This document shows, piece by piece, positions 1-64,000 of a DNA stretch of 64,000 bases; positions within the stretch are counted from its first letter, which is position 1, and each line of letters starts with the position of its first letter. Both the position numbers and the translations under genes were made by a program. This DNA comes from Macrostomum lignano (taxonomy: Eukaryota), in assembly GCA_002269645.1 (NCBI GenBank), contig NIVC01002523.1, positions 100,967 to 164,966 of the forward strand, given 5' to 3'. Under the pieces are notes generated by a model. It ran no database searches. It had not been told where the DNA came from and worked only from the letters and a program-made list of their open reading frames with translations.

Positions 1-3000
1 CTGTGGCAGCGGCCGCCTCCTGACGCAGCGCCGCTTCCGTCTGGGCCGCGGAGCTGGCGGCCTCTTCCAGATGGGCGAGACGCTCGCGCACCCGACGCTC
101 CGACTCCTTTGCGGCGGCGGCGGCCCGCTCTGCAGCCGCAACTCGAGCGTTCAGCTGGTCCTCGACAGCCTCCCAGGACAGCTGGGCAGCGGAGTGCGAC
201 TTCTGCAGCGACTCCAGCTGGCGCAGTAGCGGCTGAGACGCCTGAGACGCAGCAGACGCCAGCTCGTCGGCTCGACGTTCGGCCTCCTCAAGGCGACGCG
301 CGGCGCGGCGCGCCTCCTCGCGTAGCGCAGATTCTCTGGCGGCTGCCTCTCGATCGCGAGCTGCCAGCGCCATGCGCAGCTCCTCAATGGTGGCCTGAAA
401 ATGATTTTCAGTGACCTACTAGACTGGCCTACCAACGAGTAGCTAGGTAAGAATGTGAAGCGAATCTCAGTGTGAGGACACGCAATTCTGTCGAGTCTTA
501 ACTGATTTAGCAGACGCCTACTTATAGTAGGGCAAGCAGAAAAATGTCGAAATATTTATGTTGGCCTAAAAAAAACCGTTTAAAAAATTAAAAAATTAAA
601 TAAATGCCTCACCTGTAGTCTCTCAGCCTCCTCAGACCCGGCTTGTTCAGCGGCGCGCAGAGCCGCCCGCAGCTCCTCCCGGGCTGCCAGTTCGGCACTT
701 AGCGCAGCTTCGTGAGTCTCAGCAGCGGACGCGGCCAGCTGTCTGTTGAGCTCGGAGTTCTGCCGATTAGCCGCCTCAAGCAGGCCGCTTAGGGAGCGCT
801 CTCGTTCAGCAATTGAGTCCATTTCGCGCTGCTTCTGCTGCAGCTCCCGCTCGAACCGCTGAGCAGCCTTAGTCAGCTGGGCGACGGCTTCTGACTGGCG
901 CCTGCCGGACTCTTCCGCTTCGTTCAGCTTCTGCCGCAGCTTCTGCGATTCGTCCTCCAGCGCTTTCAACCTTCGATCCCGTTGGGCAACGTGGCTTTCC
1001 AGTTCTTTCTCTCTCGCGCGCAGCTTCTTTAACAGATTGCTAGCCTTCAGCTGCTCCTGGGCCATCCGTTCGCCTTCGCGCATTAGCTCCTGCACCTGCA
1101 GCTCGCGTTCGCGAAGCGCCTCGCTTGGCAAGGCCATCTGTTTGCGCAGCAGCTCTTTCTCTTTTACAGCTTGCTGAAATCGGCGCTCAGCGTCCGCTAT
1201 GCGGCTTGTGAACTCCTCCGTGAGGGAGTTCAGGTCAGTCTGGTTGCTCTGTCTGGCCTCCTCGGATCGGAGCAGCTGACTGGAATAGCGGCGTCATCTG
1301 GGTCATTACACCTGCCGCTCTATGTATCCAGTGGGTCATTACACCTGCCGTTCTATGTATCCAGTGGGTCATTACACCTGCCGCTCTATGTATCCACTGG
1401 GTCATTACACCTGCCGCTCTATATATCCACTGGGTCATTACACCTGCCGCTCTATATATCCACTGGGTCATTACACCTGCCGCTCTATGTATCCAGTGGG
1501 TCATTACACCTGCCGCTCTATGTATCCAGTGGGTCATTACACCTGCCGCTCTATGTATCCACTGGGTCATTACACCTGCCGCTCTATATATCCACTGGGT
1601 CATTACACCTGCCGCTCTATGTATCCAGTGGGTCATTACACCTGCCGTTTTATACAGTATCCAGTGGATCATTACACCTGCCGTTCTATACAGTATCCAG
1701 TGGGTCATTACACCTGCCGTTTTATACAGTATCCAGTGGGTCATTACACCTGCCGCTCTATGTATCCAGAGGGTCATTACACCTGCCGTTCTAATTATCT
1801 AGTGGGCATTACACCTGCCTCTCGATCAGATAGGTCATTACACCTGCCTTCCTATTAGGTGGGTCATTACACCTGCCTCTCGATCAGATAGGTCATTACA
1901 CCTGCCTTCCTATTAGGTGGGTCATTACACCTGCCTCTATCTAGCGGATAATTTTGATTACACCTGCCGTTATTGACAATCAGCAAAATACTTACGCCTT
2001 CAAAGCATCCACAACATCTCTGAGCTCCATGTTTTCGCGATTTAGCTGCAAGAGTTTCTGTTCGCGGACCTCCAGGACCTCCTTTGTTTCCACGAGGCGC
2101 TGATTGTGGAATTGAATAAATGTAAATGCATATTAGTTATAAAAGCATCTATATTCAACTTAAACTAGCATGTTGACTTCTACGCATCAGAGATCAATAG
2201 TTAATACAACTGCAGCTATTGGTTATGTTTAACAGTCGATTTGACACTTCAACCAACAGAACTCTTCTGCTACTCTACACTTGAACTCCTCGTTAACCGC
2301 TCAGTGATCTGTTTAATAGTGAACAAAAAAGTAATTTATACGATAAGAAACACGTTTAGGAATAAGAACTCAGATAGTAAAAAACTGTTTGAGAGGCTCG
2401 AATTAACTACTCTGAAGCTCTAAAAATTTATTTAAGGGATACATCAATAGCGGACTACCGATTAAAACCCAGGAGGGGATAGGAAGGAGGGCAATAGCCC
2501 GCTAACGTACACCTGGGAACCTGAGATGAGACAAGCAGACTACTGATGTACACATAGGAACCGAGGAGACTAACAGCCTACTGATGTACACCTGGGAACC
2601 TGAGATGAGACAAGCAGACTACTGATGTACACATAGGAACCGAAGAGACTAACAGCCTACTGATGTACACATAGGAACCGAAGAGACTAGCAGACTACTG
2701 ATGTACACATAGGAACCGAGGAGACTAGCAGCCTACTGATGTACACATAGGAACCGAGGAGACTAACAGCCTACTGATGTACACCTGGGAACCTGAGATG
2801 AGACAAGCAGACTACTGATGTACACTTGGGAACCGTGGAGACTAGCAGCCTACTGATGTACACCTGGGAACCTGAGAGGAGACAAGCAGACTACTGATGT
2901 ACACATAGGAACCGAGGACTAGCAGCCTACTGATGTACACCTGGGAACCTGAGATGAGACAAGCAGACTACTGATGTACACATAGGAACCGAGGAGACTA

Positions 3001-6000
3001 GCAGCCTACTGATGTACACCTGGGAACCTGAGAGGAGACAAGTAGACTACTGATGTACACATAGGAACCGAGGAGACTAACAGCCTACTGATGTGCACTG
3101 GGAACCTGGGAGGAGACTAGCAGCCTACTGATGTAGAAGGAAAAATGCAGTAGCAGGCAAGATAAATAGTTTTACGTTTATTATTCTATAAAGAAAAGGC
3201 AATGATAGCAAAAGAGGTGAGCGATCAAAGCAGTCAGCGCCGAAGCAGAATCAACTAGGCTTTTCACGAAGATCGGTTCCAGAACCAGAATAATTCCGAT
3301 TCCGGAACCAGAATCGGTAAGAAAATGAAAAGCGCCGAATTTTTCTATTCTATTTTTGTCTAATTATATTACTTATCAAAAGATAACATTTTTATCTAAA
3401 ATCGAGAAACCAATATTCTTTTTGAAATGTTTGAAATGTTATTTCAAATTCATCCTTTTGTTTCTATAGAAATACGACAGCGGATCGAGAAAATTTCTCG
3501 AACCTAATTTCAGAATCGGATCACGGTCCTGGAACCGGTTCTGAAAACGGAACAGACAATATGAAAGGCTTCGAACCGATTCTGGTTCTGGAATCGGTAA
3601 TATGAAAAGCCTAAACCTCAATTAGAGCCCCTTTTAAACTTAAAAAAATTCGAAGGCCCATCAAGAGTAGCCATTGGGTCTCCAGGTTTACATATCACAG
3701 GTAACTACGCTCGTATTTTAAAACTATCAAAATACCAAAAAACTACCAAAAATTCATGCCGTTAAGATAAAAACCAACAACTTGCTAACTAGACTACTGA
3801 TGATGGCGACCCCGAAACAGTTCTGGCCTAGACTGAGTACTATGAGTAGTATACTTTTCCGAATGAAATTTCTTGGACGAAAACAGACTAACGAATATTA
3901 CGGTTTAGTTAGAGATGGAGGCGGGGCAAGGTGCACTATGGCGCACTTTAAGCGACATTGTCACACAACAGGCGAGAGGCATTACTGCCCATTCCACCAA
4001 CTTCCCTGAGCAGGCACACAAGCGCGCGGATACGTACGCAGTCATACGTACAGGCACACTGTAATACTCACACACACTCACACAGGAGTGTAGAGGGACC
4101 CTAATTTTATTTATCGTTAGGAGGCATGTACACTTCACCGTTCTTTGGGGGTTGGCCCTCAAGGGCGTTAATTGCACGAGCAGAGCCAAGCCGAGATTCC
4201 AATTCAGCCCCAAATTAATTTGACTGCACTGGGAATTGAGCCTGGGCCGCTGGAACATCAGAGCGCCGCGCTGGACCACTAGGCTACGCCCCCTATTTTG
4301 AAATAGTTGCTCATACACTATTTTGAATGCATCCGTTTTGCATTCATACAAATGAAGATAAGTACGATATAATTTACCCGTAGTGAATAAAAAACTGATT
4401 AAGAGGTACATTAAGATTAGGAACAATGAGAACAAGAACTACGAGTATCTGATAAAATGAGAATCCAGTGCATGAGCGAGCGCAAACAGTGGTGCATACG
4501 CGACTTTGCACAGAATTGGTTATTATTAACTGTGAATATTGTTACACACAGCATAGTACTGCCAATATTCACGAGTAGTTATCCGCACATACAGCATACA
4601 CTACTTAAATTACGTATAGTAGTCTGTCGTCGACTAGAGTAATTGAAGAGAGTTATAACTCTTGAAGATCCACTTTAAGATTGAAATTTAAAATGGCGCC
4701 AAAAACAAACAAAACAGAAGAACATTTTTGAAACTTTCAAACAGCGTTAATTTAAAGAAAATTTATTGTCTAACTACTGGCTAAATAAGGCACTGTAAAA
4801 GCACAGCGGTGCTCGACTAGCAAGAGATTAGCGGATAAAATGCAGACAGTCCAATTTGTTAACTTAGCTGGTTTATTAAGCTTACAATACCTGCATAGCT
4901 GAGGACTGATGCTGAAAGCAAATGTGGCGCACAGAAAGTCGCATTTATTGAACTGATTAGCTCGGGAAAATGTAAGAAACGACTCTGTACTTTTACGCCT
5001 CATTATTTTGCGTCTAACATTCATTTAAATATTAGTAAGAGTTTATTAGGATGGACACAACAATTATATCAACTATGTACTGACGTACTACTGCCGCAAC
5101 TAATTCCACAGGCATTGATATTTAAGCGCGACAGATCAACTGTATAATTTCTAATAGAGGATATTATTGCAAGGTTATTAAAGCCAGCTAAACAATGGTA
5201 AGCACAGCATAAATTATGACATGCTTCTTATTTAATCCTACTAAAATATACTACTAGTTAGTAGTATAGGCTTTAGTTAGTGCGCAGGTGGAAGCTATTG
5301 TGTGGTATAAATGAAATCGCATAATTAAAAAATCATGCATATTTTTAGCAACGGACACTATTATCAATAAGTGACCATAGTCAGGAAAGACACACATTAT
5401 AAACATGTGACCACAGTCAACAGAAACACTATCAACATGTGACCACAGTCAACAAAGACACATTATCAACATGTGACCACAGTCAACAAAGACACATTAT
5501 AAACATGTGACCACAGTCAACAGAAACACTATCAACATGTGATCACAGTCAACAAAGACACATTATCAACATGTGACCACAGTCAACAGAAACACTATCA
5601 ACATGTGACCACAGTCAACAAAGACAAATTATCAACATGTGACCACAGTCAACAAAGACACATTACAAACATGTGACCACAGTCAACAAAAACACAGTAT
5701 CAACATGTGACCACAGTCAACAAAGACACACTATCAACATGTGACCACAGTAAACAAAGACACATTATCGACATGCGATCACAGGCAACAAAGACACTAT
5801 CAACAAGTGATCACAGTCAACAAAGACACACTATCAACATGTGATCACAGTCAAGTGAGTCAACAAAGACACATCAACAAGTGATCACAGTCAACAAAGA
5901 CACTATCAACAAGTGATCACAGTCAACAAAGACACACTATCAACATGTGATCACAGTCAAGTGAGTCAACAAAGACACATCAACAAGGGACCATAGTCAA

Positions 6001-8735
6001 AAAAGACCAATCAGACAAAAATGGAAGCTGGAATTTCATTCAGTAAAAAATGATAGCATCAGCGCCAAGGCTCTCACCTTGTGCAGCGTAGCCGAATGGT
6101 CGGCCTCGTCCAAAGAGAGAAAGCTGCTGTCGCTCTCGCTGCGATGATGATGACTAGTGTGGCCGGCTTGCCTGGAGCTGTGCGGCGTCACCGGCGAGCA
6201 CATGCTGGCCGCGCTGACGCTGATCACCTCAACGTCTGACGAGTTGCTCGAGTGTGCTTCGGCAGCTCCGCCTGCGGCTCCTCCGCCAATGATGGCCAGC
6301 GACTCATCCGGCGTGGCTCGCGACTTGCCTGATTGGCCACGGCCGCCGCCACTGCCAACTCCACTGCCGCCGCTGCCGCCGTTCTGCTCGTGACTAGATG
6401 AGCGGCTTGAAGCGGCGGACGCTTTACTGGACTCGTCTAATTCCAGCTCGGCTTTGTCCTCTTGTTGCTCGTCTTCATAGTTGGCTATTACGACGGTATC
6501 GGTGTGAAACTGCTGCTCCCACTGAGCATCGGCGTTGGCGGTTGTTGTCACAGCAAGTTTTGCTGCTGCCACCGCCGCCGCCGCCGCAGCGACAGCTGTT
6601 GGCGCAATCGACTCCAAGTCTGTGACGCTCTGCGGCATAGAGGTCAGAGTTGAGTCGCTCATGCTGGACGACAATGTCAGGCTCTCCGAGTGGCTGCTTA
6701 TCTCCAACTGTTGCCGGTCAAGCTCCCCAGCAGGTTCAGCAGCAGCCGCGGGGGAGGCCTCCGTGATTTCTAGAGCAGCAGCTTGCGGGTCTACCGCCTC
6801 TTTTTCTGCTTCGGCTTTATCTATGACAGGCTCTTGTGTGTCCGACTCCACTAGAGGATTGTCGGTTTCGCTGACAGCCACAGTCTGCTGGCTGCCGGCG
6901 GCAATCTCGGCAAGAAGAATTGCGTTCATAGCCTCGTCCGATCTGAGAGTTTGATCAAGCGCATCTTCTGCATCTATGCTGCTATCCGCCATGTCATTGT
7001 CATCTGTAGCCGACTGTTCTCCCACCTGGGTCTGTTGTAGTCCGTCACCCAGATTACTCTGCTGCTGCTCCTGAAGTTGCGTTTTGTCTTCTGCTTCTGC
7101 TGGCTCTTGCTGCCGCTGCTCCTCTTCCTGTTGCTTCCTTAATTCCAGCTGTTTTTGATGCTCAACGTCTTTCAGATTCTCCAACTTTTGTTGCGTCCGC
7201 AATTCTTCCTCTTGTTGACGCTGAATTTCTTTTTGTTCCTCCTGCTGACGCTGAATTTCTTTTTGTTCCTCCTGTTGACGCTGAATTTCTTTTTGTTCCT
7301 CCTGTTGACGCTGAATTTCTTTTTGTTCCTCCTGCTGACGCTGAATTTCTTTTTGTTCCTCTTGTTGACGCTGAATTTCTTTCTGCTTTTCCTGTTGACG
7401 CTGAATTTCATTCTGTTCCTCCTGCTGACGCTGAATTTCATTCTGTTCCTCCTGCTGACGCTGAATTTCTTTCTGTTCCTCCTGCTGACGCTGAATTTCT
7501 TTCTGTTCCTCCTGCTGATGCTGAATTTGATTTTGTTCCTCCTGCTGACGCTGAATTTCTTTTTGTTCCTCCTGTTGACGCTGAATTTCTTTTTGTTCCT
7601 CCTGTTGACGCTGAATTTCTTTTTGTTCCTCCTGTTGACGCTGAATTTCTTTTTGTTCCTCCTGTTGACGCTGAATTTCTTTTTGTTCCTCCTGCTGACG
7701 CTGAATTTCTTTTTGTTCCTCTTGTTGACGCTGAATTTCTTTCTGCTTTTCCTGTTGACGCTGAATTTCTTTCTGTTCCTCCTGCTGACGCAGAATTTCA
7801 TTCTGTTCCTCCTGCTGACGCTGAATTTCTTTCTGTTCCTCCTGCTGACGCTGAATTTCTTTCTGTTCCTCCTGTTGACGCAGAATTTCTTTCTGTTCCT
7901 CCTGCTGACGCTGAATTTGATTTTGTTCCTCCTGCTGACGCTGAATTTCTTTCTGTTCCTCCTGTTGACGCAGAATTTCTTTTTCTTCCTCTTGCTGACG
8001 CGAAATTTTCTCTTCTTTCTGCTTTTCAAGTTCTTTCTGTCTTATCATCAATTCCTCTTCTGCTTGTTTTTTCTGCTTCTGCTCTTTTAATAGAATTTGT
8101 TCTTCACGCTTTCTTTTCTGCTCTACTCTTAGTCGTTGACGTTGCAACTCTTCTTCTTCTGCTTGATCTGGCAGGTCAACTAGGATATTTTCTGGCGGTA
8201 CAGGCGAGCTCGAATGTGGGGCACTAGGCGATTTTGCTATGGCAGGCTGGTCAATACCGAATGAGCTGAAAAAGTCCGAATGTTGCTTGATCTGGCCACC
8301 GCGTACCGTGCTGTCAGAGCTGTCCGCCACCGCCTCCAGACCTCCGGATGTAGACGTGAGCATGATAGACTCCGAGACCCAGTCGCCAACCATTGACGCA
8401 TCCATCCTAGTAGCGCTAGGCATCCTGTGCTGGCCACTTCCGCTTCCGGTCGGAGACGAGCGGCCAGTTGCTTCCTCCGCCGCTACAGACGATGCTGGCG
8501 GCTTCGATCCCGCAGACAGAGCCGCGGATGTTTCTACAGCAATGCCGAATTGTCCAAAAAAGTCGTCTGGCGAGCCGCCAGCGGACGTTCCCGCCGCCGC
8601 CGCAGCGGCCGCAGCAGCTGCCTCCTCTTCGCGAATGTCTAGCGCCTTATCGATGCGCTTCTGCGCCGATTTCAACGCTTTAGAAGTGGCCGACTGCAAC
8701 TTGCCGACGTCCCAGCTACTGAACCAGCCAGACAT
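1..8735 (-). CDS. TMF1: TATA element modulatory factor 1 (golgin TMF1/ARA160) ortholog, 3' part outside window; exons 8735-6078, 2099-1996, 1279-613, 394-<1
   Basis: N-terminus MSGWFSSW...KSAQKRIDKALDI. Spliced coiled-coil segments DLNSLTEEFTSRIADAERRFQQAVKEKE, LMREGERMAQEQLKASNLLKKLRAREKE and SQPLLRQLESLQKSHSAAQLSWEAVEDQL match TMF1 motifs. All three GT-AG junctions preserve frame (phases 0,2,0). Confidence 0.88.
1298..1970. repeat. Minisatellite, ~33-bp unit GGGTCATTACACCTGCCGCTCTATGTATCCAGT, filling TMF1 intron 2
   Basis: About 19 tandem copies visible; source of spurious ORFs 1171-1858. Confidence 0.95.
2500..3135. repeat. Minisatellite, ~36-39-bp unit (CTACTGATGTACACATAGGAACCGAGGAGACTAGCAG and variant) in TMF1 intron 1
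   Basis: Tandem copies of two alternating variants. Confidence 0.93.
3256..3613. mobile_element. MITE-like element, TIR (TA)GGCTTTTCA...TGAAAAGCC(TA), subterminal GGAACCAGAATCGG repeats
   Basis: Inverted termini at 3256-3266 and 3603-3613; related copy at 47527-47784. Confidence 0.55.
3789..3831 (+). ncRNA. Degenerate minimal type I hammerhead ribozyme motif
   Basis: CTAGACTA-CTGATGA-T-GG(CGAC)CC-C-GAAAC-AGTTC-TGGCCTAG: catalytic core, short stem II, 8-bp stem I with one mismatch; helix III is imperfect. Confidence 0.5.
3985..4290 (-). mobile_element. Diverged copy of tRNA-derived SINE family B
   Basis: Shares GTGTACATGCC, TGTGTGAGTG and GGAATGGGCAG blocks with the copies at 14310, 43128, 50945 and 59888. 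Confidence 0.45.
5365..6000. repeat. Minisatellite, ~29-34-bp unit AACATGTGACCACAGTCAACAAAGACACATTATC in TMF1 intron 1
   Basis: About 20 tandem copies. Confidence 0.93.
7215..8000 (-). repeat. Coding 30-bp minisatellite, about 26 x QQEEQKEIQR, in TMF1 exon 1
   Basis: In frame within ORF 6036-8735. Confidence 0.95.
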
Positions 8736-9279
8736 TTTGCCTGCTACAGTTGAGATGTTATTGTTTTAGTTTTCCAGAGCTACGCTTCTGAGACAATTAC
8801 TATTTTTGTATTATTAGCAACTTTTGCGGCTATTTTAAGCCCGCATCAATGATGAGCTGGTTAACTTGAGCAGCTGAAATGGCGCAAGCAATGATTTATT
8901 AACATTTGTTTAGTACTGCTGTTAGTAGTAGTAAAGCTGGCACTTATGATGACTCTTTCATATTGCCAAAAAGTAAAAGCAAATCGGATTACGTCACTTA
9001 GGTGGAATTATTTTTGAAAAAAATTATTTACTTCTTAACTTCAGGCTATTTAGGAGCAAAATAATGTCAATGCAGAAATTACCAATGAGCTGGGAAAAGC
9101 AGAGTACAAAAATATTATCCAGCTAACTGCTTAGTTTGACTGAAAGATCAAATGAAATACAAAGAGTAAACAAATGGAAATTTCAAATAAGAGCAATGAT
9201 ATTTGATGTTTGATAATAATGTTTAGTTTAAGAGTAAAATTGCTAATTGATTATAAACTGGAGCAACTAGGGTTTGATA

Positions 9280-9782
9280 TCGGGAGTGAGTGTTCATTGG
9301 GGTGGGGAAAGCGGGCTATTGTGCCCTGAAATCGGGAGTGGAGGTACTTTGGGGTGAGGAAAGCGGGCTATCATGCCCTGAAATCGGGAGTGGATGTACT
9401 TTGGGGTGAGGAAAGCGGGCTATCATGCCCTGAAATCGGGAGTGGGTGTACATTGGGGTGAGGAAAGCGGGCTATTGTGCCCTGATATCGGGAGTGGATG
9501 TACATTGGGGTGAGGAAAGCGGGCTATTGTGCCCTGATATCGGGAGTGGATGTACTTTGGGGTGAGGAAAGCGGGCTATTGTGCCCTGATATCGGGAGTG
9601 GATGTACTTTGGGGTGAGGAAAGTGGGCTATTGTGCCCTGATATCGGGAGTGGATGTACTTTGGGGTGAGGAAAGCGGGCTATTGTGCCCTGATATCGGG
9701 AGTGGGTGTACATTGGGGTGAGGAAAGCGGGCTATCATGCCCTGATATCGGGAGTGGGTGTACATTGGAGTGAGGAAAGCGG
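9280..9782. repeat. Minisatellite, 52-bp unit TGCCCTGATATCGGGAGTGGATGTACATTGGGGTGAGGAAAGCGGGCTATTG, between TIMELESS and TMF1
   Basis: About 10 copies, 52-nt spacing (e.g. 9323 to 9375). Confidence 0.95.
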
Positions 9783-10056
9783 AAAATTAAATTAATATGA
9801 AATTGAATTGAATTGAAAAAATGCAGCCTGTTGTAACATAAAATGCCATGTCATTAGTAAACAACGATAAAAAATGCTTTGTTGCAAATTTAACAGAACA
9901 GGAACAATATTCGCATAATAAAACATAAACTAAGTCAGGTCACAATAAATAAATAGTGATGAAAAAGTTTACAGCCGAACAGTTTACCTGAAAAGTTTAC
10001 AGGTAAATTGACACTAAATAATAAGAATAAATGTACTATTAAGAATTAAATAGCTA

Positions 10057-13000
10057 TTATTCCGAGTCGCTACTCATGATCAGCTTCTGACGTTTCTGTT
10101 TGACGGCGGCAGACAACGGCGATACAGTCGATAAGGCAGCGGCCGATCGTGCCGACTTGCCGACGCCGACAACTGGGTCGGTCTCATCATCGGATGATGA
10201 CGAAGAGGAAGACGAAGACAGACGGGGCCGTTTGCTGTTGCGCTTCTCCTGCGTGTCGGCGTCGACATCGACGTTTTCTTTGTCGGCCGCCGCCGATGCG
10301 GCGGCAGAGGAAACGGACTGACGGCTGTTGCTGTCCTCAGCGACTGGCGCGCCGCCGGTGCGTCCAGCCGGCAGGATGTAGGCGTCAAACTCGCTGCGAT
10401 CGGCCGCCGTCGTCGTGGACTTCAACGCTGGCGGCGAGTTGAGAATGCCGTCAAAGGCTAGCGGATCTTCACGACGCGATGGTGGCAATCTGAGCTGCTG
10501 TTGCTGGCGTTGGCGCCGAAAGTCTGCTAGGCTGGTGCACGGCCCGGACTTGTGCGCGTCGGTGAACTCGTCAGAAACGTCGTTGTTGTCGTCGGCAAAT
10601 TGTCGCAGCACATTCCGGATGTCCTCGTCGCCAATGCCATCGATGTCGCTGTCGCCGTCGCCGCCGTTTTCATCAGCGTCGCCATTGTCGCTATCGGAGA
10701 ACTCTGGCCGGCCAAAGTTGGCCAGCACCAGGGCCTCGAGATCGGCATTCGGGGCGGCCAACAAGTCCAGGACTCGGCGCAGCTTCTCAGCGCTGGCGTC
10801 GGCCGGGCAGCGCCAGAATCGGCTGGCGGCATCCAGGGCCGGCGGCTGCAGGCCGGCGCTAAGCAGCAGACCGGCGCAGATTGGCTCCTCGTCCAGAGCG
10901 GCGTCGGCAGCCGGGTCAAGACAGAGCAAAACCTGCTCGTCGGCGTCACCAGCCAGACGGTCGCGCAGACAGTCGGCCAGCTGGTCAGCTAGCCAGGCCA
11001 GGCAGGCGGCCACGCCGGGCCGATCGGACTGCAGTCGGCGGGCATTCAACAGCCGCTCGGCCAGTTTGGCTTCGTCCATGCGCGGAGCCGGCGGTGCCGG
11101 CGCCGAGGCCGATTTAGCGGCAGCAGAGCCCGAGGGTGGAACGAATTCCTCGCCATCGCGACCTGCCCGACGATCCGCTTCATCGCTGTCGCTATCATCC
11201 GAGGTCGCGCCTTTCTGTCCGCTAGTCGCTTTGCTGCGACGCTGGCGTGCCTTCGAACTTGACGGATTATCGCCCGGTCGCTTGGCCCGCTTCGCTTTGG
11301 TCGCCGGCTTCTTGCGGAAATCGGCCGCCTTGGAGCCGAGGCCCAGCTGCACCATGCGCCGCATCACCCGGCGCCGGCTGCGGCCCCGGTCGCTCAGTTC
11401 CGACTGCACAAATTCTACAATGTCGTTTACGTCCTCGCGTTGAACGGCCAGATCGTACAGGCAGCGCAGCTCAGCGTCCAGATTCTCCGTCCAGCGAGCT
11501 TTTTCGCCCAGACGTCGGGCAGCCGCTGCGCCTTTCGGATCGATGGCGGCGGCGTAGTTGTCGGAGATATCCCGCGCCTCAGGCAGCGACTTGAGGAACA
11601 GGGGCTCGCAGAATACGGCCGGATTGCGTTTCACCGCGGCGACAAACTGGCCGACAATATGGCGACAGAGGCGCGGCAGCTCCTTGTCCGGACAGTCGGG
11701 ATCCTTCAGCACAGTCTGCAGTACGCGGAACGTTCTCAGCTGGTAGAACATGGGCCCGGCGCTGGTTTCTGTGATCATTTTATGCGCTAGCCGGACAGCG
11801 CTACAATTGACGGCTGGCGCGTTTAGCCGATAGTTGGCCAACACCCGGGTCAACGCGAGCACAGTGGCGGGATGACAGAACCGCAGCAAGTATTCGCCGC
11901 TGTCGAAACGGCCTTTCTCGAATTCTAAGTCTTCCTCGTCGTCGACTAGACCCTGCGCCTCGAGGAGCTCCTCGTTCACAGGCGGCGCCTCATCGTCCGC
12001 CTCCTCGTTGCCAACGGCGACGTCAGCATCAGGCTCGGCCGCATCCGGCTTTGCACTGTCAACGAGACTGGCGTCCATTAGGATCGCTCGCAGCAACAGC
12101 AGATCGTCGGCAATGTCGAAGTGGCCGCACATGGGGAACAACAGCCGGCAGCGCCGAGCGCACACCACCGACTCTGCTAGGCGGCCGTCGATAAGCAGAC
12201 GCTGTACAGCGCCGGCTGCTGAAGCCGCCTGCTCGGCCTCTGGAGCCAGTGGGTCGAACAGGCGCGGCAGGCCGGCTTCGTTAACCTCGGCCTCGACGCC
12301 TTCGGGAGGCGCGGAAACCAGCTGGCTGAGCGCGTCGCCGAAGCTGTTCCACAAGTCGTCGCGCTGCTCCTCCGTCAGCACTGTCGCCTGTTGCTGTTGC
12401 TGTTTAGCCGCTTTCCGTTTGCTAGATTTATTACCTTGCTGTCGGCGACGGCGCCTAGCCTTGGCGCGGCTCTTCCTGCGCTGCTGCACCAGATTGCCGT
12501 CTCGGGCCCAGCGGTCCATTAGGCGCATCATAGCGAATCCGCCTTCTAGGACTTCCCTATAGAGATCCAGGCCCGCCCAGCGGTCTTGGATGCTGCGCAA
12601 TAGTTCGGGATAGGCATCGCGATACTCTGGCAGGTACAGAACCTCGCGGGCCAGGGCGCGGGACTCTTCCACCTGGGCTAGCCAATCGGGATCAGTCTCG
12701 TAATCGGCCGGGCTATTTTTATTAGCTGAATTAGACGGCAGGGCGATGGCAGCTGACAGCACTAGAAACATTTGATTATAGGCGCTCAAGGCTAGCAATA
12801 GCCGGCGCGACCAAATAGCTTGATTGGCGCCGCGCTCAAGATTGGCGCTCTCCGCGCAGGTCATTATCTGGCGATGAACGAAGCCGAACGAGTCCAAGCT
12901 AAACGCGGCAGTCAGATGGTGCAGCGCGGGGCGCCGGGATCCGCCAGGCCGGTGTCGGGCGTAGGCAAAGAAGAACTTCACGGACCAGAGGTAGAAGGTC

Positions 13001-15834
13001 TCGTCTCCAACCTGACTAGACGGACTATCCAGGTGTTGTCGAGCGCGCCGCATCAGCGGGTTGAACGCTCGGGCTAGGAGGGCTTCGCATAGGTCGCGCA
13101 GACCCTCGGTGACGCGCGAGGTTGTGATAGGCGCGGCGCCGCCTTCAAAATCGCAGCCGCCAGCGCCGGTCGAGCGAGGATCGTCCACTACTAGGCGGCG
13201 ATTTTTTGGCACTTTTCGGCGGGTTTTGTCCTGATCGCAGGACCAGTCCCGCAGCTGGTTGAGGTCCCGGTGGAACACCACGGGCCGGCCGGCCACGCCC
13301 GTGACCCCAGTTAGCTGGTAGGTGCCGCCGAATCTGCAGAGGCAGTGGGCATTGAGGCTATTTGAAAAGTTGGCTACTTGACAATCAAGTTACTTGACAA
13401 CCAGGCTAATTGACAACCTGGCTACTTGAAAACCAGACTATTGGCTACCTGGCTACTTGACAACCAGGCTACCTGACAACCTGGCTACTTGACAACCAGG
13501 CTACTTGACAACCTGGCTATTGGCTACCTGGCTACTTGACAACCTGGCTAATTGGCAACCCGGCTATTGGCTATCTGGCTACTTGACAACCAGACTATTG
13601 GCTACCTGGCTACTTGACAACCAGACTATTGGCTACCTGGCTACTTGACAACCTGGCTACTTGACAACCTGGCTACTTGACAACCTGGCTACTTGACAAC
13701 CTGGCTACTTGAAAACCCGGCTATTGGCTACCTGGCTACTTGACAATCAGTCTACTAACTGCCTGGCTATTAACTACCTGGCTACTAGCTACATGGCTAT
13801 TAGCTACCTGGATATTGGCTCACCTGTCTATAAACTACCTAATGCTCTAATTAGCTACCTGGCTGCTTACGACTACTGGAGGCTTAACTTTGTCCATCGG
13901 CAAGCAAAATTCAACGCGACTTGAAGCTTTCTAGTAAATAAATTGTAATAGAGTCATTGTAGGTGCATCAAACGCCCAGTGTAACTGAATAAAAGTATAT
14001 CAGTCTAGGAGTATCTGCACCAATAAGTCAATTGCTCTCTGAGAACGGATAGCACGCACTGCCATTAAATTACATTAGCCTAAATGCGAGCACAAAAATT
14101 CTCAGAATACAAATCTATTAATGTCGGTGTATCAAACGCCTAATAAACTGAATCTAATCAATTCAATCAGCCTAGGAGTATCTACACCTTAAATTTACTC
14201 TCTGAGAACGGATAGCACGCATTGTCATTTAAAAAATATTATTTTTGACTCAAATGCGAGCACAAAATTCTCAGGCCATATATGCCGGACTGAATGCTTT
14301 GCGTATATGTTGGCGTTTACATGAGTAATAAGCGCCCGACTCTTGCATCACGACCCCTGGTTCGATTCTGTGCGCCAGCACAATTCATTTGGGGCCTGTC
14401 GTACGATTCAGACCCGTGAGGGCCAATCCCTAAGGCACAGAGAGTGTACATGCCTGGCTAGAGCAGAAAGTCAGGGCCGCTGTACACCCCGTGTGAGCGT
14501 GTGTATGAGTGCGTGCCTGAGTACAGCATTGGCATGTGCTCAGCGGAATGGTGCAGAATTGCCTCAGCGCTTGTATTGGAACTTGTCTAAGCTGATCTGC
14601 TACGCTCATATTCAATTAGCAAAGTAATGTACAATTTACCTGCCCCTGCCTCGCCCCCTTCGCTCTGTACACTGTACACTGCTTTATCGATCGTCCAGTC
14701 GCCCCAACCCCCTTCTTGACTCACCAATGCTAGCCATCGCTCCGGCGGGCTCTTTACCTTTTTGCGCCTCGTATTCTAATATAACTGGCCGATTTCACAA
14801 TACCGCTGGTTGGGGGGCAAGTCATGTCAGCAATTTTTACACGCATTATATGGTCTGTTATAGGGTAAACAGCAAGAGCTACTATGACTCTATTAAGATT
14901 GTCAGGCGCCTCGTCATCTAATCACTCACCTTCCATGCCTTGTGGACAGGTATCGAAAATTGTCACACCGAGTCTCGGATCGAGCCTCGGCTTTGGCCGC
15001 TCGCTCCAGCGCGGCCGATGCGGACGCAACCGCGGCGCTGCCGCCGGCCAGAGCGGCTGGATTCCTGTGCCGCAGCAGCAGGTGCAAAATCTCCAACAGG
15101 TGCATGCTGTAGTGCTTGCAACCGGCGGAGTTGGCCGCCAAGCCAACCAGGGCCCGCGGCAGGCCGGCGTCCAGCAGGCAGCGAATCAGGCGCTCGTGAC
15201 AGATGCGCGGATCGTCGCGGGCGTCCTGACCGCAATTAACAGCGGCATCGACTCCGCCGGCGTGTAGGACATTGCGCAGTACAACTAGCACCCTTTCGAG
15301 TCCTTCGCGCTCCTCGTCGCCGATATAATCCGAGCCAGCGTCGCGACGATCAACAAAATTATCGATTAATTTAGTGAACTGACGCAGCAGCTCGACGTCG
15401 CAAAAAGCCAGCTTGTAGTCGGCCAGGTGGCTGAGCAAGGCGATGTAGTGCGGCCTGCGTGCCGGGTCAGGGAGCTGGTTCTGGAAGCACAGCAGGGCCG
15501 GCTTGGTCAGGCACACCATCAGTCGGAGTGTCCGGTCTAGAACGTCGGTCTCGTCAGCGTAGCGCTTCACTAGGGGCAGCAGGTCGCGCTGCAGCAAACG
15601 CAGCCTGGCCAGCTCGCGCCGCATATCGCAGGTGTCATCTTCGCGACGGAGGCAGCGGAGAATGTCGCGCAGAGTCTCGGCGCAGTCTGGCTCGCGAATG
15701 TACACACCGGATTCGTCCGGGAAGCCGAGAGAGTTGCAGAATACGTGCAGATCGGCGAAGCGCTGATTAGTGGACGGCTGCGGCTCCGACTGCTGCTGAC
15801 TAGGCTGGGACCGCTGCGACTGCGATGAAGCCAT
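10057..15834 (-). CDS. TIMELESS: TIMELESS (replication-fork protection, Tim/Timeout type), 2 exons 15834-14930 and 13333-10057, about 1393 aa
   Basis: N-terminal TIMELESS domain (YIREPDCAETLRDILRCLRREDDTCDMRREL). The junction restores the conserved RHGRFGGTY. Myb-like segment WTENLDAELRCLY and C-terminal PARP-binding-like segment (GLQPPA...FWRCPA) are present. Confidence 0.93.
13355..13870. repeat. Degenerate minisatellite (GGCTACTTGACAACCT / GGCTATT units) in TIMELESS intron
   Basis: Tandem 16-bp and 7-10-bp subunits. Confidence 0.9.
13955..14105 (-). ncRNA. Box H/ACA guide RNA (snoRNA/scaRNA-like), copy 1, in TIMELESS intron
   Basis: Hairpin (CUGAGAA/UUCUCAG), H box AGAGCA, second hairpin (GGUGCA/UGCACC), ACA 3 nt from the end; 151 nt; sense to the host gene. 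Confidence 0.85.
14119..14274 (-). ncRNA. Box H/ACA guide RNA, copy 2, in TIMELESS intron, 13 nt from copy 1
   Basis: H box AGAGUA, ACA at 14124-14122; compensatory stem changes relative to the other copies; 3'-hairpin pockets invariant. Confidence 0.85.
14310..14575 (+). mobile_element. tRNA-derived SINE family B copy
   Basis: B box GGTTCGATTC followed by the body shared with other copies, ending CAGCGGAATGG-GCAGAATTGCC. Confidence 0.7.
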
Positions 15835-16060
15835 GATGAATGCAGTCAGCCCGGTTGCAGCGGGTGATGGGGAGAAATGCTTGGCTAACGACTGTCTCAG
15901 TACACTACTTTGAACTGCCTGAATATTGTCTACCTGGCCTTGTGTTTATTCAATTTTAATTAGCAATTTTGCCTCAGACAGTGACTTAGCATCTGCCATC
16001 TACCATACTTGATGATACACAGTGTTAAAGATCTTAGAGATTTAGTACATTGTATATTGT

Positions 16061-16211
16061 GATTGTAGGTGCATCAAACGCCCAGTACACTGAATATTGC
16101 AATGCTCAGCCTAGGAGTATCTACACCCTAAATGAGTTGATTGCTCTCTGAGAACGGATAGCACGCACTGTCATTATAGATTAACACAAGTGCGAGCACA
16201 ATAATTCTCAG
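16061..16211 (-). ncRNA. Box H/ACA guide RNA, copy 3, upstream of TIMELESS ATG
   Basis: Same architecture: H box AGAGCA, ACA at 16066-16064, 14 nt from the 3' pocket to ACA. Confidence 0.82.
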
Positions 16212-16254
16212 TTGTCGTAATACAGTGTGTGCTGTATTAGTACTGTCTACACTA

Positions 16255-16665
16255 TGTAAACTACCTGAAGATTGTCTACCTGGAACTTCACTACCTGAAT
16301 ACTGTCTGCCTGGCGTTTCACTACCTGAATATTGTCTACCTGGCGTTTCACTACCTGAATATTGTCTACGTGGTTTTTCACTACCTGAATATTGTCTACC
16401 TGGCGTTTCACTACCTGAATATTGTCTACGTGGTGTTTCACTACCTGAATATTGTCTACCTGGCGTTTCACTACCTGAATATTGTCTACCTGGCGTTTCA
16501 CTACCTGAACATTGTCTACTTGGCTTTTCACTACCTGAATATTGTCTACTTGGCTTTTCACTACCTGAATATTGTCTACCTGGAAGTTCACTACCTGAAT
16601 ATTGTCTACTTGGCTTTTCACTACCTGAATATTGTTTACCTGGAAGTTCACTACCTGAGTATTGT
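16255..16665. repeat. Minisatellite, 30-bp unit TCACTACCTGAATATTGTCTACCTGGCGTT
   Basis: About 13 copies; source of spurious ORFs 16128-16780. Confidence 0.95.
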
Positions 16666-16772
16666 CTACTTTTGTTTCGTTTATTCAATTTCAATTAGTA
16701 ATTTTGTTTCACGGTTTCTAGACAGTGACTTAACATCTACCGGTACTGTACTTAATGGTAAAAAAGTGTATT

Positions 16773-16923
16773 TATTGTAGGTGCATCAAACGCCCAGTAC
16801 ACTGAATATTGCAATGCTCAGCCTAGGAGTATCTACACCCTAAATGAGTTGATTGCTCTCTGAGAACGGATAGCACGCACTGTCATTATAGATTAACACA
16901 AGTGCGAGCACAATAATTCTCAG
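16773..16923 (-). ncRNA. Box H/ACA guide RNA, copy 4
   Basis: Essentially identical to copy 3. Confidence 0.82.
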
Positions 16924-17146
16924 TTGTCGTAATACAGTGTGTGCTGTATTAGTACTGTCTACACTATGTAAACTACCTGAAGATTGTATACCTGGAACTT
17001 CACTACCTGAATACTGTCTACCTGTTCACTACCGAGTGTTGTCTACTTTTGTTTCGTTTATTCAAATTTCAATTAGTAATTTTGTTTCACGGTTTCTAGA
17101 CAGTGACTTAACATCTACCGGTACTGTACTTAATGGTAAAAAAGTG

Positions 17147-17297
17147 TATTGTAGGTGCATCAAACGCCCAGTACACTGAATATGTCAATGCTCAGCCTAG
17201 GAGTATCTACACCCTACATGAGTTGATTGCTCTCTGAGAACGGATAGCACGCACTGTCATTAAGAATTAACACAAGTGCGAGCACAATAATTCTCAG
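17147..17297 (-). ncRNA. Box H/ACA guide RNA, copy 5
   Basis: Near-identical to copies 3 and 4; changes fall in loop, hinge and upper-stem positions. Confidence 0.82.
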
Positions 17298-18476
17298 TTC
17301 TCATATAACATGCTAACAGTGGCCGACTACATTACTATACACAACAATACAATAAAAATATTGACCCTGACAGGAGTGAAAGTAAAAACGGTGTCATTAT
17401 AATAGTATATTTACAAAAGCAGAATATATATATTGGATAAATAATAGCAACAGCCAGGGACTTACAGACAGGAAGCGCGAGAAAAATAGAATTGTCCGAT
17501 AATGATTACTAATCATAATTAATACAATAAAAACAATTAAAATGGTCGAAAAAAGGATTACTATAGTAAACATAAAAGACTGAATAAGGAAAAATAACCC
17601 AGAGTTTAACTGGTTGTTAAGAAATTTATGAAAGAAGCAGATTGGAAGACGGCAACAAATTAAAAGGCACTTCTACCTAGACCAGTGCTTAGTATAGTGT
17701 TGGCAGGTGTTAGTTGATGATAAAAAACTGCATAAGTTTGGTCATTTTAGCCGTGTGATAGCAGATTGTTACAGGGAAGAATAGCTCGTATCTACAGGAA
17801 GATTTATAAGCAGCTGGTAATAACGTCTGCTACTGACAGTAGTGTGCATAGCCTGCTAAAAACTAGCTTTTCAAATAATGTAATACATTTAGGGCCTTAT
17901 ATAGATCCGAATTGTTGCTTTAAATTGCGATAATAATGGCACAATAAATAAAAGAGAAGCTGTTCAGTATTATGATAGAAACTTCTCTGGGTTGAAGCAC
18001 AATAATTCTTTGTTGCTGCGCATAATTAAGAAACATACATAAATATAGACCTGCGGAATTTAGATAAACCTTGGTCAGCCCAATCACTTTAGCTTATTTT
18101 TTTTACATCTGGCTCTAGGCGACTCTAAAATGATGAGATGTCACAGTCAGTACAAGTCGCCTAAGAGCCAATTTGAGGCGTTTCATTTTCTGCGACTTTG
18201 AATCAACTCTGGGGTCACTTTATAAACTAGAATCGCATTTCGCATCTATAACAACTCTATCTAGTCTACTTGAGTAATTCGAAACATAAGCGCTAAAACA
18301 CCGACTTTAAGATTCTGCAACTCCCGCTTATGTTGCGCGATTTAGTCGCTAAAATTACTAGTGCGTTGTTTGCAATGAATCTTTAGCTGTGAAAGTTTAA
18401 TATTCTGGCTCACAGAAGTAGTTGTCAAGATTTTCTGGGGCTTAGACAACGCATACAGAGATAAGACAGCAGATTA

Positions 18477-18872
18477 TCAGGCAGGCTTCGACTGGAACAC
18501 TCCAGCCGAAGCCAATATGGACACAATAATAATGATAATAATAACGGCAACCACAACAGCCAGAATAATCTTCATTTTGGTATTCTGCCACCACATTTTC
18601 CGTTGCACCCGAGTTGTAGTCCGGCTGTACTGCACAGCGGACTCCTGCAGCGCCTCGGTCCGGTCCACCAGCTTGTTGATGTTGCCATCCCGTTCGATAA
18701 TCCTGTTCATGTTGTCCCGCATCACGTCGGACACTTCGCCGACTGTCTGCTGCATTTGCTGCAGCCGGATATCGTCTGGATGCTGCGGCTGCGGCTGCGG
18801 CTGATCAGCGCCGCCACCGCCTCCGTCACCGCCTCCGCCTCCGCCGCCGTAGTTGTACCTTGACGAACTCAT
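18477..18872 (-). CDS. Synaptobrevin/VAMP-family R-SNARE, intronless, 131 aa (ATG at 18872)
   Basis: SNARE motif QQTVGEVSDVMRDNMNRIIERDGNINKLVDRTEALQ, then RKMWWQNTKMK and a C-terminal transmembrane helix. Confidence 0.92.
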   Translation of the reverse strand: MSSSRYNYGGGGGGGDGGGGGADQPQPQPQHPDDIRLQQMQQTVGEVSDVMRDNMNRIIERDGNINKLVDRTEALQESAVQYSRTTTRVQRKMWWQNTKMKIILAVVVAVIIIIIIVSILASAGVFQSKPA

Positions 18873-19697
18873 AGTGCATGAAAATAATAATTGGCCTGTT
18901 AGAATTAAATAACACATTCATATAATCTGTAGAACAAAATACAGCCTACTTGTCTACTAATTTTCAGTAGTAAACATGCGTTTAAAGCTCGTTTACCCTT
19001 ATTTGCTGCATCTGAAAAAAACCTATGCTTCTTTTTTCGTTTGAAAATACCTAAAAACGCTTATATTACTAATACTACTGTTAAGTGTAGAAGGAAAAAA
19101 TATCTATTAAGATTTTTTAGACCTGTTGACTGGACCAGGAAGCGGGCTTGCTGTACTAAAATGTGCTACAATAATAGTTATAAAAAATGTATCTTATCTA
19201 AAGCAGGAATTTTCAATCAAAATGCCTAAACTACTACTACAAGTAGCTAAATAAAAATCAATTAAAATAACTAGCAATCCCTGTAGAAAAAAATGAAAAG
19301 AAACAAGACAGCAAGACAAGCAAATAAGTGCAGGATAATACTCTGTCATTTCCATACAGAAAATATACTCGCATAATCTTATAAGATTTTAATCTTGGCA
19401 ACCAATACAAAATGCACGCAACGACTCATTTAATTGAAATCACGAGCGAATGCAGTTTAGGCGAGGCACAGAGCAGCTTGCCCTTTTAAGCTGGTAATCT
19501 TCCAGTCACTCAAACGAAGCGATACGGCAACCAAAACATTCTTCGGACAATGGGATCAAAGGAAACAACGGCAGGGAACAGTGGCATTTAAATTGCAAGG
19601 AGTTGTGGCTAAAATTACAGCTCATCTGTACACTCCTATCGCTCACAATAAATACAGTACTTCTTGTAGTACCCACTAAATAGGCCACTCAGTTACA

Positions 19698-20454
19698 CGA
19701 GGGGTGTCGCATGACTGTTTTTAACAGTCAGCAAGAGTAACAGCAACTGATCCATTTCATAGCGGCTTTACTTACTAATGACAGTGAAAAATTGTGAAAA
19801 TATCAAGAACTTTTCAAAAGTTATAACTCTTTACTTGCAGTGGGGTACTGCATCTCAATACATGAACAGGAACTTGGATGCTGCATATGGAGCCCCAGGA
19901 AACAGTAAGTCAGTTGTCTTTCAAAAAAGTTCCAATGTCTTCCTTAGTGGCAACTGAGACCTCAATATAGGCACCCTTCAGTTGGATTGCATTTCCTTCA
20001 CCGGGAAAGCATGTCTTCAATGGCATCTGCGTACGCCTGTCTTGGCATTTCGTGGACAACAAGAACCTGTCGCACTTCCTGCTCAAGGCTGACACTATTA
20101 GCATGAACTCTGCCCCTCAGATTCAGAGTGCCACACAAGCAGAAGCAAATGAAACTTGTACCATAGATATAGAAAGTGATGACATGGCACATGCTAGAGA
20201 TGTTTCGCACAATGTCGAATTTGGTTAATTTCTGTGAGAGTTAAAATTGTAGTCCAGTTCAGTTCTTGTTCATTGAGATGAAGTACTCCACTGCAGTTAA
20301 GGAGACTTAACTCTTGAAAAGTTCATGATATCTTCAAAATTATTTTACTGGGTCATTAGTAAGTAAAGCCGCTATGAAACAAATCAGTTTATGTTACTCT
20401 TGCTGACTGTTAAAATAATGTGAAAAAGTCCTAAGACTTTTTGGACACCCCTCA
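19698..20454. mobile_element. Internally deleted/degenerate mariner-like DNA transposon
   Basis: Inverted arms of about 85-100 bp beginning YGAGGGGTGTC (19698-19782 vs 20351-20454); TA at the right end, CA at the left; no intact transposase. Confidence 0.65.
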
Positions 20455-20999
20455 TATTTATGCAGTTAATGACTACTTTCTAAATCTGTTGTGTTAGAGA
20501 TGTATCGAGTCTAAGAAAAAAATGCTATTTTTAGAATCCAGATGCTAAATTTAGATTTAGTTTCTTCCATAGATTCTGAACTACTATCTATGGCAATAAC
20601 GTACTTTTGTCTCCGATATTAAACAAATTGGATGACAATAAGCATCCACGACATGGATGAAGTTCATTGGCTGCTGCAATTTAATAATAGTCCCCCTAAG
20701 TTCTTAATGGCTGAAGCTTCTACTTAGGGGAAATTCTAATTTCTTTCCCTCAAGACCGTCGTGGCACAGAGGAAGAAAGCAGTTAAAGATGTCTAACGTT
20801 AATCGTAACTTTGGAATTTTCCCCGCGTACAAGCTTCAGCCAGTAAGAACTTAGGTGGGGGGTATCCCAATTTTTAGGAAGCATTGGCCATAGACTCGCT
20901 TTCAGATGAGCGATCCTTTCTATTCCTTCATCCATGATCCACGAAGAATAGATAAGAATTCAGCTAAGAGTCCAAATATTGAAGGCTATAATTAATAGT

Positions 21000-23900
21000 T
21001 CACTTCTTCCTGCTTCTAGTCCGCTGTTTATCAGCGTGTTGAACAATCTGCTGCCTAACTGGCATGCCTTTGCGCCGTCTCACTTCCATCAGATAATTGA
21101 CAATCCGCATTCGTTCGTCGCGCAGGTCGTCGTCTTCGCGGGGCAGCATCAGCGGATCCCAGTCGCACAGGGCCCAGTGACTGAAGCGAAGCTGCGCCCC
21201 GGCGAAACCCGAAGTTCGTTTGCGTAGCTCATCTGCTAGGCCGAAGCTTTCAATAACTGGCATGTGACCGCGGAGTACAAACATGTTAGTGCCTTCTCGC
21301 AGGTCCTCCGACACAATGCGGCCCTGATGCTTGGCTAGGACTGCGTGTACTTTGCCTAATACCTGCGGGTATTAGCGCGAGATTGTGCAGCTAATTTAGT
21401 CTATGCTAGTTTTATAATGTACAGGTGGTACTTTGCACTCGATTCTTATGATTCTCTACATGTAGTGGTTTTTGTGCGTATTGACCAAAAACCATATATA
21501 AGATCTATGGTATTGACCCCCCCCCCTACCAACCCATCAGTGATTAGCTACCCCCCCTCGCCAATCCATCAATAGTTAGCTACCCCCCATCCATCAATAG
21601 TTAGCTACCCCCCCAATCCATCAATAGTTAGCTACCCCCCCCATCCATCAATAGTTAGCTACCCCCCCCCAATCCATCAATAGTTAGCTACCCCCCCCAA
21701 TCCATCAATAGTTAGCTACCCTCCAATCCATCAATAGTTAGCTACCCCCCATCCATCAATAGTTAGCTACCCCCCCATCCATCAATAGTTAGCTACCCCC
21801 CCAATCCATCAATAGTTAGCTACCCCCCCCAATCCATCAAAAGTTAGCTACCCCCAATCCATCAATAGTTAGCTACCCCCCCCAATCCATCAAAAGTTAG
21901 CTACCCCCCCAATCCATCAATAGTTAGCTACCCCCCCCCCAATCCATCAATAGTTAGCTACTCCCCAATCCATCAATAGTTAGCTACTCCCCAATCCATC
22001 AATAGTTAGCTACCCCCCAATCCATCAATAGTTAGCTACCCCCCCCCCAATCCATCAATAGTTAGCTACCCTCCAATCCATCAATAGTTAGCTACCCTCC
22101 AATCCATCAATAGTTAGCTACCCCCATCAATCAATAGTTAGCTACCCCCATCAATCAATAGTTAGCTATCCCCATCAATCAATAGTTAGCTACCCCCCCC
22201 AATCCATCAATAGTTAGCTACCCCCATCAATCAATAGTTAGCTACCCCCCCAATCCATCAATAGTTAGCTACCCCCCCCCAATCCATCAATAGTTAGCTA
22301 CTCCCCCCAATCCATCAATAGTTAGCTACCCCCCCCAATCCATCAATAGTTAGCTATCCCCCCCAATCCATCAATAGTAAGCTACCCCCCCCAATCCATC
22401 AATAGTTAGCTACCCCCCCCCAATCCATCAATAGTTAGCTATCCCCCAATCCATCAATAGTTAGCTACCCCCCTCGCCAATCCATCAATAGTTAGCTACC
22501 CCCCCATCCATCAATAGTTAGCTACCCCCCAATCCATCAATAGTTAGCTACCCCCCATCCATCAATAGTTAGCTACCCCCCCCAATCCATCAATAGTTAG
22601 CTACCCCCCCAATCCATCAATAGTTAGCAACCCCTCATCCATCAAAAGTTAACTACCCCCATCCATCAATAGTTAGCTACCCCCCCAATCCATCAATAGT
22701 TAGCTACCCCCCCAATCCATCAATAGTTAGCAACCCCTCATCCATCAAAAGTTAGCTACCCCCATCAATCAATAGTTAGCTACCCCCCCCAATCCATCAA
22801 TAGTTAGCTACCCCCCCCCCCAATCCATCAGTGGTTACATCAGCCGGTTGAAAGCCTACGAGTACATCCTACAGCCCTAGATAGGTAAATTCATTACCTC
22901 GCTGCGGCACTGCACATCAACGGTGAACGCGGCCAGCATGAGCCGCCTATTGGCGTGGCACAGGAACGCTTTGCCGAACGTCTTGCTCGCGTGGCTCATC
23001 AGCTGACCGGCTGACACCGTCAGCTCCGGGTAGCGCTCGTCTCCAGCTGTTGAAACTTCGCAAACGTCCAATAGAACGAAGGCGACGCCGCGTAGAGGCT
23101 CTCGACAAAGCGGACCTTGTTGACAAGTCCATTGGAAGCCGTTAATTATCGCCTGCCACAGGTGCGAGGAAACAGCCGATGCAGGAGTACTATTAGTAGT
23201 ATTAGTAGGCAGCAATGGCGCGGCCAGGGTACCGTCGGGCAGTCTGGCGGACGGGCCAAGCAGCAGCAGGTTGCAGGGATCGCGGCGGGGCCCGGCAGCC
23301 AAGACGGAACAGTCGGCAAGTCTGCCAAGTTCAACAGAAGCGGCGGCGGCATCAGAAGTGGCGGCTGAATCTAAGGCTAGGAGTTCGCTACGAAGGCCGT
23401 CGCGCAGGGCTAGAAGCGCGGTGTCAGCGGCGCCGGCAGCAGTGGGACGCCTGCGAAGCGCATCGGCGTGGTTCTCCAGCAGGCGAATGGCGCCAGCCGA
23501 CAGAGGAACGGCGCGGACAGTCAGCGCCAGATGTCGGTCGGCGTCGCGAGCCTGCATTCGACAGCAGACGAGGCCCCGACAGGCGTCTAGCACCTCTGGA
23601 TCGTCTTTGCCGCCAGATTCGCCGATGTCCAGCTGGCTGAGCAGCTCTTCCGGCGGCGCTTCGTCCGCGTCGTCTGTGTCAGCATCGGGATCGTCGGCGG
23701 CTGCGGCGGCGGCTTCAGCCAAAGCCTCGTCCGTAGCTAATGTCTCACGGAACGGCACCACGATAGGAGAGGTGGTGAATTCCACCTGGACGACGATAGC
23801 AAATTGCGGAGTATGGAGTATTATTAAATCTATTTTTTGCTACAATGGTAAAATGTTTCATTGAATTAAATCGTCAATATAGAACACTTCCACACAAGCA

Positions 23901-26900
23901 TGAACATTATATTTTTATTGAAGGCCATGTGTTTGGCAGCCCCCGACTCCCGATTAGGAGTCCCTGACACCCAAATCAAAATTGATGACAAGATCCAACC
24001 CTGACATCCAGACAGGCATCCTGACAGCTAGATCAAAACTTGGCACCCAGGTCTAAACCCCTGACACCCAGGTCTAAACCATGGACACCCAGGTCTAAAC
24101 CATGGACACCCAGGTCTAAACCATTGACACCCAGGTCTAAACCATTGACACCCAGGTCTAAACCCCTGACACCCAGGTCTAAACCATTGACACCCAGGTC
24201 TAAACCATTGACACCCAGGTCTAAACCATTGACACCCAGGTCTAAACCCCTGACACCCAGGTCTAAACCATTGACACCCAGGTCTAAACCATTGACACCC
24301 AGGTCTAGACCCCTGACACCCAGGTCTAGACCCCTGACACCTAGGTCTAAACCCCTGACACCCAGGTCTAGACCCCTGACACCTAGGTCTAGACCCCTGA
24401 CACCCAGGTCTAGACCCCTGACACCTAGGTCTAGACCCCTGACACCCAGGTCTAGACCCCTGACACCTAGGTCTAGACCCCTGACACTCATGTCTAAATC
24501 CCCAATAATATTTTAATGAAACAAATTCTCACCTTAGCATAGCACTGCCGTAGGTCGCTTAAACACTTAGCCAGGTGCACCTCCCCACTAGAGCAGACGA
24601 CATTCTCGCCAGTGTCTTCCAGCAGCACCTCGGCTCCGGGATCGTGCCGCTCTAGCAGGCGCAGCCCGGCCAGCAGGCGGCTCTGATCGGCCGGATTGAC
24701 GCACTCGACTGCCACCCGGATGATGGGCGCCGCCTCCGACGCCATGTCGCTAAAAGCCGGACAATCCAGCGTAGCGCTCAAAGTTGCCGTTTTAATAACC
24801 CGATCGGCGAGACCTTCGACGCCAACAATGGCGCCGGCGCCGGCGCCGGGCACCGATTCGAAGTCGCGACCTCGCATTAGTAGCACTCGGCCTATTGTGC
24901 AAACGCTCGCGTGTCTCAGTCCGGAATCGGACAGTCGTTTCTCAGCGTCCAGCGCGTCCGGCGTCAATTCGGCCAGGCCCGGCGGCAACCGGTCGGGTCG
25001 GTGGCGCGGCGACAGCAGAAACAGGCGATCGCCGGGCCGAACAATGCCCGAATAGATGCGACAGAAGGCTACGTAGACGCTCGGCGAAGAATCGTTGTCC
25101 GTGTTGGAAGCGGAAGCTTCGGCGGCACTTTCGCCGTTGGCATCGACAGCGGCAGCCTTGGTGGCCCGCATTGCCTCCCACTGGCGTCGGGCCTCAAGAC
25201 GGCGCTGCTCAAGTTCGGCAGCCGATGTGGCCGAGGCTTCCGGCGGCGGAGCCGAAGTCAGACCGGCCGGAGCCGGTTCAACAATGCAGCCAGCCGGCAC
25301 GGCCATCATTTTGGAGGCGAACGCGACAAGAGGACCGTCAGGGCTGCAGGCGAGAAAATGCTGACGGAGGCAGCTTAAGCCTGCGCTCTCCGGGCTGCCT
25401 TCAACGCCGCCGATAGTTAGCAGGCGGTTGACCTTGAAGTAGATAGAGAGCAACTAAAACATTATGCTTATGAAAATAATAGCAATACAATATAGACATT
25501 TAGCCTAGCCTTCAATATAATCCGACTGGTTTGGCCACTGGATTGTTGGCCATACAAATGTGCACTATTAAGATTTTAGTCAAGTCTAATAAAAAATGCC
25601 TACCTTATCAGTGCTCAGCTGTCGAGGCGAGGGGCACCTGGCCACAACGGCTTCTAGGACGGCGCGGGCCACCGGCAGCCATTGGGCGGAAAAAGCGGCC
25701 AGAGCCGAGTGCGGATCAGCGCCAGATTTAAGATCGCGCGGCCCAAGGCGGATGTCTAAACTGGCGCACATTTTGCTTATCTTATCGGCATCCCGATTAG
25801 TAACAAAAGTGTCGTAAACTGTCCACAGGTTCTCTAGTACAAGCTGTACGAATAGCGGTTTGCGACCTTTGACGCTGGCGCCTCTGTACACCTAGAAATC
25901 GGAGTATTTATTATTAACATGTTACGCTCGTATTGCTCTGAAACTACTTTTCCTTCAAGTGCCATAGAGTGACTGTTTGGATGAGACAGTTTATATTCAT
26001 TGGATAGAACGCCATATGAATTCTATACCAAAACTCTAACTAGCCTACTGCTAATTAGAAGCAACACAAGGTAAGGCATTAGTAGAACGTAGGCACCAGA
26101 AACATTAATTTGGGGGGGGGGCACGGTTCCTAACCTTTAAAATCATTGCTAAACTGCTATGAAGGAACTGACCTAATATTACAGAAAATAATGGGATGCA
26201 TGTAAAGTTCCGCTGAAATCTCGCCTTCGACGCTAATATTTTGCCTTCAGCACTAAATTGGCGTTAAATCCTCGCCTTCAGGGGGTTGTAACATAGTGTT
26301 TAGAGCGTCGGACTCACGACTTGAAGTTCGGGGGTTCGATTCCCGATCCCACTGAAACAATAGTGTTTAGAGCGTCGGACTCACGACTTGAAGGTCGGGG
26401 GTTCGATTCCCGATCCCACTGAAACAATTTGTGTCCTTGAGCAAGACACTTATAACTCTGCATTGCTTCAGTTCACCCAGCTGTAAAATGGGTACCAGCA
26501 TTAGCTGGGGTAATTGAGGGTGTGTGGCGACCCCCCAGTCCTTGGACTGAACAGCCCTCGCAGCCTTCAGATGCGCCGCGCAATAGCTGCGGCTGAGCCG
26601 TCGGTTGCACACCTGGCCCAATTGAGGCAGGTGTAATCAATTTATCATTATCTCCTTCGGCACTAAATTGGCACTAAACCTTCGCCTTCGCTACTAGACT
26701 GGCGCTACACAGGCTCGAGAATATACTCTGTAGTAGTGGGACTCTTGTCCACTTCTCAAAAACAAAAGTTCCGCGATGCCCGGTAGAACGACATTTAAAC
26801 AGACGTAACTCTGTGGCCTAATAAAAATCGTATACGAAAACACGCCAAAAAAGTTGCTGAAAGCTTTCTAAATCTAAACACCAAATAATTTTCATAGAAA

Positions 26901-28685
26901 CGCAGCCAATCATTGCGTCTAAAGTTCTCGCCTGATAATAAGAAACTTCCTGCCTCTGTGGTCTGACTGTCCTCAGCTAGAACTAACAAAGTAGTATATG
27001 AGTAGTATGCAAGCACATAACTAAAAAACTGACCTTTTTCTCCTTAGCAGCATAAAAATAGTCGCCCCACAGAGCCCTGCTAAGTATCCGTTCGCTGCAG
27101 CCCAGTCTCTTAGCTAATAATCCAGCGAAATCGTCTAGACGAAAGCCCCAGCCGTCGAGGGCGCTAGCGAATACAACATTGCCGCGCGCCGGCGCAAAGT
27201 ACACGTGCTCGTCTTCGGCCGACTCCAAGCCGCTCAGCCAATCGCTGCTCAGTGTCACCTCGGCGACGCTGTCGGTGGTTTTTTCGACAGGCTGCGATTC
27301 CTTTGGCTTCTCTTGCTGTTGTTGCTGCTGCTGCTGCTGTTCTTGCTGCTCCTGCCGCTCGAAGAATTCCATTCGATAGAGCTCAGCCATCAGAGCGTTC
27401 ACGGATTCAATTAGCTTCCACAGGTGGTGATAGGCATCCGTGGGACTTAGCCGCAGCTCTAATATTAGCCTGTCGACTTTGTTAATTAATAGTACAGGCG
27501 TGACGCTCTCTCGCCAGGCCTGGCGTAGCACGGCTACAGTCTGGGGCGAGACGCCTTCTACCGCATCCACAACTACGATGGCGCCATCGCTGAGGCGGAC
27601 CGCGGCTGACACCTGGGTGGAGTATTGGAGCATCGAGGTGGATCACAAGGCTCATTTAAGGTGAATTTAATTGGTGCTAAGGGGTTAGGGGTGGATTTCT
27701 ACGAGGATTAGGGTGGATATCTATGAGGATTAGTAGTAGATATCTATGAGGATTAGGGGCGGATATCTATGAGGATTAGATGCGGATATCTATGAGGATT
27801 AGATGCGGATATCTATGAGGATTAGATGCGGATATCGACGAGGATTAGGGGCGGATATCTATGATGATTAGGGGCGGGTATCTATGAGGATTAGGGGCGG
27901 ATATCTATGATTGGGAGTGGGTATCTATGAGGATTAGGGGCGGATATCTATGATGATTAGGGGCGGGTATCTATGGGGATTAGGGGCGGATAGCTATGAT
28001 TGGGAGCGGGTATCTATGAGGATTAGGGGCGGATATCTATTATGATTAGGGGCGGGTATCTATGGGGATCAGGGGCGGATATCTACATGTATGATGATTA
28101 AGGGCGGATATCTATGATGATTAGGCGCGGGTATCCACGAGGATTAGGAGCGGATATCAACAATGGGTTAGGGTAGTTATTTGAACAGCTTTAGGTGGAA
28201 ATCTATTAGATTATTAGGATGCATAATAGTGCATATCTGTAAGGGGCTGAAAGGCGCATATTTATAGAGCAGGGGTTGGATGCATGCAAGGGACTTAAGC
28301 CAGAAATATTCTTGACTTCGTGGCGCTTTTCTACAGATGCTCGGAGCTAAAAACAGCAAAAAACAAGCTAAAGCAACCCCTTACCCACCTCCGAGGAGAA
28401 GTCGATATGACCGGGACTATCAATCAGGTTAACAACGTACTGTTCGGAACATTCTTTGCGATTGTATAGCAAAGATATTATGGAGCTTTTCATAGTGATG
28501 CCGCGCTCCTGCTCCTGTTCTAAGCTGTCCATGTAGCGCAGGCGGGCAACTGAGCGACTAGGAATGATGCCGTTTGTAGCTATTAAACAGTCAGCCAGGG
28601 TGGTCTTGCCGTGGTCAACGTGGGCCAAGATGCACACATTTCTGGTTCGTTCAGCCTTGGACTTGGTGGCTGTAGGCGGCTCCAT
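21000..28685 (-). CDS. EFL1: Elongation factor-like GTPase 1 (EFL1/EFTUD1/Ria1); exons 28685-28389, 27612-27034, 25891-25604, 25432-24533, 23785-22898, 21362-21000; about 1104 aa
   Basis: G motifs [30 protein letters not shown]; later [39 protein letters not shown]; all junctions GT-AG and in frame. Confidence 0.95.
21515..22825. repeat. Minisatellite (C)n-AATCCATCAATAGTTAGCTA with variable poly-C, in EFL1 intron 5
   Basis: About 45 copies of a 24-31-bp unit. Confidence 0.95.
23965..24490. repeat. Minisatellite, 21-bp unit ACCCCTGACACCCAGGTCTAA, in EFL1 intron 4
   Basis: About 22 copies; source of spurious ORFs 24033-24516. Confidence 0.95.
26281..26652 (+). mobile_element. tRNA-derived SINE family A with CORE-like central domain and duplicated tRNA head, in EFL1 intron 2
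   Basis: Head with GGTTCGATTCC occurs twice; GTGTCCTTGAGCAAGACACTT...CACCCAGCTGTAAAATGGGTACC; tail GCAGGTGTAATCA; second copy at 28905-29219. Confidence 0.8.
27680..28165. repeat. Minisatellite, ~23-bp unit GGATATCTATGAGGATTAGGGGC, in EFL1 intron 1
   Basis: About 20 degenerate copies. Confidence 0.92.
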
Positions 28686-28840
28686 TTGCCTTTGGCTGGC
28701 TCTGATAGATTTAACTGTGAGAATCAATGCACTATTGGCTCATTAACCATAGCATTGTGATTTTAATTAATAGAAAACAACAAGCCGATCTCGTACGACG
28801 TATATATGCATTCAAAATAAACAAGACAATTAGGAAATTG

Positions 28841-28872
28841 ACTAGCAATCTTCGCCCTCCATTGGGGAGGCA
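28841..28872 (-). mobile_element. Helitron-type 3' terminus (hairpin, 9-10 nt spacer, CTAG|T)
   Basis: Minus strand CCTCCCCAATGGAGG-GCGAAGATTG-CTAG-T; a matching motif occurs at 36057-36085 (+). Confidence 0.5.
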
Positions 28873-28904
28873 ACAAATAGTATTTTGAATACTTTGCTGT
28901 GAAT

Positions 28905-29219
28905 AGTAATAATATAATAATAATAATAACTGATTACACCTGCCCTAACTGGGCCAGATGTGCAACCGATAGCTCAGCCGCAGCTATTGCGCGGCGCATC
29001 TGAAGGCTGCATACGGCTGTTCAGTCCAAGGACTGGGGGGTCGCCACACCCAACCCTCAATTACCCCAGCTAATACTGGCACCCATTTTACAGCTGGGTG
29101 AACTGAAGCAATGCAGAGTTAAGTGTCTTGCTTAAGAACACATTGTTCTACTGGGATCAGGAATCGAACCCCCAACCTTTAAATCATAAGTCCAAAACTA
29201 ACCACTAAGCTACAACCCC
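28905..29219 (-). mobile_element. tRNA-derived SINE family A copy with (TTA)n-like tail
   Basis: A box TAGCTTAGTGG, B box GGTTCGATTCC, body collinear with 26281-26652. Confidence 0.8.
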
Positions 29220-31839
29220 TTGAACCCTTTGAATAACCATTTAGGGGCTACCAACACTTGAATAGCAATTTATTCATAGTCTTCTAATGACAAATTTAAA
29301 TTAGAAAAAGCATAATTGTATAATTGTATTTTTTGGCCCCTTGAAAATCTCATTGGCAACTGGATTTTAGCATCAGAGGCCAATCTGGCAACTTCATTTC
29401 CTTGTGCCAGTTGCCAATTTCAGAAAATGATTTTGCAAGTGCAATAAAATGCCATATGAATCTAAGTTGTGGCAAATACTAAATTGCAAAAATTGACAAT
29501 GTCAATAACAAGTCCCAGACAGTCTTATTCCCATAGTCACATGTTTAATGACCCTTGGAAATATCTATCCTCAAGAATGTGGCTAGTTGCGAATGGGCAA
29601 CCAAAAATAGCCATTGGCAACTAGATTTTGAGCCCTAAGGGCCAGCTGGCAACTAGATTTCCAACCTTAAAAAAACCCAGTGTGCAGTGCAATGCAGTAT
29701 AGTGCCAGTGGACTTGTGGAAGCTACAAATCAATTTTTTCTTTGGTTTGTTTCTAAGAACTAAACAAAATATTTTTATTAACTTGAAAATGAAAAGCAAA
29801 AATATTTTACCAAAATTAATAAAGTAAAAACATGTTTCAAGTATTTTTTCATTAACTACAGTGCAATACCATACAATACTATTCACTTAATTTTGAACTT
29901 AGGAATGACAAATGCTAAAAATGTGACAACTGGCATAATAGCTAAGCATATCAGTTTTAAATTTAAATATTGTGATTGTTGCAAAGTAATTTTAACAGAC
30001 TTCTGAAATTTGAGTAACTTACTATTATTCTATTACAAAATAGGAAAGTAACTTACGTAAGGAACACTGTACAAAAAAGTAACTTGCATTACCATTTGCA
30101 AGTTATTTGGTAATGGAAGTGCCCAACACTAATTATAGGAGTATATAATAGAGTATATAATAGTATAATAGTATAGTATATAATAGGAGTATATAATAGT
30201 ATAGAAGTATATATGCAAAAATATAGGAGTATATCATCTATACTCCTTGATGTTTTAAGGGAAAATTCTTGTATATAACAAGGTCTTAGGCAGTCTAGTA
30301 CTGCATGCACAGTGTGCATCAAGGAGTTGGAAAAGTTTTTTTGGCATGCTTCACACAGTAGCGCAATGTATAAAAAGGTAAAAATGTATAGTACTATTGT
30401 CAAAGCTATGTAGTAGCTATATCACAGAAAATTTCCAGTCATTTTAAAAATATGACATAAAATGCCTCATCAGCTACTTAGTACTACTACTTGGTGTTTT
30501 TTTGGGTGGGCATTTTTGCAACTTCCTTGGTTGGCCGCCAAATTGGTTGGCTGGATCGGCCGACTCGGCTGACTGTTGCGCATGTATGATCTTACATAAA
30601 ATTCAAAACACAAAAAGCTATAGTTACAACACAAAAAAGGTCCCTAATTATTATAGTGCCCTAAATTGTGATCTCTTCCTAGTCTATTGGTGCACACTTG
30701 CTTGGGGTAGATTTAATGCATATAATATGCAAAGCAAAAAATTCTCATACTTGGGACTATGAGTCATAGTATAGGCCTACTTAAAGTACCTTAATTGGCT
30801 TAAAGTTCAACTTCAATTTAAAACTACAAGACTGAACATACTTAGACATAGGGCATAATCTTATAAGTTATGGCTTAGGCCTATGCTTTGTAAAATTATG
30901 TTTTCTAGCAGTTTTAAACAATAAATTATTTAATTATTTAATTTGCCCCTCCCTAATTAATTTTAAAATTAGACCCACTAGATGGCTAGGTCTATATTGA
31001 CTAAGGCCTAGCTAGGCCTAGGCCTATGTTCAAGGACAACTTAAGTAGAAGGATGGGAAACCTCATTTCTTAGAAAATTTTATAAGGTAAATTTTCCCAA
31101 AAAATACACTATGGAGATAGGAAGTTTCCATTTTTTCAGCACAAAATTGTTATTGCTTTTGATAGGAGGCAGTTCCAGTGTTCATCTTGTGATATGTTGT
31201 GCCTTTCTTATTGCTCTATTGAAATTAATAAAGCTTTTTGTTAAGAAAATTAGGATTCTATGTTAATTTTTTATTTTATGTACATTTCCTATATCTAAAA
31301 ATAATAATAATGCATTGCACAGCTCCAAATCATTGGTTTTATGAATCCATTTATCATTTGTGCAGCTTATGCTACACATATTTGTTTTACAGTCAGCTAA
31401 GAATGATAAAAAAGACTCATAAAACTAAAGAGCCAAGCTGTGCTATTTTAATGGTTTTTAGGTACAAGACATATGCAAATGTACGTAGAAAAAAAATTAA
31501 CATAGAATCCTAATTTTCTAAACAAAAAGCTTTATTAGGGGGCCTAGGCCTAGGATAGGCCTATAAAATCTAGGCCTAATTTCCTTAAATCGAAGTCAAG
31601 AATTCAAGAAAAAAATGGTTTTGTTTTTTATATAAAGTCCTATGGGCTTTGGCCATAGGGCTATGACTATGACTATGAGTAGGGACTTCAGTGAGTGAGT
31701 GAGGGTCTTATACTTTCCAATATGCATATAGTCGTACAGGGAATCTGAGAGATAGATCTAAATTTAAATAAAAATTAGATTTTTTGCAATCAAATAATTC
31801 CACAATGCAATTATTCTAGGCTATATAGAATAGAAAAGC

Positions 31840-33425
31840 AAATCCTATATACTAAAAATGAAATGTGTGTCTCTGTGAGATAGATTTCAGAAAAAACGGC
31901 TTAACCGATTTTCTTCAAACTTGCACCATTTGATCAGAAATTTTTCTGGGACGGTACATGCATCTTGGCTAAGTAATTGCTCAATTTTAAAGGGATTAAA
32001 TATTCGAAAAACATGCTTTTTTGCAAAGGTCAAGCCAAATTTTTGACTTGAAATGCATTGTAAGAATGCTAGAGAAAAAACTGACTGACTGAATTCCGAT
32101 TGTGATAAAGATTGCATCACAAAAAGTTGAAAACAGTGTCAAAGAAATGCACACACGACTTGATAGAAATTGCGTAACCAATATTGCTAACTTAAATTGG
32201 GACTGATACTGGCTGACTGAGAAATTGATTATGTCATAACTTTTTACTCCAATTGACTTGCTGTAAGAATTGAATTAAAAGGGCCACAATTCATGTTCTC
32301 AAATTAAAAAGAGATAGCCTAGATGCGAGTAGACTGGACTGCTAATGTAGTGACCTGGGTTCGAATCTTAGTAGAGCAAAATAATTTTTTTGTTAAAACA
32401 CCTTCAAAACACAAAATGCTAAACATAAAAGGGCCACCATGCCAAGCATATACGTGCCTCCATGTCGAACATTAAAGAGCAAACATGTCAAACATTAAAG
32501 AGCCACAATGTCAAAAATTAAAGAACCACCATGTCAAACATCAAAGAGCCACCATGTCAAACATTAGAGCCACCATGTCGAACATTAAAGAGCCACCATG
32601 TCAAACATTAAAGAGCTACCATGTCGAACATTAAATCCTATATACTAAAAATGAAATGTGTGTCTCTGTGAGATAGATTTCAGAAAAAACGGCTTAACCG
32701 ATTTTCTTCAAACTTGCACCATTTGATTAGAAATTTTTCTGGGACGGTACATGCATCTTGGCTAAGAAATTGCTCAATTTTAAAGGGATTAAATATTCGA
32801 AAAACATGCTTTTTTGCAAAGGTCAAGCCAAATTTTTGACTTGAAATGCATTGTAAGAATGCTAGAGAAAAAACTGACTGACTGAATTCCGATTGTGATA
32901 AAGATTGCATCACAAAAAGTTGAAAACAGTGTCAAAGAAATGCACACACGACTTGATAGAAATTGCGTAACCAATATTGCTAACTTAAATTGGGACTGAT
33001 ACTGGCTGACTGAGAAATTGATTATGTCATAACTTTTTACTCCAATTGACTTGCTGTAAGAATTGAATTAAAAGGGCCACAATTCATGTTCTCAAATTAA
33101 AAAGAGATAGCCTAGATGCGAGTAGACTGGACTGCTAATGTAGTGACCTGGGTTCGAATCTTAGTAGAGCAAAATAATTTTTTTTGTTAAAACACCCTCA
33201 AAACACAAAATGCTAAACATAAAAGGGCCACCATGCCAAGCATATACGTGCCTCCATGTCGAACATTAAAGAGCAAACATGTCAAACATTAAAGAGCCAC
33301 AATGTCAAAAATTAAAGAACCACCATGTCAAACATCAAAGAGCCACCATGTCAAACATTAGAGCCACCATGTCGAACATTAAAGAGCCACCATGTCAAAC
33401 ATTAAAGAGCTACCATGTCGAACAT
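31840..33425. repeat. Near-identical 793-bp tandem duplication (31840-32632 / 32633-33425), each with a tRNA-Ser-like head and the start of the 23-bp satellite
   Basis: Duplicated ORFs 31887/32680 and 31996/32789 are offset by 793 nt; GGACTGCTAAT...GGTTCGAATC in both units. Confidence 0.9.
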
Positions 33426-35680
33426 TAAAGAGCCACAATTTCAAAAATTAAAGAGCCACCATGTCAAACATCAAAGAGCCACCATGTCAAACATAAAAGA
33501 GCCACAATGTCCAACATTAGAGCCACCATGTCGAACATTAAAGAGCTACCATGTCAAACATTAAAGAGCCACCATTTCGAACATTAAAGGGCCACAATGT
33601 CAAAAATTAAAGAGTTACCATGTAAACATAATAGAGCCACCATGTCAAACATTAAAGAGCCACTATATCAAAAATTAAAGAGCTACCATTTCAAACATAA
33701 AAGAACCATCATGTCAACCAGAAAAGAGCCACCATGTCAAACATTAAAGGGCCACCATGTCTAATATAAAAGAGCCATTCATGTTGAACATAAAGGAGCC
33801 ACTATGTTGACATTAAAGAGCCACCATGTCAAACATTAAAGAGCCACCATTTCAAACATAAAAGAGCCACTATATCAAACATTAAAGAGCTACCATTTCA
33901 AACATAAAAGAACCATCATGTCAAGCAGAAAAGAGCCACCATGTCAAACATTAAAGAGCCACCATTTCAAACATAAAAGAGCCACCATGTCAAACATAAA
34001 AGAGCCACTATGTAAAAAATATATGTGACTCTATATCAAAAATATACGTGACTTCATGTTGAACATTAAAGAGCCATCATGCTGAACATTAAAGAGCCAC
34101 CATGTCAAACATATAAGAGACTTTATTTCAAACAAAAAGAGCTACCATGTTGAACATTAAAGAGCCACTATAAAACAAAAAAACATTTCGACCATTAAAG
34201 AGCCACCATGTCGAACATTAAAGAGCTACCATATCAAACATTAAAGAACCACCATGTCAAACTTTAAAGTGCCATCGTGTCGAACATTAAAGAGCTACCA
34301 TGTCAAACATTAAAGAGCCACCATGTCAAACATTAAAGTGCCATCGTGTCAAACATTAAAGAGCCACTATGTTGAACATTAAAGAGCCACCATGTCAAAC
34401 ATTAAAGAGCCACAATTTTGAACATTAAAGAGTCACCATGTCAAACATATAAGAGTAAGAGACTTTATTTTAAATATAAAAGAGCCACAATGTTGAGCAT
34501 TAAAGAGCCACAATGTAAAACAAAAAAACAACCATTTCGAACATTAAAGAGCTACCATGTCAAACATTAAAGAGCCACCATGTCGAACATTAAAGAGCCA
34601 CCATGTCGAACGTTAAAGAGCCACCATGTCAAACATTAGCGAGCCACCATGTCAAACATTAAAGAGCCACCATTTTGAACATTAAAGAGTCATTATGTCA
34701 AACATTAAAGAGCCACTTTGTTGAATATTAAAGAGCCACTATGTCAAACATTAAAAAGCCACCATGTCAAACATTAAAGAGCCACCATGTCGAACATAAA
34801 GGAGCCACCATGTTGAACATAAAGGAGCCACCATGTCGAACATAAAAGAACCACCATGTAGAACATAAAAGAGCCACCATGTCTGATATAAAAGAGCCAC
34901 CATTTCGAACATAAAAGAGCCACCATGTTGAAAATTAAAGAGCCAACCTGTAAAACATTTAAAAGATTCACCATGTCAAACATATAAGTGACTTCATTTC
35001 AAACATAAAAGAGCCACCATGTCAAACATTAAAGAGCCACAATTTTGAACATTAAAGAGTCACCATGTCAAACATATAAGAGTAAGAGACTATTTTAAAT
35101 ATAAAAGAGCCACAATGTTGAGCATTAAAGAGCCACAATGTAAAACATAAAAACAACCATTTCGAACATTAAAGAGCCACAATGTCGAACATTAAAGAGC
35201 TACCATGTCAAACATTAAAGAGCCACCATGTCGAACATTAAAGAGCCACCATGTCGAACGTTAAAGAGCCACCATGTCGAACATTAACGAGCCACCATGT
35301 CAAACATTAAAGAGCCACCATTTTGAACATTAAAGAGTCATTATGTCAAACATTAAAGAGCCACTTTGTTGAATATTAAAGAGCCACTATGTCAAACATT
35401 AAAAAGCCACCATGTCAAACATTAAAGATCCACTTTGTTGAATATAAAGGAGCCACCATGTCGAACATAAAAGAACCACCATGTAGAACATAAAAGAGCC
35501 ACCATGTCTGATATAAAAGAGCCACCATTTCGAACATAAAAGAGCCACCATGTTGAAAATTAAAGAGCCAACCTGTAAAACATTTAAAAGATTCACCATG
35601 TCAAACATATAAGTGACTTCATTTCAAACATAAAAGAGCCACTATGTCAAACATAAAAGATACACAATTCAAAATGTAAA
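32430..35680. repeat. Large satellite, 23-bp unit AAAGAGCCACCATGTCAAACATT, with a ~625-bp higher-order duplication
   Basis: More than 100 copies; duplicated ORFs 34774/35399 are offset by 625. Confidence 0.95.
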
Positions 35681-35740
35681 AGTGAGTGAATTTTAAAGGA
35701 GCCACTATAATGCTAAGGAAATTGTCGCACTAGCTACTTA

Positions 35741-35945
35741 TTGTCTGGTGGATGCTTGCTATTTGGGGATGCTATCTATCTGGGGGATTCTTGCTATCTA
35801 GGGGGTGCTTGCTATCTGGGGGATGCTTGCTATCTGGGGGATGCTTGCTATCTGGGGATGCTTGCTATCTGGGGGATGCTTGCTATTTGGTTGATGCTTG
35901 CAATCTGGGGGATGCTTGCTATCTGGGGGATGCTTGCTGTCTTGG
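35741..35945. repeat. Minisatellite, 18-bp unit GGGGGATGCTTGCTATCT
   Basis: About 11 copies; reverse complement array at 37047-37500. Confidence 0.9.
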
Positions 35946-36056
35946 GATGATTTTTTTGCATTGCACTTCATTTGAGTAGTTTGTTTGTTTTCTTTGTGAA
36001 AGCTTTATTTGGCTATCTTCTTATTACTTGTAGAGAACAGAGATTCTATACAGATG

Positions 36057-36085
36057 TCCCCCAACGGGGGGCGAAGATTGCTAGT
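36057..36085 (+). mobile_element. Helitron-type 3' terminus (hairpin + CTAG|T)
   Basis: TCCCCCAACGGGGGG-CGAAGATTG-CTAG-T. Confidence 0.5.
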
Positions 36086-37046
36086 ATAAACTATAAATAA
36101 AAGAAGAGAAAATACTTTTTATAAATTTATATCTAGCTTTCATTTAGGCCTAGTCAAGATAAGATAAACTAGGTGGTACCCCCACCCTCTGGGTGTCCCA
36201 TCTACCCATCTCCCATCCAGTGTCCTATCTAGTGGAATATCTTGCAGAGTACTGTATAGTTATAATAAATTAGAAGCAAAAAGCCTTAACCAAAAGGCCC
36301 CTCTACAATTGAATTTTGCAATGGCCCTTAACAAGTTCCAAATTTCTTATTCAATTGTATTATACCTCTAATCTATCTAATATAAGATGTTAATATACCA
36401 TACCGATCAACTAACTCTAAGTGGGTGTGGTGGCTCCCTTAGTTAATGAAAGACTATTCATCTATATATAGCCCTTAGACACATTGCGCACTGCATGCAG
36501 AAAGCTACAACTGTGCTAATGGCTATAACTCTGGCCACTTGCTGTAGGCCAGGTGTAATGAGTAAAAAATAATATATAAGAAATTTTGTATGAATGCTGA
36601 TTTTATGATATGGCATTTTGTATTAGTACGGGAAAGAACGATGGAGGCAAAATGCTATTTGTAGCATTTTTATAGCATTTATTAATATATATGTTGATAA
36701 GGCCATCATTGGATTTCTGAGTGGAGGAAGGGGCAATAGAATACTATTAGTTTTTAGTGAAATGATGATGATTGGTAGGTTATTGCAATCTTTTGGCATT
36801 GACTATAAGATGGCATTGGTCACTGTTTGTAAGGTGGCATTGGTCAGTGACTGTAAGGTGGCATTGGTCACTGTAAGGTGCAAATCCCATGTCTGTATGT
36901 CAAACACTTTGAAAAGAGATGCAGATTATATAAACAAACATTTTCAACTTTAGTATATATTCAAGTAAAATTGTCAGGGACAAAGATGTTTGCTATGCAA
37001 TGTATGTCCCCCATTGGGGAGCAAAGAAAGAATGTAATTATTTAAT

Positions 37047-37500
37047 GTAGCAAGCAATCCCTCAGATAGCAAGCATCCCCTGTAATCCCCCAAATCTCCT
37101 TGCACCCAGACAGCAAACATCCCCTAGATAGCAAGCAATCCCCCAGAGCTAGACAGCAAGCATCCTCCAAACAGCATTGTTCCCCCCAGACAGCAGAGCA
37201 AATTAAGAATGTAATGATATAATGTAGCAAGCATCCCCCAGACAGCAAGCATCCCCCAGATAGCAGCAAGCATCCCCTAGATAGCAGCAAGCATCCCCCT
37301 GATAGCAAGCATCCCCAGATAGCAGCAAGCATCCCCTTGACAGCAAGCATCCCCCAGACAGCAAGCATCACCTAGAAAGCAATCATCTCCTAGACAGCAA
37401 GCATCCCCCTAATAGCAAGCATCCCCCAGACAGTGGGCATCCCCTAGATAGCAAGCATCCTTCAGACAGCAAGCATCCTCTAGACAGAAAGCATCCCTCA
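37047..37500. repeat. Minisatellite AGATAGCAAGCATCCCCC, the inverted counterpart of 35741-35945
   Basis: Tandem degenerate copies. Confidence 0.9.
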
Positions 37501-38665
37501 GACATTGTGGCGCACTACTTCAATACTTTCAAAGTACATTGGCTGATATCTTTCCCTTATGCCAAAAAGAATATTTTTGAATCCTCATATTTAATTATTT
37601 ATAGCTCGTACCATCAGCTCAAGAAATTGAAGTTTAGTCTGTGGCCATAGACATATTGAGCTCTCACTGCAAGAAAAATACACTAATTAGATAGGAAAAA
37701 CAGGTTTTTGTACATTTTCACCAATTTCTTAATTGAAATTAAACATTTAAACCCCACATTGACACTCTGCATAATATTTCCAATCCATTGGCTCAAGTCA
37801 GGTGAAAATCCATCTAGCCATTTTTCTTCTAGGCTGTCATTTACACACAGACATTCATTTTTAGTATATAGATGTTATCTTTTTCATTAAAGCTATTATC
37901 ACTAAAATAGAAGAAATAGTGGCTTTCATATTTTAAAATTGAATAAAAAGGTAAAATTCTATGCAAGTGCTCATTGTGTTACTAATAGTAGTTTATAGTA
38001 GTAATACTTTATGTAGATAGGCCTAATTATTGACTAGGGGGTTAAAGGTAAGGTGTATAAATAAATCCTAGGCCCTGCAGCAAACAAATTTCTTATATAA
38101 TATCTATAGATAAGTGGAGTATATCATTTTAATATAATGCTAATATAAAGATAATATACTTATACATTTAGACACAAAAGTTATGTGTATATTATTGTAT
38201 ATTATTATTGTATATGTTATTATATATATTATTGTATATGTATATTAATATATTTAAAAAAGACAAAACCCTTTTTTCCTATTTATTATTTTTATTAACC
38301 CTAACTATATTTTTGTAGGCCTAAACACTTTAGCCTATATTAAAGATAAGGCTCTTAATTACACTAATGGCAAATGACTTTTATTTATAGAACTATTTTT
38401 ATTCTAGTGAGAATACACACTGTTTGCAGTTTTATATGAAATTATAAATAACCCTTCAGAAAAGTGGACTACTATCTGATGTTAAATCTCCTTCAAACTT
38501 ATTTTAAGATTCAAAAGCTTTGCTTATTACTAGTAAGTATTAAGCGTGAACATAAAGCTAAAGTCTACAGATATTATAAAAATACTAATTGTGCTTAAGG
38601 CCTAAGCCAACAGGTTTCTACATTGATAGCATTATGACTCAACTTCAGTGCTAAGCAACGCTACC

Positions 38666-39436
38666 ATGCTGTCGTCTCGTGCAAGTCAATGCCTGCTGCG
38701 AGCCCAGAATTGCCAGCCCTGGCTCTCAGCATTGGGCCGCCGCCTGTTGTTCATCCAGACTGAGGACACGCCGAACCCTAACAGCGTGAAGCTGTTGCCT
38801 GGCAAAGAGGTGCTGCCGGCTGGTTCAACTCGCGACTTTCCCAGCCGGTCAGCAGCGCAGGCGTCGCCCCTGGCCAGGCGTCTGTTTCGCGTCCAGGGCG
38901 TCTCTGGCGTCTTCCTTGGCCCGGAATTTGTTACAGTGACCAAAGCTGACTCTGCTGATTGGAAAGTCATCAAAGCCGAGGCCTTCGCTGCCATCATGGA
39001 CTTCTACGCTAGCGGACAGCCGGTCATTGCTGAAGAGTCGGACAGTGCTGGCGGCAATGCGGCCGGAGCTGCGGGCGAGACGGAGGAGCCCGTGTCACCA
39101 GAAGACGCCGACACCGTGGCAATGATCAAGGAGCTCCTAGACACTCGCATCCGGCCAACAGTTCAAGAAGACGGTGGCGACATTCTCTTTCGTGGCTACA
39201 AACGCGGAGTTGTCCGGCTGAAGCTGCAGGGCGCCTGCACCTCCTGCCCCAGCAGCACGGTGACACTCAAGATGGGCGTGCAGAACATGCTGCAGTTCTA
39301 CGTACCCGAGGTGGAAGCCGTTGAATCCGTTGACGATGAGGACGACTTGGAGCGATTGGGCCGAGAAGAGTTTGAACGGCTGGAGAGTCGGCTGGAGTCT
39401 CCCGGCGGGGAAAGGCCGCCCGATGCCCGGCAGTGA
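38666..39436 (+). CDS. NFU1: Mitochondrial Fe-S cluster scaffold NFU1, intronless, 256 aa (ATG at 38666)
   Basis: Presequence-like N-terminus; [18 protein letters not shown]; [19 protein letters not shown]; CxxC motif in [11 protein letters not shown]. Confidence 0.96.
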
Positions 39437-39789
39437 CTGAGGGGACTGAAGGATATTTCTGATACGAGCTACTTGTCATTTTTAGCAAACAGATTGTCAT
39501 ATGCTGTTTTGAATTTCTGATGAAAATGCTTTTGCTTGGTATTGTTGTATTCTACTTGAGTAATGTAGCATGTTTACTCAAGCACCTTTGCTCATTAGAT
39601 TTATGCCGATTACCTTAGTCTTCACCTATATTATACCGTGCTCAGAAAGCAAAGCGAACAGTCACTGTTCTGTCAAGTTATCAATTTTATCGTTGCTGAT
39701 TTTTTTTTTGTCTTTTCATTTATTATTAGTGTTTAGGCTAACAAGTTGGTGCATTTTTGCTTAGTCATAAGACAGGAGTACTACGGCAC

Positions 39790-40010
39790 AAGAGACCAAA
39801 TGTAACCGCGGCAACGTATCTGATTCTCGCACCAAATTACCTGGGCTTGACCACGCACACGTATCTATTGAGGGCCAACTCCCAAGGTGCGGAGCGTTTT
39901 CACACTGTCTGACGATGAGAGAGTCAGCGGCGCTATACACCCCATGGGAGCGTGTGTCTGAGTACCGTGTGCGTGTGCATGCTCAATGCTCAGCAGGATG
40001 GCCGTGACTG
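39790..40010 (+). mobile_element. Diverged SINE family B-related copy between NFU1 and the bHLH gene
   Basis: TGAGGGCCAA..., CGCTATACACCCC...GAGCGTGTGT blocks shared with 14310-14575. Confidence 0.4.
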
Positions 40011-40203
40011 CTTGACCTGCTCGCTGGCGGCGGGTTGCCCAACTAACTAGCCTGTGTCATCGAATACTCGTATTTATACACGCTTGCGTCCCTCTGTTTG
40101 GTAGCCACTAAACTTAGCTGGGGAATTCCCGTTCTAGGATACAACTTTTTGTCGGTTTTTAGTTAAAGTTGACTATCGCCACCCCGCCCACAGAAGTGGA
40201 AGG

Positions 40204-40980
40204 ATGAGCCTGACGTCAGACAGCGGCGCCTGCTCCGTGTCATCGTCCGAGGCCTGCCCTCGCGACAACTCTGACCCCGAAGAGGAGGAAGATGACGAGG
40301 CAGAATACGACGATGAAGAATTCCAACTGGACGTCGCTGCGGCCGGCAACGAGGCTGAAGCGGCTGCCGCGGCCGCTGCTTTCCTTGGCACCAGCGGTCG
40401 CATCGACGACGGCATCGAGTTTGTCAACGATCCGGAGATTTTCGCGGCCGCCGCCGCGGCAGCAGCCGCCGCCAACGGCTGCGGGCGTCAGCGGCGTCGA
40501 AACGGCGCCGGACGAGCTCGAGGAAACGACGCTAATCAGCAGAACAGCGCCGGCCGCCAATCGAGCCGCGGCTCGGGTAGCAACCGGACCTATTCGCATC
40601 ATCGCGAGCGCGTCAGGCGAGAGCGCTTCATCGATCTTTATGGGAAGCTGCAGACGGCCGTGCCGAATCTGCAGGGCATTAAGCGGGCCACGCACCGCAA
40701 GATACTAACAGAGACGGCGGCCTATCTGGCTAACACTATAGCTCAGATTAAAGCTCGCCGACGGGTTAGCAAGCTGCGTGCTTTATTGGCCCAGCTGGAG
40801 TCGGATGCCAGCTACGTGCGCCGGCTGTCCGGAACTCAGCGGCATCGCCCAGTACAGCCGGAACAGCAGCAGCAGCAGTTTGGCCACGCCAGTTCCAGCA
40901 GTGTTCAACGATTGCAACAGCTGATCCCAGACGAGTCGCCAACTGTGTTGGCTATTGGCGACTGCTTTCTGATTGGCTAG
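40204..40980 (+). CDS. Intronless bHLH-Zip transcription factor, divergent Myc/Max-network-like, 258 aa
   Basis: Basic region SHHRERVRR, helix 1 to VPNL, loop/helix 2 KRATHRKILTETAAYL, short zipper LRALLAQL, acidic segment SDPEEEEDDE..EEFQLDV. Confidence 0.75.
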   Translation: MSLTSDSGACSVSSSEACPRDNSDPEEEEDDEAEYDDEEFQLDVAAAGNEAEAAAAAAAFLGTSGRIDDGIEFVNDPEIFAAAAAAAAAANGCGRQRRRNGAGRARGNDANQQNSAGRQSSRGSGSNRTYSHHRERVRRERFIDLYGKLQTAVPNLQGIKRATHRKILTETAAYLANTIAQIKARRRVSKLRALLAQLESDASYVRRLSGTQRHRPVQPEQQQQQFGHASSSSVQRLQQLIPDESPTVLAIGDCFLIG

Positions 40981-41722
40981 GCTCTGCGTGTGCTCTGCAG
41001 CTAGTTCTTCACGCGGGGAGACCATATGAAAAAGTTGCAAAATCGCATTCTGATATAAAAAAAAGAGAAAAATTCACTGAAACAAAAAATAGTAAGCAAA
41101 GTTTAGCGACTGGCGTTTCTTGCGCGTTCCGCCCTTTTTCTAAAATTTTCCCTGAGTTTTTCTTTGGGAAATAATGAAAAATCTGCCCGAAAATAGACGA
41201 GGGCTTCGCGAGTCTTTCGTGAATTGAAGTGAAAAAAAAAGTTTTTTCGTGTTACCTTGTTTATGGCTTATTTGATTTTATCCGACTGTCCCAGAAGTGC
41301 TATTAATTATGTGGACTAGCTCCAGCCAGCAGTCCGGTCCCAAGGTTAGTGTTAGTTTTCAAAGTTTTAGCCAGCTCAGGACCCGTAATCAGAATTGCAT
41401 CTCGTTGCTAATTAATTTCAGGGACATTACGTAGAAAAGATTTTAAGGGCTTTCTTTAAGAACTGTTGCTGCTGGCTCGTATTTTTGTGTTGAGAAAATA
41501 AGTAAGTCTCATATCTCAGTATCTCAGTAGTGTTTTTTATGGGTTAAGCGACATTTCCAAAAACGTCTTGATTAAATTCTAACCACCAGTAGGTCATCGA
41601 TAGGCCGATAGATCTTTAAAAAAGTAAGCCGATGATTAGACACTGCATTTGTCTATCAAAATCATGCTTCCGTCTGACTGACGTGCCGGTAGCGCCACTC
41701 GATTGCTCTCGATCCGAGCTAG

Positions 41723-44700
41723 ATGGAGCTGCTGCAAACGGTTTGCGTGGTTACCCAGCAGAAGCAGACGGTTGGCGATGGCGACAGGTTGCAGTTGGCC
41801 ATGCGAACGGCCTTGGCCGATGTGCAGCTGATATGCAGCAGGTTGGTGCGCGCTGTGTTAATCTCGGAGCCTATTTGCTGTGTCTAATCTGCTGCCTAAC
41901 TATTGTCTAATGCTTCTAACTATGGCATGCTGGGGTTAAATAAGAAACCCTAACGAGTATTCACTCGAACATTTTATCAACCAAAGAGCTTCCAGGCAAA
42001 AAATAAGTACCATGTATGTATTTACTGCTATGTGCAAGCGTCAGCATCAAATTCCGGATACCGAATTGAAAACCCGTTTGCCAGCTGACATCGGCCAGAA
42101 AATTTTAAAATAAAAAATGCCAACATCTCTACCCTACCCTGTACATTGCTGACCCCACTGAAGTTGCGAAAATACTGAACTTATATTAATGGGCATCCGG
42201 ATCAGAAAACAGGCGACCAATTTGGCATCCGTGGGGTCCAAATTAAGGATGCCGAAATGAAATTTGTTTTTTTCATAACACATGCTATGACACTAAACAT
42301 AGATAGCATGCAAAATTGATGCATTTGTATCTGTAATTTCTGCAATCGATATACTGTAAACAAATAGCTACCTTTTATAGGGTCGGAAATTTCAGCTTGA
42401 AACAATAAACTTGGCTCCAAAAATCCTCGCATTTTATAACGATTTGCATTCTGCAGGCTTGGCCTCACCTGCCGCAAGGTTGAGTACAGTCATCTTGAGT
42501 ATGGTAGCACGAAGGCGCTGCAGGATTTCTTCAATTCCGATGTGGCCATTGTGGACATGACTATCAAGGTACTGAAGGTGCTTCAGTCCCTGTCAAGAAT
42601 GTAGCAAGTTCTAAGGGTTAATGCTAGCACTAATGATCACTCTGCAGTGAATATGCATGCATCAGATTTCATGCAAACGCACTATTATAACAGCTTGTAG
42701 CAGCTGAAACACGTTTGAATTTTTAAAGTAATACGGCTGATCTCTTAACTTCGTAACTTCATTTCCTATTTTTAACCTTGATTACTCCTGTGTTTGCTTT
42801 TCTAATTTATCAAACGTAGGCTAATAACACGCAGGTGATTACTAAATGTACTCTTGCATTTTCCTTGACAATATAAACCCGGAAGCAATTAATCTGGTCC
42901 GTGGTTTTGCTTAATCGTCTGTAACCATGTACTGCCGTAGATTGCACGCGCAGTGTCACTTCTTACTTTTCCGTCCTCCTGATTATGTCCCATTGGGCAG
43001 GCACAGCGGTTAACCCTGCTGCACCAGATGAAGGTTCGCACCAGCATGGGACTGCTTGGCAATGTGGCTCTGCTTTGGCACTCAGGCGCTGAGGACACGG
43101 AGTCTGTGCGGGTGAGTGCAAAATTAGCTGGCAGCTCAGTGCTAAACGTGCGCGTCTGACCGATTCCGTGCGCGAAAATTAGCCGATTGGTACATGTTGC
43201 GATTCACACCCATGAGCGCCAATCTCTAAGGTACACAGAGTGTACATGCCTGACGATCCGAAATTCAAATGGCCGCTGTACACCCTGTGTGAGCGTTTGC
43301 ATGAGTTCGTGTCTGCGTACAGCATTGGCGCGCTTGCATGTGCCTGGGAGTGAGCGGAATGGACAGAATTATGCAAAGTGGGGGCAATTTTGTTGTAACG
43401 AAATTTACAGATTTATGAAATTTCCGGTTTCGGGAGTGACAGCTCCCACAATGCTGGCATAGTAAATTCGAAAATTTATATGGAAATTTCAGTCTACAAA
43501 TTTTGCTAGCAGTTTTTGAACATTTTTAAGTTCAGCGCTGCATTCGCACTTAAGCAAATCTCTATTGCTGTACGTAATAGTGCATTGAGCGAGCTCCTGG
43601 CGTTCTAAGATTTATCGTCCTCTTCTCCTAATTTCTACCTCGATGATCCCTTCTGTCAAACAGTCGATGCTGCCTGAGTCTGACCGTCTCGTAGCCTACA
43701 CCGTGGCCGCCGCGAGCCCGACTGGCTCGGTTGGCACGGGGCCGAGCGGTCGGCGGCACTGCATTGTCCTGCCTGATAGCGCCGGCGGCGGCGGCGGTCG
43801 GCTCTATGGCCGATTGAAACGGCTGGTGAAGGAGCAGCGACGGTCCGCCTTGGCCAGGTTCGAGTCCTACTCGCCTTATCTGATCATCCGCTGCTCTTCC
43901 TGATCATCTGTTGCTCTTTCTGGTCATCTACTGCTCTTTCTGATCATCTACTGCTCTTCCTGATCATCTACTGCCCTTCCTGAACATCTACTGCTCTTTC
44001 TGATCATCTACTGCTCTTTCTGATCATCTACTGCTCTTTCTGATCATCTACTGCTCTTTCTGATCATCTACTGCTCTTTCTGATCATCTACTGCTCTTCC
44101 TGATCATCTACTGCCCTTCCTGAACATCTACTGCTCTTTCTGATCATCTACTGCTCTTTCTAATCCTCATCTGCTCTTCCTGATCCTCATCTGCTCTTCC
44201 TGGTCCTCATCTGCTCTTCCTGATCCTCATCTGCTCTTCCTGATCCTCATCTGCTTTTCCTGATCCTCATCTGCTCTTCCTGATCCTCATCTGCTCTTCC
44301 TGATCCTCATCTGCTCTTCCTGATCCTCATCTGCTCTTCCTGATCCTCATCTGCTCTTCCTGATCCTCATCTGCTCTTCCTGATTCTCATCTGCTTTTCC
44401 TGATCCTCATCTGCTCTTCCTGATCCTCATCTGCTCTTCTTGATCCTCATATGCTCTTTCTGATCCTCATCTGCTCTTCCTGATCCTCATCTGCTCTTCT
44501 TGGTCCTCATATGCTCTTCCTGATCCTCATCTGCTCTTCCTAGTCCTCATCTGCTCTTCTTGGTCCTCATCTGCTCTTCTTGGTCCTCATCTGCTCTTCC
44601 TGATCCTCATCTGCTCTTCCTGATCCTCATCTGCTCTTCCTAGTCCTCATCTGCTCTTCTTGGTCCTCATCTGCTCTTCCTAGTCCTCCGCTGGAAGTCT

Positions 44701-47700
44701 CCCCTCTCCACCATTGTTGCTACATCGCTTCCCTCCAGACGCCAGGCTGCTTACCTGGCGGAGGTGCGAGCCACTCTAAATCAGCGCATGAGGCCCGGCG
44801 AGCTGAGAGCCCGGCTGGCCGGAATGAGAGAACGTCTGGACGACCCGGATCTGCTTTCCACGGAGGTGCTGCTGACCACCCTGCTGGCTTACAGGTTCGA
44901 ATAATCTATCCTTAGCAAATGAAAATCGAAGCTCAACAATATTTTCATGATTATTATTTGAATGAGTTTGATAAAACCGGATTACGCAGAAAGGCGCAAG
45001 ACTACTCGGGCATGGTGACGCTAATTGAGCACGTTGGCGAGCAGTACAACAGCAGCGAGGGGGTCCAGTACTATTACGCATTCGCTCTCAACCGTCGCAA
45101 TCTACCTGGCGATCGCCAGCGGGCGCTTCAAGTAGCCAGCGCGGCTCTGGAAGCTGCCGACCGCCCGGTGCCCTCTCTGTTGGCGCTGCTGGGCCGCATT
45201 TACAAAGACCTCTTCACCGATTCGGACTGCCAGGACAAGGAAACTCTCAGCTTGTCGCTGCACTGGTGCGTTTTGGCTAGTGGACCGCCAAACCACTTGG
45301 ATTAGAAACGATTAAAAAAACTAAATTGGGTTTAATAAGACAGGAAGACATCCGATATCCTACCAAAGATCCTAAATTTACTCCAGATCCAACCAACGAT
45401 CTCAAATCCAGCATAAGTTCTATAAAACAAATTTCAATAAACATAAACGCTTTTCTACTGAGTTTTTTAAACAATTGGATTTTTGCGAAGGGGCGAAACT
45501 TAAGTCCAGGGGCTTCAGGCGTCCTTTGTCTGTTTGACTTTAATATAATTTAATATGCGAGAGAATAATAAAATTTTAAAACTCGCACAGTCCCGGATTT
45601 TGTGTCGAAAAATCCGAATTTCCTATATCTATCTAGCTTGACCTCTTGAACTCAAGTGGTCTTTTGACTCTTTAGAATGTTTATCACGTATCTGGCACAA
45701 GCTGATCTTCTCCCTGCAGGTACAGACAGGCTTTTCAGGCCCAGCCAAACGAATTCTCAGGAATCAACCTGGCCACAATGCTGCTAGCCGCTGGTGAAGG
45801 CGAAAGCCAGGAACTGCAGCACGTTGCCATGGTAATTAACGGGATGCTGGGACGCCGCGGCTCTGTAGAGACACTCACCGACTACTGGCTAGTGGCGTCC
45901 TTCTTTGAAGTCAGCGTGCTGACGGAGAACTATCCGAAGGCCTGCCAGGCCGCCGCCTGCATGCACCATCTGGAGCCGCCGCTGTGGCACCTGCGACTCA
46001 CCCTGGACAAAGTGGCCCTGATTCACCGCTTCCGACAGCCCAAGCCGACGCGGCTGTTCACCTTCTGGCTCGACTATTTCCGGGAGATGGCGGCCGACTC
46101 GCCCAGCCTCGACGATGAAGCTGAGGAAGAGTCTCTGGTGGAGTTGGAAGCTGTGCCCACTGCGGAATTTCTGGCCCTGCTAGCCGAGACTGAGTCGGAC
46201 GAGTGGCCGGTGCGAGTTCTGGTGAGTTTCAGCTAGTCAGACTGGAGGCAAGCAGTCATGCCCGCTACAAAGACCTGTGAGCATGCACACGCACATGGAT
46301 AGGTACGCAGACTCTGATTTCACATGTGGCATGCACAGATAACGCACTCTGTGCCTTGGCCTGTGCATCAGCCTGTGCAGGTACACACTGTGCCTTGGCC
46401 TTCGCGGGAATTAATCAGCCTGTGCAGGTACACACTCTGTGCCTTAACCTTCGCGGGAATTAATCAGCCTGTGCAGGTACACACTGTGCCTTAGCCTTCG
46501 CGGGAATTAATCAGCCTGTGCAGGTACACACACTCTGCCTTGGCCCTCACGGGCATTAATCAGCCTGTGCAGGTACACACTCTGTGCCTTGGCCCTCGCG
46601 GGAATGAATCAGCCTGTGCAGGTACACACTCTGCCTTGGCCCTCACGGGCATTAATCAGCCTGTTCAGGTACACACTCTGTGCCTTGGCCATCGCGGGAA
46701 TGAATCGCACAACAGGCCTCGAGCTAAATTTCCCCGTACGGACCCCAAACTATTGTGACCGCAAGAGTTCGGCGCGTTACCGGCTGAACTACTCTGCCTC
46801 AACTACCTCCGTACTCTGTTGAGAGCCAGCGGGTCAGGCCATTTTGTGCCGGAACCTGCAAACATTTCAAGCAATTTTTCTAGCAGTCTGTGGGATAATT
46901 AGGAATAAATGGAGATTTTATGCTAACTTAACGCACCGGAACGGAACCAATATCTTTCAGAGAAATACAAAAGTTAAAATCAACATAGATTACAATTAAT
47001 TCTTTCTACCGACGCGTTTCGGACCAACAATGGCCATCTTCAGGGTCTAGTGTATTTTTAACACTCACAACAACTTTATAAGTGAACAAATTTTAACATA
47101 GATTACAATTAATTCTTTCTACCGACGCGTTTCGGACCAACAATGGCCATCTTCAGGGTCTAGTGTATTTTTAACACTCACAACAACTTTATATAAGTGA
47201 ACAAATGTTAACAAATGAACAAATGAAAATTCTGCCCATGACATGCCCTTTGGACTGTACAGTTAACATTTGTTCACTTATATAAAGTTGTTGTGAGTGT
47301 TAAAAATACACTAGACCCTGAAGATGGCCATTGTTGGTCCGAAACGCGTCGGTAGAAAGAATTAATTGTAATCTATGTTGATTTTAACTTTTGTTTTTCT
47401 CTGCCTGCTAAAGCGTGCTACCTTACCTCAACAAATTTTAACTATATCTTTCATATTTTTATTAATCGCACTGGCCTGGGGCTGAATGAGACAAAGCCAG
47501 GTGGGATTTTAACTGAACTCTCTATTGGCCTTTTCATATTGCTTGTTCTGGTTCCAGAACCAGAACCAATTTGTGAAGTATAACTTTTTGTCTCCATAAC
47601 TAGAGGGAGATACATGCTATAAAGTTTTTATTATTGAATGACAATCGCCAAGAAGAAAGTGAAAATTGTGCTAAGTGAGGTTGTTAAGGTAGTCAAACAT

Positions 47701-50700
47701 TTAACAGAATTAAATAGTTATACTGCTGTTTTTCTTGGAAGATCCGAACCGATTCTGATTCTGGAATTGGTAATATGAAAAGCCTCTATGAACGCAGATT
47801 TAAGTTCGAATTCGCAATCGTACATGTAAGCCACTCTAATTCCGTTTATTTACGAACCCAGTGTTGAACGAGTGTTGAGGGAGCTATTCTTGGATTTTGG
47901 CACTCGTGCAAGAAGTGAATTAAGTTAGCCTACATAGAACTTATCTATTGTATTTTGTTATTTAAGGTTGAAACATAGACGCTCAATAAAACAATGATTT
48001 GAGAAACAATACCCAGTTTGACACAGTTGCCTCCGGCTTCATTATTAATATGTTCAAATGGATACCGGAAGCCAATTGAATGACTATCGCTAATGAGGCT
48101 TGTAACTCAGGTTCAGGAAAAGGTAGCTCTTCGTTAAAAAAACAATAAAGCTACAATGGCCACCGAGAAGCTCATTTCTAGTGCAACTGTTTAGCCAGAA
48201 GCATCTCGAACGCGATAAAACATCCCCAAATCGCAGGTCCGCAGAGGCTGGCTGTCGGTCCATGGCGTCAGTGAATCCATAGAAGTTGCGACTGAATCAA
48301 GCAGCGATGTCGACGCGAAGTCCGGCGGCCAGTTCCGCCTAAACCTGTCGGAGGACCGGGTGCGCCAGGTCTGCCTGGCCCAGCGCCATCGCCGGGCCGC
48401 CTTCGTTTTCACTCTGTGCGACGATCTGCGCCTGCTGTTTTCCAACCGGCCGGCGCGCTCCGCCTTCTACGCTGCCGTAGCCGCCCGCCTGCGCGGGGTG
48501 GCGCGCGGCGCCGAGCCCGGCCTGCGGAGCGGCGGCTTCGAGCCGGTGTTGAATTTCGACTACGAGTTGACGCCGTCCGGACAGAGGCGGGAGCTCGGCC
48601 GCGGCTCATTCGGAATTGTGTACAGCGCCATCGAACTGAAGCAGCAGGTTGGTGCTGTCGACAAGTCTCAGCTTAGGGCCTTCTTGAACTTTAGGTAGAT
48701 AAAATAGTTGCAATTTCAATAGGATCATAATTTTCTCTCTATAGGGGTTTTTGATGATGCTGATTTCAAATTTGAGCTTCATTTTTTGTAGCTTAAAGCC
48801 AACCACTGGGGCATGGGGAATGGGGGGGGTTTAGGGTGGGGAGAATCTTCATGGGGATCGATTTTACGTACCTAAACTTCAATAGAGGTATAGGGGTCTA
48901 TTGAAGATTAGGTAGATAAATTCGGAGACTCAGGGGGGGGGCAAGTCTCAAGGGGGGGCTGACAACTACCAACAACCGAGGCATGGGGAATGGGGGTGTT
49001 AGGGTGGGGAGAATCTTCATGGGGATTTATTTTACATACCTAAACTTCAGTAGAGGCATGGAGGTCTATTGAAGATTAGATAGATAAATTCGGAGACTGA
49101 GGGGGGGGGGTCCTAGGGGAAAATTCTAAGACTCTAAGACTCTGGCGAAAGTTTCAGAAAAATCGGAAAATTGGAAGTATTTTTATATTACGTACCTAAA
49201 GTTCAAGAAGGCCAATCTCTGTGTGATATTTAAGATGTTTTTAAAGGCTCAATACACTTTGCCCTCAAATGAGTCACTGAGTCACACGACCAATGTACAA
49301 AGGAATCACACAAAATTTAGCCGCATTTGATGGCGGTGTGAACGAGCTTTTAAGAGCTAGTTTAGTGTTGCATGGATGATTTGTACTGCACTGTACAGTT
49401 TCATTGCTTTGCACATGAGTAGCTGGTGTGATTCAATGATGCAACAACTCATTTTTGGAAGACTCTGTGTCTATGTGCGTGCGCGTGTTGATCGCTAATA
49501 AATAAAGACGACTAAATTTCCGCAAAAAACTTTGCCGCTCTGCAGATGAAGATCGCCGTGAAGGAGATCTCTGAGGACCGGGTGCCCCATGTGCAGGCTC
49601 TGCACGAGGAGATCCGACTTCAGAGCCGGCTGCACCACCGGAATATTGTTGGCCTGCTGGGCTCCGTGTCCGAGGCTGGCGTTGTCAAGATCTTCATGGA
49701 ACAGGTGAGAGCGCGGTGCTGATTATGATTGCACTTGTTAAGGTTTAATTGGTAAATGAGATAAACAAAAATGAATCATTTAAAAATTGCCACACTTCGT
49801 GGCGTTCCGTAAGTTTGCAACGAAAACTGGCCTCCAATCAAATTTGCACGATTTTCGAGTGTAGCGTCCTATGAAGTAGTCCCAAATGACCGAATGCTGG
49901 ACTGACTTCAGCTCGCTACACTAAAAATGACGCAAGATTTTCCAACCCTCTCTCAGGCGCACCGGGTCTAGAATGGCGGTTTTCAACGTTGCTGAGTACG
50001 GTATATATATGGAATAAACCTTCAGTTATACTTGAATAAGCACTTGCGAAAAACTTTTGTTTTGAAAAATAATAGATTTTGAAGCCATATCAGAGGCTTA
50101 CGTAGCGGGAAGACCATCTTAGAGAATTAAACCATGACGACTATGGCGACTGTACAAGGTCAAAAAACTACATGTAGTTTATTTCAAAAGTTTATTTTTT
50201 GCTACCTCCCTAACCGGGTTTCTCTCTCGTCTTACGAAATGATAAAAGTTTTTGAAATATTTTAAAATATATGTTCTCGTTCTTCTGGTCTCTCACTTCT
50301 ATGGCTCTATGTCTATTTCAAATATCAATGTGAGAGCCAAATAACTGAGGCGACGGATTCAATTGACTTTTCCTGATGATGCAAACACTTGATGGTAACT
50401 TCAGACCGTTGTATTTGATGGTCACAATCTCGAGATGTTATCTTACAAAATATAATGTCTAAGATGGAATTCCAAATAAGAAGCTCGTTTTGTTCGAGTT
50501 CCAAGGGGTTTCTAAGTGTTCGGGTGAACCTATTGTGGAAGTCTATTGTGGAACGTGGGTTGGTTGTTGTTTTAGTTTTAGTGAGTCAATTTATCAGTTT
50601 TAGTGTTTGGGTTGAGACCCTAGCAGTGTCAATCAAAAGTAGTCAAAGGAGGTAAGCTAGAATGGCGAGGAAGGAAAAGAGAGTCGGAAGAGAGGCGAGG

Positions 50701-53700
50701 CCAGGCGAGCTTCTTGCTTAGTTAACATGAGCTTTTATAGTACTTTTCAGTCTTGATCGCGTTGGATGGTACATAGCTGTTTTTCATTGGTTGAGGTTGG
50801 GGTCGTGTCTTCAGCTTTTGCTAGTTGGAGCGCATTCGTTGGTTAAAATACATTCCATCTGGATGGGAGCTTTCTAGAGCCAAAATGTGTCACTTCATTT
50901 TGCTACCGACAATTTGCTACCAATATGCCTGTAGCAATTGAGGCAACTGGCAACTGAGCGCGCTGACGGCAATTCTGCCCCATTCCGCTGACTCTTGAGG
51001 ACACACAAGCGCGCCAATACTGTGCGCAGGCACGCACTCGTGCACTCCCTCACACAGGGTGCACAGCGGCTCTGACTTCCAGGAATCGAACCAGGGCTTC
51101 GTGGCGCGAGAGTTGGACGTGTTTACCGCTGAGCTGCTCTGCCCTAAACTTAGGACAGTCTTTACCCGTTTGCGAGCTCTCCACTTTGCGGCACATGATT
51201 AAAATTGAACTTTTGTTTTGCACCCCAGGTACCCGGCGGCTCATTGACTGCCCTAATTAAGCGAGTCGGTGCCCTGCGCGAGGACACCACTGCGCACTAT
51301 TCGCATCAGATTCTACAGGGCTTGCATTATCTGCACGAGAATCGCATTGTGCACCGGGACATCAAGTCGGACAATATCCTTGTTAACGCGTACAGCGGTT
51401 TAATCAAAATTACGGACTTTGGCACCAGTAGACGATTGCGGGGTTTCCACAATGCAGTTGCCACCTTTGCTGGAACCTTTCGCTACATGAGCCCGGAGGC
51501 GGCCAACCTCGGCGACGAGGGCTACGGCTATCCTACCGACGTCTGGTCGTTTGGCTGCACCGCCGTCGAGATGGTCAGCGGTCAGCCGCCGTTTAGCGAG
51601 CTGGCCACGCCTCAGGCGGCGTTATTTGAGGTAAGGAACTCTCACTGACATTAACTCGTTTATTGGCCTTCCGGCCACGTCTTTCCACACAAAGGGATCG
51701 TACTATAAAGCTGTCGTAGTGTAAGTTCGATCGTACGTCAGAACTTTTACACTATGGAGATGGGAGTTAAGAAGAATCTTATCTTTCAATGGCTTTATAG
51801 AAGGGGGCCCAATCTCTACTCTCGCTAATGTACATTACGGCTGCACCTATAGTAAATTGTTGACGTCTGCAAACCACTTCAGCGTGTTATAACCTATCTG
51901 TTATGTCAGGGGTCGGCGATTTGACTATTGACAAAATGACTGTGGACAAAATTACTGGCCAACAAAATGATGCTCCTAAATTTGAGCACTTTTTCACCCT
52001 TTTTACGACTACATGTATACTCAGCAACATTGAAAAGTCGCCACCCTTTGCCCCAGTGAGCAGTGTCTTTCGACCAGCGTCTATCACCTGGCCAACCATT
52101 TTGATATTAAAAAATGCTTGAAAAAAAACAATAAAAACCGGGCGGAAGCTTCAATCCATCCAATCTTCGCCCTCCGCTCTTCCCAATCCCTCCTCACCCA
52201 GCCCAATTCTGCGTCGCGTGGCGCAAGTTGCGTCACTCAAATGTCAATACTCAGCTAGAATTTACGAGTATTACGGACTCTCAAAGGTGGCGACTTTTTA
52301 ATGTTGTTGAGTATATGTGTCGTTCGGTGAAATATCATACTGATGCCATTAGTCGTAGCGACGTCAAGTAGAACGACGTTTTCCTGTATACATGCAAAGA
52401 CGGCAGTTCTAAATTTACAATACGGAGCACTTTGTTTCATGGAAAATTTTCTAAAAATTCAAATTAAAATGTTTTTCATGTTCATTTGAATGGTTATGGT
52501 CAATGTCCATGGTTATACGGACACGCTACTATTAAACGCTACTATTAAAACACTACTATTAAAACGCTACTATAAAAATATATTAAAAAAATAATATTAT
52601 TAAAACGACACTGCTGTTAAAACGATGCTATTATTAAAACAACAGTACTATTAAAACAATATTACTCGACTAGTTAGATAATGTTTATGACCAGTTGCTC
52701 CGACCAGTTGCTCCAACCAGTTGCTCCAACCAGTTGCTCCAACCAGTTGCTCCAACCAGTTGCTCCAACCAATCGCTCCATATTCTCATTGGCTTGTCTA
52801 TGTGCATAGGGGAATCCGTCACGACTAAGCAGCATGATGGATGTTCATATATTCTATTGTCTATGGGCTAGGGAAATCCATTAGAGACGCGAAAATCCCA
52901 AGGTCACTTCTAGCAATTGGTCGGAGCCATTAGTCAATGGGTGGAGCAAAGCAAATGGTCGTCATGTTTTTGTTCCTCTTATCTCTATTTTGTCCACAGT
53001 CATTTGTCCACAGTCATTTGTCCACAGTCGAATTGCGGCAGTCAAGTTGTGGCAGTCAATTGTCGTAGACCCTAAACCATGGCCAGAAAAGTAGCGCTCG
53101 TATTTCAACCATTATTTAATTCAGCTGACGTGCCAAGCAATCTACCGTTGTAAAATCAACCTTTAACTAAAAGTCCCTTGTATGGTCAGAATCAGACGCC
53201 GGCTCAGGGGGGTCCTAACTGTACATTCTTTATGTACAGTCTTTGTACATTGGCTGCCCTTAAACAAGGGTTGGCGTCGTTGCTGATTCTATTTTTAGCT
53301 GCGTGTTGGGCCCGTGACTCTAATAGCTCGTATTGATTGAACTCCCCCCTTTTTTGTGCTCTGCTAGGTCACACTAAATTTATACAAGCCATTCTATAAA
53401 AACCCTTTCCTCGGCCGCGAAGCCAGAACTTACCAGAAGCTTTGCACAGGCAGACAACTAACTAGCAATGTCAATAATGTATATTAAATAAATGTAACCG
53501 ATTTAAACAAAAAAGGTTTGTTTGTTTGTCTGTATCATTATTTGAGCTCAGTATTGTATACAATATTTTTTTTGTGACTGGTGCAGTGTAAAGTTTCTGC
53601 AGTATTTTTCGCTATTGATAAAAATATTGCTATATAGATTTAGGGTGCGTGCTTCCTATCACTGCTACATTCTCGTATGTTTCAATAATATTTTATTCAG

Positions 53701-56526
53701 GTAATGAAGATTAAAAATGTAAAATTCTGAGCTATTAAAACACCCAGATCGGTATGTACCGCCGGCACCCGGACATTCCAAACGGATGCAGCGAAGCCTG
53801 CCGCAATTTCTGCTTACGCTGCTTCACCCCGGAGCCCGGCCGGCGGGCCACCTGCGCCCAGTTGCTGGCTGACAGATTTCTGGCCGATGCTGCCAACCAG
53901 CTGATTGCTTTGCACCAGCAGGGAGGACAAGACGGGTTCGTGTTGCTGGGGGACTGGCTATCTGCAGTCTAACTTGCACTCAGCTATGAAGGTACTCCGT
54001 ACGACGGGGATATTTAGTAGCTCCTCAGTTCCCCCTAGGTATTTAGTAGCTCCTCAGTTCCCCCTGGGTATTTAGTAGCTCCTCAGCTCCACCTGGGTAT
54101 TTAGTAGCTCCTCAGTTCCACCTGGGTATTTAGTAGCTCCTCAGTTCCACCTGGGTATTTAGTAGCTCCTCAGTTCCCCCTGGGTATTTAGTAGCTCCTC
54201 AGTTCCACCTGGGTATTTAGTAGCTCCTCAGCTCCACCTGGGTATTTAGTAGCTCCTCAGTTCCCCCTGGGTATTTAGTAGCTCCTCAGTTCCACCTGGG
54301 TATTTAGTAGCTCCTCAGTTCCACCTGGGTATTTAGTAGCTCCTCAGCTCCACCTGGGTATTTAGTAGCTCCTCAGTTCCACCTGGGTATTTAGTAGCTC
54401 CTCAGTTCCACCTGGGTATTTAGTAGCTCCTCAGTTCCACCTGGGTATTTAGTAGCTCCTCAGCTCAACCTGGGTATTTAGTAGCTCCTCAGTTCCCCCT
54501 GGGTATTTAGTAGCTCCTCAGTTCCACCTGGGTATTTAGTAGCTCCTCAGCTCCACCTGGGTATTTAGTAGCTCCTCAGTTCCACCTGGGTATTTAGTAG
54601 CTCCTCAGTTCCACCTGGGTATTTAGTAGCTCCTCAGTTCCATTTTGGTATTTTTTAGTTCCCCAGACCCTCCTGTGGTCTGGTGGTCCCTCGGTACCCC
54701 TGAATATCGACGCACACTTTGCAGGCCCCAGGCCAGCAGACGCCGCATCCTGAAGCTGTACAGTCGCGACTGCGAACTCCGTCAGCGGCTCTGCGACCTG
54801 CTCCAGCAGGACAGGCAGCGCCTCATTGAGTACTGGTCTGAGCTGCTCGCAGCCGATGGCTCAGCTTTCAAAGCCGATGTCACTGCCGAGTTGTCAAAGC
54901 TGCTTGACCGGCTCAGCGCTTACATGCTGGAGCGCCGGCCTGAGCAGCTGCGCGGCCTTCAAACCAACACCTTGGCGCTGCGCCGTCTGGGCCAGGCGGT
55001 GGCCAAAATTTTGGCTGGCAGCCGCCTGCCACCCCATTGGATTCTGGCGTTTGATGCCCTTCTAGAGGAGCTGCGCGGCAAAGTCGGGGTGCGTTTTGGT
55101 TGGGTTGGTTTGGTTTGCTGTGGTAGGACTGTCTCATGCAGGAGCTCTAGTTAGGCTGGGTCTATCATACAGCTGTATGCCAGTTTGCATGTCTTTTTTA
55201 CTTTAAAAAACCCAGGCTGCTTCAGCTGCAACATCCGCCGCTCAGCTACCACCAATGTCGCAGACGGCACCGCTATCAACTGCTCAGTCTACGCCGCCGC
55301 CGCTCTCGGTTCCTCCGTCGCCGCTGCCGCCGCCGCCGCTGCCGCCGCCAACACTACCTGCTCCTGCCGTGTCACGCTCCGACGCTGCCGACTTAGCTGA
55401 GTGGGCGGCCACTACCGCCGGCCTGTCGCCAGCCGAGCTGCTGACTCTGGCCGACAATGACTGGGATTTGGACTCGCTGATGCACTGCGACAAGGAGGAC
55501 CTGCGCCGAATGCCGCTCAGGTACGTCTGAGTGTGACTCTCTCTGTGTGAGGCGTTTAGTGTCTCAAAATCTGCCCAATTTGAGGATTTTTGGTGTCTCA
55601 AAAACTGCCTGAATTGAGGGCTATTGGTGTCTCAAAACGTGCCCGATTTAAGGGTTTTTTGGTGTCTCAACACCTGCCCGATTTGAGGGTTTTGGTGTTT
55701 CAAAATCTGCCCGAATTGAGGGTTTTTTTGTCTCAAAAGCTGCCCATTTGAGGGTTTTTTGGTGTCTCAAAACCTGCCTGAAGTGAGGGTTTTTGGTGTC
55801 TCAAAACCTGCCCAGTTTGAGGGTCTTTATTGTCTCAAAATCTGGTCGATTTGATGGTTTTTGGTGTCTCAAAATCTGCCCGATTTAAGGGTTTTTTGGT
55901 ATTTCAACATCTGCCCGATTTTAGGGTTTTTGGTGTCTCAAAACCTGCCCGAATCGAGGGTCTTTGCTATCTCAAAATCTGCTCAATTTGAGGATTTTTG
56001 GTGTCTTAAAACCTGCCCGAATCGAGGGTCTTTGCTATCTCAAAATCTGCTCAATTTGAGGGTCTTTCGTTTATTTAAATTAATTTAAAAGAAATAAAAA
56101 ATTTTTTTTGCAACAAAACGTTTTTTATAAACTAATTTCTATCTCAAAATCTGTCCAATTTGAGGGTCTTTGGTGTCTCAAAAACTGCCTGAATTGAGGG
56201 TTATTGGTGTCTCAAAATCTGCCCGATTTAAGGGTTTTTTGGTGTCTCAACACCTGCCCGATTTAAGGGTTTTTTGGTGTCTCAAAAGCTGCCCAATTGA
56301 GGGTTTTGGTGTCTCAAAATCTGCCCAATTTGAGGGTTTTTGGTGTCCTAAAATCTGCCCGATTTCAGGGTTTTTGGTGCTCCAAAATCTGCTGTAGAAA
56401 CACCAGAAACACCAGTGCTTTTAGTTGGAATTAGAAATTGTCCCTATTAACCAACCTTTCAGATCTGGAGTTGTCAGCCGGCTTTGGCGGGCGATCGAGC
56501 AGAGACGTGCATCTGTTTTTAAATAG
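41723..56526 (+). CDS. MAP3K5: ASK1/MAP3K5-MAP3K15 family kinase, about 1120 aa; exons 41723-41841, 42457-42568, 43001-43111, 43664-43857, 44739-44894, 44990-45265, 45720-46221, 48237-48647, 49546-49704, 51229-51630, 53748-53935, 54725-55088, 55216-55520, 56463-56526
   Basis: ASK-type segments [56 protein letters not shown]; kinase motifs [41 protein letters not shown]; C-terminal SAM ([13 protein letters not shown]). All 13 junctions are frame-consistent. Confidence 0.92.
43128..43375 (+). mobile_element. tRNA-derived SINE family B copy, ASK1 intron 3
   Basis: A-box-like GCAGCTCAGTGCTAAAC followed by the family body. Confidence 0.65.
43900..44690. repeat. Pyrimidine-rich minisatellite, 20-bp unit TGATCCTCATCTGCTCTTCC, filling ASK1 intron 4
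   Basis: About 39 copies in two variant blocks. Confidence 0.95.
46340..46710. repeat. Minisatellite ~46-48 bp ATTAATCAGCCTGTGCAGGTACACACTCTGTGCCTTGGCCTTCGCGGG
   Basis: About 8 copies in ASK1 intron 7. Confidence 0.9.
47006..47050 (-). ncRNA. Minimal type I hammerhead ribozyme, copy 1
   Basis: Reverse complement CTAGACC-CTGAAGA-T-GGCCA(TTGT)TGGTC-C-GAAAC-GCGTC-GGTAG. Confidence 0.8.
47119..47163 (-). ncRNA. Minimal type I hammerhead ribozyme, copy 2
   Basis: Identical to copy 1, 113 nt away. Confidence 0.8.
47311..47355 (+). ncRNA. Minimal type I hammerhead ribozyme, copy 3, sense to the ASK1 pre-mRNA
   Basis: CUGAAGA core, 5-bp stem II, GAAA, palindromic helix III ACGCGU, GUC cleavage triplet, stem I with a 2-nt bulge. 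Confidence 0.8.
47527..47784. mobile_element. MITE-like copy of the 3256-3613 family
   Basis: Termini GGCCTTTTCATATT / AATATGAAAAGCC; internal CCGAACCGATTCTG..TCTGGAAT.GGTAATATGAAAAGCC shared with 3575-3612. Confidence 0.55.
48802..49115. repeat. Two direct copies of a ~140-170-bp G-rich unit in ASK1 intron 8
   Basis: GGCATGGGGAATGGGGG...GGAGAATCTTCATGGGGAT...TAGATAAATTCGGAGACT occurs twice. Confidence 0.85.
50945..51140 (-). mobile_element. tRNA-derived SINE family B, internally deleted copy
   Basis: A box AGCTCAGCGGTAAA and B box GGTTCGATTCC joined directly to the 3' body. Confidence 0.72.
51909..53072. mobile_element. Nested foldback/MITE-like cluster in ASK1 intron 10
   Basis: Outer GGGTC...GACCC ends with inverted GACTGTGGACAAA subrepeats; inner inverted pairs 51990-52050/52281-52335 and GCTCCGACCA/TGGTCGGAGC; (CCAGTTGCTCCAA)x6 at 52690-52770. 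Confidence 0.45.
54010..54640. repeat. Minisatellite, 29-bp unit CCTGGGTATTTAGTAGCTCCTCAGTTCCA, filling ASK1 intron 11
   Basis: About 21 copies. Confidence 0.95.
55555..56395. repeat. Degenerate ~34-35-bp minisatellite GTGTCTCAAAATCTGCCCGATTTGAGGGTTTTTTG, filling ASK1 intron 13
   Basis: About 21 copies. Confidence 0.93.
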
Positions 56527-56854
56527 GCCATTAATTATCGGCTTGGTAACGTGCTCATTTGAAGACTCAAACAGTCACTTGAAGTTTCCCAATGGCTTGC
56601 CGGTTGCGTTCAGAATTTATCTATTGAATATTATTTTTTATAACATTCTATTTCGGTTTTGTAGCTTCTTAGCGCAATATTTTTCTACTTCATCAGGTCA
56701 TCCATCAATACACAGTAGCCTCACGTTCGAATGCGTTCTGTTGATGTTAATTAAGCGCAACGAATTCAATTGCTGGCGGATTCGTTTGATAGGTTTATTA
56801 ATTTTCATTCATGCTTAAAGTACAAACCAAGAGCTAAATTCCTAAAAAAAACTA

Positions 56855-57165
56855 TCCAAGAATCAACCCTGACCATTCCAAGAATCAACCCTGACCATTC
56901 CAAGAATCAACCCTGACCATTCCAAGAATCAACCCTGACCATTCCAAGAATCAACCCTGACCATTCCAAGAATCAACCCTGACCATTCCAAGAATCGACC
57001 CTGACCATTCCAAGAATCGACCCTGACCATTCCAAGAATCGACCCTGACCATTCCAAGAATCAACCCTGACCATTCCAAGAACTATCCTTGACCCCACCA
57101 TAAACCGTACCTGACCACCCCAAGAATCATCCCTGACCACACCAAGAACCATACCTGACCATCCC
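56855..57165. repeat. Minisatellite, 22-bp unit CCAAGAATCAACCCTGACCATT
   Basis: About 13 copies downstream of ASK1. Confidence 0.93.
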
Positions 57166-58054
57166 TGATAAGGATTAACTGAATCTTAAGCATTTAACAA
57201 TTTAAGTGACGCTACGTTAAAAATAACAAAACAAAATTTACGATAATATCTTATAAAATGAGAATTTTCAATTGTTCAAAAAATTAAATATAGTTAAGGT
57301 ATATATTTTTCTTGTCGAAAATGTTTTGAACCGAAATGACAGGGCAGATGATACACTGCCCTTAATAAGTAAGTGCTGCTAGCGAGAATTTATTTACGTG
57401 TACTATTACTACCAGTAGTTTGACCGGTACTTATGACGAACTCATGATACAGAATACGACTACAAGTAAGCGCAACCGATTTAGCAAAGGTACTATTTAC
57501 TTGCGTAGTTGCCAAAATCTACAGCAATTACCGCAATGGTTGAGCTGCAATAACTCCTATTAGGACACAGCGCTCGTAAATGGCTGATGGTTCTTTAGCT
57601 GTAAAAATTTACGTAGATAGTCCTCGATTGATTAATCAAATTAAAAACTCACTCAAAGGAGCCATCGAATCACTTGATTGATGCACTGATGTAATCGTGG
57701 AAAAATTCACCCCATTAGATGGCGGTGGGAATGAGCCTTAACTACAGCAAACCGGAATTAAGCAAAATTCGAGCCTTCCCAGAGAATCCGTCCACAAAAA
57801 TATACATAGAAAGGATTCTACGAGTATAAGAGTGAAGCATACTAGCTCATACCAGCTGTTTTGTTATTTAGTCATACGCTCGCATAGGGGCCGAAAAACT
57901 TTAAAATCTTCCACGATTTCCGAGTGATTGCATCGTCCTTCTGCTGGTCTAGAATGCCTTGCTTTAAACTCGCTGTTAAAGCTATTCTGTACATTGTACA
58001 TGTAAAAATCACTGCTCTTTAGTCACTCGTACAGTGAACAATTTTTATAGATTG

Positions 58055-60710
58055 TCAGACTTCTTGTTCCACAACTTGCAGGGAATCTAACGTGACTGAC
58101 TCATTTTTGCTGTCACCTTCTTTACGGTCTGCCTGGCCTTCATTGTCTGAAGCTGCGTCCTGCTGTTTCGCTGGCGTCTTACTCCGCTGGAAAGCCGGGC
58201 GAAACAACTTGTAGAGAAATTCGATGAACTCGGCCATCAGAGTGAGTGTGATGCCCATGAACAGTGACAGGGCGCCGCCGCAGCTGCTGAGCATGTTGGC
58301 AATGCTGGTTAGGCGGACTTCCTGCTGGTAGGCGACCAGGCCGCTCTGCCGGCTGATGGTCAGCGAAGTCAGGTTGTTTTTAATTCGCTGAAAAAGCGCC
58401 GACGACTCGCGATAGTCGATGCCGCTCTCCGCCTCGCCCACCTGCGACATGGCCAGATAGAGCGGCAGGGCTTCGTCTCTATTGAGCAGCAGGTCGACAA
58501 TCCACCTCCATTGGAAGTCGTTGATATTCCAGGGCGCGAACGAGGCCTCGTACCGATATTCGGTGTGAGTGCAGGCCGGGCGGCTGCAGGACTCGCGGTT
58601 CCACTCGACTCTGCCCATGCAGCCGCCCCAGTCGGACATATCCAAATCGGTCCAGTTGATGCGTATGCACTGGTGATAGTCCCAGGCCAGCGGGTCCATT
58701 GTGCAGTTGCACTGACGTCGCAGCTCTTCGTCGTAGTTGAGGTACTTGCAGTCGTTCATGTTGTAGCTGTAGCCGCCCTGGTCACCGTGCTGTAGCTCTC
58801 TGTCTGAGCAGTTCAAGTACCTGCAATTGCGATTGTGCGTAGCCATTTACTACAACGTTAAAAAAAGGTTATTTCGCTATAGACGTGAAAAAATGGCACC
58901 TGTGCTGAATCGACGATACAAGCTAAAATCTTCCAAAGCAATGCTGTGTGACAAATAATTATGTCTATTTACATGATGTGCGACTTGAAATCCTAACTTA
59001 CCCTTTTTTCGTAAGTCATCATGTCCCAAGTTACCTTGAGCCCTTGGTTATCCAATTTGAGATCAGATTCTGAACCCCGCAAAAACGTATGAAATATGGT
59101 CTGAGAAAGCACTACTCTATATACTACAGTACATATGTAAATTGATTAGTCATTAAAACATCGCGTACTGTCTTAGGACGATTGCACTTTATTCTTAGAG
59201 CTATAGCGCAGAAAAAATCAAGTAATCATCACCTGGTGATGCTGGGTCTGAACCGGATCTCCGAATACCCGCCGCTCCGCACCAGCGTGGCGCCGTTGTC
59301 GATGTGCACCTTGCCATGCTCCCCTGCCGGATGCAATGCCAGTCGGATGCCGTCAGCCGACCAGAAGCCGCGCATGGCAAAGGCTCGATCCGCGACACCC
59401 GAGATGCTGGTGTTGAAGTCATCGGCCGCGTACCAGAGAAGCAGGTCGAGGCTGCGCATTTCGTTCATTTCCTCCCTAGACAAGGTGATCTCCAGCGTCT
59501 GGCACAGAAAGTAGCGCCAGTGGTAAAAGTCCATGACCCGCATGCCCCATAGTTCGGCGTCGTAACTCGAGCTAGGGTAGTCATCTGTTTCCACGTCCAT
59601 GCCGATGATGTCCATGTTAGATGCCAGACTGGTGGAACTGCCGTTAGCAAAATTTGCTCGGGCTGTTGCTATTTGACGAATCAGTGGTAGAGCCACCTCT
59701 TTGATGGCTGCCCGAGGAATCTGGGCCTGCAGGATTCGTTAGCATTTAGATATGCCATTAAATCTGTCACCTGCCCTTTACGAGTGACTCCAAACCAGGG
59801 ACGAAAATAATACAAAATTGGCGGGTTGGATTTACACCTCTTAATATGAAATAATGACGCTCTGGGCGACGTCGTACCACAACCAGCTCTGAGGCAATTC
59901 TGCCCATTCCGCTGACTCCTGAGCATACAAGACCGCCTATACTGTACGCAGGCACGCACTCATACTCACACTCACACAGCGGCTTTTTGACTTTGTAGTC
60001 GTCAGACATTTACACCATCTGTGCCTTGGTGGTTGGCCCTGGTGTGAATGGCTCGACAACCCCCTAGCCAGTTTTTGTGCACAAGCCCTAAATGAATGTA
60101 GCCGCGCAGGAATCGAACCAGGGCTTGTGACACAAGAGACAAACGCGTTTACCGCTGAGCCCCCTATACAGGACTCGAACAGTTATTGTAAATTATCTTG
60201 TAAGAAATGAACCATCACCTGATATGATCTGGCCGTGTCGAACCTAAGTAAGGCCATCTTGGCCTCTTCCAGCTCGTCCTCTGTCATATTGGTGGCGTTG
60301 CGGAAATGCCGATAAAGCAGGTCGGCCACCCGGCGGCTGTAAGACTGCGGCGTGGTTACCGAAGCGTTATGTCGCTCCATAGCCTGTCGCATCTGCTTAT
60401 GAGAGGAGTAGGTAGCCTCTCGACACACGGACACAGCTGGGAAGGGTACGTCAATGTCAAGCTGCTTGCTCTGCATCGCTGTGGAGTCCTTCTGATGCAA
60501 GTAGGTATCCACCACGGAGCTGATCTGGTAGAGCATCAGCGCCAGCGATCCAAGCAGGAATACGACCCAGAACAGGCGAAGGAAGCGAGTCTCCGATGTT
60601 GTGGTTCGTTTCAGTCCTCGCACAGATGAAGTCACCAGAAAATCGTTCCAATGCTTGCGCACCTCCCATCGCCGTCTGACTGAGCCGCCTGCATTGCTTC
60701 CGACTGTCAT
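58055..60710 (-). CDS. DEG/ENaC (amiloride-sensitive channel family) subunit; exons 60710-60219, 59726-59233, 58820-58055; about 583 aa from the first ATG (5' end uncertain, frame open to ~60870)
   Basis: M1 RLFWVVFLLGSLALMLYQI, signature PFPAVSVC, Cys-rich YNMNDC...QCNC, C..C..AC..TEY, M2 MLSSCGGALSLFMGITLTLMAEFIEF; junctions frame-consistent (phases 0,2). Confidence 0.88.
59888..60165 (-). mobile_element. tRNA-derived SINE family B copy in DEG/ENaC intron 1
   Basis: GGCTCAGCGGTAAAC...GGTTCGATTCC head and family 3' end CAGCGGAATGGGCAGAATTGCC. Confidence 0.72.
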
Positions 60711-62114
60711 TTCTGAATTTGGACGACAGTTCTTCTGGTTATAGTGCAGCGTCTGGACTAAAACGCGCCTCAAGGCTTGTGGGCCAGCTGGCTTGGGGGT
60801 GGTAAACCCTCTTGAGAGCCAGTGTCCCACTGATGGCGTCGCAGCGAAGTTTACTTCATATAAAAATGCTCAGCCCTCCGCTTTATATTGAATTTGTGCA
60901 GCAGCTGTTAAGATTGTAGAAGCGCCGTACCTTTACAAACTGCAAATTTAGCATAGTGTGGTTGTTTCTTATTTTCTAGTTTTTTTTCGGGGCGCGCAGT
61001 GCATTGCTTATGGTGATTCTTCTGGCAAAGCCTCCATTCTTTTTATAACCTATTATATTTTTCTTACCCATTCTTTTTTCAACCTAACCATTGTTGCATT
61101 TTCATTACCTCCAAAGCTCGCTCTGGGCGAAAAAAAATATGAAAATTTGCAGTTTGTGAACGTGCACCACTTGAGCCTATAATTTTGCTCTCATTGTTGG
61201 TGGTCTGCGCTTTCCTGCCGTGCCCACTGGCGATAAACAGGTAGCGTAGCTTCATAGGGTTTCGAATAATTGTTGGAATACCGTATTTCATTCCGCTATT
61301 GGGAGATCTGGATCAAAATGAGCGCCAGAACCGCCAACATTTAAAATACAACTGTGTTCTAGAAATTCATTCATAAATATTCGCTTTTTTATAACCTTTG
61401 AATGGGTTTTTCCATAGAAAAAATCCGTGTCTAAAAGTGCACAAAAACGACAGGAACCACTGAAATATCTCTCAGAACTTTGCCATGGCGTGCCGGTGTC
61501 TTCGATAGTATCTCTAAAAAACTTGCTTGACAAGCTTTTTATGCACTCTTAGAAGATTAAACATGCCTTTTGATGGAGCTATTTTTATAAATCACGAGGG
61601 CGAAGGTCTGGTAGGCAATGGTTTGAACAGTCATTGAGCATCTGTGCACCATTTTTGGGTTGAAAAGCAATTCTTTAATAGCTTTATTCTCCCACAAAGG
61701 ATTGAATTGCCGGCTCCTTGACTTAACTGTCTTGGAAAATGCTATATTAATTTAAGCTTACACTTCATTACACACCCACCGTTTCAGTTCGGGGTGGCCG
61801 ACAATTTCTACATCGCCAATGCAGTGCAGTACTTGAGCAATTCCAAGCAATGTTCTGTGGGATAATAATTCTGTTCTGGGACTGTGCACTACTGGCCTTG
61901 CAATGGACTATAGTGGAGGCTAGTTATAAACTAGCGCTGTCCTTAGTCCCTGTTCCGACCAAAGCTGCCATGTGTTACCCTACCAATTCATTAATGAGGC
62001 GGCAGCAGTTAAAGATGCACGCTTCTCAAATACACTTGTATGCAGACATCACTGCATCAAGTGTAATAGACTGGCTCTCTGCGTGTAAATGATGAAAACG
62101 TGAGAAATCAACGG

Positions 62115-62148
<34 letters not shown>

Positions 62149-63039
62149 GAGTACACCATTCTATAATGACAGACTCCGCTTAAATTTCCACATTCAATGG
62201 CAGCCGCATGGCACGACGAAACAGAAGTCAACTTCAATTTTGGTAAAATCCGATTTAATCCATGCGCGAGCCAAATCTTGACGGAATTTTTCTTGGTGTA
62301 CGGATTATCCGTACATCATCCGGATAGGGCCTATGTATATCCGGAGCCTTTGCCATAGACGAAATGGCTAGAAGAGAGTAAAAGTTATATGAGAGTCTCC
62401 AATCCATGTCCATGTCACTCCAGTTGAGTCAGCCACCCTTACTTGTTTCTATTCCGTCATTTTCCATACTCCATAACTGCAATACTTGAGCTACTTGAGC
62501 TTAGGGGTGTTTATGTGACACAATTCTAAAATGCATCATTTGCAGAAGTCCGAATGGTGTTGACGTACTGTTTGTTGTTTGTAACGCTATCTGCGAAGCA
62601 TTCAATGTGGGACGACGAAATGCAACGCTCTCTGTGCGCAATCGTCCAGCACACTCTCTGCTAACTCTGTCCCAGATGAATGGCATGTTGAGCAACGGAT
62701 ACCCGAACCAGCCGCACGTCTGTACATGCTGCTCTGTACACAACCAAGCTAGCTTGCGACAGACCCGCTGAGAGAAACTCGGTTGCTACGACTGCGATCG
62801 GACGCCATTTTGCAGACTATCTACCAACTATATAAAATGAGTAGTGAGTAAAGCGACTAAAACTGCTCAGTTTTATTTTTCTATAGTCGCAGTAAACTAG
62901 ATTTGTTAATGGACTCTTGCTCAGTGTAGTCGATGCACTCTCAAACTCGCCAATTCTTTTTAGAAATTCTACAGCACTGGAGGCTTGCAAGCAAGTAATA
63001 CGAGTTATGTTCCAGCATATATGTACTTACATATGGAGT

Positions 63040-63632
63040 GAGTCAGGAGCTGTGACAGAGTGAGTCAGGAGCTGTGACAGAGTGAGTCAGGAGCTGTGAC
63101 AGAGTTAGCCAGGAGCTGTGACAGAGTTAGCCAGGAGCTGTGACAGAGTTAGCCAGGAGCTGTGACAGAGTGAGTCAGGAGCTGTGACAGAGTGAGTCAG
63201 GAGCTGTGACAGAGTGAGTCAGGAGCTGTGACAGAGTGAGTCAGGAGCTGTGACAGAGTGAGTCAGGAGCTGTGACAGAGTGAGTCAGGAGCTGTGACAG
63301 AGTTAGCAGGAGCTGTGACAGAGTGAGTCAGGAGCTGTGACAGAGTGAGCCAGGAGCTGTGACAGAGTGAGTCAGGAGCTGTGACAGAGTGAGTCAGGAG
63401 CTGTGACAGAGTGAGTCAGGAGCTGTGACAGAGTGAGTCAGGAGCTGTGACAGAGTGAGTCAGGAGCTGTGACAGAGTTAGCCAGGAGCTGTGACAGAGT
63501 GAGTCAGGAGCTGTGACAGAGTGAGCCAGGAGCTGTGACAGAGTGAGTCAGGAGCTGTGACAGAGTGAGTCAGGAGCTGTGACAGAGTGAGTCAGGAGCT
63601 GTGACAGAGTGAGTCAGGAGCTGTGACAGAGT
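63040..63632. repeat. Minisatellite, 22-bp unit GAGTGAGTCAGGAGCTGTGACA
   Basis: About 26 copies. Confidence 0.95.
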
Positions 63633-63634
63633 GA

Positions 63635-64000
63635 ATCACCGAAATGTCGATCAAGAAGCGATACGAACTGACTGGACTGGCTGATTTTAGTGACTTCGAA
63701 AGTTTGCCTCGTGGTGGACGGCGGCAGCTTTCACAACGGAGTAAATGTGCCACAGCAGCACGTGCAGAGCCACCTGAAGTGTCAAGGTGCTGCCACCGTA
63801 CTCCCCGTTCCTTGATATCGTGGAGGAGGCTCACTCCTTGAAGGAGGCAATCAAAGGAACTCTGACACAGCTTGGAATGCAGAGAGAATTGGACTCCCTG
63901 TACAGTGCGAATGCTGGTGACACGCAGAGTGGCCGAGGAGGCGACAGCGGAGGTCACAGCCGCTGCATGCTTCGTAAAAAGTGCAAAAATGGACTATGTG
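63635..64000 (+). pseudogene. Frameshifted relic of a Tc1/IS630-type DDE transposase C-terminus
   Basis: VCLVVDGGSFH (63702, one frame), then VLPPYSPFLDIVEEAHSLKEAIK (63787, another frame), then RVAEEATAEVTAAAC in a third; resembles the DNAxxH...LPPYSPxLNPIE motif. Confidence 0.65.

Follow-up and report, generated by a model that had tools for sequence, protein, structure and literature searches.

A clustered family of probable H/ACA guide RNAs at the TIMELESS locus of Macrostomum lignano, with U2 U34 as a predicted target

Introduction

Intronic H/ACA clusters in Drosophila and polycistronic snoRNA clusters in plants are made up of paralogous units that arose by local duplication, and human U93 (SCARNA13) consists of two tandem H/ACA domains. 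The described systems closest to the locus examined here are guides that act on U2 snRNA. In vertebrates and flies, the pseudouridine at U2 position 34 (35 in fly and yeast numbering) is made by an H/ACA guide (PMC5733568, PMC3884663, PMC5473140). The vertebrate guide is SCARNA8 (U92, pugU2-34/44) and the fly guide is scaRNA:PsiU2-35.45 (pugU2-35/45). Each has a protein-coding host gene with the guide in one of its introns, the host in the fly being gp210 (PMC3884663), and both also guide Psi44/45. In SCARNA8 it is the 3'-terminal pocket that serves positions 43/44 (PMC5733568), and the gene is single-copy in most vertebrates (PMC5473140). Pus7 is able to form U2 Psi34 without any guide (PMC3884663), and some guides have a dual specificity for snRNA and rRNA, as do yeast snR81 and fly scaRNAs (PMC3884663).

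A full-text literature search found no description of snoRNAs or scaRNAs from the flatworm Macrostomum lignano. Here we analyse a 64-kb window of M. lignano contig NIVC01002523.1, in which a first-pass annotation, made from the sequence alone, had proposed a five-copy H/ACA family in and upstream of the TIMELESS gene. The units are of a well-known RNA kind, newly found in this organism.

Results

TIMELESS lies on the minus strand of the window. Exon 1 (14930-15834) begins with the ATG at 15834 and ends at a GT donor at 14929-14928; intron 1 (13334-14929, 1596 nt) is of the GT..AG type, and exon 2 (10057-13333) runs to the stop codon. The annotated protein PAA57160.1 splices ...STRHGR onto FGGTYQ..., matching the intron 1 junction. 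Searches with the exons as protein queries retrieved M. lignano proteins only, so that no cross-species covariation is available for the units. ARAGORN finds no tRNA in the 64-kb window.

Five units lie on the same strand as the gene. Three of these, all of 151 nt and of one sequence type (type A), are upstream of the coding sequence: c5 at 17147-17297, 5' of the ATG, with its H box AGAGCA at 17228-17233 and its ACA at 17150-17152; c4 at 16773-16923, 374 nt downstream of c5; and c3 at 16061-16211, whose end is 227 nt upstream of the ATG. The remaining two are in intron 1, in the sense orientation: c2 at 14119-14274 (type C, 156 nt, H box AGAGUA, tail ACAUUA) and c1 at 13955-14105 (type B, 151 nt), 13 nt downstream of c2. 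A covariance model made from the copies scores c5 to c1 at 182, 184, 183, 143 and 153 bits, respectively, and detects no sixth copy in the window. The 22-nt core CTCTGAGAACGGATAGCACGCA occurs five times in the window and not once in 100 shuffles; no exact match to it was found in JGI metagenome contigs. The five minus-strand units of the first-pass annotation are thus confirmed in position, with lengths of about 151-156 nt. It had noted that such RNAs are normally intron-encoded on the host sense strand: all five units are on the TIMELESS strand, c1 and c2 are in a verified GT-AG intron, and c3-c5 lie upstream of the ATG.

When the units are aligned with 10-nt flanks, homology runs from CTGAGAA, the opening of the 5' hairpin from its first base on, to 3 nt beyond the ACA, and the flanks of c1, of c2 and of c3-c5 are mutually unrelated. 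The assembly also contains two further versions of the TIMELESS locus, with four copies apiece, giving 13 copies over three versions, in all of which the units are kept.

Minimum free energy folding of the minus strand gives the same arrangement for every copy, a hairpin followed by AGAGCA or AGAGUA, a second hairpin, and ACA with three further nucleotides, exactly as had been proposed. The same hairpin-hinge-hairpin-tail structure appears in the consensus fold. The fold z-scores range from -2.4 to -4.3 over the five copies, the plus strand folds more poorly in 5/5, and the G-U pairs assign the RNA to the minus strand. In every copy an H box matching ANANNA (16142-16147 in c3, AGAGCA) follows hairpin 1 immediately, in the hinge, and its sole variable position is one of the N positions of that consensus. 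The ACA (16064-16066 in c3) is the same in every copy, and the copy types lose their homology 3 nt beyond it, an end that is defined by the sequence and that would be the predicted end of the RNA. The distance from the upper stem to the ACA in the 3' hairpin is 14 nt, within the 14-16 nt expected between pocket top and box; from the upper stem of the 5' hairpin to the H box it is 13 nt, or 16 nt with the two top pairs opened.

Most of the variation among the copies falls in apical loops, hinge and tail. Variable columns make up 9/89 of those in stems, pockets and boxes, against 55/75 in apical loops, hinge and tail (Fisher p = 3e-17). Every stem substitution keeps its pairing, and 98% of cells are paired, compared with 27-46% when the partners are slid. 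All the structure-preserving substitutions listed previously are present: a lower-stem pair of hairpin 2 is U-G, C-G or U-A among the copies, the upper stem of that hairpin has U-G to U-A and G-C to G-U changes, and a pair in hairpin 1 is C-G, U-G or U-A. Formal covariation is thin (two pairs with double changes; 7 of 500 shuffles equal the observed score), because the copies amount in effect to just three independent sequence types. Between locus versions the units differ by 1.3% events per site and their flanks by 3.2% (p = 0.01), a test that is weakly informative, since the versions are about 96-99% identical, too little divergence for a strong test of conservation.

In the 3' hairpin, the pocket strands GAUACU and CGUUUGA (16116-16121 and 16074-16080 in c3) had been described as invariant, and they are identical in all five copies of the window; over all 13 copies the only exception is one copy, in another version of the locus, whose guide strand has an insertion of 1 nt. 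These strands pair with UCAAGUG[U34 A]GUAUC of U2 snRNA at 12/12 paired pocket positions (7+5 bp), CGUUUGA with U27-G33 and GAUAC with G36-C40, leaving the pocket's top to U34 and A35. When every uridine of nine human snRNAs, which stood in for those of M. lignano, is compared, U2 U34 is the best match, and just 3/3000 shuffled pockets equal it at any of these uridines. Human and yeast U2 agree exactly over this stretch, so that it can be assumed for the flatworm as well. In the duplex, two G-U pairs stand side by side and the 5' strand has one additional unpaired U at its top; the energies computed for the duplex arms are small. U34, a uridine of the region that recognises the branch point, is thus the predicted target of one of the two guide pockets, and on this match the RNA would belong with the guides of snRNAs (scaRNA-like) and need not be a guide for rRNA. 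The CAB box (ugAG) of Cajal-body-specific H/ACA RNAs lies in the terminal loops. In type A a UGAG stands at the apical stem-loop of hairpin 2, where types B and C have UGAU; c2 has a UGAG as well, in hairpin 1, and the ugAG consensus may not be that of flatworms.

The 5'-hairpin pocket is equally conserved (its 3' side, GCUAUCCG, at 16155-16162 in c3, is invariant) and probably guides some second site. No convincing target for it was found in the nine human snRNAs: the best match, U2 U161, gives 10 bp, three of them G-U (p about 0.02), and was rejected together with other weak hits, and there is no pairing around U2 U43/44. Against approximate 18S, 25S and 5.8S rRNA sequences, nothing rises above noise, and the M. 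lignano spliced leader, likewise in an approximate version, does not fit. The strand GCUAUCC is complementary to GGAUAGC of 28S rRNA, a stretch that is present in the 28S primer CCAGCTATCCTGAGGGAAAC and is universal in metazoan 28S according to the primer literature. As a target, 28S GGAUAGC[U]GG forms 7+4 bp, which is within noise, and it remains a lead; we take its U to correspond to about human U1466, distinct from the known Psi1523.

Minisatellites adjoin the units. One, with 30-nt repeats each holding two CAGGTAG motifs, occupies 16260-16669 between c4 and c3, within a duplicated module; another, with 16- and 31-nt units that also bear CAGGTAG, occupies 13372-13786 in intron 1, downstream of c1. 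Both are on the minus strand, and 33/36 of the window's copies of this 5'-splice-site-like motif adjoin the units, all on the same strand. The upstream copies c4 and c3 have 251 nt in common at 99% identity, 5' flank included. The unit ends show 3-5/20 identity when compared as terminal inverted repeats, and no inverted repeats are present; the longest word common to the flanks is 3-5 nt, so that there are no target-site duplications; and a search of about 113 kb from M. lignano (the window and the other locus versions) found copies at TIMELESS only. On these grounds, within the sequence covered, the units do not have the marks of a MITE- or SINE-type element; the first-pass annotation had itself named a MITE as the alternative.

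The Rfam scan that it had recommended assigns the units to no family, either at the gathering threshold on the window or, with the region or individual copies as the query, at E <= 10. The weak matches that do appear are to generic H/ACA RNAs, snR11 (21 bits) and TB10Cs5H3 (14 bits).

Discussion

The flatworm units resemble SCARNA8 and fly pugU2-35/45 in being H/ACA RNAs with a predicted pocket for U2 U34 and, in the case of c1 and c2, in lying within an intron of a protein-coding gene. They show no detectable similarity to the SCARNA families, even at E <= 10, and their second pocket does not fit U2 U43/44; both differences speak against a SCARNA8/pugU2-34/44 orthologue. Unlike in SCARNA8, the U34 pocket is the 3'-terminal one, and four to five clustered copies take the place of a single gene; the CAB box differs from copy to copy. 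The flatworm RNA may be best regarded as a functional analogue of these guides. In having two complete H/ACA domains 13 nt apart in one intron, c2 and c1 recall U93, but they are paralogues with identical pockets and not two different guides. Several paralogous units in one intron or transcript are likewise a feature of the Drosophila and plant clusters, from which the flatworm locus differs in that c3-c5 are upstream of, and not within, the coding gene as annotated. As in snR81 and the fly scaRNAs, the two pockets may be divided between U2 and another RNA class.

Architecture, box spacing, sense orientation, the pattern of constraint and the lack of terminal inverted repeats or target-site duplications all support the earlier proposal of a functional, locally amplified guide family, and on this sequence evidence the five units form a real and probably functional family. 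The reading that we favour, at a probability of roughly 0.65, is that they are H/ACA guides released from the TIMELESS transcript, with the 3' pocket directing pseudouridylation of U2 U34. The units would be transcribed within the TIMELESS primary transcript, c1 and c2 from intron 1, where they are found, and c3-c5 perhaps from a 5'-UTR intron, an outron or an intergenic stretch upstream on the same strand; a candidate donor, GTAAGT, is present at 17465-17460. As is usual for this RNA class, both hairpins and the two boxes would be bound by a core of dyskerin/Cbf5, Nop10, Nhp2 and Gar1, and exonuclease trimming of the flanks would leave an RNA of about 151 nt. At the 3' pocket, whose complementarity to U2 is observed, U34 would then be isomerised to pseudouridine. 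The flatworm guide could be redundant, given that Pus7 makes this modification unguided. The family is likely to have expanded through local tandem duplication, and copy number varies between locus versions. The RNA class is a standard one, and no new mechanism is involved.

It is possible, though on balance unlikely, that these are genuine H/ACA RNAs whose match to U2 U34 is coincidental, the targets being in rRNA or some other RNA, or the guides being orphans. The G-U pairs and weak computed energy of the U2 duplex would fit this, as would a 5' pocket with no snRNA target but with complementarity to the universal 28S stretch, and CAB boxes that are not conserved across copy types. Against coincidence, all 12 paired positions fall at a known conserved pseudouridine with the canonical 14-nt spacing to the ACA, shuffled pockets rarely match as well, and the approximate rRNA sequences yielded no match above noise. 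A further elaboration seems decidedly improbable, namely unusual processing and, separately, a second, novel target. Here c2 and c1 would form a twin H/ACA RNA, c3-c5 would be freed from a TIMELESS pre-mRNA that is trans-spliced, out of its outron or 5' intron, the co-duplicated CAGGTAG arrays would aid release as U1-binding or recursive-splice sites, and the conserved 5' pocket would specify a lineage-specific pseudouridine unknown in model organisms, such as that in 28S GGAUAGC[U]GG.

That the units are non-functional repeats, whether satellite-associated, mobile or decayed snoRNA-derived copies that merely resemble H/ACA RNA, we consider improbable. They do adjoin minisatellites, in a genome rich in them, the upstream copies are inside larger tandem duplications, copy number differs among locus versions, and one copy has suffered an insertion in its guide. 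However, a repeat of this kind would not be expected to lack inverted repeats, target-site duplications and copies elsewhere in the sequence examined, to confine its inter-type homology to the predicted mature RNA, to spare stems, pockets and boxes from variation, or to keep every copy on the strand of the host gene. That same orientation, together with the nearby CAGGTAG arrays, could also be read as the mark of structured cis-regulatory elements of the TIMELESS pre-mRNA, acting for example in splicing control rather than in trans. This would give no role to the H/ACA boxes, to the geometry of the pockets or to the complementarity with U2, and would not predict five redundant copies, and we find it scarcely credible.

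The guide reading, with U2 U34 as target, provides a concrete guide-RNA candidate, one that matches nothing in Rfam, for an organism that serves as a model of regeneration and stem-cell biology. There is a practical gain in a better annotation of the TIMELESS locus and in a covariance model that can be used on other flatworm genomes. The pairing to U2 suggests that the Platyhelminthes, too, use guide RNAs to pseudouridylate the part of U2 that recognises the branch point. Since the arrangement of the hairpins and the number of copies differ from those of SCARNA8 and pugU2-35/45, the family would also bear on how guides are replaced over evolutionary time at a modification site that does not itself change.

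Architecture and constraint of the repeated unit

Reading the minus strand from 13800 to 17450, together with the alignment, places five units exactly where the first-pass annotation had put them (c1, 13955-14105; c2, 14119-14274; c3, 16061-16211; c4, 16773-16923; c5, 17147-17297). In an alignment with 10-nt flanks, homology among them starts at CTGAGAA, with the first base of the 5' stem, and stops 3 nt after ACA; the flanks of c1, of c2 and of the c3-c5 group are mutually unalignable. The copies fall into three independent sequence types: A (c3, c4 and c5), B (c1) and C (c2). Five occurrences of their 22-nt core, CTCTGAGAACGGATAGCACGCA, were counted where 100 shuffles produced none, and the core is absent from JGI metagenome contigs. 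R1, a covariance model trained on the copies themselves, scores the five units at 143-184 bits and finds no other match above 17 bits in the 64-kb window.

The proposed architecture is borne out by the minus-strand folds of all five copies: hairpin, AGAGCA or AGAGUA, hairpin, then ACA and 3 nt (-43.6 to -48.3 kcal/mol; z = -2.4 to -4.3 against dinucleotide shuffles). Folding is poorer on the plus strand in every copy. The geometry of the H and ACA boxes is canonical, with 14 nt from the hairpin-2 upper stem to ACA and 3 nt beyond it in five of five copies, and 13 nt from the hairpin-1 upper stem to the H box (16 nt with the two top pairs open).

The consensus fold of 38 pairs has standard pairs in 98% of cells, a figure that drops to 27-46% once the 3' partners are displaced by 1-3 columns. 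The pair substitutions listed in the first-pass annotation are all real and keep the pairing. They comprise C-G, U-G and U-A in the upper stem of hairpin 1, U-G, C-G and U-A in the lower stem of hairpin 2, and U-G to U-A and G-C to G-U in the hairpin-2 upper stem; in a second version of the locus, the base of hairpin 1 has also gone from U-G to C-G, and a hairpin-2 pair from G-U to A-U. Double changes occur at two pairs and the covariation score was reached by 7 of 500 shuffles, but with only three independent sequence types formal covariation is thin. The placement of variation is the stronger signal: stems, pockets and boxes are variable at only 9 of 89 columns, against 55 of 75 in apical loops, hinge and tail (Fisher p = 3e-17, for regions delimited from the very sequences tested), and the change at each of the nine either leaves pairing possible or falls on an N of ANANNA.

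Host gene and duplication history

An M. lignano UniRef entry matches TIMELESS exon 1 (14930-15834, minus strand) at 100% identity, and PAA84069.1 matches exon 2 at 99%. Since the annotated PAA57160.1 joins ...STRHGR to FGGTYQ..., intron 1 (GT..AG) is set at 13334-14929 on the minus strand. It contains c2 and c1, on the sense strand and 13 nt apart. The other three copies lie 227-1463 nt upstream of the TIMELESS ATG on the same strand, downstream of the synaptobrevin gene, in what may be a 5'-UTR intron, an outron or an intergenic stretch, a choice that sequence cannot decide. A consensus-like splice donor, tgtct/GTAAGT, is present on the minus strand at 17465-17460, 163 nt upstream of c5; its use would place c3-c5 in a TIMELESS 5'-UTR intron. 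ORFs of 134-188 amino acids at 16128-16694 and overlapping it, over c3 and a 30-nt satellite, were rejected as genes because they arise from the repeat.

The upstream copies are pieces of a tandem-duplicated module of RNA, ~110-nt spacer and minisatellite, with spacings of 374 and 712 nt and 251 nt in common at 99% identity. Against an expectation of 6.5, the window contains 36 occurrences of CAGGTAG; 33 of them are on the minus strand, confined to the surroundings of the copies (13445-17024). These lie in two different minus-strand minisatellites, at 13372-13786 (16/31-nt unit) and 16260-16669 (30-nt unit), with short minus-strand runs also at 15930 and 16973-17024. Compared by eye, the opening halves of the two satellite units (CAGGTAGCCAATAGTC and CAGGTAGACAATATTC) agree at 14 of 16 positions, so that satellite and RNA were probably duplicated together. 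CAGGTAG is similar to a 5' or recursive splice site (aatattCAG/GTAGTG).

Other repeats are frequent. In the first 30 kb of the window, the part scanned, non-coding DNA is dense in minisatellites with periods of 21-52 nt, roughly one per few kilobases (1299-1935, 2507-3135, 5354-6007, 9275-9782, 21561-22817, 24044-24503 and 27685-28158), several of which yield long spurious ORFs in the six-frame list. A 30-nt repeat at 7206-8008 (27 copies, 92% identity) lies inside the minus-strand ORF 6036-8735, where it encodes a QQEEQKEIQR-type repeat; the protein has no Pfam match on record. At 26293-26428, between ORFs of an elongation-factor-like GTPase gene, a non-coding 67-nt unit with the tRNA T-arm-like GGTTCGATTCCC is present twice in tandem (98% identity) and may be a tRNA-derived repeat. 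The minus strand at 29152-29219 matches the Rfam tRNA family weakly, at 33 bits where the gathering score is 29; its T arm is shortened, ARAGORN makes no tRNA call there, and it is possibly a degenerate tRNA or tRNA-derived element.

A predicted guide for U2 U34

Bipartite pairing with either pocket was sought at every uridine of human U1, U2, U4, U5, U6, U11, U12, U4atac and U6atac, as printed in preprint 10.1101/2021.08.01.454689. The 3'-hairpin pocket (5' strand GAUACU, 3' strand CGUUUGA) is complementary to U2 at the correct spacing around U34, its predicted partner being 5'-U27CAAGUG33-[U34A35]-G36UAUC40. The 3' strand would form 7 bp (five Watson-Crick, two G-U) and the 5' strand 5 bp, leaving one U atop the 5' strand unpaired and facing A35. 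A C-G pair forms at the nucleotide preceding the target, reported to be the most sensitive position (PMC5733568). Human and S. cerevisiae U2 share the stretch GAUCAAGUGUAGUAUCUGUUCUU without a difference, so that this stretch can safely be assumed for a flatworm.

Conservation is equally strong in the pocket of the 5' hairpin (invariant UUGUGCU and GCUAUCCG), which has no convincing target in the nine snRNAs (best p about 0.02). One of its strands, GCUAUCC, is complementary to GGAUAGC, a universal 28S sequence after which metazoans have a U (primer CCAGCTATCCTGAGGGAAAC); at 7+4 bp this is within the noise of an rRNA-sized search and is kept as a lead only. That U is not known to be a pseudouridine.

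A real H/ACA RNA whose match to U2 is coincidental is an unlikely alternative. U34 uses 12 of 12 paired pocket positions, against 10 of 13 for the runner-up anywhere in the nine snRNAs, and its score was equalled on any uridine by 3 of 3000 shuffled pockets. A non-functional repeat, or a set of decayed copies, is less probable still. The first-pass annotation held that hundreds of dispersed copies with target-site duplications and no covariation would mark a MITE; terminal inverted repeats and target-site duplications were sought beside the units and none found, and no dispersed copies appeared in the about 113 kb of M. lignano sequence scanned, all 13 copies lying at the single TIMELESS locus. 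Besides L002 (GCA_002269645.1, NIVC01002523.1), which is identical base for base to 57-25855 of the window, the same assembly has L001 (NIVC01000390.1, 8539-11890) and L003 (NIVC01000985.1, 6339-9315), each with four copies, two upstream and two intronic, against five in the window; the family is therefore retained, with variable copy number. When L001 is compared with the window, substitutions plus indel events amount to 1.3% of sites in the units and 3.2% in the non-coding flanks (p = 0.01), a weak signal given how little the versions differ. In L003, the copy at 7047-7198 carries one inserted nucleotide in its U2-guide strand (GAAUACU), perhaps through decay or an assembly error, and that at 9000-9151 has a shortened apical loop and ACAAUA in place of ACAUUA. 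Action as a cis-regulatory element of the TIMELESS pre-mRNA is very improbable.

The H/ACA architecture, the constraint pattern, the sense intronic position of two copies and the correctly spaced complementarity to U2 U34 are all seen directly in the sequence. As a U2 guide, the RNA would be excised from the TIMELESS transcript, assembled with the dyskerin core and trimmed to ~151 nt, and would direct conversion of U34 to pseudouridine. With only 13 nt between them, c2 and c1 would either be parted by an endonuclease or persist as a twin H/ACA RNA. UGAG at the hairpin-2 apex is restricted to type A copies; fly guides function without a CAB box (PMC3884663), and Cajal-body localisation cannot be inferred from this pattern.

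Relationship to known guides

The suggested Rfam comparison (Rfam 15) returned no family at gathering thresholds, and at E <= 10 only generic weak H/ACA matches, with c2 resembling snR11 (21 bits) and c3 a trypanosomatid H/ACA family (14 bits). No account of M. lignano snoRNAs turned up in a full-text literature search. The vertebrate SCARNA8 and fly pugU2-35/45 perform the same work as that predicted here, on U2 U34. The M. lignano RNA shows no family-level similarity to them and, unlike theirs, its second pocket does not fit U43/44, so that two tests of orthology fail. Further differences are that its U34 pocket belongs to the 3' hairpin and that it is multi-copy, whereas SCARNA8 is single-copy in most vertebrates (PMC5473140). 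The guide-family interpretation is supported and can be sharpened to a predicted U2 U34 guide. This is not a new kind of system; judged by its sequence, the M. lignano RNA is a new member of the box H/ACA guides, and its predicted target is an snRNA.

Follow-up and report, generated by a model that had tools for sequence, protein, structure and literature searches.

An intronic foldback with three minimal hammerhead motifs of the Penelope-like kind in an ASK-family MAP3K gene

The host gene and its intronic foldback

The window, meaning the whole 64-kb stretch of Macrostomum lignano DNA analysed here, contains a gene of the ASK family of MAP3Ks on the + strand. The Pfam domains found on this strand are MAP3K_TRAF_bd, spread over exons at 44919–45305 and 45778–46236, Pkinase at 51205–51648 and HisK-N-like at 54645–55154. 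A homology search of a protein collection with ASK exons returned no match for one query and one fungal kinase for the other, the collection evidently being without this animal; look-ups of two window ORFs by exact protein identity gave no match either. The intron of interest (46222–48236, +) is in phase 0 on both sides, and its putative boundaries are a GTGAGT donor at 46222 and a CAG acceptor at 48234–48236. About six or seven coding exons appear to lie upstream of it, and the label intron 7 given at first is tentative. No ORF of at least 90 aa lies between 46236 and 48360, and no RT (RVT) or GIY-YIG domain was identified in the 51 window ORFs of at least 95 aa.

The intron holds a 446-bp foldback (46958–47403), located 736 nt from the putative donor and 833 nt from the putative acceptor and composed of two head-to-head arms with their 3' ends facing outward. 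This element is AT-rich, the GC profile giving 30–37% compared with 60–70% in the flanking exons, and its flanks are unique intron sequence linking two in-frame exons. The inverted arms are resolved into two matches: 46958–47080 against 47281–47403 (123 nt, 99% identity) and 47095–47212 against 47262–47379 (118 nt, 100% identity). The left arm contains a partial tandem on the minus strand (46982–47213) of two 113-nt units, each with one hammerhead. Tandem Repeats Finder reported a period of 113, 2.0 copies and 97% matches over this interval, and the direct repeat starting at 46982 likewise has a start-to-start spacing of 113 nt. The two units, A (outer) and B (inner), differ by one substitution and a TA indel. 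The left arm ends in a 24-nt tail (46958–46981, −), which reads GATTTTAACTTTTGTATTTCTCTG in the element sense; this tail is missing at the internal B-to-A unit junction and is found only on the outer copies, A and C. The right arm (47262–47403, +) is one 5'-truncated copy, consisting of 118 nt identical to B followed by its own 24-nt tail (47380–47403, +), which departs from the left tail at one position. A centre of 49 nt (47213–47261, no strand assigned) connects the 5' ends of the truncated arms; in it, about 13 nt are the CATTTGTTCA motif of the repeat unit and about 36 nt are unique, the latter being either filler or a remnant of the target. No target-site duplication of any usual length is visible in the sequence at the element ends, and BLAST against the window found no second copy of the element elsewhere in the 64 kb. 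A small palindromic repeat family was observed nearby, in which 47745–47785 matches 3572–3612, and short repeats are abundant in the genome.

Hammerhead motifs and their environmental relatives

The 45-mer CTAGACCCTGAAGATGGCCATTGTTGGTCCGAAACGCGTCGGTAG has exactly three exact occurrences in the 64-kb window, also when three mismatches are allowed, and 100 dinucleotide shuffles give an expected count of none. Copy A (47006–47050, −) is the outer and copy B (47119–47163, −) the inner copy of the left arm, while copy C (47311–47355, +) lies in the right arm in the sense of the host gene. All three match the 45-mer exactly and are recovered by both covariance models described below. Cleavage is predicted to follow C17, which lies at 47011 in copy A (between 47011 and 47010 on the minus strand), at 47124 in copy B (113 nt upstream of the copy A site on the minus strand) and at 47350 in copy C (between 47350 and 47351). 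The inner cut sites of this (−)(−)(+) array are 226 nt apart, and the hammerhead lies 58 nt inside the 3' end of the element. These coordinates confirm the original prediction of three identical 45-nt motifs, two in tandem on the minus strand 113 nt apart and one inverted on the plus strand; the foldback, first put at about 440 bp, measures 446 bp, and the interval 46958–47403 coincides exactly with the outer limits of the inverted repeat.

In copy C (+), the 5' strand of helix I is located at 47311–47317, followed by CUGAAGA (47318–47324), an extra U (47325), the helix II hairpin (47326–47340), GAAA (47341–47344), CGCG (47345–47348), U16.1 (47349) and C17 (47350). The invariant type I core is complete in 3/3 copies: C3 U4 G5 A6 N7 G8 A9, G12 A13 A14, A15.1/U16.1 and C17. 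A helix II hairpin is present between A9 and G12, GGCC A UUGU U GG(U)CC, with five pairs and one bulged U in the register of the family; the MFE fold contains the same hairpin with its register shifted by one. The family register has the extra U after A9, a G10.1–C11.1 pair and the one bulged U, and differs from the helix II first drawn for this locus, in which a U and a C were left unpaired around GGCCA/UGGUC. The extra U and the G10.1–C11.1 pair closing helix II are traits of the minimal hammerheads of Penelope-like elements (PLEs). The palindromic ACGCGU of helix III can pair with itself, the duplex having an energy of −8.9 kcal/mol. Helix I is made of CC/GG and an A-U, giving three contiguous Watson-Crick pairs, then a tandem G.A/A.G and a U-A; an alternative register gives five pairs with a 2-nt bulge, and the covariance models mark one or two non-standard pairs in this helix. 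The three copies are identical, so they provide no covariation information of their own. The core, the extra U, the G10.1–C11.1 pair and ACGCGU support the assignment of the motif, already proposed at the outset, to the type I minimal hammerheads of the PLE kind with a palindromic helix III; self-cleavage is predicted.

A hammerhead model scan had been suggested along with the original prediction, and its outcome depended on the models. The Rfam hammerhead families gave no match at the gathering threshold or at E ≤ 10 in the 1 kb and 101 nt searched. Six metagenome loci with clear PLE-type hammerheads also go undetected by these Rfam models, and for this reason the null result was not counted against the ribozyme. 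A pattern scan of JGI metagenome contigs yielded at least 120 loci, and most of the matches listed have helix I ACUCC/GGAGU, the extra U, and ACGCGU or ACAUGU. The contigs have approximately 41% GC, mariner-type transposase fragments and few ORFs, and are probably animal host DNA. In these relatives the pairs of helix II, on which the search pattern set no constraint, covary strongly, with 33–38 double changes per pair (0/500 shuffles as high), and the covariation collapses in slid controls. Covariance model R1, which is partly circular because it was trained on metagenome contigs fetched with a pattern from the window motif, picked only the three window copies (32.6 bits, E 5e-7, next best 12.1). 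The held-out model R2, built only from by-catch motifs of the ACAUGU type, ranked the same copies as the top three in the 64 kb with 21.0 bits and an E of about 1.2e-3 on a rough calibration (next best 9.7). Models from metagenome relatives thus select the three sites.

Same-family hammerhead pairs less than 1 kb apart in the metagenome loci are, after removal of redundancy, (−)(+) head-to-head in 7/7 cases, with cut sites 186–606 nt apart and arms of approximately 90–120 nt. No same-family short-period tandem pair was seen among these loci. Analysis of the metagenome-locus ORFs identified RVT_1 in 2/64 and GIY-YIG in 0/64, the contigs holding mostly truncated copies, so the PLE label of the environmental hammerhead class rests on the literature. 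BLAST of the element against all loci showed no extended similarity beyond the ribozyme core, and the link to PLEs is therefore by motif class and layout only. A scan of viral contigs for the motif gave 0 matches, and a literature search with the core string matched only unrelated primers.

RNA folding and the origin of the element

RNA of either strand is predicted to form a near-perfect hairpin of −250.4 to −272 kcal/mol (z = −29), in which the ribozymes of both strands are buried. A pseudoknotted double hammerhead is beyond nested-structure folding, so the energies that follow are those of its parts: −4.7 kcal/mol for the hammerhead fold versus −8.1 for the MFE alternative, the hammerhead fold thus not being the MFE, and −17.2 kcal/mol for the hammerhead fold of a typical member of the metagenome family. 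The 113-nt monomer shows no excess of structure over shuffled sequence (z = +0.29). Models of miRNA-precursor families match the foldback with 40–99 bits, all under their own gathering scores. These matches were rejected, as they are sub-threshold and of a generic long-hairpin kind, and one of them reappears on an unrelated inverted metagenome hammerhead pair.

The element is probably a young non-coding insertion from a PLE, or from a short non-autonomous element copied by PLE enzymes, in which the hammerheads are passengers. The arms are 99–100% identical, which points to a recent insertion rather than to conservation. We infer that a PLE enzyme would have nicked both DNA strands and that reverse transcription, primed by each 3'-OH, would have begun on the template RNA some tens of nucleotides downstream of the hammerhead. 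The outcome would be two cDNA copies, each truncated at its 5' end, that meet head-to-head and point their 3' ends outward. The left arm would have run past one 113-nt unit, either on a multimeric or circular template or through a template jump of the enzyme, and the 24-nt tail of the outer copies would stem from initiation at the second of two adjacent start sites. At this locus the hammerheads are most likely inert, because transcripts of both strands bury them in the hairpin and the single sense copy has no helix III partner. The layout looks like the usual by-product of PLE integration and not like a gene-control device, and the label "cassette" originally given to it implies a design that such an ordinary by-product would not have. 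Counted against this reading are a 5' truncation point that is nearly the same in three copies and the 113-nt period, both of which are easier to reconcile with a short, retrozyme-like template of unit length than with random truncation of a 3-kb PLE. Also counted against it are helix I, with only three contiguous Watson-Crick pairs, and helix II, which requires a bulge. The failure to find RT or GIY-YIG domains, a second window copy or a target-site duplication, and the lack of short-period tandem pairs among the metagenome loci, weigh on the same side.

The alternative that survives best, though it is unlikely, is an active miniature non-LTR retrozyme, in which RNA of the minus-strand tandem would be cut 113 nt apart by a dimeric ribozyme formed through ACGCGU, and the product would be closed into a 113-nt circle by a tRNA ligase and reverse-transcribed by PLE enzymes. 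An "active retrozyme" has been defined as tandem units with complete hammerheads and an MFE below −5 kcal/mol (Li et al. 2026 preprint), and the two consecutive units here, with complete hammerheads and an MFE of −8.1, fit that definition. The low GC content resembles that of animal retrozymes, the left arm, running over more than one unit, implies that the template was multimeric or circular, and retrozymes have been argued to be non-autonomous PLE derivatives (Li et al. 2026). Against it stand the 113-nt unit, compared with 170–400 nt, the minimal hammerhead in place of a canonical one with loop-loop contacts, the lack of excess structure in the monomer, and an array of only 2.0 units that is followed by an inverted copy, which would sequester one ribozyme; minimal PLE hammerheads are poor cleavers in vitro, even as dimers. 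Antisense release of a 113-nt monomer able to circularise, part of the original prediction, is possible in principle but is disfavoured at this locus, since both tandem ribozymes are needed and one is trapped by the inverted copy. The fold energies (−4.7 versus −8.1), the unstructured monomer and a size below 170–400 nt weaken it further. A related and improbable extension of the same idea is that a retrozyme of unusually small size, relying on a minimal hammerhead of the PLE type, has the 113-nt unit as its monomer, in which case tandem arrays and a 113-nt circular RNA would exist elsewhere in the genome and the intronic copy would be a product of rolling-circle reverse transcription.

It is doubtful that the element is instead a foldback or MITE-like DNA transposon, or a local inverted duplication, that carries or captured a hammerhead-like motif irrelevant to its mobility. 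Long, nearly perfect inverted arms that enclose a short unique centre, the lack of coding capacity, a second small palindromic family close by and a genome rich in short repeats would all suit such an origin. It is opposed by the missing target-site duplication of usual length and by hammerhead traits specific enough to the family to be found by the held-out model. The same head-to-head arrangement, 3' ends facing outward, is seen in 7/7 independent hammerhead pairs; the internal tandem unit is a PLE trait, and the outer-only tail resembles one.

A role for the element in the host is very unlikely, whether through a sense hammerhead that cuts the ASK pre-mRNA or through a hairpin feeding small RNAs or editing that would regulate ASK or silence related elements. 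One hammerhead does share its orientation with the host gene, the hairpin has extreme stability, and miRNA-precursor models score it at 40–99 bits, under their gathering cut-offs; matches of the same kind, however, occur on the unrelated metagenome inverted pair. That the plus-strand copy cuts the ASK pre-mRNA, as first proposed, is not expected, because it is a single minimal hammerhead, inactive as a monomer and unable to form helix III within one molecule. In + strand RNA this copy would also be paired over its full length with the antisense copies that immediately precede it in transcription. The near-identity of the arms reflects recent insertion and not conservation, and with approximately 43% of Xenopus retrozymes being intronic, the position is not special. 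The other originally proposed effect, formation of long dsRNA by the foldback, agrees with the predicted hairpin of about −250 kcal/mol (z = −29), and intronic dsRNA of roughly 140 bp is the sole plausible consequence for the host. Nothing found suggests that the element controls the ASK gene.

Least probable is an assembly artefact, in which a solo copy or simple tandem would have been turned into a palindromic chimera when the library was prepared or the reads were assembled. Complex PLE structures with tandem and inverted parts are known to trouble assembly, and the arms are 99–100% identical. The two arms do not mirror each other, however, the left one having two units that differ from each other and the right one a single unit; there is also a one-base difference between the tails and a unique centre of 49 nt between the arms, and unique intron flanks join two in-frame exons.

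On the favoured reading of a PLE-derived insertion, a conserved stress-kinase gene contains a clean PLE-type insertion product, in which minimal hammerheads, a partial tandem and a tail-like extension accompany a pair of copies placed head-to-head. For repeat annotation, the Rfam hammerhead models are blind to this class, and the foldback instead draws sub-threshold miRNA-precursor matches. Should the 113-nt unit be an autonomous RNA circle, it would set the lower size limit for ribozyme-bearing circular RNAs in animals, well below known animal retrozymes (170–400 nt) and smaller than any viroid-like RNA known. The locus would also be of greater importance if its perfect intronic hairpin fed a small-RNA pathway directed against the element family.

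Comparison with known systems

The JGI environmental hammerheads share with the window ribozyme the core string CUGAnGA-U-GG...CC-GAAAC-GCGUC-GG and the head-to-head pairing. They differ from the window element in having no likeness to it outside the ribozyme, cleaner helices (−17.2 versus −4.7 kcal/mol) and no short-period tandem.

Animal retrozymes are AT-rich, non-coding tandems with units of 170–400 nt and type I canonical hammerheads (PMC7229834). The window element resembles metazoan retrozymes in its AT-rich non-coding tandem units with a type I hammerhead each, in the logic of cleavage as a dimer and in the proposed dependence on PLE enzymes. It departs from them in its 113-nt units, in a minimal hammerhead without a defined loop 1 and in having two units only.

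PLE insertions feature a partial tandem (pLTR), an adjacent inverted 5'-truncated copy and an optional tail of 30–40 bp (PMC8557442; PMC11167929). A purified PLE protein cuts both strands and extends them, and the two sites at which RT starts flank the tail (PMC8557442; PMC11167929). The window element has the same architecture of an inverted copy beside a partial tandem, with constant 3' ends and an extension on some copies only. The distance from the hammerhead to the 3' end is 58 nt, compared with approximately 85–92 nt to the RT start in the Anolis element, and the tail is 24 nt at both outer ends versus the published 30–40 bp. For the Anolis PLE hammerhead, cleavage occurred only in the presence of protein. 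Unlike PLE insertions, the element totals 446 bp, has a 113-nt period and contains no ORF remnant; the last is compatible with a PLE origin, since a 5'-truncated or non-autonomous copy would lack an ORF.

The metazoan PLE minimal hammerheads are of type I, with an unpaired nucleotide between A9 and G10.1, a G10.1–C11.1 pair and a palindromic helix III that forms only in dimers (PMC4209133). Single minimal PLE motifs show no detectable cleavage in vitro and dimers cleave poorly, and in Schistosoma opposite-strand hammerhead pairs are found 100–700 bp apart (PMC4209133). The background given with the original prediction, that minimal hammerheads occur in PLEs and retrozymes and cleave as dimers, agrees with this source. 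The core, the short helix I, the truncated copies and the opposite-strand pairs are shared with the window element, which differs in having no PLE ORF or full pLTR tied to it, in a helix II of five pairs with a bulged U compared with 6–8 clean pairs, and in a helix I interrupted by a tandem G.A or a 2-nt bulge.

An atypical Penelope hammerhead is found in Drosophila virilis, with similar ones in rotifers, shrimps and mosquitoes; in the D. virilis motif, one base of helix II is bulged and helix III contains a palindromic insert of 2 nt (PMC4209133). By these described features it matches the window motif in the bulged helix II, the palindromic insert (A-C-GC-G-U in the window) and a very short helix I. 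By description, the D. virilis Penelope and the window element are also alike in having near-identical copies, which suggests recent activity.

The foldback and its host intron

The element is an inverted repeat with true outer ends at 46958 and 47403, and it lies in an AT-rich intron (30–40% GC) flanked on both sides by GC-rich exons. As the original prediction had it, the surrounding + strand gene is an ASK-family MAP3K, with Pfam identifying MAP3K_TRAF_bd (exons 44919–45305 and 45778–46236), Pkinase (51205–51648) and an ASK HisK-N-like domain (54645–55154). We infer the host intron to span 46222–48236 because of the GTGAGT donor at 46222 and the CAG acceptor at 48234–48236, both junctions being in phase 0.

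The 64-kb window contains exactly three copies of the 45-mer CTAGACCCTGAAGATGGCCATTGTTGGTCCGAAACGCGTCGGTAG, at 47006–47050(−), 47119–47163(−) and 47311–47355(+), referred to here as copies A, B and C. These are the two tandem copies and one inverted copy originally described, and no further copy was found in the window with up to three mismatches allowed (zero expected by chance). Both the motif and the way it is arranged are genuine, and well outside what chance would give. Copies A and B are part of a 113-nt direct repeat (Tandem Repeats Finder, 46982–47213, period 113, 2.0 copies, 97% matches), and copy C is situated within the inverted arm. The arms pair as 46958–47080 with 47281–47403 (123 nt, 99% identity) and as 47095–47212 with 47262–47379 (118 nt, 100% identity) around a centre of 49 nt. 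In the sense of the element, the 3' end of an arm consists of the hammerhead, 29 nt common to all copies and a 24-nt extension carried by A and C, the outer copies, alone; where B meets A internally, the 29 nt lead directly into the following unit without the extension. The truncated 5' ends are joined at the centre and the 3' ends face outward.

Several other repeats are present. Just beyond the right end, at 47422–47446, a stretch of 17–22 nt, CAACAAATTTTAACTATA, is similar to the sequence AACAAATTTTAACATAG at the unit junction (94% over 17 nt, E 0.75); it could be a fragment of another unit or a coincidence of AT-rich sequence. Approximately 250 nt upstream of the element, the host intron contains a GC-rich satellite (46367–46706; 49-bp unit with 47/49 bp alternating, 7.1 copies, 89% matches); repeats are reportedly favoured as targets of Penelope-like elements (PLEs). 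An internally palindromic 41-nt repeat (GAACCGATTCTGGTTCTGGAATCGG...) at 47745–47785 and 3572–3612 (95% identity), also seen at 3290–3323 and 47532–47568, looks like a small MITE-like family. Its sites lie a few hundred nt from each of two hammerhead-like sites, but a common larger element is unlikely because its orientation with respect to the hammerheads is not the same at the two sites. The second hammerhead-like site, 3790–3830(+), has the same 5' flank as the element (CTAGAC) and the degenerate motif UAGACUA-CUGAUGA-U-GGCGACCCC-GAAAC-AGUUC-UGG, possibly a relative that has decayed, its helix II having collapsed and its helix III palindrome having been lost. The genome is compact, its exons large and GC-rich and its introns AT-rich. 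Long short-period tandem repeats with ORFs in many frames occur at 1171–1858, 16128–16780, 24033–24516 and 7155–8090, the last of which encodes a QRQQEEQKEI-type repeat and sits in a long exon whose gene also codes for a TMF-type DNA-binding domain.

Hammerhead class and metagenome relatives

Read 5' to 3', the motif contains all invariant hammerhead core positions: helix I strand CUAGACC, C3–A9 CUGAAGA, one extra U, helix II hairpin GGCCA-UUGU-UGG(U)CC, G12–A14 GAA, A15.1, CGCG, U16.1, C17 and the closing helix I strand GGUAG. The helix II register first proposed left a U and a C unpaired; the family register, with the extra U, a G-C closing pair and one bulged U, describes the motif better and keeps the core intact. 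The ACGCGU segment is self-complementary (duplex −8.9 kcal/mol), and a helix III therefore requires two copies. Cervera and de la Pena (PMC4209133) list features of PLE minimal hammerheads that emerged beyond their search descriptor; in the Penelope variant of D. virilis, moreover, helix II has a bulged base, helix III has a 2-nt palindromic insert and helix I is very short (PMC4209133). The window motif exhibits all of the listed traits.

No hammerhead was matched by the Rfam models at the gathering threshold, nor at E ≤ 10 even with a 101-nt slice. This carries no information, since obvious PLE-type hammerheads in six metagenome loci escape the same models. The sole match in the window above a gathering threshold is a tRNA-like sequence at 29152–29219(−) (33 bits, defective T arm), probably a tRNA pseudogene or tRNA-derived repeat. 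To gather relatives, contigs were scanned for a pattern modelled on the window motif, CTGANGANGG-N(8-16)-CCGAAACGCGTC, which had no match in viral contigs and matched at least 120 loci in metagenome contigs. Seven of these (L056, L068, L074, L076, L091, L097, L100) were rejected as hammerheads, as they match a conserved bacterial coding sequence (CTGAAGATGGCCTGCGG.GA.AA.CCGAAACGCGTCTA.GG) without helix I or helix II pairing; these coincidences show that the core pattern by itself lacks specificity. Apart from the few bacterial cases, the loci lie in ORF-poor contigs of ~41% GC with mariner-type transposase fragments and share one plan: helix I ACUCC/GGAGU, CUGAnGA, an extra U, a helix II of 5–6 bp, GAAAC and GCGUC. 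In an alignment of 73, helix II pairs not fixed by the pattern show 33–38 double compensatory changes each, and 87.9% of cells pair overall, compared to 63% when shuffled and 32–42% with partners slid, which marks these hammerheads as real structured RNAs by their covariation.

A covariance model from all 73 (R1) identified solely copies A, B and C in the window at 32.6 bits (E 5e-7; runner-up 12.1 bits), a partly circular result since the training set was fetched by the window-derived pattern. For this reason a held-out model (R2) was built from 33 motifs alone, drawn from the many hammerheads with an ACAUGU palindrome that were by-catch in the same contigs. The three copies again rank first (21.0 bits, E about 1e-3; runner-up 9.7 bits), and the 3790–3830(+) motif is not significant with either model (R1 12.1 bits, E 0.42; R2 9.3 bits). 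Both models flag non-standard pairs in helices I and II of the copies. The motif fits the family well in its core and more poorly in its helices. The complete core, palindromic helix III and held-out match support the predicted assignment to the minimal type I hammerheads of PLEs.

Predicted consequences at the locus

As + strand RNA, the 446 nt fold into a near-perfect hairpin (−250.4 kcal/mol, z = −29), and with flanks either strand does the same (−256 and −272 kcal/mol). Long intronic dsRNA, one of the suggested outcomes, is the sole consequence supported by these calculations. The miRNA-family matches to the foldback were rejected, being sub-threshold, generic hairpin matches that recur on an unrelated inverted hammerhead pair.

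The suggestion that copy C cuts the ASK pre-mRNA fares poorly. In a host-sense transcript the two antisense copies come first and copy C would then pair with them; as the only sense copy, it also has no partner to complete helix III, and the hammerhead fold of the motif is weak (−4.7 kcal/mol, compared to −8.1 for a competing fold and −17.2 for a typical family member); cutting is therefore predicted to be unlikely. In vitro, no cleavage could be detected for single minimal hammerheads, and for dimers it was no more than weak (PMC4209133), and the Anolis PLE hammerhead cleaves only with its protein present and is dispensable for insertion (PMC11167929). Release of a 113-nt monomer from the minus strand would be possible in principle but is disfavoured at this locus, as the inverted copy, made first, would capture one tandem ribozyme. 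The element is most likely inert in its intron.

Comparison with PLE insertions and retrozymes

PLE insertions exhibit high 5' truncation, partial tandems, a directly adjacent inverted 5'-truncated copy and, optionally, a short tail (PMC8557442). In the Anolis PLE, the purified protein cuts both DNA strands and extends them, and it begins reverse transcription from two internal sites close to each other, the stretch between them corresponding to the tail (PMC11167929). The layout of the window element matches this structure. Opposite-strand hammerhead pairs 100–700 bp apart were noted previously in Schistosoma (PMC4209133), and among the listed metagenome loci seven non-redundant pairs of one family lie less than 1 kb apart, all of them (−)(+) head-to-head and none tail-to-tail or tandem. 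They have 186–606 nt between cut sites and arms of about 90–120 nt; the inner predicted cut sites in the window are 226 nt apart. Such pairs occur in L002, L047, L059, L075, L077 and L089 with arms of 90–120 nt and spacers of 3–270 nt. In these contigs, hammerheads from different families are frequently nested, a few hundred nt or less apart, consistent with PLEs inserting into one another. The published structure and the same geometry in relatives indicate that the foldback is probably an integration by-product rather than something designed, as the original word "cassette" would suggest. Assignment as a PLE insertion is supported by layout but not by local coding content: the 51 window ORFs of at least 95 aa encode ordinary host genes, none with a reverse transcriptase or GIY-YIG domain. 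No target-site duplication is visible at the element ends, no second copy occurs in the 64-kb window, and no similarity beyond the ribozyme was found to any fetched metagenome locus.

A plain truncated PLE accounts less well for the 113-nt periodicity and for three copies starting at almost one 5' point, which suggest a short, unit-length, multimeric or circular template. Such a template would place the element close to non-LTR retrozymes, which have been argued to be non-autonomous PLE derivatives (Li et al. 2026 preprint), and the element has the two consecutive units with complete hammerheads of their operational retrozyme definition. Known animal retrozymes are 170–400 nt with canonical hammerheads (PMC7229834), whereas the window unit is 113 nt with a minimal hammerhead, and its monomer fold (−16.4 kcal/mol, z = +0.29) shows no excess of structure over shuffled sequence; in size and in hammerhead type, the unit falls outside the retrozymes. 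Existence of the 113-nt unit as an RNA circle elsewhere in the genome is improbable but would be of weight if true. On present features the element is best classed as a PLE-type minimal hammerhead on a young, head-to-head insertion without coding capacity, which would be a truncated PLE or else a retrozyme-like element dependent on PLEs.
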